A stretch of DNA of 64,000 bases. It comes from Candidatus Woesearchaeota archaeon (GTDB lineage Archaea; Nanobdellota; Nanobdellia; Pacearchaeales; GW2011-AR1). Both the position numbers and the translations under genes were made by a program. Under the pieces are notes generated by a model that saw only the letters and a program-made list of their open reading frames with translations, searched no databases and had not been told where the DNA came from. Below, in pieces: positions 1 through 64,000 of the stretch. Numbering within the stretch: the first letter of the stretch is position 1; the number at the start of each line of letters is the position of its first letter. The stretch spans positions 24,056 to 88,055 of the forward strand of contig CAYIGH010000001.1 in NCBI GenBank assembly GCA_964362915.1, given 5' to 3'.

Positions 1-500
1 TCTGCCAAATTTTTTTTCTGCATTTCTGCTGTTCTGGCAAATGTTTTCCAGACTTTTAGAAGTATTCCTTTATACCATAAATCTAATTCTTTTTCAATTA
101 TTTTTATATCCTCTCCAGGATAATAGTTTTGTACTGTTGGTTTGCCTTCGCCATCTGTTTCTCCAGATATGTCAACAACATGTATAAAAGCATCGGCAGA
201 TGCCAAATCATTTAGAAATTCGTTACCAAGACCTTTTCCTTGACTGGCTCCTTCGACTAAACCTGCTACATCCATTAATTCAAATGGCACAAATCTCCAA
301 CTGCCTTTCATATATCCTTCTCTAGGATTGCTTTGCTTTCCGAATTCCTGCGCTAGATCAGGGATTTTTATGTATGCCATGCCTCTATTAGGCTTGATTG
401 TTGCAAATGGATAATTCGCGATAAGAACATCTGCCAGAGTCGCTGCTTTGAAAAATGTGCTTTTTCCACTGTTTGGGCGTCCTACAAGGCCTATTAACAT
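1..500 (-). CDS. Obg-like ATPase/GTPase (YchF/OLA1 family); N-terminal part, C-terminus lies beyond the window edge
   Basis: Reverse translation from the start codon at 498-500 gives MLIGLVGRPNSGKSTFFKAAT...DVAGLVEGASQGKGLGNEFL. This carries the P-loop and G3 motifs typical of YchF/OLA1. The ORF runs off the 5' edge of the window. Confidence 0.75.
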   Translation of the reverse strand, partial: MLIGLVGRPNSGKSTFFKAATLADVLIANYPFATIKPNRGMAYIKIPDLAQEFGKQSNPREGYMKGSWRFVPFELMDVAGLVEGASQGKGLGNEFLNDLASADAFIHVVDISGETDGEGKPTVQNYYPGEDIKIIEKELDLWYKGILLKVWKTFARTAEMQKKNLA

Positions 501-550
501 ATTAAAAATCGAAAACGAAACTTTAAATATCTTTATAAATTGGATTTTAT

Positions 551-723
551 GATCCCATAGCTCAGCCCGGTTTAGAGCACCGCTCTTATAAGACTATGGT
601 TCGTTGGAACTGTATTTTCAAGCTAAGAAGATTTAGAAAGTCTTCAAGCAAAGCAAGGGTGTTAAACACACTCTTCAAAGCTAAGAAAGGCGGGGGTCCG
701 GAGTTCAAATCTCCGTGGGATCA
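551..723 (+). tRNA. tRNA with apparent UAU anticodon (tRNA-Ile-like), carrying a ~97-nt intron at the canonical 37/38 position (approx 591-687)
   Basis: Acceptor GATCCCA pairs with TGGGATC and the discriminator is A. D-arm is GCTC-AGCCCGGTTTA-GAGC. Anticodon stem CCGCT/GGCGG pairs only after removing the insert. Loop is CTTATA|A, T-arm is CGGAG-TTCAAAT-CTCCG, and no CCA is encoded. Confidence 0.55.
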
Positions 724-1662
724 TCTCTTGCAAAAAACCAAGGCATATTCTTCTTCAGGATCTTTTATTAATTCCACATTGTCAAAATACATGTCACAGA
801 AGTCTCTTAATTCATCAGCATATAATTTATATTGAAACGCCACAATGATCTCGTCTCCTTTTTCTAATTGTACTTTTTTATTTTTCTGCTCGATTGTTTT
901 ATTTACTTTTATCTTATAGTATGCCTCCAACCTATTATGGGCGAATCTTGCATTATACTCTACTTCTTTGTCTTTGAAGCCAAGTTCTTTCATTAGATAT
1001 ATAAGCCATTCATTGAATAATGGGTGTTTGTATGTTTCTAAATTCGCAAACCTCTCGCCTTTCCTTATGCCGTTCCCTATTAATAAAACATCTCCTGGAA
1101 GCATAGACCTGCTCAAGTTGAATAGGTAATCATTAATATCAAAGCTGGCCAAAAGTGATCCAAGAAGAAGGAAAACATTTTTTTGGTATTTGTTGTTCCT
1201 TAATGCTGCTCCTATCTCATCTAGGCTCTTGAAATCTTTTGAAATTCTAGAAGCATAATCAATTATATTAAGAAAATTTTCTTTTTTTACATTTTCTAGA
1301 GCCAGTTTTACCAAGTATTCATTAACATTAATAGGGCAATATCTTAATTTTATTTCTTGAGGCAATTCTTTTATTATTGCTATCGCTTTTTCGCCGTTTG
1401 TGGTTCCCATATCTATTAGATTAAACTCGCAGTCACTTACACATTTAATAAAGCTTTTAATGTTCTCTTTTAGTAATTTTTTTTCTATGTCTATAACTAT
1501 TGCTTTATATCTAGGATGCTCACTTAGTCTTAGATATGCCTCTGCCATCTCTTTATTTATATATCTAAATGATCTGTCTGAAATATCCCAGATATTCACG
1601 CTATTTTCTACAGAATGCCCTTTCTTTATCAGCTCTTTAAAGAGTATTTCTTTCATTAGCAT
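721..1662 (-). CDS. SAM-dependent methyltransferase, EgtD-like (Methyltransf_33 family)
   Basis: 313-aa ORF. Motifs LIDMGTTNGEKA, FLLLGSLLASFD and LPGDVLLIGNGIRKG align to the EgtD-type histidine N-methyltransferase signature blocks. Confidence 0.6.
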   Translation of the reverse strand: MLMKEILFKELIKKGHSVENSVNIWDISDRSFRYINKEMAEAYLRLSEHPRYKAIVIDIEKKLLKENIKSFIKCVSDCEFNLIDMGTTNGEKAIAIIKELPQEIKLRYCPINVNEYLVKLALENVKKENFLNIIDYASRISKDFKSLDEIGAALRNNKYQKNVFLLLGSLLASFDINDYLFNLSRSMLPGDVLLIGNGIRKGERFANLETYKHPLFNEWLIYLMKELGFKDKEVEYNARFAHNRLEAYYKIKVNKTIEQKNKKVQLEKGDEIIVAFQYKLYADELRDFCDMYFDNVELIKDPEEEYALVFCKR

Positions 1663-1767
1663 ATTATATACATACTTTTTAACTTTTTAGTCTTTTCTAT
1701 TTTATTATGCCTTCTTTTTGTTTTTGAACAGGAAGGTTTAAAAGTGAATTCAATTTTAGTTTGATAT

Positions 1768-1932
1768 GCCCTTGTAGTCTAGAAGCCAAGGACGCGGCCC
1801 TTTCGCGGGGCAAGGAAACCTTCAACTCTTATGAGATTGAAGTTTTTCCTTAACCATCAACCTTCCTCTAAAATAGGATGTCGATGACCTCGAAGAACGG
1901 CCGAAACCCGGGTGCGAATCCCGGCAGGGGCA
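1768..1932 (+). tRNA. tRNA-Glu (anticodon UUC) with a ~92-nt intron at 37/38 (approx 1806-1897); T-loop TGCGAAT is noncanonical at position 55
   Basis: Acceptor GCCCTTG pairs with CAGGGGC (one G-U) and the discriminator is A. D-stem is GTCT/GGAC. Anticodon stem CGGCC/GGCCG is perfect only after excising 1806-1897. Loop is C-T-TTC-G, T-stem CCGGG/CCCGG, variable loop 4 nt. Confidence 0.6.
1919..1932. repeat. Copy 1 of the 14-nt GC-rich core CCCGGCAGGGGCAT (3' T-stem plus acceptor strand of tRNA-Glu)
   Basis: Exact 14-mer shared with 5071-5084, and 13 of 14 shared with 6274-6287. The background is AT-rich. Confidence 0.8.
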
Positions 1933-2082
1933 TGCATGCGTAAATTGGGCTATGCCCCATGGAGCATAAACAAAATAAAATTCGAATCGTGGGTGGGGCA
2001 TGGAATGTTGGGAAGTTCAAATCCCATCCGAGGAAGTGAAAAACAAAAAATAAAAAGTCAGAGAATTTAATGAAAAAGTAAA

Positions 2083-2553
2083 ATGAAAAAGAAATTTGAA
2101 TTTTTTTCAACTATTGCAGTGATATTAATAATTTTAACAGCTCTTGTGGATGTTACCCTATCTAATGTAGAAGAAGACTATCAGAATGAAATGTTAGATT
2201 TAATCCTTAAGGTAACAGTATTATATAATGATATGGTTTTGGCCCATAATGGAACTCCTTTGACCTTTGCTACAAGTACGCACGAAACTAACTTTGATGA
2301 AGTGGGAGTAGCTATAGGTTATAAAGAAGGAGAAGATACCTCAAGAATTTATGTTGTTGGAGCTAATTTAACAGCAGAACAAGTAGCTGGAGATATAAGG
2401 GACATTAAAGAAGAAAGAAGAGATAAATTATTCCTTATTAAAACATTAAAAACTCTTAAATGGATATTTGTGATTGCTTCTATTGTTTTATTACTTATCG
2501 CTATAAATAAAGGATTGCATAATATAAAATCCAACAATCAGCAAACTATTTAA
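2083..2553 (+). CDS. hypothetical membrane protein (N- and C-terminal TM helices)
   Basis: 156-aa ORF with hydrophobic segments at both ends. No recognisable family. Confidence 0.5.
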   Translation: MKKKFEFFSTIAVILIILTALVDVTLSNVEEDYQNEMLDLILKVTVLYNDMVLAHNGTPLTFATSTHETNFDEVGVAIGYKEGEDTSRIYVVGANLTAEQVAGDIRDIKEERRDKLFLIKTLKTLKWIFVIASIVLLLIAINKGLHNIKSNNQQTI

Positions 2554-2569
2554 ATCAAGTTTTATTATA

Positions 2570-2980
2570 TTGAACATGAAAAAAGAAATAATTATTGGAT
2601 TAGTTATTGGAATCATTGTAGGATTAATAATAGCTTTTATTTTGCCTATCTCTAATGTGATAAACAAGGAAGAGAAAACTATGACAAATGATGTCCCTTG
2701 GGAAAATATTGGTTATTTTTTAGTAGGTTTTGAGAATAGCGTTGAGGATGGAATAGAACTCTGGAAAACACATGAAATAACCTCTGCAAACTTTAGAATT
2801 AAAATAGATGGGAATCCAGGAACAATTTACATAAATGATTGTAGAGATGAATTTGAAAGGCTTAATTATCCTGCAGTAGAAAATGAGATTGGGAAACCAA
2901 TTAATTATTGTGGTATAACTCAAATTGGTGCTTACACGGATGGATATTTTGATTGTAAATGTTACTACCCACAAAAATAA
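2570..2980 (+). CDS. hypothetical secreted/membrane-anchored Cys-containing protein
   Basis: 136-aa ORF with an N-terminal TM/signal segment and a C-terminal Cys-rich region (CRDEF...CGITQ...CKC). Confidence 0.45.
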   Translation: MNMKKEIIIGLVIGIIVGLIIAFILPISNVINKEEKTMTNDVPWENIGYFLVGFENSVEDGIELWKTHEITSANFRIKIDGNPGTIYINDCRDEFERLNYPAVENEIGKPINYCGITQIGAYTDGYFDCKCYYPQK

Positions 2981-3100
2981 AAATCGGAGGAAAAACAAGA
3001 ATTAACTTGAAGTGACAACCCCCTCGCGATAACTTCTAAACAGAAAAATTTATAAATATTGGAATACCAATAATATTATTGGATAAACAATAATATTGAA

Positions 3101-3700
3101 ATGGTAGATGAAAATAAATTATCAGAAAATGAACTGAGAGTATTGAGTAGTTTTTTTCCGGAGGGAAAGGAAATAACAATAAAGATGATTCAGGAAAGAA
3201 CAAAATTATCTTATGAGCCCGCTCATAGAATAATAAAGCAATTACTTGAGAGAGAACTAGTTATTGAAAAGAAGTTTGGAAAGACTCTTGTTTATTCATT
3301 ATCTTTTTCAAAAGAAAAAATTAAAATTGGTTTTATCCTCTATGCAAATGAGAAAAAAGAGAGATTTGCAGAGAAATATGGAGTAATTTACAGAGCATTA
3401 TCGAAAATTAGCGAAGAAGATATTGATTTTTTAGCTGTCTTTGGCAGTTATTCGAAGGGGAATCCTACAAAAAAAAGTGATGTTGATGTGCTTTGTGTTA
3501 GTTCTAATAAGAATAAGGTTGAAAACGAAATAAAAGGATTAAGATATGAAACAAATATTGAATTTGCCCCTGTTGTAATATCAAAAACAGAGTTTGCAAA
3601 AATTAAAAATGAGAATAAACAATTTTGGAAGGATTTGGTGGACTATGGAATAATATTTAAGGGTTATGAACTATTTTACTATCATGCTTATTTAAAATGA
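3101..3700 (+). CDS. winged-HTH fused to a minimal nucleotidyltransferase (MNT/MntA-like antitoxin domain)
   Basis: The C-terminal half carries FGSYSKGNPTKKSDVDVLCV, the GS...DxD polymerase-beta-like NTase motif. The N-terminus looks like a wHTH. Confidence 0.6.
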   Translation: MVDENKLSENELRVLSSFFPEGKEITIKMIQERTKLSYEPAHRIIKQLLERELVIEKKFGKTLVYSLSFSKEKIKIGFILYANEKKERFAEKYGVIYRALSKISEEDIDFLAVFGSYSKGNPTKKSDVDVLCVSSNKNKVENEIKGLRYETNIEFAPVVISKTEFAKIKNENKQFWKDLVDYGIIFKGYELFYYHAYLK

Positions 3701-4218
3701 TGAAATCAATAAACTTTTACATAAAAAGAGAACTCCTAATTAGAGATGAGACTGTTAAAATTTTAGCTAATGAATATCTAACCAAATCTAAAAATAATCT
3801 TATTACGTTGAGAATATTAGATGAACTCCAAGATGACAAAGTGTTTAGAAAAAAGTATAATATTCCTAATGATTATTCAACTTATGAGTGGGTTGTAATC
3901 TGTGGATATTACGCCATGTATACTGCCGCAATTTCTTTACTAGCTAAGATCGGTTATAGAAGTAAGAATCATACAGCAACTTTATGTGTCTTAGAAGAAT
4001 TTTTTGTCAAAAAGAAAATTCTAGATGAAGATATTTTGCTGTTGCTCAAATCGGCAATGTTCCAAAAAGAAGAAATTGAAAAGTTATCTGATGCAAGACA
4101 TAAAAGAGAGATAGCTCAGTACAGTATTACAAAACAAACAACAAAATCAATTGCAGAAAAAATAAAAAAAGATGCTTATGATTTTATCAACAAATGTGAG
4201 GAGATAATTAAACAATAG
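3697..4218 (+). CDS. putative HEPN-like helical protein paired with the upstream MNT (toxin-antitoxin-like module)
   Basis: Start overlaps the MNT stop by 4 nt (ATGA). The 173-aa helical protein is the right size for a HEPN partner. No canonical Rx4-6H motif is evident, so the call rests on context. Confidence 0.35.
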   Translation: MMKSINFYIKRELLIRDETVKILANEYLTKSKNNLITLRILDELQDDKVFRKKYNIPNDYSTYEWVVICGYYAMYTAAISLLAKIGYRSKNHTATLCVLEEFFVKKKILDEDILLLLKSAMFQKEEIEKLSDARHKREIAQYSITKQTTKSIAEKIKKDAYDFINKCEEIIKQ

Positions 4219-4235
4219 AAGGGAAAATTAAGAAT

Positions 4236-4460
4236 ATGAATGAATCTTGTAAAACTTGTCGCAAAGAGTTTAATTCTGGAATTTGGTTAGCTCCAGAATT
4301 TGCAGATGAAAAGGTTCTTTTGTTCTGCTCTGAGAAATGTAAAGAGAAGTACCTTAAAATGAAACTTAATAGGATAAGAACACAATATCCTAGACACTAT
4401 AACAGGATAAAAGAGGGAAAGGTCAAGAGTATTTATAGCGAGGTTATGAAAAATGAATGA
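4236..4460 (+). CDS. small zinc-finger protein (CxxC...CxxxC)
   Basis: 74 aa with CKTCRKEF...CSEKCKEKY. Confidence 0.4.
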   Translation: MNESCKTCRKEFNSGIWLAPEFADEKVLLFCSEKCKEKYLKMKLNRIRTQYPRHYNRIKEGKVKSIYSEVMKNE

Positions 4461-4938
4461 TAAGGATAAACAAATTAAAGATGCGATTCGAAGTATGAAA
4501 GAGTTTGAAATGGCTTGGCAGGAATATTTCGAAGATAAGCCAGAGCCAGAAAATGATGAAGATGAGAAAAAAGAGCAGGAAGAATTTCATCATTGGTATA
4601 ATCATGTAAGAAAGCAAAGCGATACTGGAAAAACTCCTGCTGAAATGTATAAGGAGATTTATGGAAAAGAACCCCCTAAAAACCCAACAGAAATAAGCAG
4701 AATGATGAATTTTGAATGGGATGAATATACTGACGAAGAAGAAATTAATCCTTTAGCTAGATATTGTCCAGAGTGTGATGATTGGGGGCTTATAGTTACT
4801 GAAGATCCTAATGTATATGAATGTGAGATTTGTGGTTCAATCTGGAAAAGATTAAAACCACTAAATGATGGGACTAGAAACATGATTAATATGCCTGAAA
4901 AGTTGAAGAAGTCAATAAAAACTAGAAAAATAAAGTGA
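4453..4938 (+). CDS. zinc-ribbon domain protein, acidic N-terminus
   Basis: 161 aa with YCPECDDWG...YECEICGS, a four-Cys ribbon. Start overlaps the previous stop. Confidence 0.4.
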   Translation: MNDKDKQIKDAIRSMKEFEMAWQEYFEDKPEPENDEDEKKEQEEFHHWYNHVRKQSDTGKTPAEMYKEIYGKEPPKNPTEISRMMNFEWDEYTDEEEINPLARYCPECDDWGLIVTEDPNVYECEICGSIWKRLKPLNDGTRNMINMPEKLKKSIKTRKIK

Positions 4939-5070
4939 TTTCATTAATAATCATATTCACAAAGAGAGGAAAAAGCAAGAAGATGGCTTGAAGGGCAAAT
5001 CTCTCCTGAGGCATGGAACTAAAATATCATGCCCATATGGAGCATTGTCCAAAAAATGGCAAAGGCCACC

Positions 5071-5084
5071 CCCGGCAGGGGCAT
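5071..5084. repeat. Copy 2 of CCCGGCAGGGGCAT (direct repeat of the tRNA-Glu 3' end); candidate att-site remnant
   Basis: Exact match to 1919-1932, same orientation, lying in a 250-nt noncoding GC-rich stretch. Confidence 0.7.
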
Positions 5085-5187
5085 TCGCGCTAAAGACCAT
5101 AGGTTTGAGAGACATTCTACTTCATATATTCCTTACGTGAAAGAAACATAGGGAAAGGAAAGAGTCTTGAAGTTTTTGCAACATATT

Positions 5188-5325
5188 ATGGAGGATTATC
5201 AAGACACTTTATCAAAATATAATGGAAAGTGTGAAATCTGTGGAAAAGACACATGGAAAGGAAAGAAGTTGTGTTTGAAGTGTTACAAAGACAGAAGACC
5301 TAATAAAATACTGAAAAATCAGTAA
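5188..5325 (+). CDS. small zinc-ribbon protein (45 aa), not in the ORF track
   Basis: Translates to MEDYQDTLSKYNGKCEICGKDTWKGKKLCLKCYKDRRPNKILKNQ, with two CxxC pairs. Confidence 0.3.
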   Translation: MEDYQDTLSKYNGKCEICGKDTWKGKKLCLKCYKDRRPNKILKNQ

Positions 5326-5517
5326 TGTTACTGACAGAACAATAAAAAATATATACTTGAATAATCTAAATTTAAAATGGATGAATTAATCGGAATTATT
5401 GAGGATAAAGGGGATAGCGTGAAAGAAATTAAAGAACTAAGGAAAAAATTATCTAATGAATTTAATCGAAAAGAAAAGGGCAGAAAAACCTAAATATGTC
5501 TATTCTTTAATCCGTTC

Positions 5518-5859
5518 ATGATAAAAAATCATTCCGAAGAGGTGAAGAAACTAATTAATCAATACAAAAAGAAAATCGTCTTTGGAAAAGACATAGATTT
5601 TTTGATTAAAAGAATCAAAGTCTCAAAAGAAGAGATCGAGAAGGAAATACTAGAGTGTAAAAATCTCGTCTTAGCAGAAAAACAAATTAAAGACGGAGAA
5701 ACGAGATATGCTTTGTTTTTCACCTATAGCAAAAGAAAGGGAAGAAAATACGTGGTAACGTTTAGAGATAAGAATATAAGAATCATAACGATATTTCTGT
5801 TAGGTAGAAAAACCCTCAAAAGATATAAGAAAAAAGGTTTAAATACAAGGAGTAACTAA
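5518..5859 (+). CDS. hypothetical protein, possible DUF4258-like partner of the downstream DUF2283 gene
   Basis: 113-aa basic protein immediately upstream (8-nt gap) of a DUF2283-like ORF. The pairing is contextual only. Confidence 0.35.
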   Translation: MIKNHSEEVKKLINQYKKKIVFGKDIDFLIKRIKVSKEEIEKEILECKNLVLAEKQIKDGETRYALFFTYSKRKGRKYVVTFRDKNIRIITIFLLGRKTLKRYKKKGLNTRSN

Positions 5860-5866
5860 ATCTAAC

Positions 5867-6232
5867 ATGAAAGAACATAGATTTAATTATGATAATGTAA
5901 GTGACGTTTTGTATATTCAAAATGTCGTGAAAGATGTAGAGGAAAGTGTAGAGTTTTCTGAAGACATTGTTTTGGACTTAGACAAAAACGGAAATGTTAT
6001 TGGAGTAGAGATATTTTATGCTAGTGAATTTCTTGGTTTATTCAATAAAGAAATAAATAGAGAGTTTTTAGAAAACCTAAAAGAAGCATATATTGAATAC
6101 AGAGATTTTAGAAATATCTGGTTTGTTGTGTTAATGTTACAATCTAAAGATAAACAAATATCTCAGCCGTTGCCACCACTAAGAAAATCCGAGTATGTTA
6201 ACCCAATAGTTCAATATTTAAAAGCACAATAA
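5867..6232 (+). CDS. DUF2283-like protein
   Basis: N-terminus DVLYIQNV...VLDLDKNGNVIGVEI matches the DUF2283 signature (D.L.I......D.D..G.V.GIEI). Confidence 0.5.
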   Translation: MKEHRFNYDNVSDVLYIQNVVKDVEESVEFSEDIVLDLDKNGNVIGVEIFYASEFLGLFNKEINREFLENLKEAYIEYRDFRNIWFVVLMLQSKDKQISQPLPPLRKSEYVNPIVQYLKAQ

Positions 6233-6273
6233 AAATAATTCTCTCCCTCATAAATGTACTAAACTGGTCTAAG

Positions 6274-6287
6274 CTCGGCAGGGGCAT
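6274..6287. repeat. Copy 3 (CTCGGCAGGGGCAT) of the tRNA-Glu 3' end core
   Basis: 13/14 identity with the two other copies, same orientation, in an intergenic position. Confidence 0.6.
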
Positions 6288-6680
6288 GATATCTTTTTGA
6301 TGAATTTAGTGGGCATACAAAAGGCATACAAGTTATTTATAAGAATAACTCGCCTTGTTAAATCATGAAAATGTCTGTCACATACAAAACGAATCATGTT
6401 TATGTTTTACTTATGATAACTTTCAAAAAAGAGGGTAAAGAAGTTAATATTCCGATTCCATTGACAATCGGTTTAGGATATAAAGAACCAAAAAAAGATG
6501 TTTTGGTTTATAATTAATCACACTAAAACACAGGGGAAAAACAAAGTAGAAACTTCTTTAAATAGGGCTAAAAAATTTAATGAGGAGGTTAGAAAAATTT
6601 TATAATGTTGTAGTAATAAACTTAAATAATTTAGACAATAAATTCCCACAGTTTAAAAACTGTAGTTTCCTTATTAGAGT

Positions 6681-6911
6681 ATGAAAAAAATAAGAGTTAA
6701 TATAACTGTAGATAAGGATTTGCTGAATAGAGCCAAAACAAAATTGCAGCTGTTCGGAGGGAAATTAAGCACTTTATTTAATGCGTTTCTTTCTGATTTT
6801 GTTAATACATTGGGAAAAGACGCCTCAAGTGGATATAAAATTTTGCAAAAGAAGATGGATGATCTTGAACAAAGATTAATAAAACTAGAAAATAAATATA
6901 GCAGGTTATGA
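6681..6911 (+). CDS. small ribbon-helix-helix-like protein (putative antitoxin/DNA-binding)
   Basis: 76 aa. N-terminus RVNITVDKDLLNRAK is typical of RHH/CopG-type antitoxins. Confidence 0.35.
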   Translation: MKKIRVNITVDKDLLNRAKTKLQLFGGKLSTLFNAFLSDFVNTLGKDASSGYKILQKKMDDLEQRLIKLENKYSRL

Positions 6912-7206
6912 CAGGCAAGATCTCCTTATTAGAACTAAAAAGACGATTATGTAAAGGCCTAGAATAAATGGATTGTGAAAAATAATTATACCTAAAAGAG
7001 AAGATTTTACTTCATAGTTAGCTCCCTTTTCAATTGGTATTTTAATAAGATAAGAAAAAATTAGAAGAATAAAGATTCCTAAGAGCAGTTTCATCTTTGC
7101 CTTCATTGTTCAATTAATGTATTCTTGTATATAATTTTATCTAAATAATAATTTTATGCAGAAATGTTTATAAAGTCTTTTTTATAATAGTGCTTATAAT
7201 TAAAAA

Positions 7207-7392
7207 ATGGTAAAGTGCAGTTTTTGTAAAAAAGATATTGGAGAGGACTCTGTGTTTGAAGTATGCCAACCATGCGGACATAGGGTCTGGGGAGAAAAGA
7301 TGTTTAAAGCAATAAAAGGAAATATGGAAAAAGCGAGAGAAATTGGGGATCTATATCAAGGCTCTGTTAGTGATGACTTCAAGCCCGCATAA
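7207..7392 (+). CDS. small zinc-ribbon protein
   Basis: 61 aa with CSFCKKD...CQPCGH. Confidence 0.35.
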   Translation: MVKCSFCKKDIGEDSVFEVCQPCGHRVWGEKMFKAIKGNMEKAREIGDLYQGSVSDDFKPA

Positions 7393-7423
7393 CCTTTATA
7401 AACTAAGTCTTTTAGTTATTTCT

Positions 7424-7684
7424 ATGCTGAAAAGAAAAAAACCACGGACGAGAGGAAAAATCTCATTTAGTGATTACTTTCAAACATTTAAATCTGGAGA
7501 TAGAGTAGCTGTAGCCAGAGAGATTAGTGTACCATTTGGATATTCTAAAAGGGTTCAGGGAAGAACAGGAAGCGTTATAAAAAAACAAGGCGAAGCTTAT
7601 TATGTTGAGATAAATGACATTAAAAAAAAGAAGTACTATTTCATCAAACCAATTCATTTAAGAATGATAAAGGGAGAAAGATGA
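7424..7684 (+). CDS. rpl21e: 50S ribosomal protein L21e
   Basis: MLKRKKPRTRGKISFSDYFQTFKSGDRVAV...GRTGSV...HLRMIKGE matches archaeal L21e. The ORF track frame starts earlier (7343); an internal ATG at 7424 is the likely start. Confidence 0.75.
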   Translation: MLKRKKPRTRGKISFSDYFQTFKSGDRVAVAREISVPFGYSKRVQGRTGSVIKKQGEAYYVEINDIKKKKYYFIKPIHLRMIKGER

Positions 7685-7980
7685 TAATTAATAAAAAGCC
7701 TTTAACAATGGAAGAAGTTGCTGTATACATAAAAAATGCAAAAGAGAGCCAGCCCTTAAATGATTATCTAAAGAAATTTACGAAACTTTCCTTAGAAAAA
7801 GCCAATAAAATTAAAGAGTCTATTGCTGCATTGAACAATCCTAAAATTAAAGATGGGCATATTGTTAAGATAGTAGACTTCCTCCCGAAAGATCAAGAAG
7901 ATGTTAATAAAATTCTTATAGACACCAGTTTAAATGAAGAGGAATCTCGCGCTATCCTTGAAATTATTAAGAAAGACTGA
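7681..7980 (+). CDS. rpoF: DNA-directed RNA polymerase subunit F (Rpo4)-like
   Basis: 99-aa acidic protein in the conserved archaeal L21e-RpoF-DUF655 arrangement. Start overlaps the L21e stop. Confidence 0.55.
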   Translation: MIINKKPLTMEEVAVYIKNAKESQPLNDYLKKFTKLSLEKANKIKESIAALNNPKIKDGHIVKIVDFLPKDQEDVNKILIDTSLNEEESRAILEIIKKD

Positions 7981-7982
7981 AA

Positions 7983-8522
7983 ATGATGGAAAAAGATGAC
8001 TATGCAATTGTTCTAGATTACTTACCCTATGGCTACCCTATGAGCGGAAAGCCGATGCCTATAGCTCAAGCCATAGGCGAGAAAACATTGGTGCTGCTTG
8101 AGCTAATACCTAGAAGGGGGGCAGTTATAGTCCAAAAAGAAAAGGTTTATATAGGCCAAGATAAGAGAGATAAGATACATTATATAGTGGGAAGAATCCC
8201 ATTTGACAAGATCACAGAGACTGCGAAGATCCAACTGCAGGAGTTTGTAACCGGACTAGTTGCGGAGCAGGAAAAGAAATTTGTTGATTTCTTTAATAAA
8301 GCTCAGGCAATTAACACGCGCCTACATCAAATTGAACTTTTGACTGGATTTGGACAAAAGCATACTCAGGAAATAATAAAGACCAGAGAAGAAAAAGCTT
8401 TTGAGTCTTTTGAAGACATAAAGAAACGCGTGCCTAATATCCCGGATCCTAAAAAGGCCATAGAACGCAGGATTTTTGATGAACTTGCTCAAAAACAGAG
8501 ATATCACTTATTTGTAAAGTAA
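7983..8522 (+). CDS. DUF655 family RNA-binding protein
   Basis: N-terminus YAIVLDYLPYGYP is the DUF655 hallmark. Positional conservation after rpoF. Confidence 0.7.
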   Translation: MMEKDDYAIVLDYLPYGYPMSGKPMPIAQAIGEKTLVLLELIPRRGAVIVQKEKVYIGQDKRDKIHYIVGRIPFDKITETAKIQLQEFVTGLVAEQEKKFVDFFNKAQAINTRLHQIELLTGFGQKHTQEIIKTREEKAFESFEDIKKRVPNIPDPKKAIERRIFDELAQKQRYHLFVK

Positions 8523-8523
8523 A

Positions 8524-9033
8524 ATGACAGAAACAATAAAGATTCAGAAGAAAAACTCTGATATAGAAGCAGAACCGGAAATATTGGTAAGAATCTTAGG
8601 ATGCGACATTCCTGGTTCGAAAAATTTGTATCTTGGCTTGACTTATATTAAGGGAATATCGTGGGCTGTTTCTAATGCTATTTGTATCAAGTTGCATATT
8701 CCAAAATCGAAAAAAATATATGAATTATCAAAGGAAGAAATTCAACATATAGAAGAGTTTCTAAGAAAATTGCCTATTCCTGAATTTTTGAAGAACAGAA
8801 GATTTGACCAGGAAACAGGTGAAACTATACATTATTATGGTACTGATTTGGACATAAAGAAAGAGTTTGATATAAAGAGGCTAATAAAGATGAAGAGCTA
8901 TAGGGGAATAAGACATGCTACAGGACAGCCGGTAAGGGGGCAAAAAACAAGGTCACATTTTAGAAACAGAAAAAATAAAAAAACTGCTGGAATAAAAAAG
9001 AAGGAGAAAACTATAGAGGGTAAAGAAAAATGA
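8524..9033 (+). CDS. rps13: 30S ribosomal protein S13 (uS13)
   Basis: RILGCDIPGSK...YRGIRH..GQPVRGQKTRS matches S13 motifs. Confidence 0.85.
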   Translation: MTETIKIQKKNSDIEAEPEILVRILGCDIPGSKNLYLGLTYIKGISWAVSNAICIKLHIPKSKKIYELSKEEIQHIEEFLRKLPIPEFLKNRRFDQETGETIHYYGTDLDIKKEFDIKRLIKMKSYRGIRHATGQPVRGQKTRSHFRNRKNKKTAGIKKKEKTIEGKEK

Positions 9034-9542
9034 AGAGAAAAAAAAGATTATACAGTAGACCAATGAAGCTATATCAAAAGAGCAGAATAGAAGAAGAGAA
9101 TGTGCTAGTTAAAAAATATGGACTAAAGAATAAAAAAGAAATCTGGAAGACACTAGCCAGGATAAATTATTTTAGAAAGAGGGCTATGGCTCTTACCAAA
9201 GTGTCTGATGAAGAACAAAGAGTATTTTTTAGTAAATTGAAAAATATTGGACTAGACATTAAATCTATTCCAGATGTTTTAGCATTAAAAATTGAAGATC
9301 TATTAAGAAGGAGATTGCCTAGTATTGTTGTTTATAAAGGAATTGCTAATACTGTTAAGCAAGCCAGGCAAATGGTTGTTCATAAGAGGATTAGAGTTCA
9401 CGATAAGATTATCGATTCTCCTAGTTATATAGTGCCTGTTTATTTGGAAGATAAGATAACTATAAAAGAAAAAGCTCCTAAAAAATCTGAAACATTTAAA
9501 TCAGAAAATGACAGTGCTGTTCAGGCAGAGGCAGGCATCTAA
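9030..9542 (+). CDS. rps4: 30S ribosomal protein S4 (uS4)
   Basis: 170 aa. RLYSRP...KKYGLKNKKEIWK...S4 RNA-binding domain (QARQMVVHKRIRV). Confidence 0.85.
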   Translation: MKRKKRLYSRPMKLYQKSRIEEENVLVKKYGLKNKKEIWKTLARINYFRKRAMALTKVSDEEQRVFFSKLKNIGLDIKSIPDVLALKIEDLLRRRLPSIVVYKGIANTVKQARQMVVHKRIRVHDKIIDSPSYIVPVYLEDKITIKEKAPKKSETFKSENDSAVQAEAGI

Positions 9543-9991
9543 TGGAAAATATTGCAGAAGAAATAACTATGGGAGAAAGTAGAGAAAGGGAGGAAAAAGC
9601 GAGGAAAAAGGAGGAGAAAGATAGAATAGGAATCGCCTATGTTTATAGTTCTCCAAATAATACTATTGTTCATATTACTGATTTAGCTGGCAATACTTTG
9701 TCTCGTGTCAGTGGCGGAATGATAACTAAACATTCTAGATTGAAGTCGAACCCTACAATAGCAATGTTTGCTGCAAAGAAAGCTGCTGAAAGGCCGCGAG
9801 ATCTTGGGATTACAAGTTTATATATCAGAATGAGAGCCCAAACAGGGAGTTCGGGTCATGGCCCTGGAGCCCATGCTAGTATAAAAACGTTGGGAAAAGA
9901 AGGATTTAAGATTATAAGTGTTTTAGATACTACAAAAGTTCCTAGAGGAGGACCAAAAAAGAAAGGTGGCCGCAGAGGGAGGAGAGTGTAA
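9542..9991 (+). CDS. rps11: 30S ribosomal protein S11 (uS11)
   Basis: IAYVYSSPNNTIVHITDLAGNT...GSSGHGPGA...PRGGPKKKGGRRGRRV. Confidence 0.85.
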   Translation: MENIAEEITMGESREREEKARKKEEKDRIGIAYVYSSPNNTIVHITDLAGNTLSRVSGGMITKHSRLKSNPTIAMFAAKKAAERPRDLGITSLYIRMRAQTGSSGHGPGAHASIKTLGKEGFKIISVLDTTKVPRGGPKKKGGRRGRRV

Positions 9992-10022
9992 GATTTAAAA
10001 AATATCTTAACATCAAATTAAA

Positions 10023-10721
10023 ATGACTATTATTCAAAACACGCCTGAAAAGATTATAATAAGAATTGAGGCAAATGAGCCATTAGCTAACGCTATAAGA
10101 AGGAGTGTTAGTGAAATACCTGTTCTTGCAATAGACGAAGTAGAGGTCTTTAAGAATGACTCTGCCTTGTATGATGAGATTCTAGCACATAGACTTGGCC
10201 TTATTCTGTTAAAAACTGAAAAAAATATGAATGAAAAAACTAAAATAGAATTTAAATTAGTTAAGAATGGGCCCTGTGTGGTTTATGCGGAAGATTTAGA
10301 TGGGTCTGGCGAGGTTGTATACAAAAAGATGCCTCTTACTATTCTAGGAGATGATCATAAACTAGAATTGGTTGCGACTGCTATGCTTGGAAAAGGAATG
10401 GAACATGCGAAATATATTCCTGGACTTTGTTACTATAGGCATCTACTAGAAGTGAGCTCTTCTTCTCCTAAAATAGATCGAATTGTAGAACATTCTAAAG
10501 GCCTTATCAAACCTGAGAAAAGTGAGGGAAAATGGATATGTGATCTAAATGATTCTGAATTAGATGATATAGAAGCAGAAGATAAAGAAGCTATTAAAGA
10601 TTCTTCTGAAATGCTTCTTGTAATTGAATCTTTTGGCAATATGGCTGCTAAAGATATTTTATTAAAGGCAATTAATGCATTATCAGATAATTTAGATCTC
10701 TTTGAGAAGAAAATATCGTGA
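10023..10721 (+). CDS. rpoD: DNA-directed RNA polymerase subunit D (Rpo3)
   Basis: EPLANAIRRSVSEIPVLAIDEVEVFKNDSALYDEILAHRLGLI matches the Rpo3/RpoD dimerisation domain. Follows S11 as in the canonical archaeal operon. Confidence 0.8.
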   Translation: MTIIQNTPEKIIIRIEANEPLANAIRRSVSEIPVLAIDEVEVFKNDSALYDEILAHRLGLILLKTEKNMNEKTKIEFKLVKNGPCVVYAEDLDGSGEVVYKKMPLTILGDDHKLELVATAMLGKGMEHAKYIPGLCYYRHLLEVSSSSPKIDRIVEHSKGLIKPEKSEGKWICDLNDSELDDIEAEDKEAIKDSSEMLLVIESFGNMAAKDILLKAINALSDNLDLFEKKIS

Positions 10722-10870
10722 ATTCTAGTAATTGGAGTAAATTTCTGTCCAGAATTTCCGTAATAGATAATTCTCAAGAAACTATTCTAATCAAGAGAAT
10801 TATCTATAATGTAATTGTTCCTTGATTTTAGTAATCAAAAACGTTTATATATGATATTTTTTATTTCATT

Positions 10871-11353
10871 ATGATGGGGTCGCTAATTGGCCTATTAAAA
10901 AGAGGCAGTGCATATGCTTTTATTGCAGGGGCTTATGGAATAAGTATAATTAGTTTAGAAAAACTGAGCGAGGGCCCTGATGAAAATCCAACGAAACTAG
11001 AAGAAACTATTATTAATGAAAGAGATAGATATCCTTTATATTTTATTGATAGGGGCTTTATAGGAATACTCTTATCTGAAGGAAAGGGCAATAATATAGG
11101 AGATATAAACGGGGATTCTTTTTTTGATTTTTTAGAGATTATAGATAAGAAGATAGTTTATTTCCAAAATGATAAGAAAGGAAATTTTTACAGAAGAGAT
11201 ATAGCAATATTGAATGGTTTTATGAGATTGGATTATTCTTCAGAAAAAGGAAGCAGAATTGTAATAGATGACTTAAATGGTGATAAAAGAGCAGATATTA
11301 TTCTAATAGATTCATCAAGAAATGTCAGATTCTTTGAGAGAGCAAGGCAATAA
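10871..11353 (+). CDS. hypothetical protein with FG-GAP/VCBS-like Ca-binding repeats
   Basis: DINGDSFFDF and DDLNGDKRADIIL repeats. Confidence 0.4.
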   Translation: MMGSLIGLLKRGSAYAFIAGAYGISIISLEKLSEGPDENPTKLEETIINERDRYPLYFIDRGFIGILLSEGKGNNIGDINGDSFFDFLEIIDKKIVYFQNDKKGNFYRRDIAILNGFMRLDYSSEKGSRIVIDDLNGDKRADIILIDSSRNVRFFERARQ

Positions 11354-11385
11354 TCTTATAAACAGTTTAAGATTTTATGCAATGG

Positions 11386-11469
11386 GCGGGAGTGCCGGAG
11401 CGGTCAAACGGGCTGCCTTGAGGTGGCAGTGGCTCAGTGCCTGCGAAGGTTCGATTCCTTCCTCCCGCA
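11386..11469 (+). tRNA. tRNA-Leu (anticodon GAG), long variable arm
   Basis: Acceptor GCGGGAG pairs with CTCCCGC. Anticodon stem CTGCC/GGCAG, loop TTGAGGT, 15-nt variable arm, T-arm GAAGG-TTCGATT-CCTTC. Confidence 0.8.
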
Positions 11470-11507
11470 TTGGAAAAAAATAATAAATAACTTAAAACAT
11501 TTTAATT

Positions 11508-11894
11508 TTACCTGTATTGTGGCCGTATTTTTAGAGATACAGAGTATAGTATGAAAGAAAAGAATACTCCTATTGAATCTAAAAGAACATCAGAAAAAGA
11601 ACTACTTCTTCCTGGAACGAAATACTGATGAAATTCATCTAGAAGGCTATATGTAAATGATAATATGATTGCTAATGAAATTGAATCTTTATTTTTCCCC
11701 TTAACTAAAGATATTAAGAGAAAGAATGTCAAGAGAAAGAATATAATTATATGATAAATTATTGTGTTTGTTCCTGTGCCTCCTAGTTTAGGGGTTTTTT
11801 CGAATGATAGAGATGAAAAATAGAATATTATAAGTCCAATTGCTACTGTAATTGTCCAAGATATTTTATTATGCTTTTCAAACCATTTTATCAT
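11508..11894 (-). CDS. VanZ-like family membrane protein
   Basis: 128 aa, 3-4 TM helices, with LDEFHQYFVPGRSSSFSDVLLDSIG (VanZ motif). Confidence 0.6.
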   Translation of the reverse strand: MIKWFEKHNKISWTITVAIGLIIFYFSSLSFEKTPKLGGTGTNTIIYHIIIFFLLTFFLLISLVKGKNKDSISLAIILSFTYSLLDEFHQYFVPGRSSSFSDVLLDSIGVFFSFILYSVSLKIRPQYR

Positions 11895-11936
11895 ATTTTC
11901 GATAGATTTATTTAGGATATAAATTTATGCGATATA

Positions 11937-12533
11937 ATGAAGTTTAACTCTAGAGAAATAAAAGATTTATTTTTAGCAGGAATTATGATTTCATTAGCTT
12001 TTGCCATTCTTTTAGCAGGAGGATATAATTCTCTAATTTCATTTAATCCTGTTTTATTCTTAGCTTTTATTGTGGCTTTTTTTACAGCAGGAACTGGATT
12101 TTTATTGCACGAATTGATGCATAAATATCTTGCCCAAAGATATAAATTATTGGCTGAATTTCATGCTTTTTATAATATGTTATGGTTGGCCCTGCTCTTT
12201 TCTTTATTTGGCTTTATTATGGCTGCTCCTGGTGCAGTCTTTATTAGGGGCGCAATTAATAGGGGGAAAAATGGAAAAATATCTCTTGCTGGGCCTATGA
12301 CAAATATTATCTTAGGAATTATATTCTTGATTCTATTAATGGTAAATGGAAATGGAGGAATGCTGGGATTTTTTCTAGGTACTGGCTTGACAATTAACGC
12401 CTTGCTTGGGGCCTTTAATATGATTCCTTTAATGCCTTTTGATGGCGCTAAAGTCCTTGCTTGGAATAAGAGCGTTTATTGGCTTACAACTGGAGCCGCT
12501 ATTCTTTTGTTTTTATTTGCTCTTATTATATGA
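11937..12533 (+). CDS. site-2 protease family (M50) zinc metalloprotease
   Basis: HELMH (HExxH) inside a TM helix, plus the FNMIPLMPFDGAKV (LDG-type) motif. Confidence 0.7.
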   Translation: MKFNSREIKDLFLAGIMISLAFAILLAGGYNSLISFNPVLFLAFIVAFFTAGTGFLLHELMHKYLAQRYKLLAEFHAFYNMLWLALLFSLFGFIMAAPGAVFIRGAINRGKNGKISLAGPMTNIILGIIFLILLMVNGNGGMLGFFLGTGLTINALLGAFNMIPLMPFDGAKVLAWNKSVYWLTTGAAILLFLFALII

Positions 12534-12542
12534 GACTATTAC

Positions 12543-12950
12543 TTGCTTTGCACAAATGCTTATAAGGACTTTTTATTTATATCTAATATGGTTTGGAAAA
12601 GAGGAAAGAGAGGCAAATCATTATTTAATTTTTTATTTTTTTATAATAGTAGAACGGAGAATTTGGAGAATAAGACTAATGAGCGCGAACATTACGACAA
12701 TAAATTCCTTAAAGTCTTTGATAATTGTAATTACAAAATATGGGGAAAGAAACTGGAAAAACCTGTTGTTGCGGTTTTTGTCAAAGAGGCTAGAGATTAC
12801 TTGGCTATGGAAAAAGATCCGATAATTCTTTCTTTTATGATGTCTAGTTATTTTTTATATGCTGATCAATGCAAGAAAGAAGGATTAGAGCCAAAAATTG
12901 GGGAACTTAAATATCGAATAACCAGATACGATCCTCGGCTTTTTGTTTAA
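12543..12950 (+). CDS. hypothetical protein (true start probably downstream, e.g. the MVWKRGK codon)
   Basis: 135-aa ORF. It overlaps an alternative-frame ORF at 12439-12825 that is more likely spurious. Confidence 0.3.
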   Translation: MLCTNAYKDFLFISNMVWKRGKRGKSLFNFLFFYNSRTENLENKTNEREHYDNKFLKVFDNCNYKIWGKKLEKPVVAVFVKEARDYLAMEKDPIILSFMMSSYFLYADQCKKEGLEPKIGELKYRITRYDPRLFV

Positions 12951-13025
12951 AAAGCAAAACCTTAAAAACCTTTAATTTTTTAAAGAATTACTACTTCTTA
13001 ATATTGGGGGTAGTGGAGATCAGAA

Positions 13026-13526
13026 ATGATATTTATAGTAAAGGTAACAACTAATAAAGAAGACAAGGTTATAAATATGATTAGCGAGAGAGCTATTAAA
13101 AAAAATCTTTCTATTCTTTCTTTAGCCAGGCCACACGGATTAAAAGGATATATTATTTTAGAAGCAAGTGATAGAGATTCTGCAGAAGAGTGCGCATTTA
13201 ATTTGCCTTATGTAAAGGGCATTGTGAAGAAAACAGTTGAATATGAAGAAATCAAGAATATGCTAGAACCAAAGATAGAAGATTACAATATTGAAGTTGG
13301 AGATATTGTTGAGATGATTGGACAAACTTTCAAAGGAGAAAAGGCAAAAGTTATTAGAATTGACAAAACTAAAGGCGAAATAGTTGTTTCTCTTTTGGGC
13401 GCCTCTGTACCTATTCCTGTAACAGTTAAAATAGATAACGTAAAGGTCATAAGACGCGAAAAAGAAGATAGTGAAAGCAAGGAAGAAATAAAAGAGGAGG
13501 ATTTAGATTTAGAAAATGAAAGTTAA
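13026..13526 (+). CDS. spt5: transcription elongation factor Spt5 (NusG homolog)
   Basis: NGN-like N-terminus plus KOW motif GDIVEMIGQTFKGEKAKVIRID, immediately upstream of L11 as in other archaea. Confidence 0.75.
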   Translation: MIFIVKVTTNKEDKVINMISERAIKKNLSILSLARPHGLKGYIILEASDRDSAEECAFNLPYVKGIVKKTVEYEEIKNMLEPKIEDYNIEVGDIVEMIGQTFKGEKAKVIRIDKTKGEIVVSLLGASVPIPVTVKIDNVKVIRREKEDSESKEEIKEEDLDLENES

Positions 13527-14274
13527 ATTGATTGTTGATGGAGGAAAGATGCAGCCAGGACCAGCAGTAGCTCAGCAACTTGGGCCTATGGGAATAAATT
13601 TAGGAAAAGTTATTTCTGGTGTTAATGATGCTACAAAAGGATTTTCTGGGATGAAAGTTCCTGTGGAAATTGATGTTGATTCAAAAACTAAGGAGTTTAG
13701 CATAAATGTTTTCTCACCGCCTGTTGCAGAATTGATAAAGAAAGAGCTTGTATTGGAAAAAGGATCAGGCCAGCCACATACATTCAAAGTGGGGAATATT
13801 GCTTTAGAAAGAATTATTTTTATTGCAAAAACAAAAATGCCTAATTTATTGGCTAAGGATTTAAGGGCTGCTGTTAAACTTGTTGTGGGCACTTGCGTTT
13901 CTATGGGTGTAATGATTGATAATAAGGAGGCGAAAGAAGTTGAGAAAGATATCACAGGAGGAAAGTATGATAAAGAAATAAAAGATGAAATTACTGATGT
14001 TTCTAAAGATAAAAAAGAAAAATTAGAAAAATTCTTTGCTGTTAGAAAGGCCAAGCAGGAGAGAGATATTAAGGCTGCTGAAGAGGCAAAGGCTGCTGAA
14101 GAGGCTGCAGAGGCGGCAAAGAAAGCTGAAGCAGGAGCGGCGGCAGGGGCTGCGCCTGCTGGAGAAAGTGCTGTTGCTGAGACTGGAAAGAAAGCTGTTG
14201 CGCCTGCTGGAGGGAAGAAGGAAGAAGCTAAGAAAGAAGAGCCTGTGAAGAAGGCCGAAGGAAAGAAGAAGTAA
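13516..14274 (+). CDS. rpl11: 50S ribosomal protein L11 (uL11) with ~85-aa Ala/Lys/Glu-rich C-terminal extension
   Basis: KMQPGPAVAQQLGPMGINLGKV...VPVEIDVDSKTKEFSINVFSPPVAELIKKE is a canonical L11 core. The tail is KAAEEAKAAEEAAEAAKKAEAGAAAGAAPAG...KKEEAKKEEPVKKAEGKKK. Confidence 0.85.
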   Translation: MKVKLIVDGGKMQPGPAVAQQLGPMGINLGKVISGVNDATKGFSGMKVPVEIDVDSKTKEFSINVFSPPVAELIKKELVLEKGSGQPHTFKVGNIALERIIFIAKTKMPNLLAKDLRAAVKLVVGTCVSMGVMIDNKEAKEVEKDITGGKYDKEIKDEITDVSKDKKEKLEKFFAVRKAKQERDIKAAEEAKAAEEAAEAAKKAEAGAAAGAAPAGESAVAETGKKAVAPAGGKKEEAKKEEPVKKAEGKKK

Positions 14275-14355
14275 ACTACTTGAATATATATTCTCCATAA
14301 AGAATTTAGTGGTTTACGGAAAGATTAAAAAGCATAATTCTTTCAGAAATTATAT

Positions 14356-14429
14356 GGGGTCGTGGTGTAACCTGGTTAGCATTACAGGTTTGGGACCTGT
14401 CAGTCTGGGTTCAAATCCCAGCGATCCCA
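14356..14429 (+). tRNA. tRNA-Pro (anticodon UGG)
   Basis: Acceptor GGGGTCG pairs with CGATCCC. Anticodon stem ACAGG/CCTGT, loop TTTGGGA, T-arm CTGGG-TTCAAAT-CCCAG. Confidence 0.8.
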
Positions 14430-14470
14430 TTTATAGAACAATTTAAAAAGGTTGTAAAATAGGAAACTTT

Positions 14471-14695
14471 ATGGGAGCAAAAACAAAGAAAATTCAAAGT
14501 GCAGGAAAATTCGGAGCAGGATACGGAATCAGAGTTAGAAAGAATTATAATAAAATTGAAGATCTGCAAAGAAAAAGACAAATATCTCCTTTTTATGAAA
14601 AAGCAAGAGCAAAAAGAATCGCGGCTGGAATTTGGAAATGCTTGAAAACTGGGAAGATATTTGCTGGGCCTGCTTATTATTTGGAAAAGAAATAG
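14471..14695 (+). CDS. rpl37ae: 50S ribosomal protein L37Ae (eL43), variant lacking the zinc-finger cysteines
   Basis: GAKTKKIQSAGKFGAGYGIRVRK...AAGIWKC matches the L37ae N-terminus and GIW core. Only one Cys is present. Confidence 0.7.
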   Translation: MGAKTKKIQSAGKFGAGYGIRVRKNYNKIEDLQRKRQISPFYEKARAKRIAAGIWKCLKTGKIFAGPAYYLEKK

Positions 14696-14743
14696 CCTTA
14701 AGACAAAGCGAAAGTTTAAAAATCCTTTCTTCTGTATTGTGCC

Positions 14744-14881
14744 ATGGCTCAATACAAATGTTTCCAATGCGGAAAATCAATAAGCAGCAAGGCACTGGAA
14801 AAAAGATTTATCTGCCCGCATTGTGGCGCTAAAATATTTTATAAACCGAGAATGCAAAGCGTTAAGCTTAAGGCTGTTTAA
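14744..14881 (+). CDS. rpoP: DNA-directed RNA polymerase subunit P (Rpo12), 45 aa, not in the ORF track
   Basis: Translates to MAQYKCFQCGKSISSKALEKRFICPHCGAKIFYKPRMQSVKLKAV, with two CxxC pairs typical of RpoP. It sits in the conserved L37ae-RpoP adjacency. Confidence 0.7.
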   Translation: MAQYKCFQCGKSISSKALEKRFICPHCGAKIFYKPRMQSVKLKAV

Positions 14882-15223
14882 ATGGATATTTCTAATGATA
14901 ATGCAAAAACTATCGAAGAATTACATATTTTAGAGCACAATCTGCAAAATACTCTGGCTCAAAAACAAATGTTTCAAGTTGAATTACAAGAAGTAGAAAA
15001 TGCCTTATTGGAATTAAAAAAAACGAATGACGAAGTTTATAAGATTTTATCAGGAGTTATGATGAGGGCTGAAAAAGAAGATTTGATTAAGGAGCTGGAA
15101 GAAAAAAAGAGATTTTTGGAATTGAGAATAAGCTCTATAGAAAAACAAGAAAGAATATTGGGAGATAGAAGCACTAAACTAAGAGAAAAACTTAAGGTCT
15201 CTATAAATAAAGAGAGAAAATAA
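14882..15223 (+). CDS. pfdB: prefoldin beta subunit
   Basis: 113-aa coiled-coil protein with central beta-hairpin region. Position after rpoP. Confidence 0.6.
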   Translation: MDISNDNAKTIEELHILEHNLQNTLAQKQMFQVELQEVENALLELKKTNDEVYKILSGVMMRAEKEDLIKELEEKKRFLELRISSIEKQERILGDRSTKLREKLKVSINKERK

Positions 15224-15274
15224 AAATTGTTTTCTGACTACAGTAATATTTATATACTTATTAAAACACAAGTT

Positions 15275-15661
15275 CGCATGGGTTTAAATATAAGAAAACT
15301 ATTTGGTGGCTCAGATTCTGACGAAGATTATGTTGAAATTGATTTGGAGTCTGTTGAACCAAAACAAAATAAGGTTTTGGTAAAGCCTTTTGTACTAAGA
15401 AATTTTGATGATATAAATGATATTCTAAATTCCTTAAGAGATGGCTACACAATTGCAGTTATAGATATAAAACCATTGAAAACTAAAGATATTATAGAAT
15501 TAAAAAGGTCTATTGGAAAGATAAAAAAGACTATAGAGGCATTAGAAGGATCAATAGCTGGCTTTGGTGATAATATAATAATAGCTACCCCTTCTTTTGC
15601 TAAGATACATAGAGATCAGCAGGAAAATAAAAAAGAAAAAATAGATTTTATCAATGAATAA
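15275..15661 (+). CDS. sepF: cell division protein SepF homolog (DUF552)
   Basis: VLRNFDDINDILNSLRDGYTIAVIDIKPL...ALEGSIAGFGDNIIIATPS matches the SepF core. Likely start is the internal ATG (MGLNIRK). Confidence 0.65.
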   Translation, partial: RMGLNIRKLFGGSDSDEDYVEIDLESVEPKQNKVLVKPFVLRNFDDINDILNSLRDGYTIAVIDIKPLKTKDIIELKRSIGKIKKTIEALEGSIAGFGDNIIIATPSFAKIHRDQQENKKEKIDFINE

Positions 15662-15705
15662 TTCTAGTTGAAAAGGTTTATAAGTTTTTGATTGTTATAG
15701 CTTAA

Positions 15706-16344
15706 ATGAAAAGAGGACAGTTCTATCTTATTGCTGCTTTTGTAATTATTGTTATTATGACTGGGCTTGCTTATGTTTATATAAAAGTAGAAACGCCAGC
15801 TGAGAGTCTTAATATAAATGATTTGGCTGATGAAGTTCATTACGAGGCAAATAAAGTTGTAGATAATGGAGTTTTTAGCGGGCTAAATGAAGAGCAAATT
15901 TCTGATAACATAAAGAAATTAGCTGAATATTATATTGATAAATATTCTTACATTGACTTATTTATTGTATATGGTGATGAAAATAAAGTTTATATTATAG
16001 AGGTGGCTAAAGTTGTTTTATGCCATAATGGGGAAACTATCAGGGTTGATGAATCTGCACGCCAGAAACATTTGGATCACGGAGATATATTAGGGCCTTG
16101 TACAGGCAATGAAAATCCTGCTGAGTTTAAAGAAGAAAGGTGCGATCCAGAATTGATTAGATGCGAGGACGAATATCTTACCGAGAGGGCGACTAAAAAG
16201 TCTAGTGTTATACCAAGTGGAGGGATAATTATATTAAACTTAGATGATAAAAATATTGATCTTGAAATAAAAACAGGACAAGAAAATTTGTATGTTATAG
16301 CTGAAACACAAGAGGGAGAGGAGAAGAATTTTGTTATACGATAA
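15706..16344 (+). CDS. hypothetical membrane-anchored protein (N-terminal TM, Cys-containing ectodomain)
   Basis: 212 aa. N-terminus QFYLIAAFVIIVIMTGLAYVYI is hydrophobic. Confidence 0.45.
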   Translation: MKRGQFYLIAAFVIIVIMTGLAYVYIKVETPAESLNINDLADEVHYEANKVVDNGVFSGLNEEQISDNIKKLAEYYIDKYSYIDLFIVYGDENKVYIIEVAKVVLCHNGETIRVDESARQKHLDHGDILGPCTGNENPAEFKEERCDPELIRCEDEYLTERATKKSSVIPSGGIIILNLDDKNIDLEIKTGQENLYVIAETQEGEEKNFVIR

Positions 16345-16397
16345 TATTATACTCCCATTATATAAAACTTAATAAACATAGAGACTAATTTTGTTTA

Positions 16398-16853
16398 ATG
16401 GATAAATACTTCAAGATAATTTCTACTTTGTGTTATGTAAAGAGTAACAATAAGATATTAATGCTTTATAGAAACAAAAAAGATTCTCTTTCTAATAAGA
16501 GATATTATAGGGGCCTAGGAGGAAAAGTTGAGCAAGGAGAAAATCCTATAGAGGGTATTAAAAGAGAAGTAAAGGAAGAAGCAGGTATAGATATTAATCC
16601 TATATGGAGAGGAATCGTAACTTTTTCAAATCCATCTGGAATGGATTGGGAAGCCCATGTGTTTATCGCTGAAGGATATACTGGAGAAATTATTAGTTCG
16701 ACTGAAGGAGATCTTCATTGGATAAGTGAATTGGAGATTCTAAGTCTAGATATGCCAGAAGCCGATAAGAAGCTTATCCCTCTGCTTTTTCAGGAAGAGA
16801 GATTTCATGCTCATGTAAAATATGGAAGTATAGCAGAAGACAAAAATATTTGA
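16398..16853 (+). CDS. NUDIX hydrolase
   Basis: Nudix box GGKVEQGENPIEGIKREVKEEAGI. Confidence 0.8.
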   Translation: MDKYFKIISTLCYVKSNNKILMLYRNKKDSLSNKRYYRGLGGKVEQGENPIEGIKREVKEEAGIDINPIWRGIVTFSNPSGMDWEAHVFIAEGYTGEIISSTEGDLHWISELEILSLDMPEADKKLIPLLFQEERFHAHVKYGSIAEDKNI

Positions 16854-16963
16854 GCAGTTTTTTAGTCTTCCGCTAATAGTCAAAGACAAATTCTGCTCAA
16901 TTTTCAAAGTCTTTGACTATAATAAGAATTTAGTTAGTTTAAAAGTTGATGTGATTTGATAAA

Positions 16964-17332
16964 TTAGCTTTTAGCCAAAGAGAAAACGGTTTTTAATGCT
17001 ACAATTATTGTTGCTGGAACGAATAATACAAGTAGTGCACCAAGGATTGAGGCCACTATACTGCCTATATTAATTCCCATTACTGCAGCACTTAGTACAA
17101 GTCCTTGAATACCTGCGAAGCTTACGATCACTAAAGAAACTGAGGCAAGAAGAAATGTTTGAACATCTTTTTCTGATACAAAAAAACCTACGACAACTCC
17201 CAGCAATGCTAAAATCCCTAAAATCATAGGATTGGTTTTTGCCCCGGCAAAAAAACCGATAAGAACAGCCAAGACGATTCCGAAGAGAAATGCCCAGGCA
17301 GCTATTAAATTCTCTCTGGCTCTAATTGGCAT
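16964..17332 (-). CDS. hypothetical small integral membrane protein (4 TM)
   Basis: 122 aa, almost entirely hydrophobic. Confidence 0.5.
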   Translation of the reverse strand: MPIRARENLIAAWAFLFGIVLAVLIGFFAGAKTNPMILGILALLGVVVGFFVSEKDVQTFLLASVSLVIVSFAGIQGLVLSAAVMGINIGSIVASILGALLVLFVPATIIVALKTVFSLAKS

Positions 17333-17455
17333 ATTCTTTTTCTCCTATTTATGTATTGATATAGGTGATATATAAATCTTTATTAGTTAAAGAAAATAAT
17401 ATATCTGCTGGAGAAACGAAAAGTTTATAAACTGCTGTAATTCACGAGTTATAAC

Positions 17456-19390
17456 ATGAAAATTAGATTTAATGTTTTAATGTTTACATTATTAACGATA
17501 TTTGGTATATTTTTTGCAGGAATTGCTAGTGCAGCTTTAGAATTAAAGACTGTTACTGTGCCGACAACTGTTTCTCATAATCAAGGGGCTATTCCTATTG
17601 TATTTAGTTTGAATAATACTGGAGCATTACAAACTGGACTTGAATGGACTGGCACGCCTAATATTGGAAGCTGGAATCTCGCATCCTTGCCAACAACAAT
17701 AAATGCTGGAGCGCAAATTCAATTTACTGTTATATTGACTATTCCTAAAAATAGTGCAGGAACAATCCAAGCAAACTTAAATGTTGAGAGCAATGAGGGT
17801 GAATCTGATAGTTTAAACCAGCCACTGTCAATAATAATTACTAGAGAGGCCACATTGTCTATCACTAAAACACAAGAATTAACTAGTGAAAGAGACGGTA
17901 TAATCAGCGTAGCTAATACTGGAAATGTACAATTAAGTAATATAGAATTATCTTCTTCAGGTGATTTTACAGTTTCATTTTCCCAGAATAATATAAATCT
18001 ACTTCCTGGAAATTCTTTAAATGTAAATGTTATCAGAGGAAATATAACTGACTTGAAATTCGGTGCAAATAGTGTTACAATAATTGCAAAGGATTTGAAT
18101 GAGAATGTCTCTTCTAATAGTGTTAGTTTTTCTATTGGCAGCGGTTTCTGTAAATCAGGCGAGAAAGGAGAGTTAAATATAAATGATGTTAATATTGAAA
18201 GTGATGGGGAAGATGAAGATGTTTGGAAACCATTAGATACAATTACGATTGATGTAGAAATTGAAAATGATGGTGATGAGGAAATTCAAGATGTTATTGT
18301 TAAGTTGGGCTTGTTTGATTCTAATGGAAATGACTTTGCTGATGATTTAGATTTTGAAAATGAAGATGAGGAAAAGATAGATTTAGGAGATTTGGATGAT
18401 GGCGATGAGGAAACAGTCACATTCAAATTCACAATCCCTGCAGACTTTGATGAAAAGGGAGACTTTAAGCTGGCAATAAAGGCATATAGTGATGATGAAG
18501 GAGAAAATCAGCAATGCACTGACAGATCTTCTGATTTGAGCGATAATTTATTTGAAGATATAGAAATTGAAAGAGAAGATGACGAAGGGAAACTTATAGC
18601 ATTTGATAATATAAAGGCAGAACCTAGCGAAGTTCTATGCGGAGACAGCGTAAAAATAACTACAGACGTATTTAATCTAGGTGATGATGAACAAGATCAA
18701 GTCAAAGTTAATTTGATAAATAATAAACTTGGTATAGACCTTTCTAGAGAGATTAAAGAAGATTTAAGTGAAGGTGATAAGAAAGAAGTAAATTTCGAAT
18801 TTATAATTCCTAAGACATCAACTGACGGCAGTTATACTTTTGATCTTTCTGCAGAATATGATTATAGAAGAGGAACTTATAGAGAGAGCAGTGATGATAC
18901 GACACCTGTTATATTAAAAGTATTTGGATGCGGCGCTATTACTGATGGCAGAGATAAGCAAGTGTCTATTGCTGCTTCTTTGGAGTCTGAAGCAAAGGCA
19001 GGACAGGAATTGGTTGTGAAGACAGTAATAACAAATCTTGGCGCAGACCAGAGGGATTTTGCTGTAACAGCAAGCGGATATGAAAATTGGGCTAAGCTAG
19101 ATTCTATTTCAGATAGACTAATTAACTTAAAAAGTGGAGAGAGCAAGGAGGTAATTGTTAGATTGAATGTTAATTCTGATGCTGAAGGAGAAAAATCATT
19201 TATTATGGAAGCCAGATCAGGCGATAAATTGGAAACCAGAGAAATCGCAGTTAATATTGAGTCAGGGCAAAGGCCTGGGCTTGGAGGCCTTAATCTGGGT
19301 GGAAATAGTTTGGTGTGGATCATTGGAATAATAAACGTTATTTTAATAATTTTAATAATTGTTGTTGCTGCGAGGATTTCTAAGAGATAA
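17456..19390 (+). CDS. secreted acidic surface protein with CARDB-like domains and a C-terminal TM anchor
   Basis: Signal peptide (MKIRFNVLMFTLLTIFGIFFAGIASA). Asp/Glu-rich blocks and CARDB-like beta-sandwich segments. C-terminus is GGLNLGGNSLVWIIGIINVILIILIIVVAARISKR. Confidence 0.6.
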   Translation: MKIRFNVLMFTLLTIFGIFFAGIASAALELKTVTVPTTVSHNQGAIPIVFSLNNTGALQTGLEWTGTPNIGSWNLASLPTTINAGAQIQFTVILTIPKNSAGTIQANLNVESNEGESDSLNQPLSIIITREATLSITKTQELTSERDGIISVANTGNVQLSNIELSSSGDFTVSFSQNNINLLPGNSLNVNVIRGNITDLKFGANSVTIIAKDLNENVSSNSVSFSIGSGFCKSGEKGELNINDVNIESDGEDEDVWKPLDTITIDVEIENDGDEEIQDVIVKLGLFDSNGNDFADDLDFENEDEEKIDLGDLDDGDEETVTFKFTIPADFDEKGDFKLAIKAYSDDEGENQQCTDRSSDLSDNLFEDIEIEREDDEGKLIAFDNIKAEPSEVLCGDSVKITTDVFNLGDDEQDQVKVNLINNKLGIDLSREIKEDLSEGDKKEVNFEFIIPKTSTDGSYTFDLSAEYDYRRGTYRESSDDTTPVILKVFGCGAITDGRDKQVSIAASLESEAKAGQELVVKTVITNLGADQRDFAVTASGYENWAKLDSISDRLINLKSGESKEVIVRLNVNSDAEGEKSFIMEARSGDKLETREIAVNIESGQRPGLGGLNLGGNSLVWIIGIINVILIILIIVVAARISKR

Positions 19391-19442
19391 ATGAAATTTA
19401 AATATAATGAAATGATAGTTAAAAATATGGAAAGAGAAGAAA

Positions 19443-19757
19443 TTGCAGACCTTTTTGCGAAGGCATCAAGCTGGCTGGAAAGAGGCGCTTAGAATAGATG
19501 GGGCTAAGACTTTTAAAAGAAAAGCTCTTGGTCTTTGTGGAATGCAAACAGTTAGAACTCTTGATGAGATGACGGAACTATTACAAGAGACAGGAGTAGC
19601 ATCCTCTTTAGAGGAAGGAGAAAAAATAATGCAATCTCTTAAGGGGAAAGAAGTATCATATGGTTTGTGCAAAGTACTTTCTTTTGATGAAGTTGAAGAT
19701 TCATCAGGAAAAAAGGCATATAGAATATTTGCTTATACTTACAGTTCTTTAACCTGA
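19443..19757 (+). CDS. hypothetical protein (start uncertain; possibly frameshifted against an upstream ORF at 19391-19492)
   Basis: 104-aa ORF. An adjacent short ORF in another frame starts MKFKYNEMIVKNMEREEIADLFAKASSWLERGA. Confidence 0.25.
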   Translation: MQTFLRRHQAGWKEALRIDGAKTFKRKALGLCGMQTVRTLDEMTELLQETGVASSLEEGEKIMQSLKGKEVSYGLCKVLSFDEVEDSSGKKAYRIFAYTYSSLT

Positions 19758-19944
19758 TTCAACAATTCTTTACTAATCTTCTACTATATGATTTATTTTT
19801 ATAAACTCGTCATTAATGATAACTAATGAACCAAATAATCTATTCCTTATATCTATCATATAGAAGCTTAGTACCTGAAACTTTTAAATGTTTCTTTAAT
19901 TAAATAATCAATAACTTCTTAAATATTGGATATTAATTAACCTG

Positions 19945-20466
19945 ATGAAAAGGGAACAGGCAGTTTATTTATTTATTAGATATAGTATTTTAGTTGCTTT
20001 GGGATTTGGATTGGAATTTGTTTATAGAATTTTTACTCCGCTAACTATTTATCCTGTTTACTGGATTTTAAACAGTTTATATGGGGCTGTTTTAGTTGAT
20101 AATGACGCAATAGTTATAAAGGGAGTTTTTATTGAGCTAATACCTGCGTGTATAGCTGGTTCTGCATATTATTTATTATTAATATTAAATTTGTCAACAC
20201 CTATGGATATTGGGAAGAGATTAAAGAATATAGTTTATCTTATTTTTAGTTTTCTATTATTAAACATTTTAAGAATATTGGCTATGATCTGGATATTTTT
20301 TGCATTGTATAATTATTTTAATGTAACACACAGAATTGTATGGTATATTGGGAGCACAATAATGGTAGTTGTAATATGGTTTATTGGAGTTTATATATTT
20401 AATATAAAAGAGATTCCTATATACAGCGATATAAAAAATATTATAAAGGATATTAAAAAAAGATAA
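19945..20466 (+). CDS. archaeosortase/exosortase-family-like polytopic membrane protein
   Basis: 173 aa, 5-6 TM. Cys in TM context IPACIAGSAYY (ACxG-like) and a conserved-looking NILRI Arg motif, similar to exosortase/archaeosortase active-site motifs. Confidence 0.4.
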   Translation: MKREQAVYLFIRYSILVALGFGLEFVYRIFTPLTIYPVYWILNSLYGAVLVDNDAIVIKGVFIELIPACIAGSAYYLLLILNLSTPMDIGKRLKNIVYLIFSFLLLNILRILAMIWIFFALYNYFNVTHRIVWYIGSTIMVVVIWFIGVYIFNIKEIPIYSDIKNIIKDIKKR

Positions 20467-20467
20467 T

Positions 20468-21103
20468 ATGGGAATTATAAGTTCAGTTGTAGATTTTGTA
20501 TTGCATATGGATAAGTATTTTGATATTATTATTCAGAATTATGGTGTTTTTACTTATCTCATAATTTTTTTAGTAATTTTTTTTGAGACAGGATTGGTTA
20601 TAACTCCCTTTCTTCCGGGCGACTCTTTAATTTTTATTGCAGGCACTTTTGCAGCGCGAGGATCTTTGAATGTTTTGTTATTATTCTTCTTGCTTTCTGC
20701 TGCCGCGATAGTTGGTGACAGTCTTAATTATTGGATAGGGAATTATATTGGCGAAAGGATATTTACACATAATAGATTTGTAAAGAAAGAATACTTAGAC
20801 AGGACTAAGGAATTTTATAAAAAACATGGGGGGAAGACTATAATTTTAGCAAGATTTATCCCAATTATAAGAACATTTGCTCCGTTTGTTGCTGGCATAG
20901 GAAGAATGGATTATACTAGATTTCTCGGCTTTAATGTTTTTGGCGGAATGATTTGGGTAGGAATATTTGTCTTTGGTGGATATTATTTCGGGCAGCTGCC
21001 TTTTGTTCAGGAAAATTTAACATGGATTATCCTTTTCATTATATTCCTTTCTATAGTACCTGCTATTCTTAAATATTTCAGGAATAAAAAGCTAAAGAAT
21101 TAA
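20468..21103 (+). CDS. DedA/SNARE-associated (TVP38/TMEM64) family membrane protein
   Basis: FETGLVITPFLPGDSLIFIAGTF...GRMDYTRFLGFNVFGGMIWV matches DedA core motifs. Confidence 0.75.
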   Translation: MGIISSVVDFVLHMDKYFDIIIQNYGVFTYLIIFLVIFFETGLVITPFLPGDSLIFIAGTFAARGSLNVLLLFFLLSAAAIVGDSLNYWIGNYIGERIFTHNRFVKKEYLDRTKEFYKKHGGKTIILARFIPIIRTFAPFVAGIGRMDYTRFLGFNVFGGMIWVGIFVFGGYYFGQLPFVQENLTWIILFIIFLSIVPAILKYFRNKKLKN

Positions 21104-21831
21104 TTTTTATCTGCTTCTCTTCTTAGTTTTGCATCTAATATTGATTGAACTTCAAATTTCTCTATTGCCTCTAAAATTTCGCAGTTTGCTACGTTGATAA
21201 CATAACAGTTTTCTTTATCATGAACAATTTCTGTTTTATCACCTGCTTGCAAAACTATCACAGTGTCTTCTTCTCCATGTGGGCTAGTGTCACATGTTGC
21301 ATATATCACATTGGCTTCTTTTGCCAAATCTTCAAAGGGCGCTGCACCAACGACATTTAATTGATTATCTGCTAAAAAAGAAGCTAATGTTCCTATTCCT
21401 ACTCTTGTATATTCACATTGAGTTAAATCTTCTGGATTAACACTTAGATATATAAAATTTGAATTAAAAAATTCTATTCCATTATCAACTACTTTGCCTG
21501 TTAGTGGAATATTATTTTTTCTCGGGTCATTTCTTATATAGAGGTTATATTTTATTTGCGGAGTTATATAGTAATAATAATGAAAAACTGGAATTTCACC
21601 GAATTTTTCTTTTGTGAATGTTAGCCCTTCATATTCAAATGTGTTAGTTTTTGAAAAGAAATAGCTTGATAAAAAGAAGATTCCAATAAGTATCGCCAGA
21701 GTTCCTAGTATCCAATACAACTGGTGATATTTTTTTCTAGATTCTGTTTTTTTCTCAATGTTCTTTTCTATTAATATAGATTCTTCCAGCTTGGGAACTG
21801 CTTTCTCTTTTTTATTAGTCTTTTTTACCAT
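21100..21831 (-). CDS. hypothetical membrane-anchored protein
   Basis: 243 aa. Single TM after a basic N-terminus, extracytoplasmic domain with Cys. Confidence 0.4.
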   Translation of the reverse strand: MVKKTNKKEKAVPKLEESILIEKNIEKKTESRKKYHQLYWILGTLAILIGIFFLSSYFFSKTNTFEYEGLTFTKEKFGEIPVFHYYYYITPQIKYNLYIRNDPRKNNIPLTGKVVDNGIEFFNSNFIYLSVNPEDLTQCEYTRVGIGTLASFLADNQLNVVGAAPFEDLAKEANVIYATCDTSPHGEEDTVIVLQAGDKTEIVHDKENCYVINVANCEILEAIEKFEVQSILDAKLRREADKN

Positions 21832-21871
21832 ATTTTCTATATATATAAATAGATTATAAATATTTGTATTT

Positions 21872-22423
21872 TTAAGGATTAAATAATTTGTATAAAAATG
21901 CGTCAGCTGTAGTCATATCCCCCTCTATAAATACACAATTCTCTTCCTGAAAAACTCTTTTCTCCAATGAATGACTCCATATTATTAGATTGTCTGTACA
22001 ATTTTTTTCAGGCAGGTTTTCTTCGCATTTTTCATAACAAGCTTTTTGCACTCTGGAAACCAGCCCTTGAAGATTTAAAGCGATTTCTCTAAATATTCCC
22101 TCATTTGATGAAACTATATAGAGAGGTTTTCCCTGATATATTGCAGGAGTATTAGAAATATTTACAGCTATGCTTTCTACGTCATTATATGTACTTATTA
22201 AACTTATGCTTGAACCTTGGTATTCAAAATTGATTTTATCTGCTGGAGATTTATCTTTTTGCTTTTGCCGCCCATTATTATCTGTAGCTTGCCCAGGATT
22301 GGAAAAAAAAGCAAATCCTAATGTACTTAAGACTAAAATTGATAACATAAATATACTTAAAATAGTTGTTCTGATCTTTCTTTTTCTTTCTATTTCGCTT
22401 TGCGTTTCTATTCTTCTTATCAT
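21872..22423 (-). CDS. hypothetical membrane-anchored protein
   Basis: 183 aa with an N-terminal TM helix. Confidence 0.4.
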   Translation of the reverse strand: MIRRIETQSEIERKRKIRTTILSIFMLSILVLSTLGFAFFSNPGQATDNNGRQKQKDKSPADKINFEYQGSSISLISTYNDVESIAVNISNTPAIYQGKPLYIVSSNEGIFREIALNLQGLVSRVQKACYEKCEENLPEKNCTDNLIIWSHSLEKRVFQEENCVFIEGDMTTADAFLYKLFNP

Positions 22424-22505
22424 GCAAAGAGGTATTTGTTTATATTTAAAAATTTATGTTAAAAAAAGAAAAAGGAAGAAAAAAATAAAATCCCTTTTTT
22501 TGTTT

Positions 22506-25238
22506 TTAAGCTGTTGTAGTCGTTAACTCTGCGCTTGTTGCTGAAGTACCTTTGTACTTCTTGCCAACATCTGTCATTACATTTGCTTGTGTTGTTAAGT
22601 ATTTAGCAGCGTTTGTTGTGTCACCAGCATTGTATCCTGCAACAAGGGTAGCAACTTTTCCTCCTGTTCTGGAGAAAGTTTCTATTAAGAATTGACCTGC
22701 ACCGATACCTGTCTTTGCAGTGAAATCAGCGCCGCATGTCCTTGTGGATACGCTCAGTAATTGAGCAGCTACTGTATTAACACAGCTTCCGCCAATAACA
22801 ACCAAGTTCTTGCCTGCGACAGAGGTTGCTTCCGCATCAGTTACAGAAACAGAGCCAAGTGAAGTAGCTCCTGAGCCCCCTCCTCCTGTGCTTGTAGTTG
22901 TAATCTCTGCAGTGTTTTCTGCTAGGTAAATATTGGCATATACCTGCTCATTTGGATAACTTATTGTTGCTTTGTACTGGTCAGAATCTCCTTGATCAAT
23001 AGTTGCAATTGTACCGAACAAGTCTGCTTCTTTAGTCATCTTGCTATTACTAGCAAGAGCAATAGCATCCCATGTTCCGTCAGCCTGCCATGTTCTTTTT
23101 ACATCGTCAACACCAATTCCGTCATTACTGTCTCCGCCACTCTCTAATGTAACAACAAGAGCCTGATATAGTGAATTGTCATCTTTTTCCTCAAAGACAA
23201 TAATTGCTGGTAGAAGCACATTAGCTCCTCCATCAGGATTTTTTAAGTATAGATTAGTTGCGTTTCTTGTATTATCTCCAGCACCTGTAATGTTAAATGT
23301 AAGCGCCCCTATAGTGCCTGAAACAGAATTTCTATTAGCAGTTGCTCCTAAAGTAGATAGGTTCAACTGAGTTGTTGTGCTACCGAATGTAATGTTAACT
23401 GCTATATTTGCCGCATTACCATCAAAATTTGCTGTTGGAGTAGTAAATGTTATATCGGTAAAACTATCTCCATCTGGAATCTTTATCGTAGTTAACGCAT
23501 TAGTGCCAACGTCTCCATCCCAGTCATTAAGCGAGATGTTAAGCAAGGGCTCGTAGAAAGCTAACTTTGCGCCGCCTTTTGTTTGTATTGTGGGGTACGC
23601 AACTGCAGCGCCTGTTCCAGAGCTATCAGGGTAATTTAATGTTACCCAATTATTAGCATCGGATGATGTTCCATTGTATTTAACATCGTAAACTTTTCCA
23701 CCTATACTGGCGGTTCCTACTCCATCTGATGTAACAGTAGTTTCAATAGTATCTCCAGAGAAGACATCTATAAAGGTTGCCTTATCTCCGCTAATACCTG
23801 CTGTGGTTGAATTTGTAATTCCACTTACTCTGATTAGCCTGCCATTCTCTTCGTTGCCAACAACGACATAATCGTCTTTGAATAGATTTTGTTTTTCAAG
23901 AACAGTTATATTATGCCCATCGCTGTCTCTTTGCAGTTCAACTTGACCTGGTGTAGTCCAGTTTTTAGCAAACTGAATTGAAGCAGTTTTGCCGTCCTTA
24001 TTTGTAAAGGTGACTTCCATTTTATCGTCCCCGTTATAACCCATCTTTATATCTTCTCTATTTGCTGTATCATCGTCCTTAATGGACAAGCCTGAAAAAT
24101 CAAGTTTAAAGGATCCGAATACAGGGTCTTTCATTGATGTTCCTGCAACGACAGCATCCTTATCACTGTTAGGCGCACGTATGCTAACTATTATTTTAGT
24201 AGCTGCTGTTGTTCCACCTGTAATGGTTGTTGATGTGCCGTCAACTACGGTGTCTTCTTCACCCATAGTTACCGAGCTTCCTTGTGTTGTTGATAACTTG
24301 ACTTTCTCTGCGCCTGCAATAACGCTTGCAGATAGCTTGAGATTTGTCTCGTCAGCATTTGTAATTGCTATTGTAACACCGTTTATTTTTTTAGAAGCGT
24401 TTTCACTTACTTCTTTTGTTTCTGACTTTCCTTCACTATCTGTAACTTTAACAGTTGCAGCAGTATCTGATGCAGAAACTAATTCAACAGTATATGTTTT
24501 ACCAGTGATTGTTACTTCTGCTGAAGGATCGTCGCTACTTAAAGCAACTTTTTCTGCAGTTTTTAACAAGACTAATTCTGTATCGCTTGTTGCAGAAGCG
24601 ATTGTAAACTTCTGTCCAAACATTGTTATATCCTGGCCCTCTGAATCAGCATGCGTTAAATTTACGGCTTTGCTGAATGTTAGAGATGCATTGTAGATAT
24701 AATTTGCTGTTGTTGTACTTGTAGTAATTAAAAACTGAGGGTCTAGATCGCTTGTTGGCTGTTTGCCAGCATAGGTTATCTGAGGATTGAACCCTAGCTC
24801 AATTGTTTGTGTATAACTCGAGTCTACATTTCCTGAAAAACTACCATCTTTTAAGACAGTTGGAAGATCAGTTTTAGTCACAACAGATTTTACTGTATTT
24901 AATGTGTCATTAATGAAGAGTTTTGTCCCTCCAGAAAACAATGGAGCCGCTTCTCCTGTTACTGAAGTAGATGTTCCTGTGCCTCCGCCTTTTGCTGTAG
25001 CTTCAGCTAACTTAGTAGATAAATAACTACTAATATCTGTTACAGCAACAAGGTCAGTATATGCGGCATTTGCGCCGCCATGAACGATGGCAACATCAGC
25101 TGCACCTCCAGCTACGAATGGTGCTGGAAAGTTTGCTGCGGCAGCCAAAGCTACTGTAGAACTTAACATTGCAGTACTAGCAAGAACTGAACCTATTTTT
25201 TTGAATGAAAATCTCATTTTTTTTAAACCTCCTTTCAT
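22506..25238 (-). CDS. S-layer-like secreted surface protein (Thr/Ser/Gly/Ala-rich)
   Basis: 910 aa. Signal peptide MRFSFKKIGSVLASTAMLSSTVALAAAA. Low-complexity T/S/G-rich beta-rich sequence with many NxT/S sequons. Confidence 0.55.
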   Translation of the reverse strand: MKGGLKKMRFSFKKIGSVLASTAMLSSTVALAAAANFPAPFVAGGAADVAIVHGGANAAYTDLVAVTDISSYLSTKLAEATAKGGGTGTSTSVTGEAAPLFSGGTKLFINDTLNTVKSVVTKTDLPTVLKDGSFSGNVDSSYTQTIELGFNPQITYAGKQPTSDLDPQFLITTSTTTANYIYNASLTFSKAVNLTHADSEGQDITMFGQKFTIASATSDTELVLLKTAEKVALSSDDPSAEVTITGKTYTVELVSASDTAATVKVTDSEGKSETKEVSENASKKINGVTIAITNADETNLKLSASVIAGAEKVKLSTTQGSSVTMGEEDTVVDGTSTTITGGTTAATKIIVSIRAPNSDKDAVVAGTSMKDPVFGSFKLDFSGLSIKDDDTANREDIKMGYNGDDKMEVTFTNKDGKTASIQFAKNWTTPGQVELQRDSDGHNITVLEKQNLFKDDYVVVGNEENGRLIRVSGITNSTTAGISGDKATFIDVFSGDTIETTVTSDGVGTASIGGKVYDVKYNGTSSDANNWVTLNYPDSSGTGAAVAYPTIQTKGGAKLAFYEPLLNISLNDWDGDVGTNALTTIKIPDGDSFTDITFTTPTANFDGNAANIAVNITFGSTTTQLNLSTLGATANRNSVSGTIGALTFNITGAGDNTRNATNLYLKNPDGGANVLLPAIIVFEEKDDNSLYQALVVTLESGGDSNDGIGVDDVKRTWQADGTWDAIALASNSKMTKEADLFGTIATIDQGDSDQYKATISYPNEQVYANIYLAENTAEITTTSTGGGGSGATSLGSVSVTDAEATSVAGKNLVVIGGSCVNTVAAQLLSVSTRTCGADFTAKTGIGAGQFLIETFSRTGGKVATLVAGYNAGDTTNAAKYLTTQANVMTDVGKKYKGTSATSAELTTTTA

Positions 25239-25482
25239 CTTATTCTTCTTAGCGGCTTTTAGCCCCTCTTTGAGGAGATTGCACTTTTAATTAGCAATCT
25301 GCTATTTAAACTGAATTGAATGGAGAAAACTTATTTGATTTAAAAAGCTTTCTATTATTTTAAACTAGTTGAATGAAAAACACTCTTAGGACAGTTATTT
25401 ATTTATAAAGGTTGTGGTGTTACTATAACTTACAACAAGTTAATCTTTCTCTATAATATTTATTTTCCATCTTTAAATTTAG

Positions 25483-25583
25483 ATATGGGTTATTTTAAAA
25501 CCTATATTATAGATTAATTTATTATAGAAAACTATTTATATAGCGGTTCTCTATCAATATGGGTTATTTTAAAACCTATATTA
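25483..25583. repeat. Two direct copies of a 27-nt element ATATGGGTTATTTTAAAACCTATATTA (25483-25509 and 25557-25583), 74 nt apart, upstream of the regulator gene
   Basis: Exact duplication read directly. The second copy abuts the ATG of the 25587 ORF. Confidence 0.8.
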
Positions 25584-25586
25584 AAG

Positions 25587-25946
25587 ATGGCGCACAAATC
25601 AAAGACAAGGGAAATAACTATCGTCGAGAATGAAGGCGCTTTTAGTTTATTTTTCAAAAAATTCTCTGGAGAAAAAAAGGAATATGATTTTGAAGGTATT
25701 TCTGCTTTAAGAAGATTATTGTCAAATGAAAAAGCTCGATTGCTTCATACTATTAAGACTGAAAAACCTTTGTCTATTTATGAATTGGCTAAAATTTTGA
25801 ATAGGGATATAAAAGCGGTAAAAAAAGATATAAAACTTATGGAAAGATTTGGATTTATTGATTTAATTTATGAAAAAAAAGGCAAAAGAGAAAGACTTAG
25901 GCCCATAATTGTGGTTGATTCTATTTACATTAATCTAAAGATTTAA
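25587..25946 (+). CDS. putative winged-HTH transcriptional regulator
   Basis: 119 aa. LSIYELAKILNRDIKAVKKDIKLMERFGFIDL is an HTH-like segment. Confidence 0.45.
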   Translation: MAHKSKTREITIVENEGAFSLFFKKFSGEKKEYDFEGISALRRLLSNEKARLLHTIKTEKPLSIYELAKILNRDIKAVKKDIKLMERFGFIDLIYEKKGKRERLRPIIVVDSIYINLKI

Positions 25947-25952
25947 TTATAT

Positions 25953-26462
25953 TTATCCATAGCAAAGCTTTAATGTGGCAGAGATAGTTCCTGGATAGGC
26001 AGGTATTAATATTTCAGCTCCTCTTGCTGAATAAGAGCAATCGCCTTGATATATAATTATTATTTCTTTTGATATTGTATTTGTTGAATATATTGATTTA
26101 AATTCATATCCTTTGATATTAGCTTGCTCATTTACAAGAAAGCTCTTAGTTATAACATTGTTAAATGTCTTGTTTAATACTATGCATGGGTCTTCTCCTG
26201 AGATACACAAAGAAAGTCCGTTATTGCATTCTTTAATAAGTTCGTTTAATTTTAGATAGTTCGGTTCATAGGAAATAGAGCAGGAAGTTGTTAATTCCAT
26301 TGCACTTTCTAAAAATTGATGAATGTCTTTACTTTCTTGCACTAATGTATTATTGCCTCTGATTGAAAATCCCAGTATAATTGCTCCTACAATAGCAATT
26401 ATTACTACTATAAAAACGAATCCTACCATTTCTTCTTGGGCTTTTTTAAATTTTATTTTCAT
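25953..26462 (-). CDS. class III signal peptide (pilin-like) protein 4
   Basis: N-terminus MKIKFKKAQEEMVGFVFIVVIIAIVGAIILGF. Overlaps the upstream gene by 4 nt. Confidence 0.55.
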   Translation of the reverse strand: MKIKFKKAQEEMVGFVFIVVIIAIVGAIILGFSIRGNNTLVQESKDIHQFLESAMELTTSCSISYEPNYLKLNELIKECNNGLSLCISGEDPCIVLNKTFNNVITKSFLVNEQANIKGYEFKSIYSTNTISKEIIIIYQGDCSYSARGAEILIPAYPGTISATLKLCYG

Positions 26463-26986
26463 TTATCTATATTTTTGCCTGAGGCATAAATTCTGCCTAG
26501 TTCGCACTTTGTATATCCTCCCTTTTCTCTAGTCCAATAACAAATAGTAACAAAGGCACTCTTAGGAGAACCTATTTCTTCATTTTTAATTAAGGTTATT
26601 GTTTTACAATTTGGATAATTTGCTTTATCACATTCGTTTTTTTCTTCTGAATAAACATTTTCTATTTGAAGGAAATCTAGATTCCAAAACTCGTCATATG
26701 ATCTTCTCTCTTTTAATGAGAATGCTTTGTCTAAATCTATGCAATTAGAACATGTATGTGTTGTTAATACAAATTCAGGGGTTGATGCTAGTTTTCGTAC
26801 AGCCTCTAAAGCTTCTTCATCCTGCAAAGAAGAGGCTGTTTTTCTAATGTTCGATAAACTTATAGAAAAATAGAATAAAGCAACTATGGCTAAAAATATA
26901 ATTAAAGCAACTAAAACAAACGCCATCTGCTGTATTTTAAGCTGGGCTTTTTTATTATTAAAATAGCTTACATGAAAGTGCTTCAT
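26459..26986 (-). CDS. class III signal peptide (pilin-like) protein 3
   Basis: N-terminus ...NNKKAQLKIQQMAFVLVALIIFLAIVALF. Overlaps the upstream gene. Confidence 0.5.
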   Translation of the reverse strand: MKHFHVSYFNNKKAQLKIQQMAFVLVALIIFLAIVALFYFSISLSNIRKTASSLQDEEALEAVRKLASTPEFVLTTHTCSNCIDLDKAFSLKERRSYDEFWNLDFLQIENVYSEEKNECDKANYPNCKTITLIKNEEIGSPKSAFVTICYWTREKGGYTKCELGRIYASGKNIDK

Positions 26987-27914
26987 TTTTCCTCCTTATT
27001 ATTTCAGCATCAAAAAACAATTCTCTTAAATCTAACGAGCTATTAAAAGCAAATAGTTTATTTGTATATGATGATAAATCTACTTCTAAATTAGAAGCAC
27101 AACCTTTGGAATTTAATAATAAACTCTTCGAATAATAGAGTAAGCTTAATTCTGATGTTCTTTTCATTAATCTTTTTAGATGGCACTCATAAACTTCTGG
27201 AGAGGAAAAGATTGCAGCATATAAAAGAGCAGATGTTTCGAAGTAAACTCTATCTGCGAACTTCTTTTTTAGACTTCCTTTTATATTTCCGCTAGAATCA
27301 AGAGAAATATCAATATCGCAGCCAGAAGTTGTAAAACAAACCTTTTTTGCTTCTTTTTTGCATTCAGAAGCTGAAGAAGTTATATTTATGCTTATTCCTA
27401 AGTCTAATATTTCATCTTCTATCTCTCTTGGGGGATTAACAAAGCAGAAATTTTCATCAGATGGCCATAAATATATTAAATCAGCTATTTTAAATGGCAT
27501 ATTGAATGGTTTAGCAAAAACAAAATATTCCTTTCCTTCTATTACATCTTGGGAGAAGATATATTTATTATTAAATGTAGAAGGAAAACCTGGCTTGCCC
27601 CATTCATCATTTAATAGTTTGGTAGCGAGACTTATTTTTTGCGTTCCGAAAGTTCCCTGAGAGGATTTACATTCATTATAGATGCGCGTTTCTTCTGGAA
27701 TTGAAATTTTTGTTATCTTGCCTGTTTCTAAATTCGTTTCTATTGGTGTTAATATTATGCCCAGTTGTTTTCCAAGTACTGTATCTTGCTTTGTTTTTTC
27801 TGTCTTTATAAATTCTGTTGAGGCATATACTGCTAAAAATATAATTACTGCTCCTACTATTATTGCAAAAATCCAAGAAAAACTAAACTCAAGGGCTTTT
27901 TTGTTGAATATCAT
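26958..27914 (-). CDS. class III signal peptide (pilin-like) protein 2
   Basis: N-terminus MIFNKKALEFSFSWIFAIIVGAVIIFLAV. Two-nt gap from the upstream gene. Confidence 0.55.
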   Translation of the reverse strand: MIFNKKALEFSFSWIFAIIVGAVIIFLAVYASTEFIKTEKTKQDTVLGKQLGIILTPIETNLETGKITKISIPEETRIYNECKSSQGTFGTQKISLATKLLNDEWGKPGFPSTFNNKYIFSQDVIEGKEYFVFAKPFNMPFKIADLIYLWPSDENFCFVNPPREIEDEILDLGISINITSSASECKKEAKKVCFTTSGCDIDISLDSSGNIKGSLKKKFADRVYFETSALLYAAIFSSPEVYECHLKRLMKRTSELSLLYYSKSLLLNSKGCASNLEVDLSSYTNKLFAFNSSLDLRELFFDAEIIRRKNEALSCKLF

Positions 27915-27915
27915 T

Positions 27916-28404
27916 TTATCTGCTTAGAGTAACAAGTGCCTCAAATTGATCTCTTTTTGTCTTTAGTTCTATTCTATTCTCTCTAACTGGAATGCAAAAA
28001 AATTCATTAGTCTTTACATGCTCTAATTTTATTGAGGATAGCGAGGAATCGCAGGCCTTTTGAGGCGGATAGAGAAAAACATTTCCATTGCTATTTATAA
28101 ATGCTTTTTTTATATTATTATATTCTTGAGGGGCCTGAGCTATATTGCCGAAACATACTAACTCAATTCCTGAAGGGATTGTTGCAGGATATTTTTCATT
28201 GGGAAAGATGTCCTGATGAATTGTTGACTGCCATGCTTCTTCTATGTATTCTTCTAAATCATTATAGAAAAGGCTGATTTCTGTGCATTTACTAAGTGAA
28301 ATAAAGCTTCTAATTACATAGAAAGCAATTCCGACTATAGCAATTATAACGATTATTGAAAAAATCATACTAAAAGATATGCTAAACTGGCCTCTTTTTT
28401 GCAT
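27916..28404 (-). CDS. class III signal peptide (archaeal type IV pilin-like) protein 1
   Basis: N-terminus MQKRGQFSISFSMIFSIIVIIAIVGIAF, a KRG|Q prepilin-peptidase-type site followed by a hydrophobic helix. Confidence 0.6.
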   Translation of the reverse strand: MQKRGQFSISFSMIFSIIVIIAIVGIAFYVIRSFISLSKCTEISLFYNDLEEYIEEAWQSTIHQDIFPNEKYPATIPSGIELVCFGNIAQAPQEYNNIKKAFINSNGNVFLYPPQKACDSSLSSIKLEHVKTNEFFCIPVRENRIELKTKRDQFEALVTLSR

Positions 28405-28617
28405 GTTGGAAGAAGGCTGATAGGATAATTAAAGGTTTCGTGGGAAACATCAATCCTGGAATTAAGACAGCAATATGAACTGAATATCTAAGGATCTTCT
28501 TAGTTTAGGTTATGGGTGGAAAATTGAGCTATTTTAATAGACTATTTTGATACAACTAATTTAGAGGATTATGTAAGGAGAGAATTTACTAGTTAGATTA
28601 CTGAATTAGTTGTTAAT

Positions 28618-28893
28618 TTACATTGAAAGGCCTTTCAATGTTCCTGAAACTTTTAGGATTTTTATATTTGAATTTGATAGTTCTATTGCTGCTTTAATAT
28701 TATCTAATTCTTTTCTATTTATTGAGAGTATTACTTTATTAGATTTGTTTTTAATAAACATTGGTGATGCCTTGGCCCAACCCAATATGCCAATATAATC
28801 AAGAATTATTTTTTCTATTTTATCTTTAGAGTCTGCTTTAATTAATAGATAGCGTTTTTTTATTCTTGCGGAAGGTTTTAATTTCAGTTTCAT
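28618..28893 (-). CDS. rnp2: RNase P protein component 2 (Pop5/Rpp14 homolog)
   Basis: ARIKKRYLLIKADS...LGWAKASPMFIKNK...ILKVSGTLKGL closely parallels archaeal Pop5 (KKRYIAFKV...LGTAKAKPWFIKF...IKVLGVSGTIKRL). Confidence 0.75.
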   Translation of the reverse strand: MKLKLKPSARIKKRYLLIKADSKDKIEKIILDYIGILGWAKASPMFIKNKSNKVILSINRKELDNIKAAIELSNSNIKILKVSGTLKGLSM

Positions 28894-28894
28894 C

Positions 28895-29749
28895 TTATTC
28901 TATTATTTTTTTGCCTGCGATTGCATTAATTGACTCTCTTATAGAATTGCTTTCTAATGCAAATCCAAGACTTTCTGCATCACCAATTTTAAAGTTGTTG
29001 ATTCCTACTACCTCTCCTTGGGTATCTATTAGTGGGCCTCCTGAATTTCCTGGATTTAGGGAAACATCAGTTTGCACATATTCTTCCAATCCGTTTGGGC
29101 CTTCTCTATCAAGGCCCGAAATTATTCCTTCTGTAACTGTAAAAGATAATCCTAATGGATTGCCTATGGCAATTACCTTTCTTCCGACTTGGAGCGTATC
29201 TGAATCAGCTAGTTTCAGATAATCATATTGGTCTTCTATCTTTAATAAAGCTAAATCTCTCAACTTATCCACGCCTATTATTATTGCTTGAATTGGCTGT
29301 TTGTCATATGTTAGAATACGCACATTCTCTCTCCCTTGCACTACATGGTAATTTGTTACTATATAGCCATCTTGATTAACAAAGAATCCTGAACCAACTG
29401 AATTCTCTGTCATAACTGCCACAACGTTTTTAACAGATTTTTCAATAACTGCTGAAAAATCTTCTTTTGTTATTCTGAGAAGACTTATCTCTTCTTGAAA
29501 ACTTTTTTGCTGTGCTGCCTGTTTTGTAATTGCTAGAGAAAGGTCATTAAAATTTTGCTGATTTATTTCATTGTAATCATCTATCAGACCTGTAAAATGT
29601 TCTGAAAGGCCTTCTTTTACATTATTTACCTCTACGTCTATTTTTGAGTTTAATCTAGAAAATTGAATTGAAATAAAGACAAATGAAATTAGCTGAAAAA
29701 TTAGAAGGAATAAAACTAACACATATAATATATTTGCATGCCTCTCCAT
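28895..29749 (-). CDS. trypsin-like serine protease (HtrA/DegP family, membrane-anchored, no obvious PDZ)
   Basis: GSGFFVNQDGYIVTNYHVV (His), D, and GNSGGPLID (Ser) catalytic triad motifs. N-terminal TM helix. Confidence 0.75.
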   Translation of the reverse strand: MERHANILYVLVLFLLIFQLISFVFISIQFSRLNSKIDVEVNNVKEGLSEHFTGLIDDYNEINQQNFNDLSLAITKQAAQQKSFQEEISLLRITKEDFSAVIEKSVKNVVAVMTENSVGSGFFVNQDGYIVTNYHVVQGRENVRILTYDKQPIQAIIIGVDKLRDLALLKIEDQYDYLKLADSDTLQVGRKVIAIGNPLGLSFTVTEGIISGLDREGPNGLEEYVQTDVSLNPGNSGGPLIDTQGEVVGINNFKIGDAESLGFALESNSIRESINAIAGKKIIE

Positions 29750-29900
29750 TTTAGTATATCAAAAGAGGAATATTTATAGTTTTTGAATTTGTGAGCTTTA
29801 GCTACTTTGATGAATGACGAAAAAGAGATTGGTTTAAATATATTGAGTAAGTTATAAATCTTAAACTTCCAATAGATTAAATTCGATTAAATTCCAGATC

Positions 29901-30167
29901 CTAACTTGTTCTACCTATAAAATCCTCGATTTCTTTTTTCTTTTTGACGTTTAAAGAAACTTCTAAACCATAATGAGTAGGTTTTGATATTAAGAATCCT
30001 TCTTTAAGTAAATCATTTATTACTTTCTTAACTTCTTTTTTAGTTCTTAAATGATCTGGGAGGCCTTTTCTTAGATTATGTATGCTTGTATGCTTATGCA
30101 TCCAAATTCTATGTCTTACTAATTTTCTTAAGATGAACCTTTTTATATCATCCTCTATATTATTCAT
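29901..30167 (-). CDS. small basic putative DNA-binding (wHTH-like) protein
   Basis: 88 aa, Lys/Arg-rich. Confidence 0.3.
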   Translation of the reverse strand: MNNIEDDIKRFILRKLVRHRIWMHKHTSIHNLRKGLPDHLRTKKEVKKVINDLLKEGFLISKPTHYGLEVSLNVKKKKEIEDFIGRTS

Positions 30168-30292
30168 GCAATATTAGAATGGAAGTAATATATATCTTTT
30201 TCTCTTTAGAACTCCATTTTGATAATTATTGAAGCATAAACCTAGCTTTATAAAATAGAAATGTTTATAAATTCGATTTAGCTAAATAGTAT

Positions 30293-30649
30293 ATGGAAGG
30301 AAATGAGGAGCAAGAGTTTGAAGAAGAAACAAGAAGCATTTTTGTAGAATATTTTGGCAGTTCTCCTTATATAAAAATACTAGATTTTTTAATTCAAGGA
30401 CAAGATTTTGATTATAGTATGACAGAAGTGGCCAGAGGAGCTAAAGTTGGATGGAGTTCATTTACTAAAATTTGGGATAAACTATTAGATAAAAAGATAA
30501 TAGGACCAACAAGAAATATAGGAAACGCCAAACTATTCAAATTAAACAAGGAAAATGAGTTTGTAAAAAAATTGATTAGATTTGACTGGGAATTAACAAA
30601 GGCAGAAACTGATAAATTAGAAAAAGAAGAAATTAAAGTCGAACATTGA
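30293..30649 (+). CDS. putative winged-HTH transcriptional regulator
   Basis: 118 aa. Acidic N-terminus, central HTH-like MTEVARGAKVGWSSFTKIWDKL. Confidence 0.35.
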   Translation: MEGNEEQEFEEETRSIFVEYFGSSPYIKILDFLIQGQDFDYSMTEVARGAKVGWSSFTKIWDKLLDKKIIGPTRNIGNAKLFKLNKENEFVKKLIRFDWELTKAETDKLEKEEIKVEH

Positions 30650-30826
30650 TTTTCAGTGGTTACTACTTTGCTAAATAACAAAATTGGGAAAATTTAAACT
30701 ATAAAAATTTTTAACAAGGTCTTTCTATAATGTCTCGCAATAATTTCTTAGTATCACTGGAACAGCATTAATTCCTAAAAGAATAATCTCAAAAACCTAT
30801 TTAAACCTTTATTTCTTTTATAGAAT

Positions 30827-32161
30827 ATGAAGATTCATACAATAGGGGGATATAGTGAGGTGGGGAAAAATATGACTGCTTTAGAGATTAATGATGATGT
30901 TATTGTTTTTGATTCTGGTCTTTTTTTGCCTGCTATTGTTGGAGTTGCTGAAAGAGAAAGAATTCCTACAGAAAAAGGAATGAGAAATTTAGGTGCTTTA
31001 CCTGATGACCTATATTTGGAAAGAAAAGGACTTAGAGATAAAGTAAGGGCTTTATTGATTTCTCATGCACATTTAGATCATGTTGGAGCATTGCAATATA
31101 ATGCCTATAGGTATAAGGCTGAGATAATCGGAACGCCGTTTACAATGGAGGTTTTGAAGATTTTAGCGATAGATTCTGAGATGCAGCTAAGAAATAAAAT
31201 AGTAAGAGTAGAACCTAATTCTCATTATGTTATTAAAGGAAGAAATAGAAATTATAAGGCTGAATTTATCAATATGACTCATTCTACAATACAAAGTGCA
31301 ATTATTGCAGTTCATACTCCTGAGGGAATAGTTTTATATGCTAATGATTATAAATTAGATAATTCTCCGGTTTTGGGAGATAAACCGAATTATAAGCGCT
31401 TAAAAGAATTGTCGAGAATTGGAATTAAAGTATTAATTGTTGATTGTTTATATGCGCAGGACGATAGAAAGACACCAAGTGAAAAGATAGCCAGAGGATT
31501 ATTAGAAGATGTTCTCTTTGGAACAGACAATAGAAAAGCCGGTATAATAGTGACCACTTTTTCATCACATATAGCAAGATTAAAGTCAATAACTGAATTT
31601 GGCAGGAGACTTGGAAGGGAGGTTATTTTTTTAGGGAGGAGCCTTAATAAATATGTAACTGCTGCAAATAATATAGGAAAATTGCCATTTATGAAAGATA
31701 TTAAATTATTTACTTATAGAAAACAGCTAGATAAGGTTTTGAAAAGAATAAATAACAATAAGAGAAAATATCTTGTTGTGTGCACTGGGCATCAAGGAGA
31801 GCCCGGCTCTATTCTTGATAGAATTTCTCAAGGGCAATTAAATTTAAAACTTTCAGAAGAGGATCATGTAATATTCTCTTCTAAGACAATTCCTACTCCT
31901 ATAAATGAGCTGAACAAAGAACAACTGGAGAAAAAACTAAGAAAATATAAAGTAAGGATATTTGATAATGTGCATTGTAGCGGGCATGGAGGGCGCGAGG
32001 ATTTGCGGGATTTAATTAGATTAACAAATCCAAAACATATTATACCCTCACATGGGGATTTAAAAAAAACCACTGCAGGAGCAAGATTAGCAGAAGAAAT
32101 GGGATATAAATTAAATCAAACTGTTCATTTGGCACAAAATGGACAGGTCATAGAATTGTAA
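30827..32161 (+). CDS. rnj: beta-CASP metallo-beta-lactamase ribonuclease (archaeal RNase J)
   Basis: HAHLDHVGAL (HxHxDH) motif, ~444-aa length and beta-CASP C-terminal motifs (GHQGEPG..., SGHGG). Confidence 0.75.
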   Translation: MKIHTIGGYSEVGKNMTALEINDDVIVFDSGLFLPAIVGVAERERIPTEKGMRNLGALPDDLYLERKGLRDKVRALLISHAHLDHVGALQYNAYRYKAEIIGTPFTMEVLKILAIDSEMQLRNKIVRVEPNSHYVIKGRNRNYKAEFINMTHSTIQSAIIAVHTPEGIVLYANDYKLDNSPVLGDKPNYKRLKELSRIGIKVLIVDCLYAQDDRKTPSEKIARGLLEDVLFGTDNRKAGIIVTTFSSHIARLKSITEFGRRLGREVIFLGRSLNKYVTAANNIGKLPFMKDIKLFTYRKQLDKVLKRINNNKRKYLVVCTGHQGEPGSILDRISQGQLNLKLSEEDHVIFSSKTIPTPINELNKEQLEKKLRKYKVRIFDNVHCSGHGGREDLRDLIRLTNPKHIIPSHGDLKKTTAGARLAEEMGYKLNQTVHLAQNGQVIEL

Positions 32162-32172
32162 TAAGAATTTAG

Positions 32173-33048
32173 TTATTTTTTGCCTAAGAAAAGTGAATTG
32201 AGCGTATAAATTGGATCAGAAAGATCAATCCTTTCATCAATATTAGCATCGGCTGCTTCGATGCACATAGGTCTAGGGCCACCCAAAAAAAGCCAATTTA
32301 AAGTAAAAGAAACATCTGAGATATTAATTTTTTCATCTGAATTTGAATCTCCTCTTATAAAATTTTCACATTCCCCAGCTCTATCATAAGATACAAGGAA
32401 ATTATTAAAATAAGTAATAGAAGAAAAATTTTCGATTGTGCTATCATACACGCCAAGTCCAATTCTTCCTTCAATAACTGATGGTAAATAAATATTTAAT
32501 AATCTTGTTTTTTCGCTATCTAATTCCCTCTCGTTAATAGAAAAATGCCAGCCTTGATTATCATAACATATTCCTAGTGTATTAATGCCATTTAAAATAA
32601 TATTATTAGTTAAATCATTTGCATAAGTAAAACTATCTCTGGAAGATTGTCTATTTAACCAATATTGTTGATTAGTTTCTGAATACCCGTTTACACCAAA
32701 TTCAAAGTACGCCTCTCCAATATCTCCAAAAATTAAACTAATTCTATCGCCTTGTATCCAATTAGATCTTCTAAAATCCACGCTGATACAGAGGTTCTCC
32801 ATATTACTATAATTTCTATCTGTAAAGAGGAATCGTAAATAACCAGATTTTTCTTCAAAGTCTCTAGCTTCTAAATTGTCCGATGTAGTAACCCAATTCT
32901 CACTGGGCATTGCAATATACTCTCTATTAATTTTACCTTCAAAACTTTCTTTCCATGTTGCCCTTTCTTGTGCTTCAGATGTAGGATACACAAAATTTGA
33001 TAATCCAAATCCGGCTATCGCTACTAAATTTCTTAATGATTTTCTCAT
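32173..33048 (-). CDS. secreted protein with C-terminal type-I dockerin-like double Ca-binding repeat
   Basis: Signal peptide. C-terminus DSNSDEKINISDVSFTLNWLFLG and DANIDERIDLSDPIYTLNSLFLG fit the dockerin D-x-N-x-D-x-x-I-N/D-x-x-D EF-hand-like pattern twice. Confidence 0.6.
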   Translation of the reverse strand: MRKSLRNLVAIAGFGLSNFVYPTSEAQERATWKESFEGKINREYIAMPSENWVTTSDNLEARDFEEKSGYLRFLFTDRNYSNMENLCISVDFRRSNWIQGDRISLIFGDIGEAYFEFGVNGYSETNQQYWLNRQSSRDSFTYANDLTNNIILNGINTLGICYDNQGWHFSINERELDSEKTRLLNIYLPSVIEGRIGLGVYDSTIENFSSITYFNNFLVSYDRAGECENFIRGDSNSDEKINISDVSFTLNWLFLGGPRPMCIEAADANIDERIDLSDPIYTLNSLFLGKK

Positions 33049-33176
33049 AAAGATTTATATCTTATTAGATATATAAATTTTTATATTATGCAGTGTAAAT
33101 CTTCAAAAAGGTATATATACTACTTTTTCTTCAAGAAATATACAAGATGTTATAATAAGATGGGTGAAATTTTAAA

Positions 33177-35474
33177 ATGGATAAAATAGCAAATATAACT
33201 CTATTCTCTTTTATAGGATTAATATCTTTTATAATCATATTTTCTATCTTCTTTGCCACTTCTCAACAAACAACCATCGAAGAAGAGATTTTTGTTCCTT
33301 CTGTACAAAATAACCAAGAGATTATCTATTATGATTATAAATTTTCAAATACGTCTGGAGTTATTATATTAACGAAAAGAGAAGCATCTTGTTTTTGGAA
33401 ACCTGACGATATTGACGATGGTTGGAAAAATTGCGAATCCATCTTTGAAATAGAGAATCAAAAGGGGGATAAGCCTATTATAAGTTTTCCCTTCATTAAT
33501 TTTAGTTTTGCTAAAAATAATGTTAGAAACCATAGTATATATTTCTCAAACACATATACAATAATAAATGAAACATATAATAATTTTTCAAAAACTTATT
33601 TTGGAGATGTTATTGAGGAGGTTATACAACTTAAAAAGAGACAATTTGTGAATTTTACTTCTCTACCGAACTATCTCGATACTTCAAAACCTTTTGCTAT
33701 CAAATTAACATTTGAGGTTCCAAAATATGAAGAAAATATATTTAATTTTACTATTTCAGGAGAAGAATTTATTGGTTTTATAGACCCGGATATTAATAGC
33801 TGTAGTTTCTTAGGGGTCCCCAATACAGTTTATACATTAGTCATTAATGTTAGTTCGTTAGGCACATGTTTTACGATACTGGCAAATAATATTACATTAA
33901 ATGGTAACGGTTATCATATTAATTATAGTGTAGCGGGAACTAGTAATAGATATGGGATTTATATAAAAGGCGCAAATCAAACTACTATAAAGAATTTTAG
34001 AAAAATATTTGAGGAGAATAGTAATGGAATTCATAAGTATGGAATATATTTTGATAAAGCGCATGAAGGGATCGTAAATAATGTTACTATAGAAACAATT
34101 GGAATTTCAAGTGATGGTATAAGAATAAATAATGGTAATGATACAAAAATAAACAATACTAAAGTAATTACTCTTGGAGATAGTGCGGTGGGCATTTATT
34201 TATACGGCTCGAGCTCATCAATTATAAATAATAATAATATCACCACCAATAAGACTTCTGCGAGAGGAATTGAACTTGGTGCAAGATCAAACTTTAATAA
34301 ATTAAGCAATAATATAATTACTACAGAGGGCAATGAATCAACGGGTATTTTATTAGATTCTTCTTCAATAAATATTATCAATAATAACATTATTAGAACA
34401 TTCAATAATAATGCGGAGGGCATCAACTTTGCTGATGCACAAAATAATACAATAAATTATAGTATTGTTACAACTCTTAGTAATAATGCAAGTGGAATTT
34501 TTATAGGCGGTTCGTCAGATGGTAATCTAATTTATAACTCTTTCTTCAATTCATCTTTAGCAAATGATATTTTATTCTTTTGGACCTCTGCTGGAACTCT
34601 TAACCTTACTAATGTAACACTTGCTAATAACAATGTAAACTTTAACCCATTATCAACATCACGACTTAATGTTCACTGGTACTTTGATGCACAAGTTAAT
34701 GATAGCTCGAAAAATCCTCTTGAAAATGTGAATGTTTCTGCATGGGATATTAATAATGTACTAAGATTTAGTGATTTAACAAATAATATCGGTAGGATAA
34801 AACAGCAAGCCCTCCTAGAGTATGTACAGAACAATACTCAAAAAATATATCATACCAATTATACGATAAATGCAACAAAAGATGGTTTCACAGAATCAAA
34901 AAGCGTTAATCTAACTGCAAATACATTTATGACATTTATTCTTCCAACTACCATCATTCTTACATCGGATAATATTGTAGAAGACGGTGATATTAACTAT
35001 GAAATTAGCTCCGGATTATACAAAAGAGATAAAACTTCTATTACTATAGAAATAGGAAATGCATACTATTATATCTCTAGAAGCTATATTGAATTTAATA
35101 CGTCTTCAATTCCAGATAGTGCTATAATCAAAAATGTATCTTTAAATATATCTTTTGATACATTAGGTACTAGGAATTGTACTATTAATGAAGTAAGTGA
35201 ACAACCTTCCATTATATCAAATCAGACTCTTTATATAGATATTGGTAATGGTACTACATATATAAATAATGATGACTTTTGTAGGACAGGTTCGTCAACT
35301 AAATCAAAAGTTGATCTTGGAGCTAGTGCCAATATTGATCTTGAAAATTTACTTTCATCAAATTGGTTTGGTATAGGTATTAAATGGGATAATGAAATAA
35401 CTGCGGCTACTACTGCTTTAACTAATGCTTCTGAAAGCTCCTCATCACCACTCCTTACTGTAAGTTATATTTAA
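33177..35474 (+). CDS. membrane-anchored surface protein with right-handed parallel beta-helix (PbH1) repeats
   Basis: N-terminal TM. Asn-rich repeated ~22-aa units (NNVTIETIGISSDGIRINNGNDTKINNTKVI...GIELGARSNFNKLSNNIITTEG...). Confidence 0.6.
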   Translation: MDKIANITLFSFIGLISFIIIFSIFFATSQQTTIEEEIFVPSVQNNQEIIYYDYKFSNTSGVIILTKREASCFWKPDDIDDGWKNCESIFEIENQKGDKPIISFPFINFSFAKNNVRNHSIYFSNTYTIINETYNNFSKTYFGDVIEEVIQLKKRQFVNFTSLPNYLDTSKPFAIKLTFEVPKYEENIFNFTISGEEFIGFIDPDINSCSFLGVPNTVYTLVINVSSLGTCFTILANNITLNGNGYHINYSVAGTSNRYGIYIKGANQTTIKNFRKIFEENSNGIHKYGIYFDKAHEGIVNNVTIETIGISSDGIRINNGNDTKINNTKVITLGDSAVGIYLYGSSSSIINNNNITTNKTSARGIELGARSNFNKLSNNIITTEGNESTGILLDSSSINIINNNIIRTFNNNAEGINFADAQNNTINYSIVTTLSNNASGIFIGGSSDGNLIYNSFFNSSLANDILFFWTSAGTLNLTNVTLANNNVNFNPLSTSRLNVHWYFDAQVNDSSKNPLENVNVSAWDINNVLRFSDLTNNIGRIKQQALLEYVQNNTQKIYHTNYTINATKDGFTESKSVNLTANTFMTFILPTTIILTSDNIVEDGDINYEISSGLYKRDKTSITIEIGNAYYYISRSYIEFNTSSIPDSAIIKNVSLNISFDTLGTRNCTINEVSEQPSIISNQTLYIDIGNGTTYINNDDFCRTGSSTKSKVDLGASANIDLENLLSSNWFGIGIKWDNEITAATTALTNASESSSSPLLTVSYI

Positions 35475-35504
35475 ATTTATAATAATCCAAAATAAACTAA
35501 GTAA

Positions 35505-35885
35505 ATGATAGAAGAAATTTCTGGGGGATTGAGAAACGCTTTAGAGAGAGGAGCCAGTCTCGAAGAGGCTGTACAAAGTTTCATAAAAGCAGGATATAAT
35601 CCTATAGAAGTAAGACAAGCAGCACAGAGCCTTTCATATCTTCCACAAACAATGAGGCCTGTTGCTGAACAAGTTCAGGAAGGTTATAAAATGTCTGCAT
35701 TGCCAAGTTTACCAAATCAGCAGCCCCAGAAAACAAATTATTCCTTAACTTCATCAAGGAGCAAGCCAAGAGCTAAAAAGAATATACTGGTGATTATTCT
35801 TATTCTTCTTTTACTTATCTTGGTTGGTGGTTTGGTTTATTTTATCTTTTTTGGGAAGGAACTTTTAGACTCTTTCTTGGGATAA
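35505..35885 (+). CDS. hypothetical protein with C-terminal TM helix
   Basis: 126 aa with hydrophobic C-terminus ILVIILILLLLILVGGLVYFIFF. Confidence 0.4.
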   Translation: MIEEISGGLRNALERGASLEEAVQSFIKAGYNPIEVRQAAQSLSYLPQTMRPVAEQVQEGYKMSALPSLPNQQPQKTNYSLTSSRSKPRAKKNILVIILILLLLILVGGLVYFIFFGKELLDSFLG

Positions 35886-35889
35886 CAAA

Positions 35890-36615
35890 ATGAGAAATGG
35901 TGCTTTTATTAAAATATTTAAAAAATCTTTTTACGATTATTGCAAAAATCCTATAATAATTGCGCCTGGTTTTAGTTTGCTAATATTTTTTATTGTTTTT
36001 TCAAAACTGTCTGTTAAAATTAACTATGGCCTTCAAAATACGCCTGCGTTGACCTTGTGGCTTATATTTTTTAGTATTATTTCGCTTTTAGTTATTTCTT
36101 TAATTTTATCTGGATTAATAGGAATGACTTCAGATATAATGAAAAAAAAGGATGGAATCAAATCATTTCTTTATAATTGTAGAAAGTTTTGGTTTGGCAA
36201 TTTTATTATTATTTTAATAATCATATTAGCATTTAATATTATAAGATATGTTGCTCATAATTTAGCGTTTTTTTTAGGCAGGTCTTTAAATCTTGAAGTA
36301 GATATTGCGGCAGCTTTATTCTTTTTATTATATTTTGGAGGAATTTTATCAAGCTTGATTTTTTTAACATTTGCTAATATTTCTTTAATCGTCTATAAGA
36401 AAAGTATTTTAGAAAGCATGAGAAAATCTTTTTATATTGTAAAGAAAAATTATATAGAAACCTTATTAATCTTAATTTTATTTTTTGTTGTGAATGAGAT
36501 TTTAATAAGATTTATCCCTAGTTATGGGATTGAATTAATAAATGCTATTTTTATTGTGCCTTACTATGCTTTGATATTAACTAGGTTTGTTATCGAATCT
36601 GAAGGAATAAAATGA
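35890..36615 (+). CDS. hypothetical polytopic membrane protein
   Basis: 241 aa, ~6 TM segments. Confidence 0.45.
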   Translation: MRNGAFIKIFKKSFYDYCKNPIIIAPGFSLLIFFIVFSKLSVKINYGLQNTPALTLWLIFFSIISLLVISLILSGLIGMTSDIMKKKDGIKSFLYNCRKFWFGNFIIILIIILAFNIIRYVAHNLAFFLGRSLNLEVDIAAALFFLLYFGGILSSLIFLTFANISLIVYKKSILESMRKSFYIVKKNYIETLLILILFFVVNEILIRFIPSYGIELINAIFIVPYYALILTRFVIESEGIK

Positions 36616-37148
36616 TTTATGAATCCGCTGAAGATTCTTATCTTTTGAGAGAAGAAGTTCTAAACTATTCTAAGGGAAAAAGAGTTTTAGATGTGGGAAG
36701 TGGTTCTGGGATTCAGGCTCAAGCAGCCTCAGATGCAGGGGCTAAATCTGTTTTGGCTGTTGATATTGACGAAGAAGCTGTTAATGAATTAAAAAAGAAA
36801 GGAATTAAAGTGAGAAAGTCTGATTTATTTTCAAATGTGAAAGGTAAATTTGATTTGGTTGTTTTTAATCCTCCTTATTTGCCTATGGATAAAAGAGAGG
36901 ATAAAGCAAGTGCATTGAATACTTCTGGCGGAAAGAAAGGAGATGAAATTATAATTAGATTTTTGAGAAATGTTAAAAAATATTTAAATAAAGATGGAAT
37001 TGTGCTGATTGTTATTTCTTCTTTGACTCCTAGAAAGAAGATATTGGGGGTTTTGAAAAGAGAAGGATTGAAAAAACAAATTGTTTCAGAAAAGAAACTT
37101 TTTATGGAGAGTTTGGAAGTTTGGGAGATAAGTCGTTTAGAGTTTTAA
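36612..37148 (+). CDS. HemK/PrmC-like N5-glutamine methyltransferase (Mtq2-type)
   Basis: VLDVGSGSGIQAQAAS (motif I) and VVFNPPYLP (NPPY) motifs. Confidence 0.7.
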   Translation: MIYESAEDSYLLREEVLNYSKGKRVLDVGSGSGIQAQAASDAGAKSVLAVDIDEEAVNELKKKGIKVRKSDLFSNVKGKFDLVVFNPPYLPMDKREDKASALNTSGGKKGDEIIIRFLRNVKKYLNKDGIVLIVISSLTPRKKILGVLKREGLKKQIVSEKKLFMESLEVWEISRLEF

Positions 37149-37508
37149 TCTGTGAATCGCCTGATCCTGCCAGAGCTTTCTATAAAAATAAAGATAGTAT
37201 GAAAGTTCTGAAGAGCTTTTTGCAAAGATTATTTTGTTATTTGTTATTATTTCATTTTTTATATAAAGTGGGAGCAATTCAAATATATGGATGTCGTATT
37301 TTGGATTTTTTGCCTGAATTGATAGTGTTTTTTGATAAATTTCTTTTGCTTTTTTTATATTTCCAGTAACAATGCATATATCAATGTCGCTCCTTTGTGT
37401 TGATTTTCCGTTTATATAAGAGCCATAAAGAAGAACTGCAAGAACTTTATTTTTAAATTTGCCAAAATCTGTTTTGATTTGCTCTATAATTTCAGATTGC
37501 ATTTTCAA
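37137..37508 (-). CDS. nucleotidyltransferase-domain protein (MntA-type antitoxin)
   Basis: LAVLLYGSYINGKSTQRSDIDICIV, the GS...DxD motif. Confidence 0.65.
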   Translation of the reverse strand: MKMQSEIIEQIKTDFGKFKNKVLAVLLYGSYINGKSTQRSDIDICIVTGNIKKAKEIYQKTLSIQAKNPKYDIHIFELLPLYIKNEIITNNKIIFAKSSSELSYYLYFYRKLWQDQAIHRLKL

Positions 37509-37884
37509 GTTTTTTTAATATTTTTTTAATTTGGGGAAGGAGGATTTGAATTGATTCTTTAGCTATTATATCGTCTGTTTTGTTGTATTTATGAATAATC
37601 CTGTTTCTTAAGCCATTTGCATCTTCAAGGATTTTTGCTTCATTATCTCCTATAATTTTAAGCTGCATTAATTTTTCAATATTTTTATAGTCATCCTCTA
37701 CTAATTTCTCCTTGTCTTTTAGAAGCATGGCGGCTATATCTGAAATTACTTCTACAATCTCTTGAAATGCTTTATATGATGCTAGCTTAGATTTTTCATC
37801 CTGAGAAGAAATCCATTCTTCTATTTCTATTATCCTCTTTTCTGCTAATTCAATTTTTTCCAGGTATCTTTTCTTTCTCTCCAT
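37492..37884 (-). CDS. HEPN-domain protein (HepT/DUF86-type toxin)
   Basis: R-x4-H motif GLRNRIIHKY. Overlaps the downstream MNT gene by 17 nt. Confidence 0.6.
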   Translation of the reverse strand: MERKKRYLEKIELAEKRIIEIEEWISSQDEKSKLASYKAFQEIVEVISDIAAMLLKDKEKLVEDDYKNIEKLMQLKIIGDNEAKILEDANGLRNRIIHKYNKTDDIIAKESIQILLPQIKKILKKLENAI

Positions 37885-37973
37885 CTTTTCTATATGCGGA
37901 GATTATATTTAAACTATTCTTTTTACAAAAATTAGAGGTTTGGAAAATAAGACTTGGCTCATGAAGAGGCAAT

Positions 37974-38768
37974 CTATCTTAACTCAGATTCAATAGCTTG
38001 TTGAAATGCAGAGAAAGGCTGGGCTCCGCTTATAAGCCTTCCATTGATAAAGAAAGCAGGTGTACCTTGAACCCCGTCACGCTGTCCTTCATCCATGTCT
38101 TTCTTAACAAGAGCTGCCATTTTTCCAGATTGAAGACAGGAATCAAATTGCTGAATATTTAACCCTATTTCATTAGCCCATTGTCTAAAACTTCCTATAC
38201 TTAAGGCTTGCTGATTTTCAAATATTTTATCATGCATTGCCCAATATCCGTCGTTTCCTTTTTGTTCCCCTGCACATCTTGCAGCCTCAGCAGCCTTTTG
38301 TGCATTAGGATGAAAACTTAAAGGAAAATCCTTATACACTAATTTTACTTTCCCGCTAGTGATATATTCACTCTCAATCTGAGGCAATGTTTCAGCATAA
38401 AATTTCCCGCAGAAAGGGCATTCATAGTCAGAATATTCAACCATAATTACAGGAGCATTTTCATTTCCTTTATAAGGCGCACCTTCAATATTTATTTTAG
38501 CCATGGCGGGCTCTGATGGGGGCTCTTGGATAGATGGATTAACTATATTCTCTTCTTGGATAACATTTCCTGTTATACTTCCGCCATTTCCAGAAAAGAA
38601 AACCCCATAGCTATTAATCAAAGTTAAAATAAATGTAGCAGAAACAAGAACAGTTAGCAATTTCATTCTGTCAAGATTTTTTAAATTATAAAAAAAATTG
38701 CTGTTTACTTTAACATTAGATGTGTCTGCTATAATTGATTCTTTAGCTTCTATTCTTTCTTCTTCCAT
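37974..38768 (-). CDS. DsbA-like thiol:disulfide oxidoreductase, membrane-anchored
   Basis: CPFC active site inside a thioredoxin-fold context (YSDYECPFCGKFY). N-terminal TM. Confidence 0.75.
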   Translation of the reverse strand: MEEERIEAKESIIADTSNVKVNSNFFYNLKNLDRMKLLTVLVSATFILTLINSYGVFFSGNGGSITGNVIQEENIVNPSIQEPPSEPAMAKINIEGAPYKGNENAPVIMVEYSDYECPFCGKFYAETLPQIESEYITSGKVKLVYKDFPLSFHPNAQKAAEAARCAGEQKGNDGYWAMHDKIFENQQALSIGSFRQWANEIGLNIQQFDSCLQSGKMAALVKKDMDEGQRDGVQGTPAFFINGRLISGAQPFSAFQQAIESELR

Positions 38769-38806
38769 TAAATTATACTAAAATGCCCCTTTTTATATTT
38801 TTTTGC

Positions 38807-41800
38807 TTAATATCCCATAAATATCTTTCTTCTCATATGTACTTTTAAATAAATAACCACAATGACAGCAACTACAATCAATGATAAACTAATCCATATT
38901 ATGCCACTAAGTGCTCCTCTGTTCTCAGAAGGTATTTTTTCCTGCTCTCCTGCTTCAGAGCCACTATCTACCCCTTTTTCTCCGCTTTCTATTGGTGGTT
39001 GACTTAATTCTCCCTCTGATTCAGATGTTGTTGCATTCTCTTTCTTTGGTTTTGAAACACTGGCCCCTCCAGAGCCCCCACCACTACTACTTCCTCCAGA
39101 ACTTCCTCCTGAAGAAGTGGATTCTCTATATGTGGAAAACTCGCAGAATGGAATCTGCCATATGCAATTTGTCGAATCAATTAAAGTTGCTTCAGATGTT
39201 CTATCAACACAATTTGCTCCATTATTATCACAATGAAACAATTGATTACATGTTCCGCTAAATGGTATCTTTACTCTGCAGACCTCTGGATATAAGTTAT
39301 TTATTATCTTGTCTCTTGTCTCAGAAGTTAATCCTGCGTATGTTGAAGTATTAATAATTGAACCTGCCGTGCTAATTGTCCTAACCTTATCATTCAATCC
39401 TGTTTTAGTCAATGAGGCATTAATAAATTCAAAGTAATTACTACCATCGGTATTATTGAGCTTAATATTAATACGTCTTCCTTCTGTATAGTTAGTTTTC
39501 CTGCCAGCATTAGCTCCACATACTTGTCCTTGTATATGCTCATAAACGTTATTTTGATCAATATCATATGATACTGTCCAGCCAGATGGTGCCTTAATCC
39601 TAGTCACAAAACTGCAGAAACCGCATTTATTATTTAGGGTAGCAGTGACGAATGAACTACATTTGCTAATAGCGCATTTATTTTTGTCATCACAAGCTTT
39701 TAGCTTATAATAATAAGTCGTCCCATTAACTAGATTATAGCGCAACGAACGAACTCCGCCGTCATTGTAAATATCTGCTTTATGCCATAACTTATAATCT
39801 CTTACATTGGTGCTAAGCACTCCAACATCATTAATTGTTGCATTTAATGTAATACATCTTGAATCATTTCCGTAAAACTCAAGGCTCCCATTTGCAGGCT
39901 TATTGGTATCATACATAATTAAAGCAGAGTCTGGATATTCTTCTATCTTAACGCCTACAACTTGCGGCGTTTTAGTATCAGTATAATTCGCGGCATTTAC
40001 ACCTGTGCTAGAGCATACAGATAGAAAATCACAATCCCAATCAAAGCAATCTATATTGCCGTCGTTATCATTGTCTATATTATCAAAGCAATCCTCATAT
40101 TGCACATATCCCTTCCTTAATATGTCCTCAAACTTTGCTGCGTCTGCTCCATAGTCAAAACAGCCTGCAATTTCAAAGTCAACAGCTCCAGGTGTAGTAT
40201 AACCAGGGCCAGCTGTATCAGTTGGAAATGTAACATTGCCAGTTCCAGGATTCCCAATTGTTGCAGCATATACTCTCATATCTTTTGTTGAATCATATAA
40301 TGTAGGGAATCTATTCAAGTCTGCCTTTTGTACAGCTATCATAGGCCCGCCAATTTCAGAACACATTAGCTTCTTCCATACATTTAATTTGATATCACTA
40401 GCTGCCCACTGGGAATTTTCGCATGTATAAGCATTAAATGTTTCTACTGCTTTTTCTTTAGTAGCATTCCATTCAGAGGCATATCTAAATCTAAATTCGT
40501 ACCCTTTAGCAGAAGAATTATGGTTTAATTCACATCCTCCGCTAGTTAAACCATCTGTATCCAAATAAACAAAGAATATTACTGTATCATTTCCGTTGCC
40601 AATTCTTTCAATTCCGTAACTCGTTAATTTTTCTTTGTTGCATAAAGAGGCATTAGTAAAGTCCAACATATTAGCTCCAAATCCAAATCCATCTCCCATA
40701 TCTTTCATTCCAATACCACAAATATCTACACTTCTTTGACTTATCCCTGCCTCAGGACAATTATCTACTGCTATTGGCACAGGAGCCCCTGTTTCTATAC
40801 TATTAAATGATTCAACTGTTCCAGCTGTATTGCACCATCCAGTAACCCATTTGCATCCACTTCCACATGCTCCCTGAGTTGTAGCATTAAAGCAGGTTGG
40901 CTCACATCCATAAGAAGTAGCATTACAATATAGATTTGCGTTACATAATGTGGCATTATTTACTAAAGTTGTATTGCTCCAGCATTGGTCCATGACATTA
41001 GTACAGTAATTTCCATTAGAATTCCACCAACATCCATTAGTAGCATTACATCCTACAGCCACAGATGTATAACTCCAGCATTCTTTGCTCCAATCAACTT
41101 CGCATCTTGGGTTAGATTCTGGGAACCATCCGCAACTGATATTTATAATAGTCTTATTCGTGCAGAATGTTTGATTACCATTATATTTCCAGCATTCAGC
41201 CCCGGATGCTCCTCCAACTCCACCTCCTCCCACAACGGAGCCTCCAGAAAATCCTCCTCCTTTAGGATCACACCATCCAGGATTATTCCACTTACATCCT
41301 GATATTGCTGCGCAATTTGTTTGGTTATTAGAACTTGTTGCATTATAGCAAGTATTTGATTGCTGTTCTTCACACCAGCCATTTTCTGCCTTCCATAAAC
41401 ATCCTGAAGTAGTTGTACAGCTAGTTGAAGAAGTTATATTAAAGCATGCTGGCTCACATGTTCCGCCTCCTCCTCCATAATCTCTCCAATTGCAGCTAAC
41501 TTGAGTAACACCATTACAACTAGCTTTAGTTGTTTGGCTCCAGCATCTGTCAAAATTATTTGCACACCATGCGCTGTTAATTCCTCCAAATGTTTCATTT
41601 CTCCACCAACACCCGTTATTTTCACAATTTGATTGAGCATTATAATTCCAACAACTAGTGCTCCAGTTTACTTCACAATGGGGTTGTGACCATGTATCAA
41701 CTCTCCAACTGCATCCAGCAGTAGTGCTACATGAGGAATTTTCATATTTCTGCCAACAACTCTTTGGCTTGAAATCATTATGGTCACACCATCCTCCATC

Positions 41801-44740
41801 TGTTTTACACCATTCAGTTCCTTTTCCAAATCCATCACACCATGTGTCATTTGTCCAGCCACAATCAGTAGTGCTATAACATTGACTTTGATTCAAATTA
41901 AAGCACTTTTCTCCTATACTCCAGTCTCTTTCACACCAACCGCTTCCTGTTCCATTGTTCCATTCACAATTAGAACTTTTATTAGCATAGAACCTAAAAC
42001 TAACATAATAAATATCATTTGAGCCTCCTCCGCCAACCATATATGTATTGTTAGTAAAGTTAATTGTTTGTCTCGTATAATCTGCTGTAAAGTTTCCACT
42101 GCCTAGAATAGTCCCGCTTTTATTTGTCATATTTACGCTTCCGCTTATCCATCCTGTTCCCAAATTACCTAACTGGAATGTCTTGCTTTGATTTATATTG
42201 TTTGCAGACAATCTTGCAGATGATATATTTAACGTTTCATTAATAACAGTAGTATCTCCTAAACATTCTACTTCAGAATTGTCATATCTCCAACAAGAAC
42301 TTCCTTTAAAATCACACCATCCTTTTGGATTCCATGTATCATTTACCCATTCACAACTATTAGTTTCACATTGAGATTTAGTTGTCCAGCCAAAACAATC
42401 TCCTTCTACAAATCCGCACCATGTATCTGAATAACAACTTGGATCGCCACAATCTACTAGTGCATTATTATTGTTGTCTATACCATCCCAGCATATTTCA
42501 ACGTCCTCTCCAATATTTTGCACACAGCTCCCATCATTATCAGTTCCCTGCCATTTACAGCTTCCAGTAGAATTCAACGCGCTTCTCCCTTCATTAGCAC
42601 ACTTATCTCTTGTCTTGCATCTGTCACATGCGTCAAGGCATGTTTTTTCTCCTTTATCTGCGCAATATCCACCTGTTAAGGTGCTATTCTCTATAATCCA
42701 TTTACATCCTCCACCATTTGAATTTGCTTTGCTCTCTGAACAGAAGCATGCTGGAGTCAAACAATTTCCTGCAGAACTTCTTGAGGCATTATTCTTAGAA
42801 TCTCCAAGAAATGTACAATCTCCACATACTGAATTACAATCACCAGCCAAACCTTTTTTCCATTGTTCTTTTGCTTTGCAATATCCTATTCTATTTGGAG
42901 CACTAGTATCTGCTTCAAATTCACAATATCCTAATTTGCTTCCTATACAAGCTGATTTAGCATTTGTTGCATTAACTAAATTACCGTTACCATCTTTTAT
43001 TTCGCATGCAAAGCAAGCTTTATCACAATTTTCTTCATCATCAAATTTGTATTCGCATCTCCCTGTAGGAACAGAAACACTTCCCTCACAATAATTCTCT
43101 ATAATCCACTTTCCTCCAGCAGCCTCACAATTCCTTTGATTTTCAATCTTTACAATATTCTGTGTACTATTCCCAAAAACATCAGTTACTTTGAATTCGC
43201 ATTTGTTTGTTGAATTATTCCATTTACAAGGCATGTACCAAGGGTCTCCTGCAATTTTCTCGCAATTTGAGCTTGTTTCTGCATCTTCACATGCCTTCTC
43301 GCCATTTGGAGTCTGATCCAATTGATCAAAACAGCTCCTTGACTGCCTGTTCTCCGCACAAGTTCCATTCTGCCAGCTGCAACAAGTGCTTAAAGAAGCG
43401 ACATTGTTGCATAAATCAGATTCATTTATTTGATAACAAAATATACCCTTTGCATTAATTGCAGTTCCATTCACCTCATTTGTATTTTTGCATAAACTGC
43501 TAGTATAATTACACCCTATTACGCTATTGCACTTTGTAGAATTTGTATCAAAAATGTAACATCCTGGATTCCATTCATTTAAAATGCTACCATTGATATT
43601 CACAAAATCGCCGCTTCCAAAAGTCGGAGTTGTGCAATTTCCTCCTTTAGTTGAATCCTTCCAATCATTCGCCTGCCACCAACAATAAAATGTATCATAA
43701 CATGCTTTTTCTGTGGTTACATTAGCACAGCTTGTAGAAGAAACCTCCTTATAGCACCATCCATTTGTCGTATTTCCAGTTGGATTACCACTCCATTTAC
43801 ATGTAATACCATAAGAGTTTTGCTCGCATTTAGACTGATTTCCTAGTTTAAAAGAGTCCCAATTCCAGCAATTAACCTCTTCGCATGATCCTGTAGTATT
43901 ATAAGATTGCCATAGACAGTTTTTTTTGTCCTTACAACTAGATTCTGTATTCATATCATAGCAAGAATCTGTAACGCACAAATTATTGATACTCTGCCAT
44001 TTACAAGATTCTCCTAGAGTATTATTTACGCAAGCTGTTTGATTAGTATAATCGAAACTCGAACAGCCTTTTTGTTGACAAGATCCCCATTTCCATTCAC
44101 AATTTATCCCTTGAGCAGATTCACATGCTGTTTTATTCGAATATAATGTACTATCCCAACAATTATTTTCTCTACAATAACTTCCAGAAGCACCCCATGT
44201 ACAATTAATTCCTCTCCAATCTAGCCCTGAGTTACAAGCTGATTGTGACGTATAAATATTACAGCCTTTTTCAATACATTGTCCCCATCCGCATCCTGTT
44301 GTATTCTTGCATGCTGCTTCAGTAGCAATACCCCAACACCCTACATTCAGGCCACCTGTAACTTGATAGCATTGCCCGCTCCAACTACACGATTTGTTAA
44401 AGTAATTATTCTCACATTGAGTTTGATTAGTAGCTGAGAAAGCCCAACAACTTGCAGTTGTACACCAAGAACTAGCTGTTCCATTTGTCCATGTACAATT
44501 TTTCCCTGCAATGGTTGTTGTCGTACATGAAGACTGATTAGCCAAACTCCAGCAATTTAATTCTTCACACCAGCTTCCCCAAGTATCATTTCTCCACAAA
44601 CATCCATTTGAAAGCGTGCAAGTGGATGAAGAAGTATAAGTCCAGCAACTTGCAGCGATAACAAAACTCAAAGATAAAATTATACCAACTGTTATAAAAG
44701 ATAGGATTGTAAAAAATCTAGACTCTTTTAACACCATCAA
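38807..44740 (-). CDS. giant (1977 aa) Cys/Trp-rich extracellular protein with N-terminal signal/TM and C-terminal TM anchor
   Basis: Recurring C-x-W / NCW / CxWxxxxW motifs and very dense NxS/T sequons. Gly/Ser linker near the C-terminus followed by TM IIWISLSLIVVAVIVVIYL and a basic tail. Confidence 0.65.
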   Translation of the reverse strand: MMVLKESRFFTILSFITVGIILSLSFVIAASCWTYTSSSTCTLSNGCLWRNDTWGSWCEELNCWSLANQSSCTTTTIAGKNCTWTNGTASSWCTTASCWAFSATNQTQCENNYFNKSCSWSGQCYQVTGGLNVGCWGIATEAACKNTTGCGWGQCIEKGCNIYTSQSACNSGLDWRGINCTWGASGSYCRENNCWDSTLYSNKTACESAQGINCEWKWGSCQQKGCSSFDYTNQTACVNNTLGESCKWQSINNLCVTDSCYDMNTESSCKDKKNCLWQSYNTTGSCEEVNCWNWDSFKLGNQSKCEQNSYGITCKWSGNPTGNTTNGWCYKEVSSTSCANVTTEKACYDTFYCWWQANDWKDSTKGGNCTTPTFGSGDFVNINGSILNEWNPGCYIFDTNSTKCNSVIGCNYTSSLCKNTNEVNGTAINAKGIFCYQINESDLCNNVASLSTCCSWQNGTCAENRQSRSCFDQLDQTPNGEKACEDAETSSNCEKIAGDPWYMPCKWNNSTNKCEFKVTDVFGNSTQNIVKIENQRNCEAAGGKWIIENYCEGSVSVPTGRCEYKFDDEENCDKACFACEIKDGNGNLVNATNAKSACIGSKLGYCEFEADTSAPNRIGYCKAKEQWKKGLAGDCNSVCGDCTFLGDSKNNASRSSAGNCLTPACFCSESKANSNGGGCKWIIENSTLTGGYCADKGEKTCLDACDRCKTRDKCANEGRSALNSTGSCKWQGTDNDGSCVQNIGEDVEICWDGIDNNNNALVDCGDPSCYSDTWCGFVEGDCFGWTTKSQCETNSCEWVNDTWNPKGWCDFKGSSCWRYDNSEVECLGDTTVINETLNISSARLSANNINQSKTFQLGNLGTGWISGSVNMTNKSGTILGSGNFTADYTRQTINFTNNTYMVGGGGSNDIYYVSFRFYANKSSNCEWNNGTGSGWCERDWSIGEKCFNLNQSQCYSTTDCGWTNDTWCDGFGKGTEWCKTDGGWCDHNDFKPKSCWQKYENSSCSTTAGCSWRVDTWSQPHCEVNWSTSCWNYNAQSNCENNGCWWRNETFGGINSAWCANNFDRCWSQTTKASCNGVTQVSCNWRDYGGGGGTCEPACFNITSSTSCTTTSGCLWKAENGWCEEQQSNTCYNATSSNNQTNCAAISGCKWNNPGWCDPKGGGFSGGSVVGGGGVGGASGAECWKYNGNQTFCTNKTIINISCGWFPESNPRCEVDWSKECWSYTSVAVGCNATNGCWWNSNGNYCTNVMDQCWSNTTLVNNATLCNANLYCNATSYGCEPTCFNATTQGACGSGCKWVTGWCNTAGTVESFNSIETGAPVPIAVDNCPEAGISQRSVDICGIGMKDMGDGFGFGANMLDFTNASLCNKEKLTSYGIERIGNGNDTVIFFVYLDTDGLTSGGCELNHNSSAKGYEFRFRYASEWNATKEKAVETFNAYTCENSQWAASDIKLNVWKKLMCSEIGGPMIAVQKADLNRFPTLYDSTKDMRVYAATIGNPGTGNVTFPTDTAGPGYTTPGAVDFEIAGCFDYGADAAKFEDILRKGYVQYEDCFDNIDNDNDGNIDCFDWDCDFLSVCSSTGVNAANYTDTKTPQVVGVKIEEYPDSALIMYDTNKPANGSLEFYGNDSRCITLNATINDVGVLSTNVRDYKLWHKADIYNDGGVRSLRYNLVNGTTYYYKLKACDDKNKCAISKCSSFVTATLNNKCGFCSFVTRIKAPSGWTVSYDIDQNNVYEHIQGQVCGANAGRKTNYTEGRRINIKLNNTDGSNYFEFINASLTKTGLNDKVRTISTAGSIINTSTYAGLTSETRDKIINNLYPEVCRVKIPFSGTCNQLFHCDNNGANCVDRTSEATLIDSTNCIWQIPFCEFSTYRESTSSGGSSGGSSSGGGSGGASVSKPKKENATTSESEGELSQPPIESGEKGVDSGSEAGEQEKIPSENRGALSGIIWISLSLIVVAVIVVIYLKVHMRRKIFMGY

Positions 44741-44939
44741 TTACCCTCTTTTTCCTAATGTTTAATCGATTTGTTAATATATAAATCTATTTGTTCTTTT
44801 GGCTTTGAGATTAATTATGCTCTGTATATGAATTGAAAACTTTAATGATGTTGTCTATATCTTTGATAGTCTACTTCGAAGATAGAAATATTCTTAATCC
44901 TTTGGGATGATAATTCAAAAGGTTTAAAACCTTTATTTC

Positions 44940-45332
44940 TTGAGAAAGCATATGAATGAGGAAATGGTCTTAAAGGCTGCTGAAATTGAAAACCGAGCTA
45001 GGCAGTTAGAAGAGAGTTTGCAGATAATTGATAATCAAATATCAGAGCTTGATAGTTTTATAGATGGCTTGGATAACTTTGCTAAATCAAAAGAAAATGA
45101 AATGTTATCTGGTTTTGGGAGGCGGGTTTATGTTAAAACCAAAATAGAGGATAAGGAAAATCTGTTTGTTGAAGTTGGAGCAGGGATTATTGTAAAAAAA
45201 ACGCCGCAAGATACATTGGAGATTGCTAAAGACCAGATTGCTAGATTGCAAGAGGCGAGAATACAAATTTTATCTAAGCTTGAAGAATATCATGCGCAAT
45301 TGCAAGAGTTTCTTGAGGTTATGAAAAACTGA
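44940..45332 (+). CDS. pfdA: prefoldin alpha subunit
   Basis: 130-aa coiled-coil protein with two beta-hairpin segments (GRRVYVKTKI...LFVEVGAGIIVKKT). Confidence 0.55.
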   Translation: MRKHMNEEMVLKAAEIENRARQLEESLQIIDNQISELDSFIDGLDNFAKSKENEMLSGFGRRVYVKTKIEDKENLFVEVGAGIIVKKTPQDTLEIAKDQIARLQEARIQILSKLEEYHAQLQEFLEVMKN

Positions 45333-45382
45333 TAGCAAAACTATTTAAGGAATATAATCCAGCTTAGTTAAGTTAGAGGAGA

Positions 45383-46246
45383 GTGAATATGCTTGAGATG
45401 CTTATTAATCCGCGCAAGGCTGAAAGAAAATCATGGGAGTTATTTTTTGTAGGGGCTTTTTATGCTAGTTTGTCTATATTACTAGTAAACTGGATTTTCT
45501 CACAGGATGCTGTTCTCTCTAGATATTCTGGAATATTGGTTGTTACATTTACTGTCATGCTGTCTATTCCATTTGTTTATTACACTATAAGACTGGAAGA
45601 AGGCAAGGTATCTGCATCCAGTGGGACAATTGCACTTTTGAAAGAGCATAAAAAGGCAATATACGCATTTCTATGGCTTTTTATAGGATTTGTTATAGCT
45701 CTTTCTTTTTGGTATATGATTCTATCTTCGAATGAAAGTTTTCGAGCTCAAATTGAGACTTATTGTTTAATTAATAGGCCTGCTAATTTTGAGGCATGTG
45801 TTAATCAATATTCTATTACAGAAACCTCTGGAGCGACCATCTTTTTGTCTAATACAGAAAGATTATTTTTAATATTTACTAATAATATTTATGTTTTAAT
45901 ATTCACTTTAATATTCTCATTGATATTTGGCGCAGGAGTAATCTTTGTTTTGGCCTGGAATGCGAGCGTTATTGCTGCGGCCATAGGCATATTTACTAAA
46001 TCTGAATTGAGTGCTCTTCCTATAGCACTAGTCAGATATCTGATTCATGGGATTCCTGAAATCGCCTCTTATTTTATAGTTGCTTTAGCAGGAGGCATGA
46101 TTTCTATTGCTGTGATAAAGCATGAAACAGGAACCGACAAATTCTGGGACGTATTGCAGGACTCTCTTAATTTGATTATTATTGCCATAATTGTTTTATT
46201 TATCGCTGCCTTGGTGGAAGTTTTTGTTACTCCCTTATTGTTTTAA
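45383..46246 (+). CDS. SpoIIM/DUF95 family membrane protein
   Basis: 287 aa. TM pattern and LIFTNNIYVLIFT...FGAGVIFVLAWNASVIAAAIG are typical of DUF95. Confidence 0.5.
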   Translation: MNMLEMLINPRKAERKSWELFFVGAFYASLSILLVNWIFSQDAVLSRYSGILVVTFTVMLSIPFVYYTIRLEEGKVSASSGTIALLKEHKKAIYAFLWLFIGFVIALSFWYMILSSNESFRAQIETYCLINRPANFEACVNQYSITETSGATIFLSNTERLFLIFTNNIYVLIFTLIFSLIFGAGVIFVLAWNASVIAAAIGIFTKSELSALPIALVRYLIHGIPEIASYFIVALAGGMISIAVIKHETGTDKFWDVLQDSLNLIIIAIIVLFIAALVEVFVTPLLF

Positions 46247-46412
46247 ATATATGTTTATTTTAAAGTGTTGGAACTAGGAGATATTTTTTAACAGACGTCT
46301 CTGGCTTAGTTAATGGACGTCCTAAAAACAAAGAGGTCATGGTGTATTATATTCCTTTATATAGATAAGAAAATCTAGTTGTAGAGCTTTGAAAAGATAA
46401 ACATTTATAAAA

Positions 46413-49187
46413 GTGGTTTTCATATCAGAGCATATTAAAATGGAAGAGATAACTGAAAAAAAAGAGTTCTTGGGAGATAAAGCTGGAGAGGCAGCACCAG
46501 CTCAATATGAAATTATTAAAATAAGAAAAGATAAAGTTATTAAATTTTTGAAAACCGGATATAATTGGCTCAGTTATATTGCTTTGGCTTTTATCGTCTT
46601 TCTAGCTGTGAAAATTAGAACGAGAAATCTTCCTGGCTTAAAAGATGTAACCACTGGGACATGGACTTTAGGGCCTGATCTAGACCCCTTTCTATTTTTA
46701 AGATGGGCAGAATATATTGTTGAACATGGTAAATTGTTTGCTGTTGATACAATGAGATACGTGCCTTTGTTTTATAAAACAGGTAATGAGCTTTTATTTC
46801 ATCCGTATATGATCGCTTGGTTTCATAAAATTGCTGTTTTATTCGGCAGTGAATCAGTGACGCATTCTGCAGTATTATATCCTGTTTTTATGTTTGCTCT
46901 AACTGTTATTGCTTTTTTCTTATTAACTAGAATAATATTTGTTGATTCTATAGGAAAATTAAATGCAAATATAATTGCTTTGATTGCTTCATTTTTTTTA
47001 ACTGTGCTGCCTATCTTCCTTCCAAGAACAATTGCCGGTATCCCTGAAAAAGAATCTCCGGCATTTCTATTTATGTTTCTGGCTCTTTATTTCTTCCTTT
47101 TTGCATGGAAATCGCAAAATATTAAGATTAGATTATTAATGGCTATTTTAGCTGGATTTTCTGCTGGAGGGATGGCTTTGATTTGGGGAGGTTATAATTA
47201 TTTATTTCTTATATTAAGCGTTTCTATTTTCTTTGCTTTTCTTTTAGGAAGTGTTGATAAAAAAAGATTTTATGTGTATTTAACTTGGATAATCTCCACT
47301 TCTTTCGTAATGTGGTATTTCTCTGTCCGATACCCGCTACTTTCTTTAATGACAAGGGGAACTGTCATAGTCGCCTTTATAATTTTAGTTCACTTTATAA
47401 TCTTTAATACACAACTGAAGAAATATTTTGAATCAGATAGATTTTCAAAATTTCCACCAAATATTATAAGCATAATTATTGCTATTATTATTCTGGCTGT
47501 AATGGCTTCTTTTGTCTTTGGATTTAATTATGTCCCGAATACTGTTAAGGGAATTGTAGATAGCTTGATCAGTCCTATAAATACGAGGCTTATCCAGACT
47601 GTTGCAGAGAACAGGTCCCCTTTCTTTTCAGAATGGGTTGGTAGTTTTGGGCCTTTTTTGAGGAATATTCCTATATTTTTCTGGCTATTTTTTCTAGGGT
47701 CTATAATTCTTTTTTATCAATCAATAGATATGCTGCGCAAGAAAGAGCGTTTTTATCTTACAAGCGCCTATATTTTTTTAGTTTCTGCTATTACTTTTAG
47801 CAAATATTCTGGAAATAGCAGATTCAATGGTGAAAATGGCATCAGCCTAACTTTCTACGCGTTAGGATTTATTATATTTTTAGTCATTGCTGGATTTTAT
47901 TATTATAATTATTATAAAAGAAAAGAAATTGATAAATTAAAGAATTTTGAACTTGGCTTTCTATTTGTTCTAACATTCTTTTTATTAACACTTGTTTCTC
48001 TAAGGGGAGGAATTAGACTCGTCATGGTACTGACTCCTTCGATTTCTATTATTGTGGCTTATTTTATGGTGGCTAGCTTTGATTATGCCAGAAAAATGAA
48101 AGGAGATATTTTAAAGATTCTTGTATGGGGTCTTGCTGGCATAATTATATTGGCTGGCGTATTTTCTGGCTGGAAATTTTATAATGAAATAAATGCACAA
48201 GCCGCTGTTTATATTCCATCAATTTACACGCAACAATGGCAGAAGGCAATGGCTTGGGTGAGAGAAAACACTCCTGAGAATGCTGTTTTTGGTCATTGGT
48301 GGGATTATGGATATTGGCTGCAATCTATCGGAAGGAGAGCTACCATATTAGATGGGGGCAATGCGCAAGGTTATTGGAATCATTTGATGGGAAGATATGC
48401 ATTAACAGGACATAATGAGAGAGAGGCACTTGAGTTTTTATATGCCCATAATGCAACTCATTTTCTAATTGACTCAACAGATATCGGGAAATATAGTGCA
48501 TTTTCCAGTATAGGAAGTGACACAAATTATGATAGAGCTAGCTGGTTGCCTGTATTTGTAAAAGATAAGAATCAAGTCCAGGAAACTAAGAATTCAACTA
48601 TTTTTATTTATGGCGGAGGAACTTCTCTTGACTGGGATATAAAATACCAGATCAATGAAACTAATGTATTTTTGCCAGAAGGAAAAGCAGGGTTGGGAGC
48701 TATATTAATTGAACAAAATAGCAATGGCGAATTAGCAACCCAACCAGTTGGAATATTTGTATATCAAAATCAGCAATATAGGCTTCCTCTGCGATATGCT
48801 TTTGCTAATGGCAAGCTTTATGATTCTGATTCTGGAATAGAGTCTGGTGTTTTCTTGATGCCTGTTGTTAATCAAGATGGACAGGGTCTTAGTATAGAAA
48901 AAGATGGGGCATTAATTTATCTTTCCAAAAAAACTGTTAAATCACAACTTGCCAGGCTTTATTTATATAAAGAAAATGGTCCTTATTTCAAATTAGTACA
49001 TAGTGAAGATGATGCTGTTGTTGCTTGGCTCAAAACTCAGAATCCTGGTGTCGAGGACATCGTACTTTTCAATGGTATAAGGGGACCAATAAGAATCTGG
49101 GAAATAAATTATCCATCTGATATTGAATTAAAAGATGAGTATTTAAGCACAGTTTATCCTACTAAAGAATTGGAACTTTTAAGATGA
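46413..49187 (+). CDS. aglB: oligosaccharyltransferase AglB (STT3 homolog)
   Basis: 924 aa with a 13-TM N-terminus and the WWDYGYW catalytic motif. Confidence 0.85.
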   Translation: MVFISEHIKMEEITEKKEFLGDKAGEAAPAQYEIIKIRKDKVIKFLKTGYNWLSYIALAFIVFLAVKIRTRNLPGLKDVTTGTWTLGPDLDPFLFLRWAEYIVEHGKLFAVDTMRYVPLFYKTGNELLFHPYMIAWFHKIAVLFGSESVTHSAVLYPVFMFALTVIAFFLLTRIIFVDSIGKLNANIIALIASFFLTVLPIFLPRTIAGIPEKESPAFLFMFLALYFFLFAWKSQNIKIRLLMAILAGFSAGGMALIWGGYNYLFLILSVSIFFAFLLGSVDKKRFYVYLTWIISTSFVMWYFSVRYPLLSLMTRGTVIVAFIILVHFIIFNTQLKKYFESDRFSKFPPNIISIIIAIIILAVMASFVFGFNYVPNTVKGIVDSLISPINTRLIQTVAENRSPFFSEWVGSFGPFLRNIPIFFWLFFLGSIILFYQSIDMLRKKERFYLTSAYIFLVSAITFSKYSGNSRFNGENGISLTFYALGFIIFLVIAGFYYYNYYKRKEIDKLKNFELGFLFVLTFFLLTLVSLRGGIRLVMVLTPSISIIVAYFMVASFDYARKMKGDILKILVWGLAGIIILAGVFSGWKFYNEINAQAAVYIPSIYTQQWQKAMAWVRENTPENAVFGHWWDYGYWLQSIGRRATILDGGNAQGYWNHLMGRYALTGHNEREALEFLYAHNATHFLIDSTDIGKYSAFSSIGSDTNYDRASWLPVFVKDKNQVQETKNSTIFIYGGGTSLDWDIKYQINETNVFLPEGKAGLGAILIEQNSNGELATQPVGIFVYQNQQYRLPLRYAFANGKLYDSDSGIESGVFLMPVVNQDGQGLSIEKDGALIYLSKKTVKSQLARLYLYKENGPYFKLVHSEDDAVVAWLKTQNPGVEDIVLFNGIRGPIRIWEINYPSDIELKDEYLSTVYPTKELELLR

Positions 49188-50200
49188 GTATAAGTATTTT
49201 ATTTGTACCAATCCTGGCAAGTTTTTTTGTAACTCTATTCATAATACCTTTTTGGATTAGAAAGGCAAAACAAATAGGCTTAGTCTGGACTGATATTAAT
49301 AAATTAAATAGCCAGAAGGTAGCAGGGTCTGGTGGAATTATGGCTATGTGCGGTTTTGTTGTTGGTGTACTTTTGTATATTGCTTATGTTGTATTTATTC
49401 TTGCAAATTATAATTCGCATTTAATAGAAACTCTGGCTCTATTGAGCGTTATATTAATTCTAACAGGAGTAGGATTAGTTGATGATTTATTAGGATGGAG
49501 AAAGGGCGGATTATCAAGGAGGTCTAGAATAATAATGGTATGTTTCGCTGCTATTCCTTTAATTGTTATTAATGCTGGAAAGAGTATCGTGGCTATTCCT
49601 TTTATAGGAACAATTGACTTGGGTCTTATTTATCCTTTAATTATTATCCCCATAGGAATTATTGGTGCGACAACTACCTTTAATTTTCTTGCGGGTTTTA
49701 ATGGTTTGGAAGCTGGTCAGGGAATTCTATTGCTAACGGCTTCTGCATTAGTATCTTATTTTATGGGGAACAGCTGGCTTAGTGTTATTGCTTTGTGTAT
49801 GGTGGCATCTTTAATAGCATTCATATTTTATAATTTTGATCCTGCTATTGTATTTCCTGGCGATTCTCTAACCTATAGCGTTGGAGGATTGATAGCTGCT
49901 GTTTCTATATTGGGAAACTTTGAAAGAGTTGCAGTATTTTTCTTTATACCTTATATTATTGAATTTGTATTGAAAACTAGAGGGAGATTGATAAAGCAAA
50001 GTTTCGGAAAACCTCAAAAAGATGGAAGTTTGGATTTAAGATATGATAAGTTGTATGGACTAGGGCATGTTGCCATAGTTGGCTTGAAAAAAACAGGTAT
50101 AAAGCCAACTGAAAAGAAAGTTGTATTCTCAATCTGGATATTTCAAATTATAATTATAATTCTAGGATTTATTATATTTAAAAGAGGAATATTTGGATAA
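49184..50200 (+). CDS. glycosyltransferase family 4 (MraY/WecA/GPT-like) dolichyl-phosphate sugar-1-phosphate transferase
   Basis: Polytopic. DD motif (VDDLLGW) in a cytoplasmic loop. Translationally coupled to aglB. Confidence 0.5.
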   Translation: MSISILFVPILASFFVTLFIIPFWIRKAKQIGLVWTDINKLNSQKVAGSGGIMAMCGFVVGVLLYIAYVVFILANYNSHLIETLALLSVILILTGVGLVDDLLGWRKGGLSRRSRIIMVCFAAIPLIVINAGKSIVAIPFIGTIDLGLIYPLIIIPIGIIGATTTFNFLAGFNGLEAGQGILLLTASALVSYFMGNSWLSVIALCMVASLIAFIFYNFDPAIVFPGDSLTYSVGGLIAAVSILGNFERVAVFFFIPYIIEFVLKTRGRLIKQSFGKPQKDGSLDLRYDKLYGLGHVAIVGLKKTGIKPTEKKVVFSIWIFQIIIIILGFIIFKRGIFG

Positions 50201-51405
50201 TGTTGATTAATAAGGGTCTTCTAAGGGGGAGTCTGATTCTATTGATAGCTTTTAATGTTTATAATGCTCTTAATTTCTTTTTTCATTTTGCAATGGTTAG
50301 ATTATTGAGTGTTGTTGAATATGGTATTCTTGCTTCTTTATACTCTATTATATATGTGCTTGCTGTATTTACAGAGTCTATTCAAACAGTTATTACTAAG
50401 TATACAACAAAAGAAGAAAATAAAGGAAAATTGAAAAATATTTTGAAAAAAGGAATCAAAAAATCTTTCTTTGTTTCTTCAGGACTCTTTATCTTATATC
50501 TCATAATTTCTATACCTCTCTCTTTTATGCTAAGGATTAGCTATCCTTTAATGGCCCTGAATGGTTTAATGATTCTATTGGCATTTTTAACGCCTGTGAG
50601 CAGAGGAGTTTTACAAGGAAAGAAAAGATTTGGCTTTCTTGGAATAAATATGATTGGTGAAGCTTCTATAAAATTTATTTTATCATTAATTCTTGTAATG
50701 GTTGGCTGGGCTGTTTATGGTGCTATTTTAGGAACGATAGTTGGGATTAGTATTTCATTAATTCTGTCCTTCGATGGTTTAAAAGATATAATAAGAACAA
50801 AAGAAGAAAAGGCCGATACTGAAGGAATTTATGGATATACTAGGCCTGCTTTTTTCATAATATTTGTAATATTGGCATTTTACAGTATTGATATTCTTAT
50901 AGCTAGGATTTTTTTCTCAGAAGAAATGGCTGGCTCTTATGCTATTGCGTCTATTCTTGCTAAGACAATATTTTTTGGAACTCAGCCAATAAGCAGGGCA
51001 ATGTTTCCTATATCTGCCGAGAATTCAATGGAAAAAAGTAAGTCAGATAACATATTTATGAATGCATTAGCTATCTTCTGTGTAGGAATAGTTATTGTAT
51101 TGGCCTTATTTTATTTCTTTCCTGATTTTATTTTAAAAATATTTTCTGGAAAAGAAATTCCTGAATCCGTAAGCATTTTATTTTATTTAGGTATAGCAGT
51201 TAGTTTAATTTCATTCGCAAATTTGGTTTTGTTGCATAAACTATCTTTGGGAAAAGTCAAAGGATATATATATTTGTTTATTTTCCTTATTTTAGAAATA
51301 TTCTTGTTAAGCTGGTTTTCTAAAGATTTGATGCAGTTTTCCATCGCTTTTATTACCGCGTCTGCTGCTTTTCTGTGGGGAAGTGTTGTTTTGATTAGCG
51401 AATGA
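50200..51405 (+). CDS. polysaccharide biosynthesis/flippase (MOP/Wzx-like) membrane protein
   Basis: 401 aa with ~12 TM segments. Sits in the glycosylation cluster. Confidence 0.5.
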   Translation: MLINKGLLRGSLILLIAFNVYNALNFFFHFAMVRLLSVVEYGILASLYSIIYVLAVFTESIQTVITKYTTKEENKGKLKNILKKGIKKSFFVSSGLFILYLIISIPLSFMLRISYPLMALNGLMILLAFLTPVSRGVLQGKKRFGFLGINMIGEASIKFILSLILVMVGWAVYGAILGTIVGISISLILSFDGLKDIIRTKEEKADTEGIYGYTRPAFFIIFVILAFYSIDILIARIFFSEEMAGSYAIASILAKTIFFGTQPISRAMFPISAENSMEKSKSDNIFMNALAIFCVGIVIVLALFYFFPDFILKIFSGKEIPESVSILFYLGIAVSLISFANLVLLHKLSLGKVKGYIYLFIFLILEIFLLSWFSKDLMQFSIAFITASAAFLWGSVVLISE

Positions 51406-51550
51406 TGTTATTTACTACTCTGTTAAATAAAGATTATTATGATGAAGTATATTAAATCGCGAATTGTGTGAGGCATTATCTTTTATAGAAAATAATAAAG
51501 ATTCAATCTCTAAACCTCCAATAAATCAAAGTCCAAATAGTCTCTAACCT

Positions 51551-52921
51551 TTACGCATCCAATAGAGCTAGAAAAATTGACAATGGGATTATTTTTTGTT
51601 TTGGTTCAAAGATTTTCTTAGATAGTACAAAAAAATCTTTCATTTTTCCTATAATTAGTTTTATTTGTTTTGCGGATTTTCCCCATTTTACTTCAAATCC
51701 GACTGCCTTTTCTTTTGTCCTTATAATAGCATCTACTTCTGTACTATTCCTCCAGTAAAACACCTCATCAGCAAATATTTCTGAAGATTTTGAAAATCTT
51801 AGCAGATGATATGCTAATATATTTTCTGCTTTTTTATTTTCTTTTTCTTTTACTTCAATTAAACACCATTCCTCAAAAAGCTCGTAAAAGATAGGGTCTC
51901 CTAAATGTATTTTTTTGTTTTTTCCAAATTCTATTGTTAAATTGTTAAGATTAATATAATGACTTATAGCGATTAAAAACATCTCTTCAAATGTATGGGC
52001 ATAAGAGTTTATTGTTTTAGGAGACTTAATTGATGTCTCTTTAGCTATGCCTTCCCAGCTCATAGGGTTAGGAATCTTCTGAATTATTGATTTCATAATC
52101 TCTCTTGCTATCTCAGGGCTTCTGTTTACCTTTACAAGATCGCCTTTAATCCAGCTAATATAAGTTTCTTTTACCGAAGAGCTTATTCCTTTAGTTTCTG
52201 CATATGAATTAATTGCAAGAGGAAAGCCCCCTATTTTTAAGTAAATGGAAAATAGTTTATCTAATTCGTTAAAATAAGGAAATGTCTTTATTGATTTTTC
52301 TATTATTTCTTTTTCGCTTAAAGAAGAAAGTTTTAATAGTTTTTTGTAAAGACCCTCATTCATAATTTTTATAAACTCTCTAAAGGATAATGGGCGAAGA
52401 AGATAATCTTTTCCTCCGCCTCTTCTTCCAGGGAAGTATTCAATCTCTTTTTTGATTTCTAAAGATACAGAACCACTAATAAATACTATATCTTCTTTAA
52501 ATTTGCCCTCATCAATCAAACTTTTTATTGTTCTAAACCATTCTTCAGCAAAAGTAATTTCATCTAAAAAAATGTGCGAGCTTTTAACGTCAAACTCTTC
52601 GCGAATGCTAAAATAGGTTTCTAGGAGATCGTGAAGTTCTTTATAATCTTTTAGTTCGTCACATTTAAAATAAAAAATTTGTTCTGGTTTTACCTCTTTT
52701 TCCAATAACTTTTGTATCATTAGTTTTATTAGTGTTGTCTTCCCTACTTGCCTTGGCCCAAATAGGAAATGAAGAGAAAAAGGCTTAAAAGTTATTTCTG
52801 ATAACAATTTTGGTTGCCACTTTATTTTTTTTTCTTCCCATTTCTTGAACTCTTCATCTTCTTTGAAGTGTTCTTTTCCTTTCCACCAGGGGTTTTTTGC
52901 TAATAATACAGTTCTTTCCAT
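51551..52921 (-). CDS. AAA+ ATPase (AAA_14/DUF4143-type)
   Basis: Walker A GPRQVGKTT plus a C-terminal DUF4143-like region. Confidence 0.65.
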   Translation of the reverse strand: MERTVLLAKNPWWKGKEHFKEDEEFKKWEEKKIKWQPKLLSEITFKPFSLHFLFGPRQVGKTTLIKLMIQKLLEKEVKPEQIFYFKCDELKDYKELHDLLETYFSIREEFDVKSSHIFLDEITFAEEWFRTIKSLIDEGKFKEDIVFISGSVSLEIKKEIEYFPGRRGGGKDYLLRPLSFREFIKIMNEGLYKKLLKLSSLSEKEIIEKSIKTFPYFNELDKLFSIYLKIGGFPLAINSYAETKGISSSVKETYISWIKGDLVKVNRSPEIAREIMKSIIQKIPNPMSWEGIAKETSIKSPKTINSYAHTFEEMFLIAISHYINLNNLTIEFGKNKKIHLGDPIFYELFEEWCLIEVKEKENKKAENILAYHLLRFSKSSEIFADEVFYWRNSTEVDAIIRTKEKAVGFEVKWGKSAKQIKLIIGKMKDFFVLSKKIFEPKQKIIPLSIFLALLDA

Positions 52922-53073
52922 CGGTATTCTAGATAATGCTTATTTATAAATGTATCGGTATTTAGAATACTTAAGTTTTAGTTAACTTTTATTCATTAAT
53001 TTACAGTAATTACTACTTCAAAAAATAACAAAATTTGGAGAAGGTTTAAATAGTTGAAAAGTCTGAAAATTTT

Positions 53074-53487
53074 ATGGAACAAACAAGATGGCCAAATATA
53101 GATGAAGAAACACCTGTGACTGAAGGTATCTTTGAGGTAAGAAGAGAAAAAGTAGATTACTGGGACAGAACATTACATACAACAGAGGGGATAATTAGGG
53201 GGATAGAGGAAAAAGAAGTAGAATATCCTTCTCCAACAAGCTTTAGAAAAGGAGAGAAAAAAGATGGAGTTCATATAACATTAGAAAATGCATTAGGAAC
53301 TGCTCAAGTCGAGTTTCCAAGAAGATTAGGTTTCGCTGAAAAAGTTCTTCTTGGTCAAAAAGTAAGATATAGTAAATTTCATGAACTGTACGATGATGGT
53401 GGTGCCCTTTATAGAAACAAATATAATTTGAGTATATTAACAGGCCCTTTAGCAGGAGAGGAAATTGAAGAAGAAATATTATCCTAA
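53074..53487 (+). CDS. hypothetical protein
   Basis: 137-aa ORF with no recognisable motif. Confidence 0.35.
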   Translation: MEQTRWPNIDEETPVTEGIFEVRREKVDYWDRTLHTTEGIIRGIEEKEVEYPSPTSFRKGEKKDGVHITLENALGTAQVEFPRRLGFAEKVLLGQKVRYSKFHELYDDGGALYRNKYNLSILTGPLAGEEIEEEILS

Positions 53488-53490
53488 CAT

Positions 53491-54216
53491 CTAATTCTTA
53501 AACTTCCAATAGAGCAAAGTCCAAATGGCTTGGAGGCCGTCTTTCCAATTTATCTTCTTGCCTTCCTCTATTGATCTTGGATTATAGGAGATAGGAATTT
53601 CTTTTATTTTAATACCTTGTTTAAGAATTCTTGCTGTTACTTCTGGTTCGAAATCAAAGTGATTTGCCTTTATATCAATTTTCTTTATTATTCCTGATTT
53701 GAAAACCTTATAGCAGGTTTCCATATCTGTTATTTTCGAATTGTATAGGATTTTAGTTAAAAATGATAAGAATTTATTTCCTAGAAAGTATATTTTATAC
53801 ATTGGCTTGTGTTCTTTTAAAAATCTAGAACCATAGATGACCTTTGCTCGATTATTAATTATTGGCTTTATTAGTTTTTTATAATCTTCTGGATCATATT
53901 CAAGATCAGCGTCCTGAATTGTTATCATATGTCCTGTTGCTAATTTTATCCCTTCTTTAATTGCTGAGCCTTTTCCCCCATTTTCTTTCGAGATTAGTTT
54001 GTATTCTTCTGTTTTATTTTTCTTTTTGTTTTTTATATATTTTTCAATTACTCTTTTTGAACCATCTTTGCTGCCGTCGTCAACTATGATTATTTCTTTT
54101 TTTATCTTTAGATTTACTTTGGACAGCTTATCTAAAATTTTTTCTATTGTTTTTTCTTCGTTATAAACTGGGACTATTATTGATATTTTCATTTTTGAAG
54201 GCAAGATAAAGGGCAA
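53491..54216 (-). CDS. glycosyltransferase family 2 (dolichyl-phosphate sugar synthase-like)
   Basis: ISIIVPVYNEEKTIEKIL...IVDDGSKDGS. The real start is probably the internal MKISII codon (~54192). It still overlaps the upstream gene's 3' end slightly. Confidence 0.75.
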   Translation of the reverse strand: MPFILPSKMKISIIVPVYNEEKTIEKILDKLSKVNLKIKKEIIIVDDGSKDGSKRVIEKYIKNKKKNKTEEYKLISKENGGKGSAIKEGIKLATGHMITIQDADLEYDPEDYKKLIKPIINNRAKVIYGSRFLKEHKPMYKIYFLGNKFLSFLTKILYNSKITDMETCYKVFKSGIIKKIDIKANHFDFEPEVTARILKQGIKIKEIPISYNPRSIEEGKKINWKDGLQAIWTLLYWKFKN

Positions 54217-56086
54217 AGAAAATGCTAAAGAATGAAAGGATTAATGCAATTGTGACTATGAAATGGGCTAACTTATCTAGAGATTTATCTATAATATTGC
54301 TTGTTTTATAGTAATCGAATTGTTTTTCAATTGGTTGATATCCTATATCATATAAAAACCAATTCTTTGGTTGAGATGCTATTGGAATAATAGAGTCTTT
54401 TACAGTTACTTTGGCTTGATATATGCTAATCATGTCTTCTCTTTCTCCGCCGATAATCGGATAATAAGTCTTTCCTTCTATTGGCATTGATATTGTTTTT
54501 ACAGGTTTGCCGCTTTTTTTAAAAAGATCAATTAAAGATTCCATAGTATTGTTTAGATCTGGCTGGTTTTTAACTGTACCCCATCCGCAATCATCTTTTA
54601 TACATTCGAAAAAGAAGGCATCAATAGATACATCTTTTCCTGGCAGTTCATCTTTTTTGTTTAATATATTGATGAATTCTATTCCTTCCAAATAAGGCCT
54701 GCCTTGAAATGCCCAATTTAAATTTCCCCTATAAATTCTGCTATCTGCTATAATGAGTGCATTTTGTGGGATGTTTTTTTCTTTGAACTCCATAGCCTGG
54801 GCCATGTAGCTTTTTCCATAAAAAGAATACATATTTGGACCATACCAATAAGAAATGCCCGGAAGGCCTAAGATGATTAGAGCAATTATTAGAATTATTA
54901 AGATAATTAATGCTGCTGACTTTCTCGAAAATTTAGATAGTTTGCTATTTAATTCTTTTAGTGTGCTGGCTCCAAAAGGGATTAATAACAATTCAAGAAA
55001 GATATAATGTTTAGGCAGGAGAATTATTGATGCTAAAAATGGAAGAACGAATAGTATACTTAATAAAAAGAATATTATGTAATCGCGATTATCCCTCTTA
55101 TGAAGAAAGATAATTAATAATCCTATAATTCCTAGATAGAAATTAATTGGATCTGTTATTCTGATAAAATCTATTGCAGATATCAATGTCGGTATTTTAT
55201 TTGCTGAGTTTGTTGACTCTCCAAAGATTAGACCTAACCAATCATTTTTTGCATTGAATTGATGATCCCATGCATAGTATTGGGCAGATATATCTTTTCC
55301 TAAGCCCAATGTTCTTGTAAACTGCAAATCCATAAATCCTTTGTATTTATACAATAGATAATTGTGCGTCAGAACTGGTAAAGTAAATATAAATATTGCT
55401 ATTAAGAAAATTATGATAAATCTAAAATTATTTTTAGTTAATATCTCTTTTTTTTCTCTTTTATTCCAGTACAAAAAGAATAAAAGGAGGGAAGGAATGA
55501 ATAGCAAGGGGTAGACTTTAGTATATATTGCAAGGCCTAAAAATATTCCGCTTAGTAAATAGAAGTATTTTTTATTTGTTTTTAAAGCTTTAATAAAAAA
55601 GAGCATTGCTAGAAGAACGAAGAATATTGCCATAACATCCATTTCAGCCATTGTGTTTTGTATATGAAATGGTGCTACAGCTAAAAGGAATGAGGCAAAA
55701 ATGGCTGTTCTCTCATTAAAGAATTCTTTTGTCAATAAATAGATCAATAAAATACTCAAAGATCCAAATATCAAGGCAGCCATTCTTGAAGCTAATTGGG
55801 TTGTTCCAAGAGATTTATAGATAATACTTGTAAAGGCATGCCATAATCCTGAAGACTGATCATATGTAATAAGCCTGTCTGCTGAATAAAAATTTATTGC
55901 GTGGGTGACATGATGCATATCGTCTGCAGAAACTGACAGATTAATCGCCGCAATTAATCGCAATATAAATCCGATTAATAGAATTAATATTAAATAAAAC
56001 TTATTCTTATTTATTGAGAATAAAAAATCTATTATCTTGTCTAAAAAATCTTTTTTTGATTCCTCTTCCATTGTGGTTAGTTGCAT
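54161..56086 (-). CDS. GT-C fold membrane glycosyltransferase (ArnT/PMT, family 39/83-like)
   Basis: 641 aa. N-terminal ~11 TM region with extracytoplasmic-loop acidic motif, plus a C-terminal soluble domain. Confidence 0.6.
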   Translation of the reverse strand: MQLTTMEEESKKDFLDKIIDFLFSINKNKFYLILILLIGFILRLIAAINLSVSADDMHHVTHAINFYSADRLITYDQSSGLWHAFTSIIYKSLGTTQLASRMAALIFGSLSILLIYLLTKEFFNERTAIFASFLLAVAPFHIQNTMAEMDVMAIFFVLLAMLFFIKALKTNKKYFYLLSGIFLGLAIYTKVYPLLFIPSLLLFFLYWNKREKKEILTKNNFRFIIIFLIAIFIFTLPVLTHNYLLYKYKGFMDLQFTRTLGLGKDISAQYYAWDHQFNAKNDWLGLIFGESTNSANKIPTLISAIDFIRITDPINFYLGIIGLLIIFLHKRDNRDYIIFFLLSILFVLPFLASIILLPKHYIFLELLLIPFGASTLKELNSKLSKFSRKSAALIILIILIIALIILGLPGISYWYGPNMYSFYGKSYMAQAMEFKEKNIPQNALIIADSRIYRGNLNWAFQGRPYLEGIEFINILNKKDELPGKDVSIDAFFFECIKDDCGWGTVKNQPDLNNTMESLIDLFKKSGKPVKTISMPIEGKTYYPIIGGEREDMISIYQAKVTVKDSIIPIASQPKNWFLYDIGYQPIEKQFDYYKTSNIIDKSLDKLAHFIVTIALILSFFSIFFALYLAFKNENINNSPSL

Positions 56087-56145
56087 TTCCCATATATAAA
56101 CCCTATTGTATATATATTTAAAATGAATGAATTAAATGATTTCTT

Positions 56146-56922
56146 ATGGATAGGGCTTCTATAATAATGCCTGCGTATAACGAAGAAAAAAGGATTGGAA
56201 AAACATTGGAGACATATTCTAATTATTTTAATAAACTGGAAATGGATAAAAAATTAGATTATGAGATTTTGGTAGTTATAAATAATACAAGGGATAAAAC
56301 TGAAGAGATAGTTAAGAAATATGCAAAGATAAATAAAAATATCAAATACCTTAATTTTAAACAAGGAGGCAAAGGTTTTGCTGTGATTGAGGGATTTAAA
56401 GATGCTTTAAGAAGAGAGAATAATATAATTGGATTTGTTGACGCTGACATGGCGACAACCCCTGAATATTTTTATAAATTAATTGAAAATATAGGAAGTT
56501 ATGACGGGGCTATTGCAAGCAGATACATAAAGGGCTCTGTTATAGAGCCAAAACCAAATATTCAAAGACTTATTGCAAAAAAATTTTTCAATATGCTAGT
56601 TAGAATTCTGCTTTTTTTGCCGTACAAAGATACGCAATGTGGAGCTAAAGTATTTAGGAGAGAATGTATAGAAAATGTATTAAATAATATTGCTATGTCA
56701 CAATGGGCTTTTGATGTTGATTTGTTGTATTCTATGAGAAAAGCAGGATTTAGAATAAAAGAAGTTCAGACAAAATGGGCTGATAAAGAATACTCAAAAA
56801 TCAATTTTTGGAAGGCAGGTCCCTGGATGGTATTAGGAGTTTTAAGATTAAGAATATTTAACTCTCCTATGAAAAGATTTATAAGAATTTACGATAAGTT
56901 TTTAAGAGTGTTGCAAAAATGA
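56146..56922 (+). CDS. glycosyltransferase family 2
   Basis: IIMPAYNEEKRIGKTLETY...DADM. Confidence 0.75.
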   Translation: MDRASIIMPAYNEEKRIGKTLETYSNYFNKLEMDKKLDYEILVVINNTRDKTEEIVKKYAKINKNIKYLNFKQGGKGFAVIEGFKDALRRENNIIGFVDADMATTPEYFYKLIENIGSYDGAIASRYIKGSVIEPKPNIQRLIAKKFFNMLVRILLFLPYKDTQCGAKVFRRECIENVLNNIAMSQWAFDVDLLYSMRKAGFRIKEVQTKWADKEYSKINFWKAGPWMVLGVLRLRIFNSPMKRFIRIYDKFLRVLQK

Positions 56923-57434
56923 AAAAATTAAATCTGGGGGCGGGATTAGACATAAAAAATGGCTATATAAATGCGGATATTGTGAAACTTCGCGGAATTG
57001 ATGTTGTGCATGATTTTAATAAATTACCTTATCCTTTTAAAGATAATGAATTTGATGAGATTTATACGAGCCATGTCCTAGAGCATTTGGATGATTTAAT
57101 AAAGATAATGGGGGAATTAAAAAGAATATGCAAGAATAAAGCAAGAATTGTGATAAGAGTCCCTCATTTTTCATGTGGTGTGAGTTATAGAGACCCAACC
57201 CACAAGAGATTATTTAGTTATTTTACTTTTGATTATTTTACTGATGAATGTTTTTATGGGCTGCCTAAGTTTAAAATTGTAGGTAGAAAACTTAATTTTA
57301 CTAGATGGGCATTTCCTTTTTTAAATAAGATATTCAATCCTATAATTAATATTAATCCTGCAATTTACGAGAGATTTCTTTGCTGGATTCTGCCATGTTC
57401 AGAGGTTTTATTTGAACTGGAAGTTAAAAAATGA
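56919..57434 (+). CDS. class I SAM-dependent methyltransferase (type 11-like)
   Basis: LNLGAGLDIKNGYINAD...YTSHVLEHLDD. Confidence 0.65.
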   Translation: MKKLNLGAGLDIKNGYINADIVKLRGIDVVHDFNKLPYPFKDNEFDEIYTSHVLEHLDDLIKIMGELKRICKNKARIVIRVPHFSCGVSYRDPTHKRLFSYFTFDYFTDECFYGLPKFKIVGRKLNFTRWAFPFLNKIFNPIININPAIYERFLCWILPCSEVLFELEVKK

Positions 57435-58336
57435 AAAAAATAAGCGTAGTTGTTCCACTTGCCCCTGATAGGGATCTAGAAATCTTAGAAAGTTTCAATC
57501 GATATAAAAAGGATATAAAGCTTATTGTTGAGACTGGTATAAACCCTTCGAGAAATAGAAATAAAGGGGCTGAGAAAAGCAATACTTGGCTGGTGGCCTT
57601 TTTGAATGCCCATTCTATTCTAACTGAAAATTGGGCAAAAGAGGTTAAGAAATTCTTTAAAGAGCATCCGGATATTGATATTGTTGGAGGACCGCAACTT
57701 ACTTTAAAAGATGACCCTATTTTTGAACGAGCCAGTGGTTATGCTTTAAGCTCAATTTTTGGAGCTGGAGAGGTTAGGTATAGATACAAGATAAAAGCTC
57801 TAAATCTAAATGCAAACGAAAAGCACTTAACTTCTGCAAATCTTATTTGCAGGAGACATGTCTTAAAAAAAATTAGATTTGATGAAGAATTGTGGCCAAG
57901 TGAGGACCCTAAATTTATATCTGATGCTATAAATGCCGGCTTTAAAGTTGCATATTCTCCAGATATTACTGTTTATCATAAAAGAAGGGGTAATTTATCA
58001 AGTTTAATTAAACAGATATTTAATTACGGCTTTACGCGAACAAGAAAAGAGGCACTTAGTGAGACATTGAAGAAACCTACTTTTTTAGTACCTGGCTTAT
58101 TTATTCTTTATTTGTTATTTATTCCTACTCTTGCTCTATTAAATCGGTATTTGCTAATTCCTCTTTTATTATATATTTCGCTGAATCTTTTCTTTAGCTT
58201 GTCTGAAGGCTTGAGAAATAAAGATAGCAAGACTATATTTTTATTGCCTTTATTGTTTTTCAGCATTCATGCTAGTTATGGCATTGGATTTTTATATGGT
58301 ACATTGACTAAAATTAATGCTGAAAAGAATATATAA
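57431..58336 (+). CDS. glycosyltransferase family 2 with C-terminal TM segments
   Basis: ISVVVPLAP... GT-A fold N-terminus. Three C-terminal TM helices. Confidence 0.55.
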   Translation: MKKISVVVPLAPDRDLEILESFNRYKKDIKLIVETGINPSRNRNKGAEKSNTWLVAFLNAHSILTENWAKEVKKFFKEHPDIDIVGGPQLTLKDDPIFERASGYALSSIFGAGEVRYRYKIKALNLNANEKHLTSANLICRRHVLKKIRFDEELWPSEDPKFISDAINAGFKVAYSPDITVYHKRRGNLSSLIKQIFNYGFTRTRKEALSETLKKPTFLVPGLFILYLLFIPTLALLNRYLLIPLLLYISLNLFFSLSEGLRNKDSKTIFLLPLLFFSIHASYGIGFLYGTLTKINAEKNI

Positions 58337-58366
58337 CTTTTTAAAGAAAAGAATGATTTAAATTAA

Positions 58367-59332
58367 ATGAAGGGCATTAGCATTATTATACCTACATATA
58401 ATGAGGAAAGAAATATAGGAAGTTGTCTAAAATCTATTTTTAATCAAAACTATCCGAAAAATAAGTTACAAGTGATTGTTGCAGATGGCGGTTCAACTGA
58501 TAGAACAGTTGAGATTGCAAAATCCCTTGGCGCTGATGTTTTGCATAACAAATTTAAGGTAGAGGAAAGAGGCAAACCTTATGCAATTAAGACAAAAGCC
58601 AATGGTGAAATAATTGGATTGATTGATGCGGATAATATTATTCCTGATGAAAAAGATTGGCTAAAGAGGATGATAAAACCTTTTGACGATAGGGAAATTT
58701 TTGCTAGCGATACGCTATATTATACTTATAGGAATTATGATAATTTAATAACAAAATATAATGCTTTAATTGGTGGTGACGACCCTATCGCATCATATTT
58801 CGGCATTAATGATAGATACTGTTATTTTACAGGAAAATGGACCGGAATGCCTCATCAAGAAATAGACAGAGGGGAATATATAGAAGTAACGTTCAATGAA
58901 GATAAAGTGCCTGCTTCTGGCTCAAATGGATTTTTTTTCAGAAAAAATATTTTTAATAAAGTTCAAAATGATCCCTTTGTACATCCTATTTTTATAAAAA
59001 ATCTAGTTAAAAAAGGATATAAAAAAATGGCAAAAATTAAGCAGGGGCTGATTCATGTACAAAATGGAAGCATAAAAACATTTTTTAAAAAAAAGTTAAG
59101 GAGAATAAGAAGGAGATATAATGGCAATATTAAGTGGGATGATAATTATAATATTGAAAAAAGAGATGTTATAAAGAATGTGATGTATATTTCTACTCTG
59201 ATATTGCCTATAAAAGATATGGTTCTTGGATTTTATAGAAAGCCCGATCTTAGCTGGATGTTTCATCCTTTTGCAACTTTTAGCTTATACTTTATTTATG
59301 GATACTATATAATTAAAGGCATGAAATATTAA
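58367..59332 (+). CDS. glycosyltransferase family 2
   Basis: ISIIIPTYNEERNIGSCLKSI...VADGGSTD. Confidence 0.75.
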   Translation: MKGISIIIPTYNEERNIGSCLKSIFNQNYPKNKLQVIVADGGSTDRTVEIAKSLGADVLHNKFKVEERGKPYAIKTKANGEIIGLIDADNIIPDEKDWLKRMIKPFDDREIFASDTLYYTYRNYDNLITKYNALIGGDDPIASYFGINDRYCYFTGKWTGMPHQEIDRGEYIEVTFNEDKVPASGSNGFFFRKNIFNKVQNDPFVHPIFIKNLVKKGYKKMAKIKQGLIHVQNGSIKTFFKKKLRRIRRRYNGNIKWDDNYNIEKRDVIKNVMYISTLILPIKDMVLGFYRKPDLSWMFHPFATFSLYFIYGYYIIKGMKY

Positions 59333-59397
59333 TTGAATAGTGATTAGATATATTTCAATATAGCAACCTTTTTATACAAAATCTTTGTCTAATACCA

Positions 59398-60255
59398 ATG
59401 AAAAAAAGAATAGCAATAATTGGGTCTAATGGGCAGATTGGACGCGAGCTTGTTAATAGGTTGCATAAGCATGATTTGATTTTATTTACACGTAAGGAAT
59501 TGGATATTACAAATTTTGAAGTTACAAGACATAATTTAAAGAACATAAATCCAGACGTTGTTATAAACACGGCCGCTTATCATAAGGTAGATGAATGTGA
59601 GAGAAACTCTGAGATGGCATATTTTGTTAACGCATCTGCTGTGAAAAATCTAGCAGATATCTGCAATGATTGCAACATTTGCTTAGTTCATTTTAGCAGC
59701 GATTATGTTTTTGATGGCAATAAAGGAAAGCCTTATACTGAAGATGATATTCCAAACCCTCTTAACATATATGGCAAGTCTAAATTAGAAGGGGAAAATT
59801 ATGCAAGACATGTAAGAAGACATTTATTAATAAGGACATCCTATGTTTTTGGAATAGGGGGAAGTAGTCAAAAGAGAACAAATCTTGTTGAGACCTTATT
59901 AAATGCCGGAATGAAAGGAGAAGTAAAAGCAGTTAATGATCATTTTTTCAGCCCAACATATGCTAGAGATCTTGCAGAAAAGATAGGTGAATTATTGGAA
60001 AAAGATAATTATGGCCTATACCATCTTACAAATTCTGGAGAATGCTCTGTTTACAATTTTGCAAGAAAGATATGCGAATTTAGCGAAATTAACTCAAAAA
60101 TTAATGCTATAAGCTTGGATGAGACTAATTCTGATCAGAAAAAAGCGAAGCGTCCGTATTATAGCGTATTAACTAGCATAAATCTTAAAAAGAGCGATAT
60201 ATCTCCAATGCAAGAATGGGAAAGTGCTTTAAAAGAATATCTAAAAGAAAGGTAA
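59398..60255 (+). CDS. rfbD: dTDP-4-dehydrorhamnose reductase
   Basis: MKKRIAIIGSNGQIGREL..., YxxxK (YGKSK), ~285 aa. Neighbours rfbC and rfbA. Confidence 0.7.
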   Translation: MKKRIAIIGSNGQIGRELVNRLHKHDLILFTRKELDITNFEVTRHNLKNINPDVVINTAAYHKVDECERNSEMAYFVNASAVKNLADICNDCNICLVHFSSDYVFDGNKGKPYTEDDIPNPLNIYGKSKLEGENYARHVRRHLLIRTSYVFGIGGSSQKRTNLVETLLNAGMKGEVKAVNDHFFSPTYARDLAEKIGELLEKDNYGLYHLTNSGECSVYNFARKICEFSEINSKINAISLDETNSDQKKAKRPYYSVLTSINLKKSDISPMQEWESALKEYLKER

Positions 60256-60258
60256 AAA

Positions 60259-60831
60259 ATGGAGTTTAAAAAGGAAAAGGAAATATTGAACGGGATCGTG
60301 GTGCTAGTCCCTGAAATATCTATAGATGAAAGAGGTTTTTTTATGGAGGCATATAGGAAAGATAAATTAAAAGAATTAGGTATTGAAGAGGAATTTGTGC
60401 AGGATAATCATTCCGGATCTGTTAAAAATGTTTTGAGGGGGATGCATTTTCAATGGGATCCTCCCATGGGAAAGTTAATGAGAGTATCTAAAGGAGAGGC
60501 TTATTTAGCAGCGGTTGATATAAGAAAGGACTCTCCGACATTTGGCAGATGGTATGGAGAGGTCGTCTCTGATAAAAATAGGAGACAAATCTGGGCTCCT
60601 GCAGGATTTGCAAGGGGTTTCTGTGCATTATCAGATTATATTGAAATCCAGTATAAATGCACAGGCATTTATAATCAAAGAGCCGAATCTGGAATATTAT
60701 GGAACGATGCAGGCATTAATATTGATTGGCCTATAAAAAATCCTATTCTTTCTCCTAAAGACAAAAATGCGCAGACTCTTTCTGAATGGCTGGAAAAGGA
60801 GGAATCTAATTGTTTTAGGTTTATAAAATGA
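60259..60831 (+). CDS. rfbC: dTDP-4-dehydrorhamnose 3,5-epimerase
   Basis: Cupin-type RmlC motifs (RGMHFQ, ...W.P.GFA.GF). Confidence 0.75.
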   Translation: MEFKKEKEILNGIVVLVPEISIDERGFFMEAYRKDKLKELGIEEEFVQDNHSGSVKNVLRGMHFQWDPPMGKLMRVSKGEAYLAAVDIRKDSPTFGRWYGEVVSDKNRRQIWAPAGFARGFCALSDYIEIQYKCTGIYNQRAESGILWNDAGINIDWPIKNPILSPKDKNAQTLSEWLEKEESNCFRFIK

Positions 60832-61883
60832 AAGTTTTAGTTAGTGGGGGAGCAGGATATATAGGAAGTGTTTTAATCCAAGAATTATTGGGGAGAGGAT
60901 ATGCTGTTAAAGTTTTTGACAAAATGTATTTTGGTAAAAAACATCTAGAAAATGGCGGATATGGAAGCAGGATTGAATTTGTACAGGGAGATATTAGAAA
61001 TTTCGATGCTTCTATTCTTAATGATGTTGGTGCTGTTATACATTTAGCAGGGCTTTCGAATGATCCTACTGCTGAATTTAATCCTAAAGCTAATATGGAG
61101 ATGAATTGCAACGGAACTAATGTTCTTGCTGAGGCGTGTATAGAAAAAGGAGTTTGTAAGTTTACCTATGCTTCCAGCGCTTCTGTCTATGACAAGGGCT
61201 TAATAGGGGAGAATGAACTACTTAATGAGGAAAGTAAAGTAGAGCCGATAGCTGCTTATTCTCAATCAAAATATTTAGGAGAGAGAATTCTACTTGATTT
61301 ATCAGAGAAAAACGACCGGTTTTGCCCAGTTATTTTAAGGCAGGGGACTGTATATGGGCAGAGTCCTAGGATGAGATATGACCTTGTTGTGAATACTATG
61401 GTGAAGAATGCTTTTATAAATGGGAGAATGAAAGTATTTTGCGGGGGAATGCAATGGCGTCCTTTAGTGGATGTCAGAGATGTTGCCAGAGCGCACATAG
61501 CTTGTCTTGAGGCAAAAGTAGAAGATGTGAAAGGAGAGATATTTAATATCGTATACGACAATTATCCAATTTTGGATTTAGCTCATAGAGTTAAAGAATC
61601 AATAAGAGGGATTAAGGATGTTGAGGTTGATGTAGATTATACTGGTGGGAGAATAGACCGAAGCTATAAAATATCTAAAGACAAGATAGAAGAAAAATTA
61701 AGGTTTAGATATCATGTTTCTGTAGAAAATTCAGCTAAAAATATGGCTCAGAACATTAAAAATTTCTTAGATAAGGGAGGAAAAACGAGTGATTTAGAAG
61801 ATGATTTTTATTATAATATTAAATGGATGGAGCATCTTGTAGATATGGAAAAGAGATTAAAAGAAATAGGTAATATTTTTTGA
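60828..61883 (+). CDS. NAD-dependent epimerase/dehydratase (putative dTDP-glucose 4,6-dehydratase or sugar 4-epimerase)
   Basis: GGAGYIGS Rossmann motif and YSQSK (YxxxK). Confidence 0.6.
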   Translation: MKVLVSGGAGYIGSVLIQELLGRGYAVKVFDKMYFGKKHLENGGYGSRIEFVQGDIRNFDASILNDVGAVIHLAGLSNDPTAEFNPKANMEMNCNGTNVLAEACIEKGVCKFTYASSASVYDKGLIGENELLNEESKVEPIAAYSQSKYLGERILLDLSEKNDRFCPVILRQGTVYGQSPRMRYDLVVNTMVKNAFINGRMKVFCGGMQWRPLVDVRDVARAHIACLEAKVEDVKGEIFNIVYDNYPILDLAHRVKESIRGIKDVEVDVDYTGGRIDRSYKISKDKIEEKLRFRYHVSVENSAKNMAQNIKNFLDKGGKTSDLEDDFYYNIKWMEHLVDMEKRLKEIGNIF

Positions 61884-62611
61884 CATTAATTAAAATGAAA
61901 GGTGTGATATTAGCAGGCGGAAGAGGAAGCAGACTCTCTAGCTTGACAAAAAGTATTGGAAAGCATTTGCTTCCTATATATGATAAGCCAATGATATTCT
62001 ATCCTCTTGAATTAATAAAAAAATTATTGATAAAAGATACACTTGTAGTGCTAAATAAAGAGTCTGCAGGAAAAACAATAGAACTTTTAGGAAATGGGGA
62101 AAATTTTGGCTTGGATTTATATTATAAAATTCAAGAACAGCCGAAGGGCATGGCACATGCTCTGTCTCTAGCTGAAAATTTTGCTAACGGGGGCAATATA
62201 GCGGTGCTGGTATGTGATAATGTTTTTGAAGACATTCCTGATATATCAAATTTTAAAGATGGTGCTAGAATCTTTTTAAAAGAAACTCAGGATGCTAATA
62301 AGTTTACAGTAGCTGGGTTATTTCAAGATAAGATATTAAGATTTGAAGAAAAACCTAATAAACCAAAATCAAACTATGCTGTTACAGGATTTTATTTATA
62401 TGATTCTAAAGTATTTGATTATATTAAAAAAGTAAAACCTTCTCCTAGAGGAGAATTGGAACTAGTAGATGTATTCAATGAATATGTCAAAGATGGAAAA
62501 ATTGATTATAGAATTTCATCTGGTTTTTGGACAGATACAGGCTCATTCGAGTCTTTATATAAAGCATCTGAATTTGTTAAAAATAATCCTAATATATTCA
62601 AATATGACTAA
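61880..62611 (+). CDS. rfbA: glucose-1-phosphate nucleotidyltransferase (RfbA/RmlA-like)
   Basis: MKGVILAGGRGSRLSSLTKSIGKHLLPIYDKPMIFYPL, the G-x-G-x-R-L motif. Confidence 0.75.
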   Translation: MTLIKMKGVILAGGRGSRLSSLTKSIGKHLLPIYDKPMIFYPLELIKKLLIKDTLVVLNKESAGKTIELLGNGENFGLDLYYKIQEQPKGMAHALSLAENFANGGNIAVLVCDNVFEDIPDISNFKDGARIFLKETQDANKFTVAGLFQDKILRFEEKPNKPKSNYAVTGFYLYDSKVFDYIKKVKPSPRGELELVDVFNEYVKDGKIDYRISSGFWTDTGSFESLYKASEFVKNNPNIFKYD

Positions 62612-63001
62612 ATTACTTTTTAATATTGCTCCTAAATCTAGTAGAGACTATATATACTGTTGCTGCTGAGATTATTCCTAAACTATTAAGAAATAAATCG
62701 AAAAGAGAAGGAACTCTGCCTGGGACAAATGACTGGTGGATTTCATCCGAAATGCCATAAATAATAGCAAGTATTATTGATAAAAAGGCCAGATTTATCT
62801 TTTTTCCTTTTATTAAAGATATAGATAAAAAAATGCGAGTAAGAAAAACATTATTATATGATATAATAATGCCCTATACCCTATTCCCCTGCTGCCCCCA
62901 TAAGACTCGAATGTTAATGAAGAAATATAAAATATTGCAGCAGCTATTATAACTGTAATTGCCCAAGAGATTTTATTATGCTTCTCAAACCAAGCTACCA
63001 T
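62612..63001 (-). pseudogene. disrupted paralog of the VanZ-like gene at 11508-11894 (N-terminal 62 aa in one frame, VanZ motif segment in another)
   Basis: ORF 62813-63001 starts MVAWFEKHNKISWAITV, near-identical to the start of 11508-11894. Reverse translation of ~62612-62800 in a different frame gives ...GISDEIHQSFVPGRVPSLFDLFLNSLGII (VanZ motif). Stop codons lie between the two frames. Confidence 0.5.
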
Positions 63002-64000
63002 TTTCCCTCTTTATTTCATATATGAACACGTCTTGCTTTATGTCTAAAAGATTAAATGTTGCGCCTTCTAAAGTCTTTGTGCGCTTTATATCCTGTTGGC
63101 CCGTAGAGAAATCTATTTTAGTATCCATGAATTTTATTTCCCACCCTGCAACTTGACCGTTATTGCCATAAGCTCTAGCCATCCAGTCAGGAGTTCCTGT
63201 CTGAGAAAATGAGATAAGTAAATATCTTGCATAGGGAAAATTCTTTAATCCATTAATAAAATCATCAAGGGGAAGTTGTTCCCCCGCCCCTGTCCAGCCA
63301 GCGATCTTATCAGGCTGTACAACATTCCTTTCTGCGTAATAAATAACTTGGGGAACTGCGACACTGATTATAACATCTTCTTGATTAGATAATTCCTTAA
63401 GATATATACTGGCTTGCCTAATGCCCTCGAAAGATCCCCCTTTATTTTTTATAATTGCATCTGCCTGAATAATTTCGTAATATCCGCCAAGAATAATTAG
63501 AATAAAAAGTGCAGCATATGCAAAGTACTTATTGTATTTTCTAAAAAAGTCCGTTATAAAGATTGAAGATCTGGCTATACAGACAAAAGAGCCCAATGCT
63601 AAAGGAAAGAACCATCTTCCTTCTCCAAAAACATCCTGAGTTCTTATTATTAATATAAAGAAAGCTAATGTTATCAAAATTGTAAATAGATTGAATAAAT
63701 CTGCCCTTACCGTTGTTTTTGTTAATTTTTTTAAATAGCCCAAAGATAAAAATATATTGGCTATTAATATGATGAAGCCTATCCAGTATAAGTAAAGAAG
63801 GATGCTTGGAATTGAGGTTGTTGAGCTGAAATAGGCAGGGAATACTCCTAAAGGAAGCAGATTTATTTTATTTTCAGGATGAAAATAGGCTCCAGACACT
63901 CCCTGTATCCTAGAAATAAATATTGACTTTTCCGCAAGAAAGAAAAGTAGGACACCTAGACTTAATGCTATCCAATTATATTTATCCTTTATAAGCTCTG
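62985..64000 (-). CDS. polytopic membrane protein, likely GT-C type glycosyltransferase; N-terminus lies beyond the window edge
   Basis: The reading frame stays open upstream of the listed start to position 64000 (hydrophobic ...LGVLLFFLAEKSIFISRIQGVSGAYF...). C-terminal soluble domain. Confidence 0.45.
   Translation of the reverse strand, partial: ELIKDKYNWIALSLGVLLFFLAEKSIFISRIQGVSGAYFHPENKINLLPLGVFPAYFSSTTSIPSILLYLYWIGFIILIANIFLSLGYLKKLTKTTVRADLFNLFTILITLAFFILIIRTQDVFGEGRWFFPLALGSFVCIARSSIFITDFFRKYNKYFAYAALFILIILGGYYEIIQADAIIKNKGGSFEGIRQASIYLKELSNQEDVIISVAVPQVIYYAERNVVQPDKIAGWTGAGEQLPLDDFINGLKNFPYARYLLISFSQTGTPDWMARAYGNNGQVAGWEIKFMDTKIDFSTGQQDIKRTKTLEGATFNLLDIKQDVFIYEIKRENGSLV

Follow-up and report, generated by a model that had tools for sequence, protein, structure and literature searches.

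The window analysed here is a stretch of 64,000 nucleotides from a groundwater DPANN archaeon of the Pacearchaeota type. As originally predicted, two real open reading frames (ORFs) adjoin each other on its minus strand, one for a DsbA-like oxidoreductase and one for a giant putative surface protein. The features are as follows, with residue numbers referring to the respective protein.

17456-19390, plus strand: PACE-CTERM "putative S-layer protein", 644 aa, context (NF033506, E=5.6e-172)
19945-20466, plus strand: pacearchaeosortase, context (NF033505, E=2.1e-57)
37974..38768, minus strand: predicted membrane-tethered DsbA-like thiol:disulfide oxidoreductase, 264 aa (PF13462, PF01323)
37989-38480, minus strand: DsbA domain, residues 97-260 (family match)
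38409..38420, minus strand: CPFC active site of DsbA, residues 117-120 (family match)
38604..38666, minus strand: predicted N-terminal transmembrane (TM) anchor of DsbA, residues ~35-55 (translation, hydropathy)
38769..38806, minus strand: A/T-rich spacer of 38 nt between giant and DsbA, with a AAATATAAAA element
38807..44740, minus strand: gene of the giant putative surface protein (ORF and translation, upstream sequence, >120 full-length homologues)
38810..38920, minus strand: C-terminal TM helix and basic tail of the giant, residues 1941-1977, GIIWISLSLIVVAVIVVIYLKVHMRRK... (hydropathy)
38921..39130, minus strand: Gly/Ser/Glu-rich low-complexity stalk, residues 1871-1940 (translation)
39131..40825, minus strand: conserved membrane-proximal module, residues 1306-1870 (AF2, Foldseek, clusters)
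40013-40099, minus strand: acidic double-disulfide motif 2, ~residues 1548-1576, within the membrane-proximal module
40826..41980, minus strand: repeat block 2, residues 921-1305 (regex, HMM self-search)
41981..42253, minus strand: lineage-variable, Cys-poor, sequon-dense insert, residues 830-920 (bin counts, alignment occupancy)
42416..42502, minus strand: acidic double-disulfide motif 1, residues 747-775, EICWDGIDNNNNALVDCGDPSCYSDTWC (NF033662, 7plp)
42503..43627, minus strand: non-repetitive Cys-rich middle, residues 372-746 (alignment A1)
43628..44653, minus strand: repeat block 1, ten 4-Cys/1-Trp copies of ~30 aa, residues 30-371 (regex, HMM self-search)
44651..44740, minus strand: signal peptide or N-terminal hydrophobic segment, residues 1-30, ...SFVIAAS|CW (translation, hydropathy)
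46413..51405, plus strand: N-glycosylation island with AglB/STT3 (WWDYG), GT4 and flippase, context

The giant ORF comprises 1977 codons counted from a TTG, and the likely translation start is the ATG at codon 2 (44737), with GAGGG located 6-10 nt upstream and a box, TTTATATA, at 44778-44785. The 1977 residues include 155 Cys (7.8%) and 79 Trp (4.0%), fewer than the ~200 cysteines first estimated; as no other ORF of the window exceeds 8 Cys, this richness is far beyond chance. NxS/T sequons number 71, or 1 per 28 residues rather than one every few residues as first described, against 37 ± 5 in shuffles of the same composition (z ~6.7, 1.9x expectation). A beta-helix protein encoded at 33177-35474 is denser in sequons than the giant, at 4.8 versus 3.6 per 100 aa. 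Hydropathy reveals both of the hydrophobic ends that had been anticipated, namely an N-terminal segment beginning at residue 7 and a TM helix that starts at residue 1941 and leads into KVHMRRK, and these recur in 104 and 115 of 120 homologues, respectively. These features support a predicted exported, C-terminally anchored protein with ~77 potential disulfides and with sequons that are enriched and partly conserved; from its sequence we infer that it is disulfide-bonded, glycosylated and displayed on the surface.

The CxW/NCW/CxWxxxxW spacing originally proposed for the repeats occurs sparsely, with only 3 NCW, 26 CxW and 6 CxWxxxxW. The unit that actually recurs is C[WFY]-x7-9-C-x5-8-C-x-W-x5-10-C, which spans ~30 residues with four Cys and one Trp and is present in at least 19 copies by regex and HMM self-search. 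In the AF2 model of block 1 (pLDDT 90.3), each unit forms a short helix and a beta-hairpin, while block 2 together with residues 781-826 (42263-42400) contains at least nine clear copies and several degenerate ones. The earlier impression that this architecture corresponds to no obvious named domain holds, as the repeat has no significant match in Pfam, NCBIfam or the PDB, and block 1 has no fold match. PSI (plexin-semaphorin-integrin) domains resemble the repeat in being small extracellular units stapled by disulfides and bearing C-x-W(C) as their signature, but the PSI domain has 8 Cys in ~50 residues and the repeat 4 Cys in ~30. Membership was rejected because the fold matches are not significant, and Pfam gives no PSI match at E≤10.

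The cysteines of the middle region are nearly all invariant in alignment A1; this region has no Pfam match at E≤10, and the repeat HMM finds weak or partial matches only. Acidic motif 1 matches NF033662 (E=3.5e-8) with 33 bits, below the cut-off of 41 bits, and the C-rich domain of teneurin-4 (7plp) with E=0.0024. The shared pattern, C-x-D-x-x-D-N-D-x-D-x-x-x-D-C-x-D-x-x-C, combines four Cys with an acidic cluster and occurs twice in the giant. Calcium stabilises the compact dimer conformation of teneurin-4 (PMC9058538), and Ca2+ binding by the giant is predicted. However, the likeness covers two short motifs among 1977 residues, and the remainder shares nothing with teneurins. The variable insert has an alignment occupancy of only 0.39, and the bin of residues 801-900 contains 8 sequons and 3 Cys.

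The membrane-proximal module consists of beta-sandwich domains, acidic motif 2, an FN3-like domain and a C-terminal beta domain. It is modelled by AF2 with a pLDDT of 82 and a pTM of 0.79, and Foldseek returns generic FN3/cytokine-receptor matches only. The beta-sandwich/FN3-like module is present in 244 clusters at 50% identity; the ten clusters sampled bear names limited to DPANN or archaeon, or no name. Across these clusters the N-terminal parts vary, while a signal peptide, C-terminal TM helix and basic tail recur; the module is the core of a broader DPANN superfamily that has Cys repeats or Ig-like domains as its distal part. The stalk is poorly conserved in alignment A1.

The giant falls into an unnamed family of DPANN archaea, with more than 120 full-length homologues (~1850-2130 aa, 35-68% identity) in MAGs of Pacearchaeota, Woesearchaeota and Nanoarchaeota. 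Across 28 diverse members, 128 of the 155 Cys are invariant, and 36 of the 71 sequons keep their position in 50% of these members or more. Identity to the closest relative is 79%, versus 67-72% for S13, S4, S11 and RpoD; the conservation of the giant is about that of ribosomal proteins. Its GC3 matches the window norm, and there is therefore no sign of foreign origin. The neighbourhood is highly fluid, with the best-kept neighbour present in at most 9 of 79 loci. In its signal peptide, beta-sandwich modules, stalk, C-terminal TM helix and basic tail, the giant resembles archaeal C-terminally anchored surface glycoproteins and, like these and the PACE-CTERM candidate, it faces an N-glycosylation machinery of the same genome. 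SPEARE proteins of Nanohaloarchaeota, another DPANN group, are likewise exported giants from archaea with small genomes and proposed mediators of contact with other cells, but their domains are of protease, adhesion and nuclease type, and they are not known as Cys-repeat proteins.

The neighbouring protein matches PF13462 Thioredoxin_4 (2.4e-39) and PF01323 DSBA (7.4e-23); in NCBIfam, the best match is the Rcas_1661 lipoprotein family, below its cut-off. Besides the CPFC site, it contains a TP cis-Pro motif at 236-237, and C165 and C211 are a second pair of cysteines. Basic residues precede the TM anchor and none occur within the 15 residues after it, and the predicted topology is therefore N-in/C-out. 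Family match, CPFC, TP loop and anchor all agree with the original description of a thioredoxin-fold protein whose active domain lies outside the membrane, and by its sequence the protein is an ordinary MdbA/BdbD-type membrane-tethered DsbA with a predicted outward CPFC domain. The closest solved chains are the Gram-positive membrane-tethered or lipoprotein homologues from Corynebacterium (4pwp/4pwo, "DsbA") and B. subtilis (BdbD, 3eu3), with which it shares the DsbA-type thioredoxin fold over the full length, the conserved GTPAF cis-Pro loop and an N-terminal tether placing the domain outside the cell; the CPFC motif is the same in 4pwp. Unlike these homologues, this protein comes from an archaeon, lacks a nearby gene for DsbB, BdbC or VKOR and has a predicted activity; a search of the 64 kb window for DsbB, VKOR or a DsbD-type redox partner found none. 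The family is very broad, with more than 5685 matches, many of them bacterial, and genes related to this DsbA often lie next to those of DsbD_2/cupredoxin and MarR-like membrane proteins.

The sequence observation behind the original prediction is confirmed, and its interpretation is partly supported. We lean, by a little, towards a reading in which the giant is a conserved surface spike or fibril distinct from the S-layer, and the adjoining DsbA is a general oxidase beside its largest client. From its sequence, the giant is most likely a surface glycoprotein with a type I membrane anchor, shared by DPANN archaea of the Pacearchaeota/Woesearchaeota type and forming a long spike or fibril. A Sec signal would move it across the membrane, where ~77 disulfides would staple an ectodomain composed of the repeats, the Cys-rich middle and the two acidic, probably Ca2+-binding, motifs. 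AglB may glycosylate many of the 71 sequons, and the beta-sandwich/FN3-like module, stalk, TM helix and basic tail would keep the protein on the cell. Most plausibly, DsbA would serve as the cell's general thiol oxidase for exported proteins, with oxidation as the predicted direction of action rather than isomerisation or reduction, and the giant would be by far its largest client. As for function, we tentatively prefer contact with some conserved partner or substrate, a putative role read from the architecture, because a conserved base with a variable distal part is the layout of surface contact and adhesion proteins. Ribosomal-level conservation is unusual for adhesins, and a structural envelope role would fit too.

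Such a role, in which the giant is an S-layer part, canopy or anchor partner, as in two-component archaeal S-layers, rather than a contact organelle, seems unlikely. The giant is lineage-wide, apparently once per locus, keeps its length, signal peptide, stalk and C-terminal TM helix as well as its enriched and conserved sequons, and is as conserved as housekeeping genes; furthermore, archaeal S-layer proteins typically contain beta-sandwich modules. However, S-layer sequences are usually poorly conserved, and the giant has no homology to S-layer families in Pfam or NCBIfam. Moreover, the window encodes a separate full-length PACE-CTERM S-layer match with its own pacearchaeosortase. The giant is therefore unlikely to be the S-layer, although NF033506 itself bears its "putative S-layer" label by prediction. 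That candidate is poor in cysteines and sequons (4 and 3), whereas the giant is disulfide-rich and three times longer, shows no homology to it and has no match to the PACE-CTERM model in its C-terminal TM/tail region. In relatives, the giant never adjoins this candidate.

Returning to the general-oxidase reading, the original prediction had instead taken DsbA, from its position, as the folding catalyst of the giant. A dedicated DsbA co-evolved with a giant that mediates host interaction in a host-dependent archaeon, with AglB completing a maturation locus, is about as doubtful as the envelope role. In the sister species, an overlap of 8 nt between the two genes suggests translational coupling, and the pair is adjacent in four independent contigs from the closest clade, persisting while both flanks change. 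Beyond the closest relatives, the pairing is nearly absent: a DsbA-family gene lies directly 3' of the giant in just 2 of 58 species-level loci with a downstream flank, one of them in a distant relative (L018) whose copy lacks CxxC, and two further loci carry such a gene 3-6 kb away on the opposite strand. The two adjacent cases exceed the ~0.03 expected for one DsbA gene placed randomly in genomes of 0.7-1.4 Mb (10.64898/2026.05.13.725050), but none of the 48 loci reached via DsbA relatives has an adjoining giant, and the DsbA family is broad with other typical neighbours. The two genes are thus largely unlinked in relatives, and the pair is operon-like within a genus-level clade, a local arrangement and not a conserved dedicated module.

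AglB, with its canonical WWDYG at 629 and followed by the GT4 and flippase genes, starts 1.7 kb from the giant start on the opposite strand, so the proximity noted earlier is real here; in 78 relatives, however, AglB, prefoldin and SpoIIM never occur within 10 kb of the giant, and the proximity is therefore incidental. The long rod of repeats, with motifs like those of FN3 domains and teneurins, is akin to adhesion molecules, but the giant changes about as little over evolution as ribosomal proteins do; host-specific surface factors, by contrast, diversify.

Least probable is a functionally meaningless adjacency, in which DsbA landed beside the giant in one clade and serves other clients (pilin-like secreted proteins, a metal/cytochrome pathway): the fluid neighbourhood, the common placement of DsbA relatives elsewhere and the presence of other possible clients in the window would fit, but the overlapping stop and start in the sister species argue for co-expression, the pair outlasts its flanks, the independent L018 adjacency and two near-adjacent cases exceed chance, and a general exported oxidase would meet the 155 exported cysteines anyway. 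Several small exported proteins encoded in the window contain an even number of cysteines and are possible DsbA clients.

The giant, predicted surface protein, which is Cys-rich and membrane-anchored, and its DsbA-like neighbour are encoded by two adjoining ORFs on the minus strand, as the original prediction had it:

38807..44740, minus strand, giant ORF, 1977 aa, adjoining the DsbA ORF
37974..38768, minus strand, DsbA-like ORF, 264 aa, adjoining the giant ORF

The giant ORF opens with a TTG codon, followed immediately by an ATG (44737), with GAGGG situated 6–10 nt upstream of this ATG; a TTTATATA box is located at 44778–44785, upstream of the gene. The protein contains 155 Cys (7.8%), 79 Trp (4.0%) and 71 NxS/T sequons, the sequons numbering 37 ± 5 in shuffles of its own composition, and all other ORFs of the 64 kb window contain eight Cys or fewer. 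The N-terminus is hydrophobic and the C-terminus comprises a TM helix followed by KVHMRRK, in keeping with the signal/TM start and C-terminal anchor described earlier. That description was right in kind, but several of its figures were too high: the roughly 200 cysteines come down to 155, the sequon "every few residues" to one per 28 residues, and the recurring NCW spacing to three occurrences. The gene has a GC3 of 0.251, in line with the window median of 0.239, which argues that its locally higher GC derives from the amino-acid composition and not from horizontal transfer. Except for a 10-N scaffold gap, the window sequence is that of a Hainich aquifer metagenome contig (ERZ1292627, well H51, 0.1-µm fraction), and the split DsbA gene in this identical contig is an artefact of the gap.

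Both a regular expression and an HMM self-search define a repeat unit of ~30 residues, C[WFY]-x7-9-C-x5-8-C-x-W-x5-10-C, present in 19 clear copies and several degenerate ones. The chain is organized as follows:

residues 30–371, repeat block 1 (regular expression and HMM self-search)
residues 372–746, Cys-rich, non-repetitive
residues 747–775 and ~1548–1576, acidic double-disulfide motifs, visible by eye
residues 781–826 plus 921–1305, repeat block 2 (regular expression and HMM self-search)
residues 830–920, lineage-variable, sequon-dense insert
residues 1306–1870, best conserved part, with predicted beta-sandwich and FN3-like domains
after residue 1870, Gly/Ser/Glu stalk, TM helix and basic tail

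In the HMM alignment, a sequon lies just ahead of the second Cys in 11 of the 19 copies. The copies are only ~32% identical among themselves, and Tandem Repeats Finder detects only two trivial 12-nt arrays; hence the repeat array is old, and a recent expansion at the DNA level is rejected. The AlphaFold2 model of residues 28–375, based on a 38-sequence alignment, reaches a mean pLDDT of 90.3 and a pTM of 0.69, and each unit is predicted to form a short helix followed by a beta-hairpin.

The original view that this architecture has no obvious named domain is upheld. The repeat has no match in Pfam even at E ≤ 10 and none in NCBIfam; its profile finds just two weak matches in the PDB sequences, to unrelated proteins, at E = 0.32 and 5.7, and the best Foldseek match of the repeat-block model in the PDB is a 43-column stretch of plexin A2 (E = 5.4). 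The unit superficially resembles the PSI domain (PF01437), but since the matches to named domains are absent or non-significant, neither profile nor fold supports membership and the likeness is one of flavour. The two acidic motifs, each comprising four Cys plus a cluster of acidic residues, match the 32-residue repeat NF033662 (E = 3.5e-8, 33 bits), under its 41-bit cut-off, and with the family profile they match the C-rich domain of teneurin-4 (7plp, E = 0.0024), a protein whose compact dimer conformation is reported to be calcium-stabilised (PMC9058538).

The model of residues 1306–1870 (pLDDT 82, pTM 0.79) gives generic FN3, cytokine-receptor and Ig-type Foldseek matches only, the best at E = 4.8e-5, and its fold offers nothing further on function. 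With this C-terminal module, a search of 1.84 billion cluster representatives yields 244 proteins, 203 of them at E ≤ 1e-10; among the ten looked up, the named ones are Woesearchaeota or "archaeon". The signal peptide, the module, the stalk and the TM helix with its K/R tail are kept across this superfamily, and the variation is situated in the part ahead of the module. Close members contain 6–9% Cys, whereas distant members contain 2.4–4% Cys and 4–6 sequons per 100 residues, and Ig-like domains (Big_13, DUF11) replace their front part. A conserved membrane-proximal base carrying an exchangeable distal part is an architecture that suggests a surface contact protein. Furthermore, many superfamily C-termini share the TM helix start [ST]-W-[ILV]-W, and the proteins bearing it might also be sortase substrates. 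TIGR04213 (PGF-pre-PGF) has no match in the giant protein at E ≤ 0.1, the Gly/Ser/Glu stalk occupying that position, and is matched by three homologues of that protein, P0049, P0085 and P0103 (1e-17 to 1e-21).

A search with the whole giant protein gives 145 matches, with E = 0 for all 120 listed. Among these 120, the homologues are mostly 1850–2130 aa long and 35–68% identical; most are full-length, with a few partial records of 1129–1830 aa, and most of the best local alignments cover 93–100% of the query, about 30 covering only 38–63%. The MAGs that contain them are labelled Pacearchaeota, Woesearchaeota, Nanoarchaeota or "archaeon", and nearly all of the proteins are named hypothetical, a few "PGF-pre-PGF domain-containing". 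Their median Cys count is 152 and their median sequon density 3.2 per 100 residues; a C-terminal TM helix is present in 115 of the 120. Across an alignment of 28 diverse members, Cys is invariant at 128 of the 155 giant positions and at least 90% conserved at 137, and 36 of the 71 sequons fall at positions where at least half of the members have one. Full-length homology, the kept Cys positions and the signal-peptide/TM architecture place the giant protein in an unnamed DPANN family of ~2000-aa Cys-rich, predicted surface proteins. On the sequence evidence, it is a conserved, exported and C-terminally anchored protein with invariant cysteines, partly conserved sequons and a repeat lacking a named relative. 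A full-text literature search of incomplete coverage found no prior description of the family. At one related locus (L042), the giant gene (132–6104) is followed in tandem by a large paralogue (6507–10589) of more than 1361 aa with 4% Cys, which runs off the contig end.

Compared with its closest relative, in the sister species (L081), the giant protein is 79% identical over 1993 columns; the corresponding figure for S13, S4, S11 and RpoD, encoded on the same pair of contigs, is 67–72%. Against more distant relatives the giant protein, at 41–58%, is somewhat less conserved than these four proteins, at 55–79%. These identities indicate an unusually slow evolutionary rate for a surface protein, about ribosomal-protein pace with respect to the closest relative. 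Such slow evolution, together with nearly full-length conservation across the lineage, suggests that the giant protein is likely central to the build of the cell or to its contacts.

The neighbouring protein matches PF13462 across profile positions 5–164 of 165 (135.6 bits; cut-off 23.2) and PF01323 with 81.8 bits (cut-off 25.6). Among solved structures, the closest to it are the "DsbA" chains 4pwp and 4pwo (E ~5e-22) and BdbD of B. subtilis (3eu3); the active site CPFC at residues 117–120 and the cis-Pro loop TP at 236–237 align with ECPFC and GTPAF of 4pwp, which thus carries the same two elements. By its sequence, the assignment to the DsbA-type thiol:disulfide oxidoreductases is secure, and the protein itself is ordinary, in a very large family of more than 5685 matches, many bacterial and some from DPANN archaea. 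A single hydrophobic segment spans approximately residues 35–55, flanked by basic residues on its N-terminal side, while the next 15 residues contain none; the catalytic domain is therefore predicted to face outward.

No redox partner for this enzyme was found within the 64 kb window, where a DsbB, BdbC, VKOR or DsbD-like membrane protein (multi-TM, CxxC) was looked for. Beside its relatives, at 80 metagenomic loci (L084–L163), several genes recur: a MarR-like membrane-tethered protein with a C-x6-C loop (17/80), a DsbD_2-cupredoxin membrane protein (11/80), a small membrane protein with two CxxC motifs (10/80) and a 5-TM CAAC protein (9/80). Examples of such flanking genes lie at L110 8609–10585, L117 7402–7950 and L149 2684–3172. 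These genes could represent redox partners or a metal-related module; neither they nor homologues of the membrane proteins flanking the DsbA relatives occur in the window.

In the closest clade, namely the sister species (L001, the same locus as L081) and the contigs L082 and L083, the DsbA gene directly follows the giant gene. In L081 the DsbA ATG overlaps the last codons of the giant gene (ATGGATGA, an 8-nt overlap), which has the form of a classic coupled arrangement. Since these relatives and the window have different flanks, the pair has stayed linked through rearrangement. Beyond this clade, the linkage proposed in the original prediction largely disappears. Of 78 species-representative giant loci, a downstream flank of 1.2 kb or more is available for 58, and a DsbA-family gene lies directly downstream in only two of the 58, L001 and L018. 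The L018 protein (15887–16480), adjacent to a giant protein 48% identical to that of the window, carries SSED in place of CxxC and may be a redox-dead, chaperone-like derivative. In two further loci (L005 and L014), an intact DsbA gene lies 3–6 kb from the giant gene on the opposite strand. Reciprocally, of the 80 loci retrieved through DsbA relatives (36–61% identical), an upstream flank of 1.5 kb or more is available for 48, none of which has an adjacent giant gene; all 80 loci together contain one giant gene only, 6.3 kb off and on the other strand.

A chance model with 944 kb of flanks in total and one randomly placed DsbA gene per genome, at genome sizes of 0.7–1.4 Mb (10.64898/2026.05.13.725050), predicts ~1 DsbA gene within 10 kb and ~0.03 immediately downstream in the same orientation. 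The four nearby and two adjacent cases observed both exceed this expectation; being few and related by descent, they make the excess suggestive only. The giant–DsbA linkage is thus local and operon-like only in the immediate clade, and is not a conserved module. For the role of folding catalyst assigned to the DsbA-like protein, an adjacent, predicted outward-facing enzyme of the right type speaks in favour, but conserved linkage in relatives does not.

All-against-all ORF clustering reveals no conserved neighbour of the giant gene, the most frequent occurring in 9 of 79 loci, and genomic context was dropped as a guide to function. By tblastn, AglB, prefoldin and SpoIIM never lie within 10 kb of the giant gene in relatives, and no S-layer candidate, sortase or beta-helix protein is found near it; the proximity of the AglB genes in the window, to which the original prediction attached meaning, is accordingly incidental. 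The sole loosely recurring neighbourhood is the S13-S4-S11-RpoD ribosomal cluster, within 10 kb of the giant gene in L001, L005, L007, L008 and L024 and ~28 kb from it in the window (8524–10721).

The reading held with modest confidence combines an anchored surface spike or fibril, formed by the giant protein, with a general oxidase, the DsbA-like protein, encoded beside its largest client. The cysteines would form ~77 disulfides, the canonical AglB (WWDYG) would glycosylate the chain, the DsbA-like enzyme would oxidise it, and the mature protein would serve as a long spike or fibril for contact. The contact role within this reading is put forward tentatively, as a prospect slightly short of even.

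A structural role in the envelope was weighed within the same reading and is considered unlikely, and the initial hypothesis of an S-layer protein now stands as a less favoured rival. The window separately encodes a putative S-layer protein and its own sortase, followed by a third gene:

17456–19390, plus strand, S-layer candidate, 644 aa, with signal peptide, Ig-like CARDB domains and C-terminal TM (NF033506)
19945–20466, plus strand, pacearchaeosortase (NF033505, E = 2.1e-57)
20468–21103, plus strand, DedA-family protein, with weak, below-cut-off matches to models of the undecaprenyl-phosphate transporter UptA

The first product matches NF033506, "PACE-CTERM-PROT, putative S-layer protein", over its full length (E = 5.6e-172) and contains 4 Cys, 3 sequons and CARDB/NPCBM_assoc Ig-like domains. 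As the S-layer candidate and sortase are encoded separately, and no S-layer model in Pfam or NCBIfam is matched by the giant protein, the latter is probably not the S-layer itself. No PACE-CTERM signal was recognised on the giant protein: a TM helix and basic tail are present, yet at E ≤ 10 the C-terminus does not match the PACE-CTERM portion of the NF033506 model, one distant relative giving E = 0.03. A 104-aa ORF lies between the S-layer candidate and the sortase in this plus-strand stretch (17456–21103), whose three listed genes jointly mark the organism as Pacearchaeota-type.

A bolder version of the spike or fibril reading is rather doubtful. It would make the repeat a new disulfide-stapled extracellular fold and the giant protein the main and nearly universal surface organelle of Pacearchaeota/Woesearchaeota-type archaea, with the conserved W-rich TM signal possibly marking a second pacearchaeosortase substrate. 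Its assembly would need extracytoplasmic oxidative folding, and as no partner of the DsbB/VKOR type is encoded in the examined sequence, DsbA would have to be re-oxidised in a non-canonical way. Groundwater and sediments harbour these archaea in abundance; they are uncultivated and thought to be attached to other cells, and, to our knowledge, almost nothing has been described of their surfaces. The main interest lies in the giant protein itself, which is lineage-wide, very slowly evolving and probably disulfide-stapled, with an undescribed repeat, and whose gene occupies about 0.4–0.8% of a 0.7–1.4 Mb genome. It is a concrete object for antibody, proteomic, cryo-ET and recombinant structural work; its repeat is a candidate new disulfide-rich unit for structural classification; and it serves as a test case for extracytoplasmic oxidative folding in archaea with minimal redox machinery.

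Elsewhere in the window, a 765-aa right-handed beta-helix (NosD-like) protein at 33177–35474 (+) carries a hydrophobic segment at its N-terminus along with 37 sequons (4.8 per 100 aa); being more sequon-dense than the giant protein, it is probably another major AglB client. Six small proteins of 162–318 aa at 21100–22423 and 25953–28404 (-), without a credible Pfam or NCBIfam match, all carry a hydrophobic segment at the N-terminus, and their Cys counts are even (4, 4, 6, 6, 8 and 4). They may be secreted and disulfide-bonded, pilin-like or otherwise, which would make them further DsbA clients. Between these two groups, a 910-aa protein without a family match (22506–25238 (-)), with 13 sequons and a late hydrophobic segment (~residue 812), is another putative uncharacterised envelope protein. 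A second STT3/PMT_2-like multi-TM glycosyltransferase without WWDxG (54161–56086 (-)), distinct from the canonical AglB at 46413–49187, adjoins a GT2 gene (53491–54216 (-)). Directly downstream of the DsbA gene lies a toxin–antitoxin pair of a HepT-like RNase and an MNT nucleotidyltransferase (37137–37884 (-)); the sister species has ribosomal protein genes in this position and a HicAB pair further on. Meanwhile, a full-model Rfam tRNA match over 173 nt at 551–723 (+) (46.6 bits), uncalled by ARAGORN, is probably an intron-containing tRNA gene.
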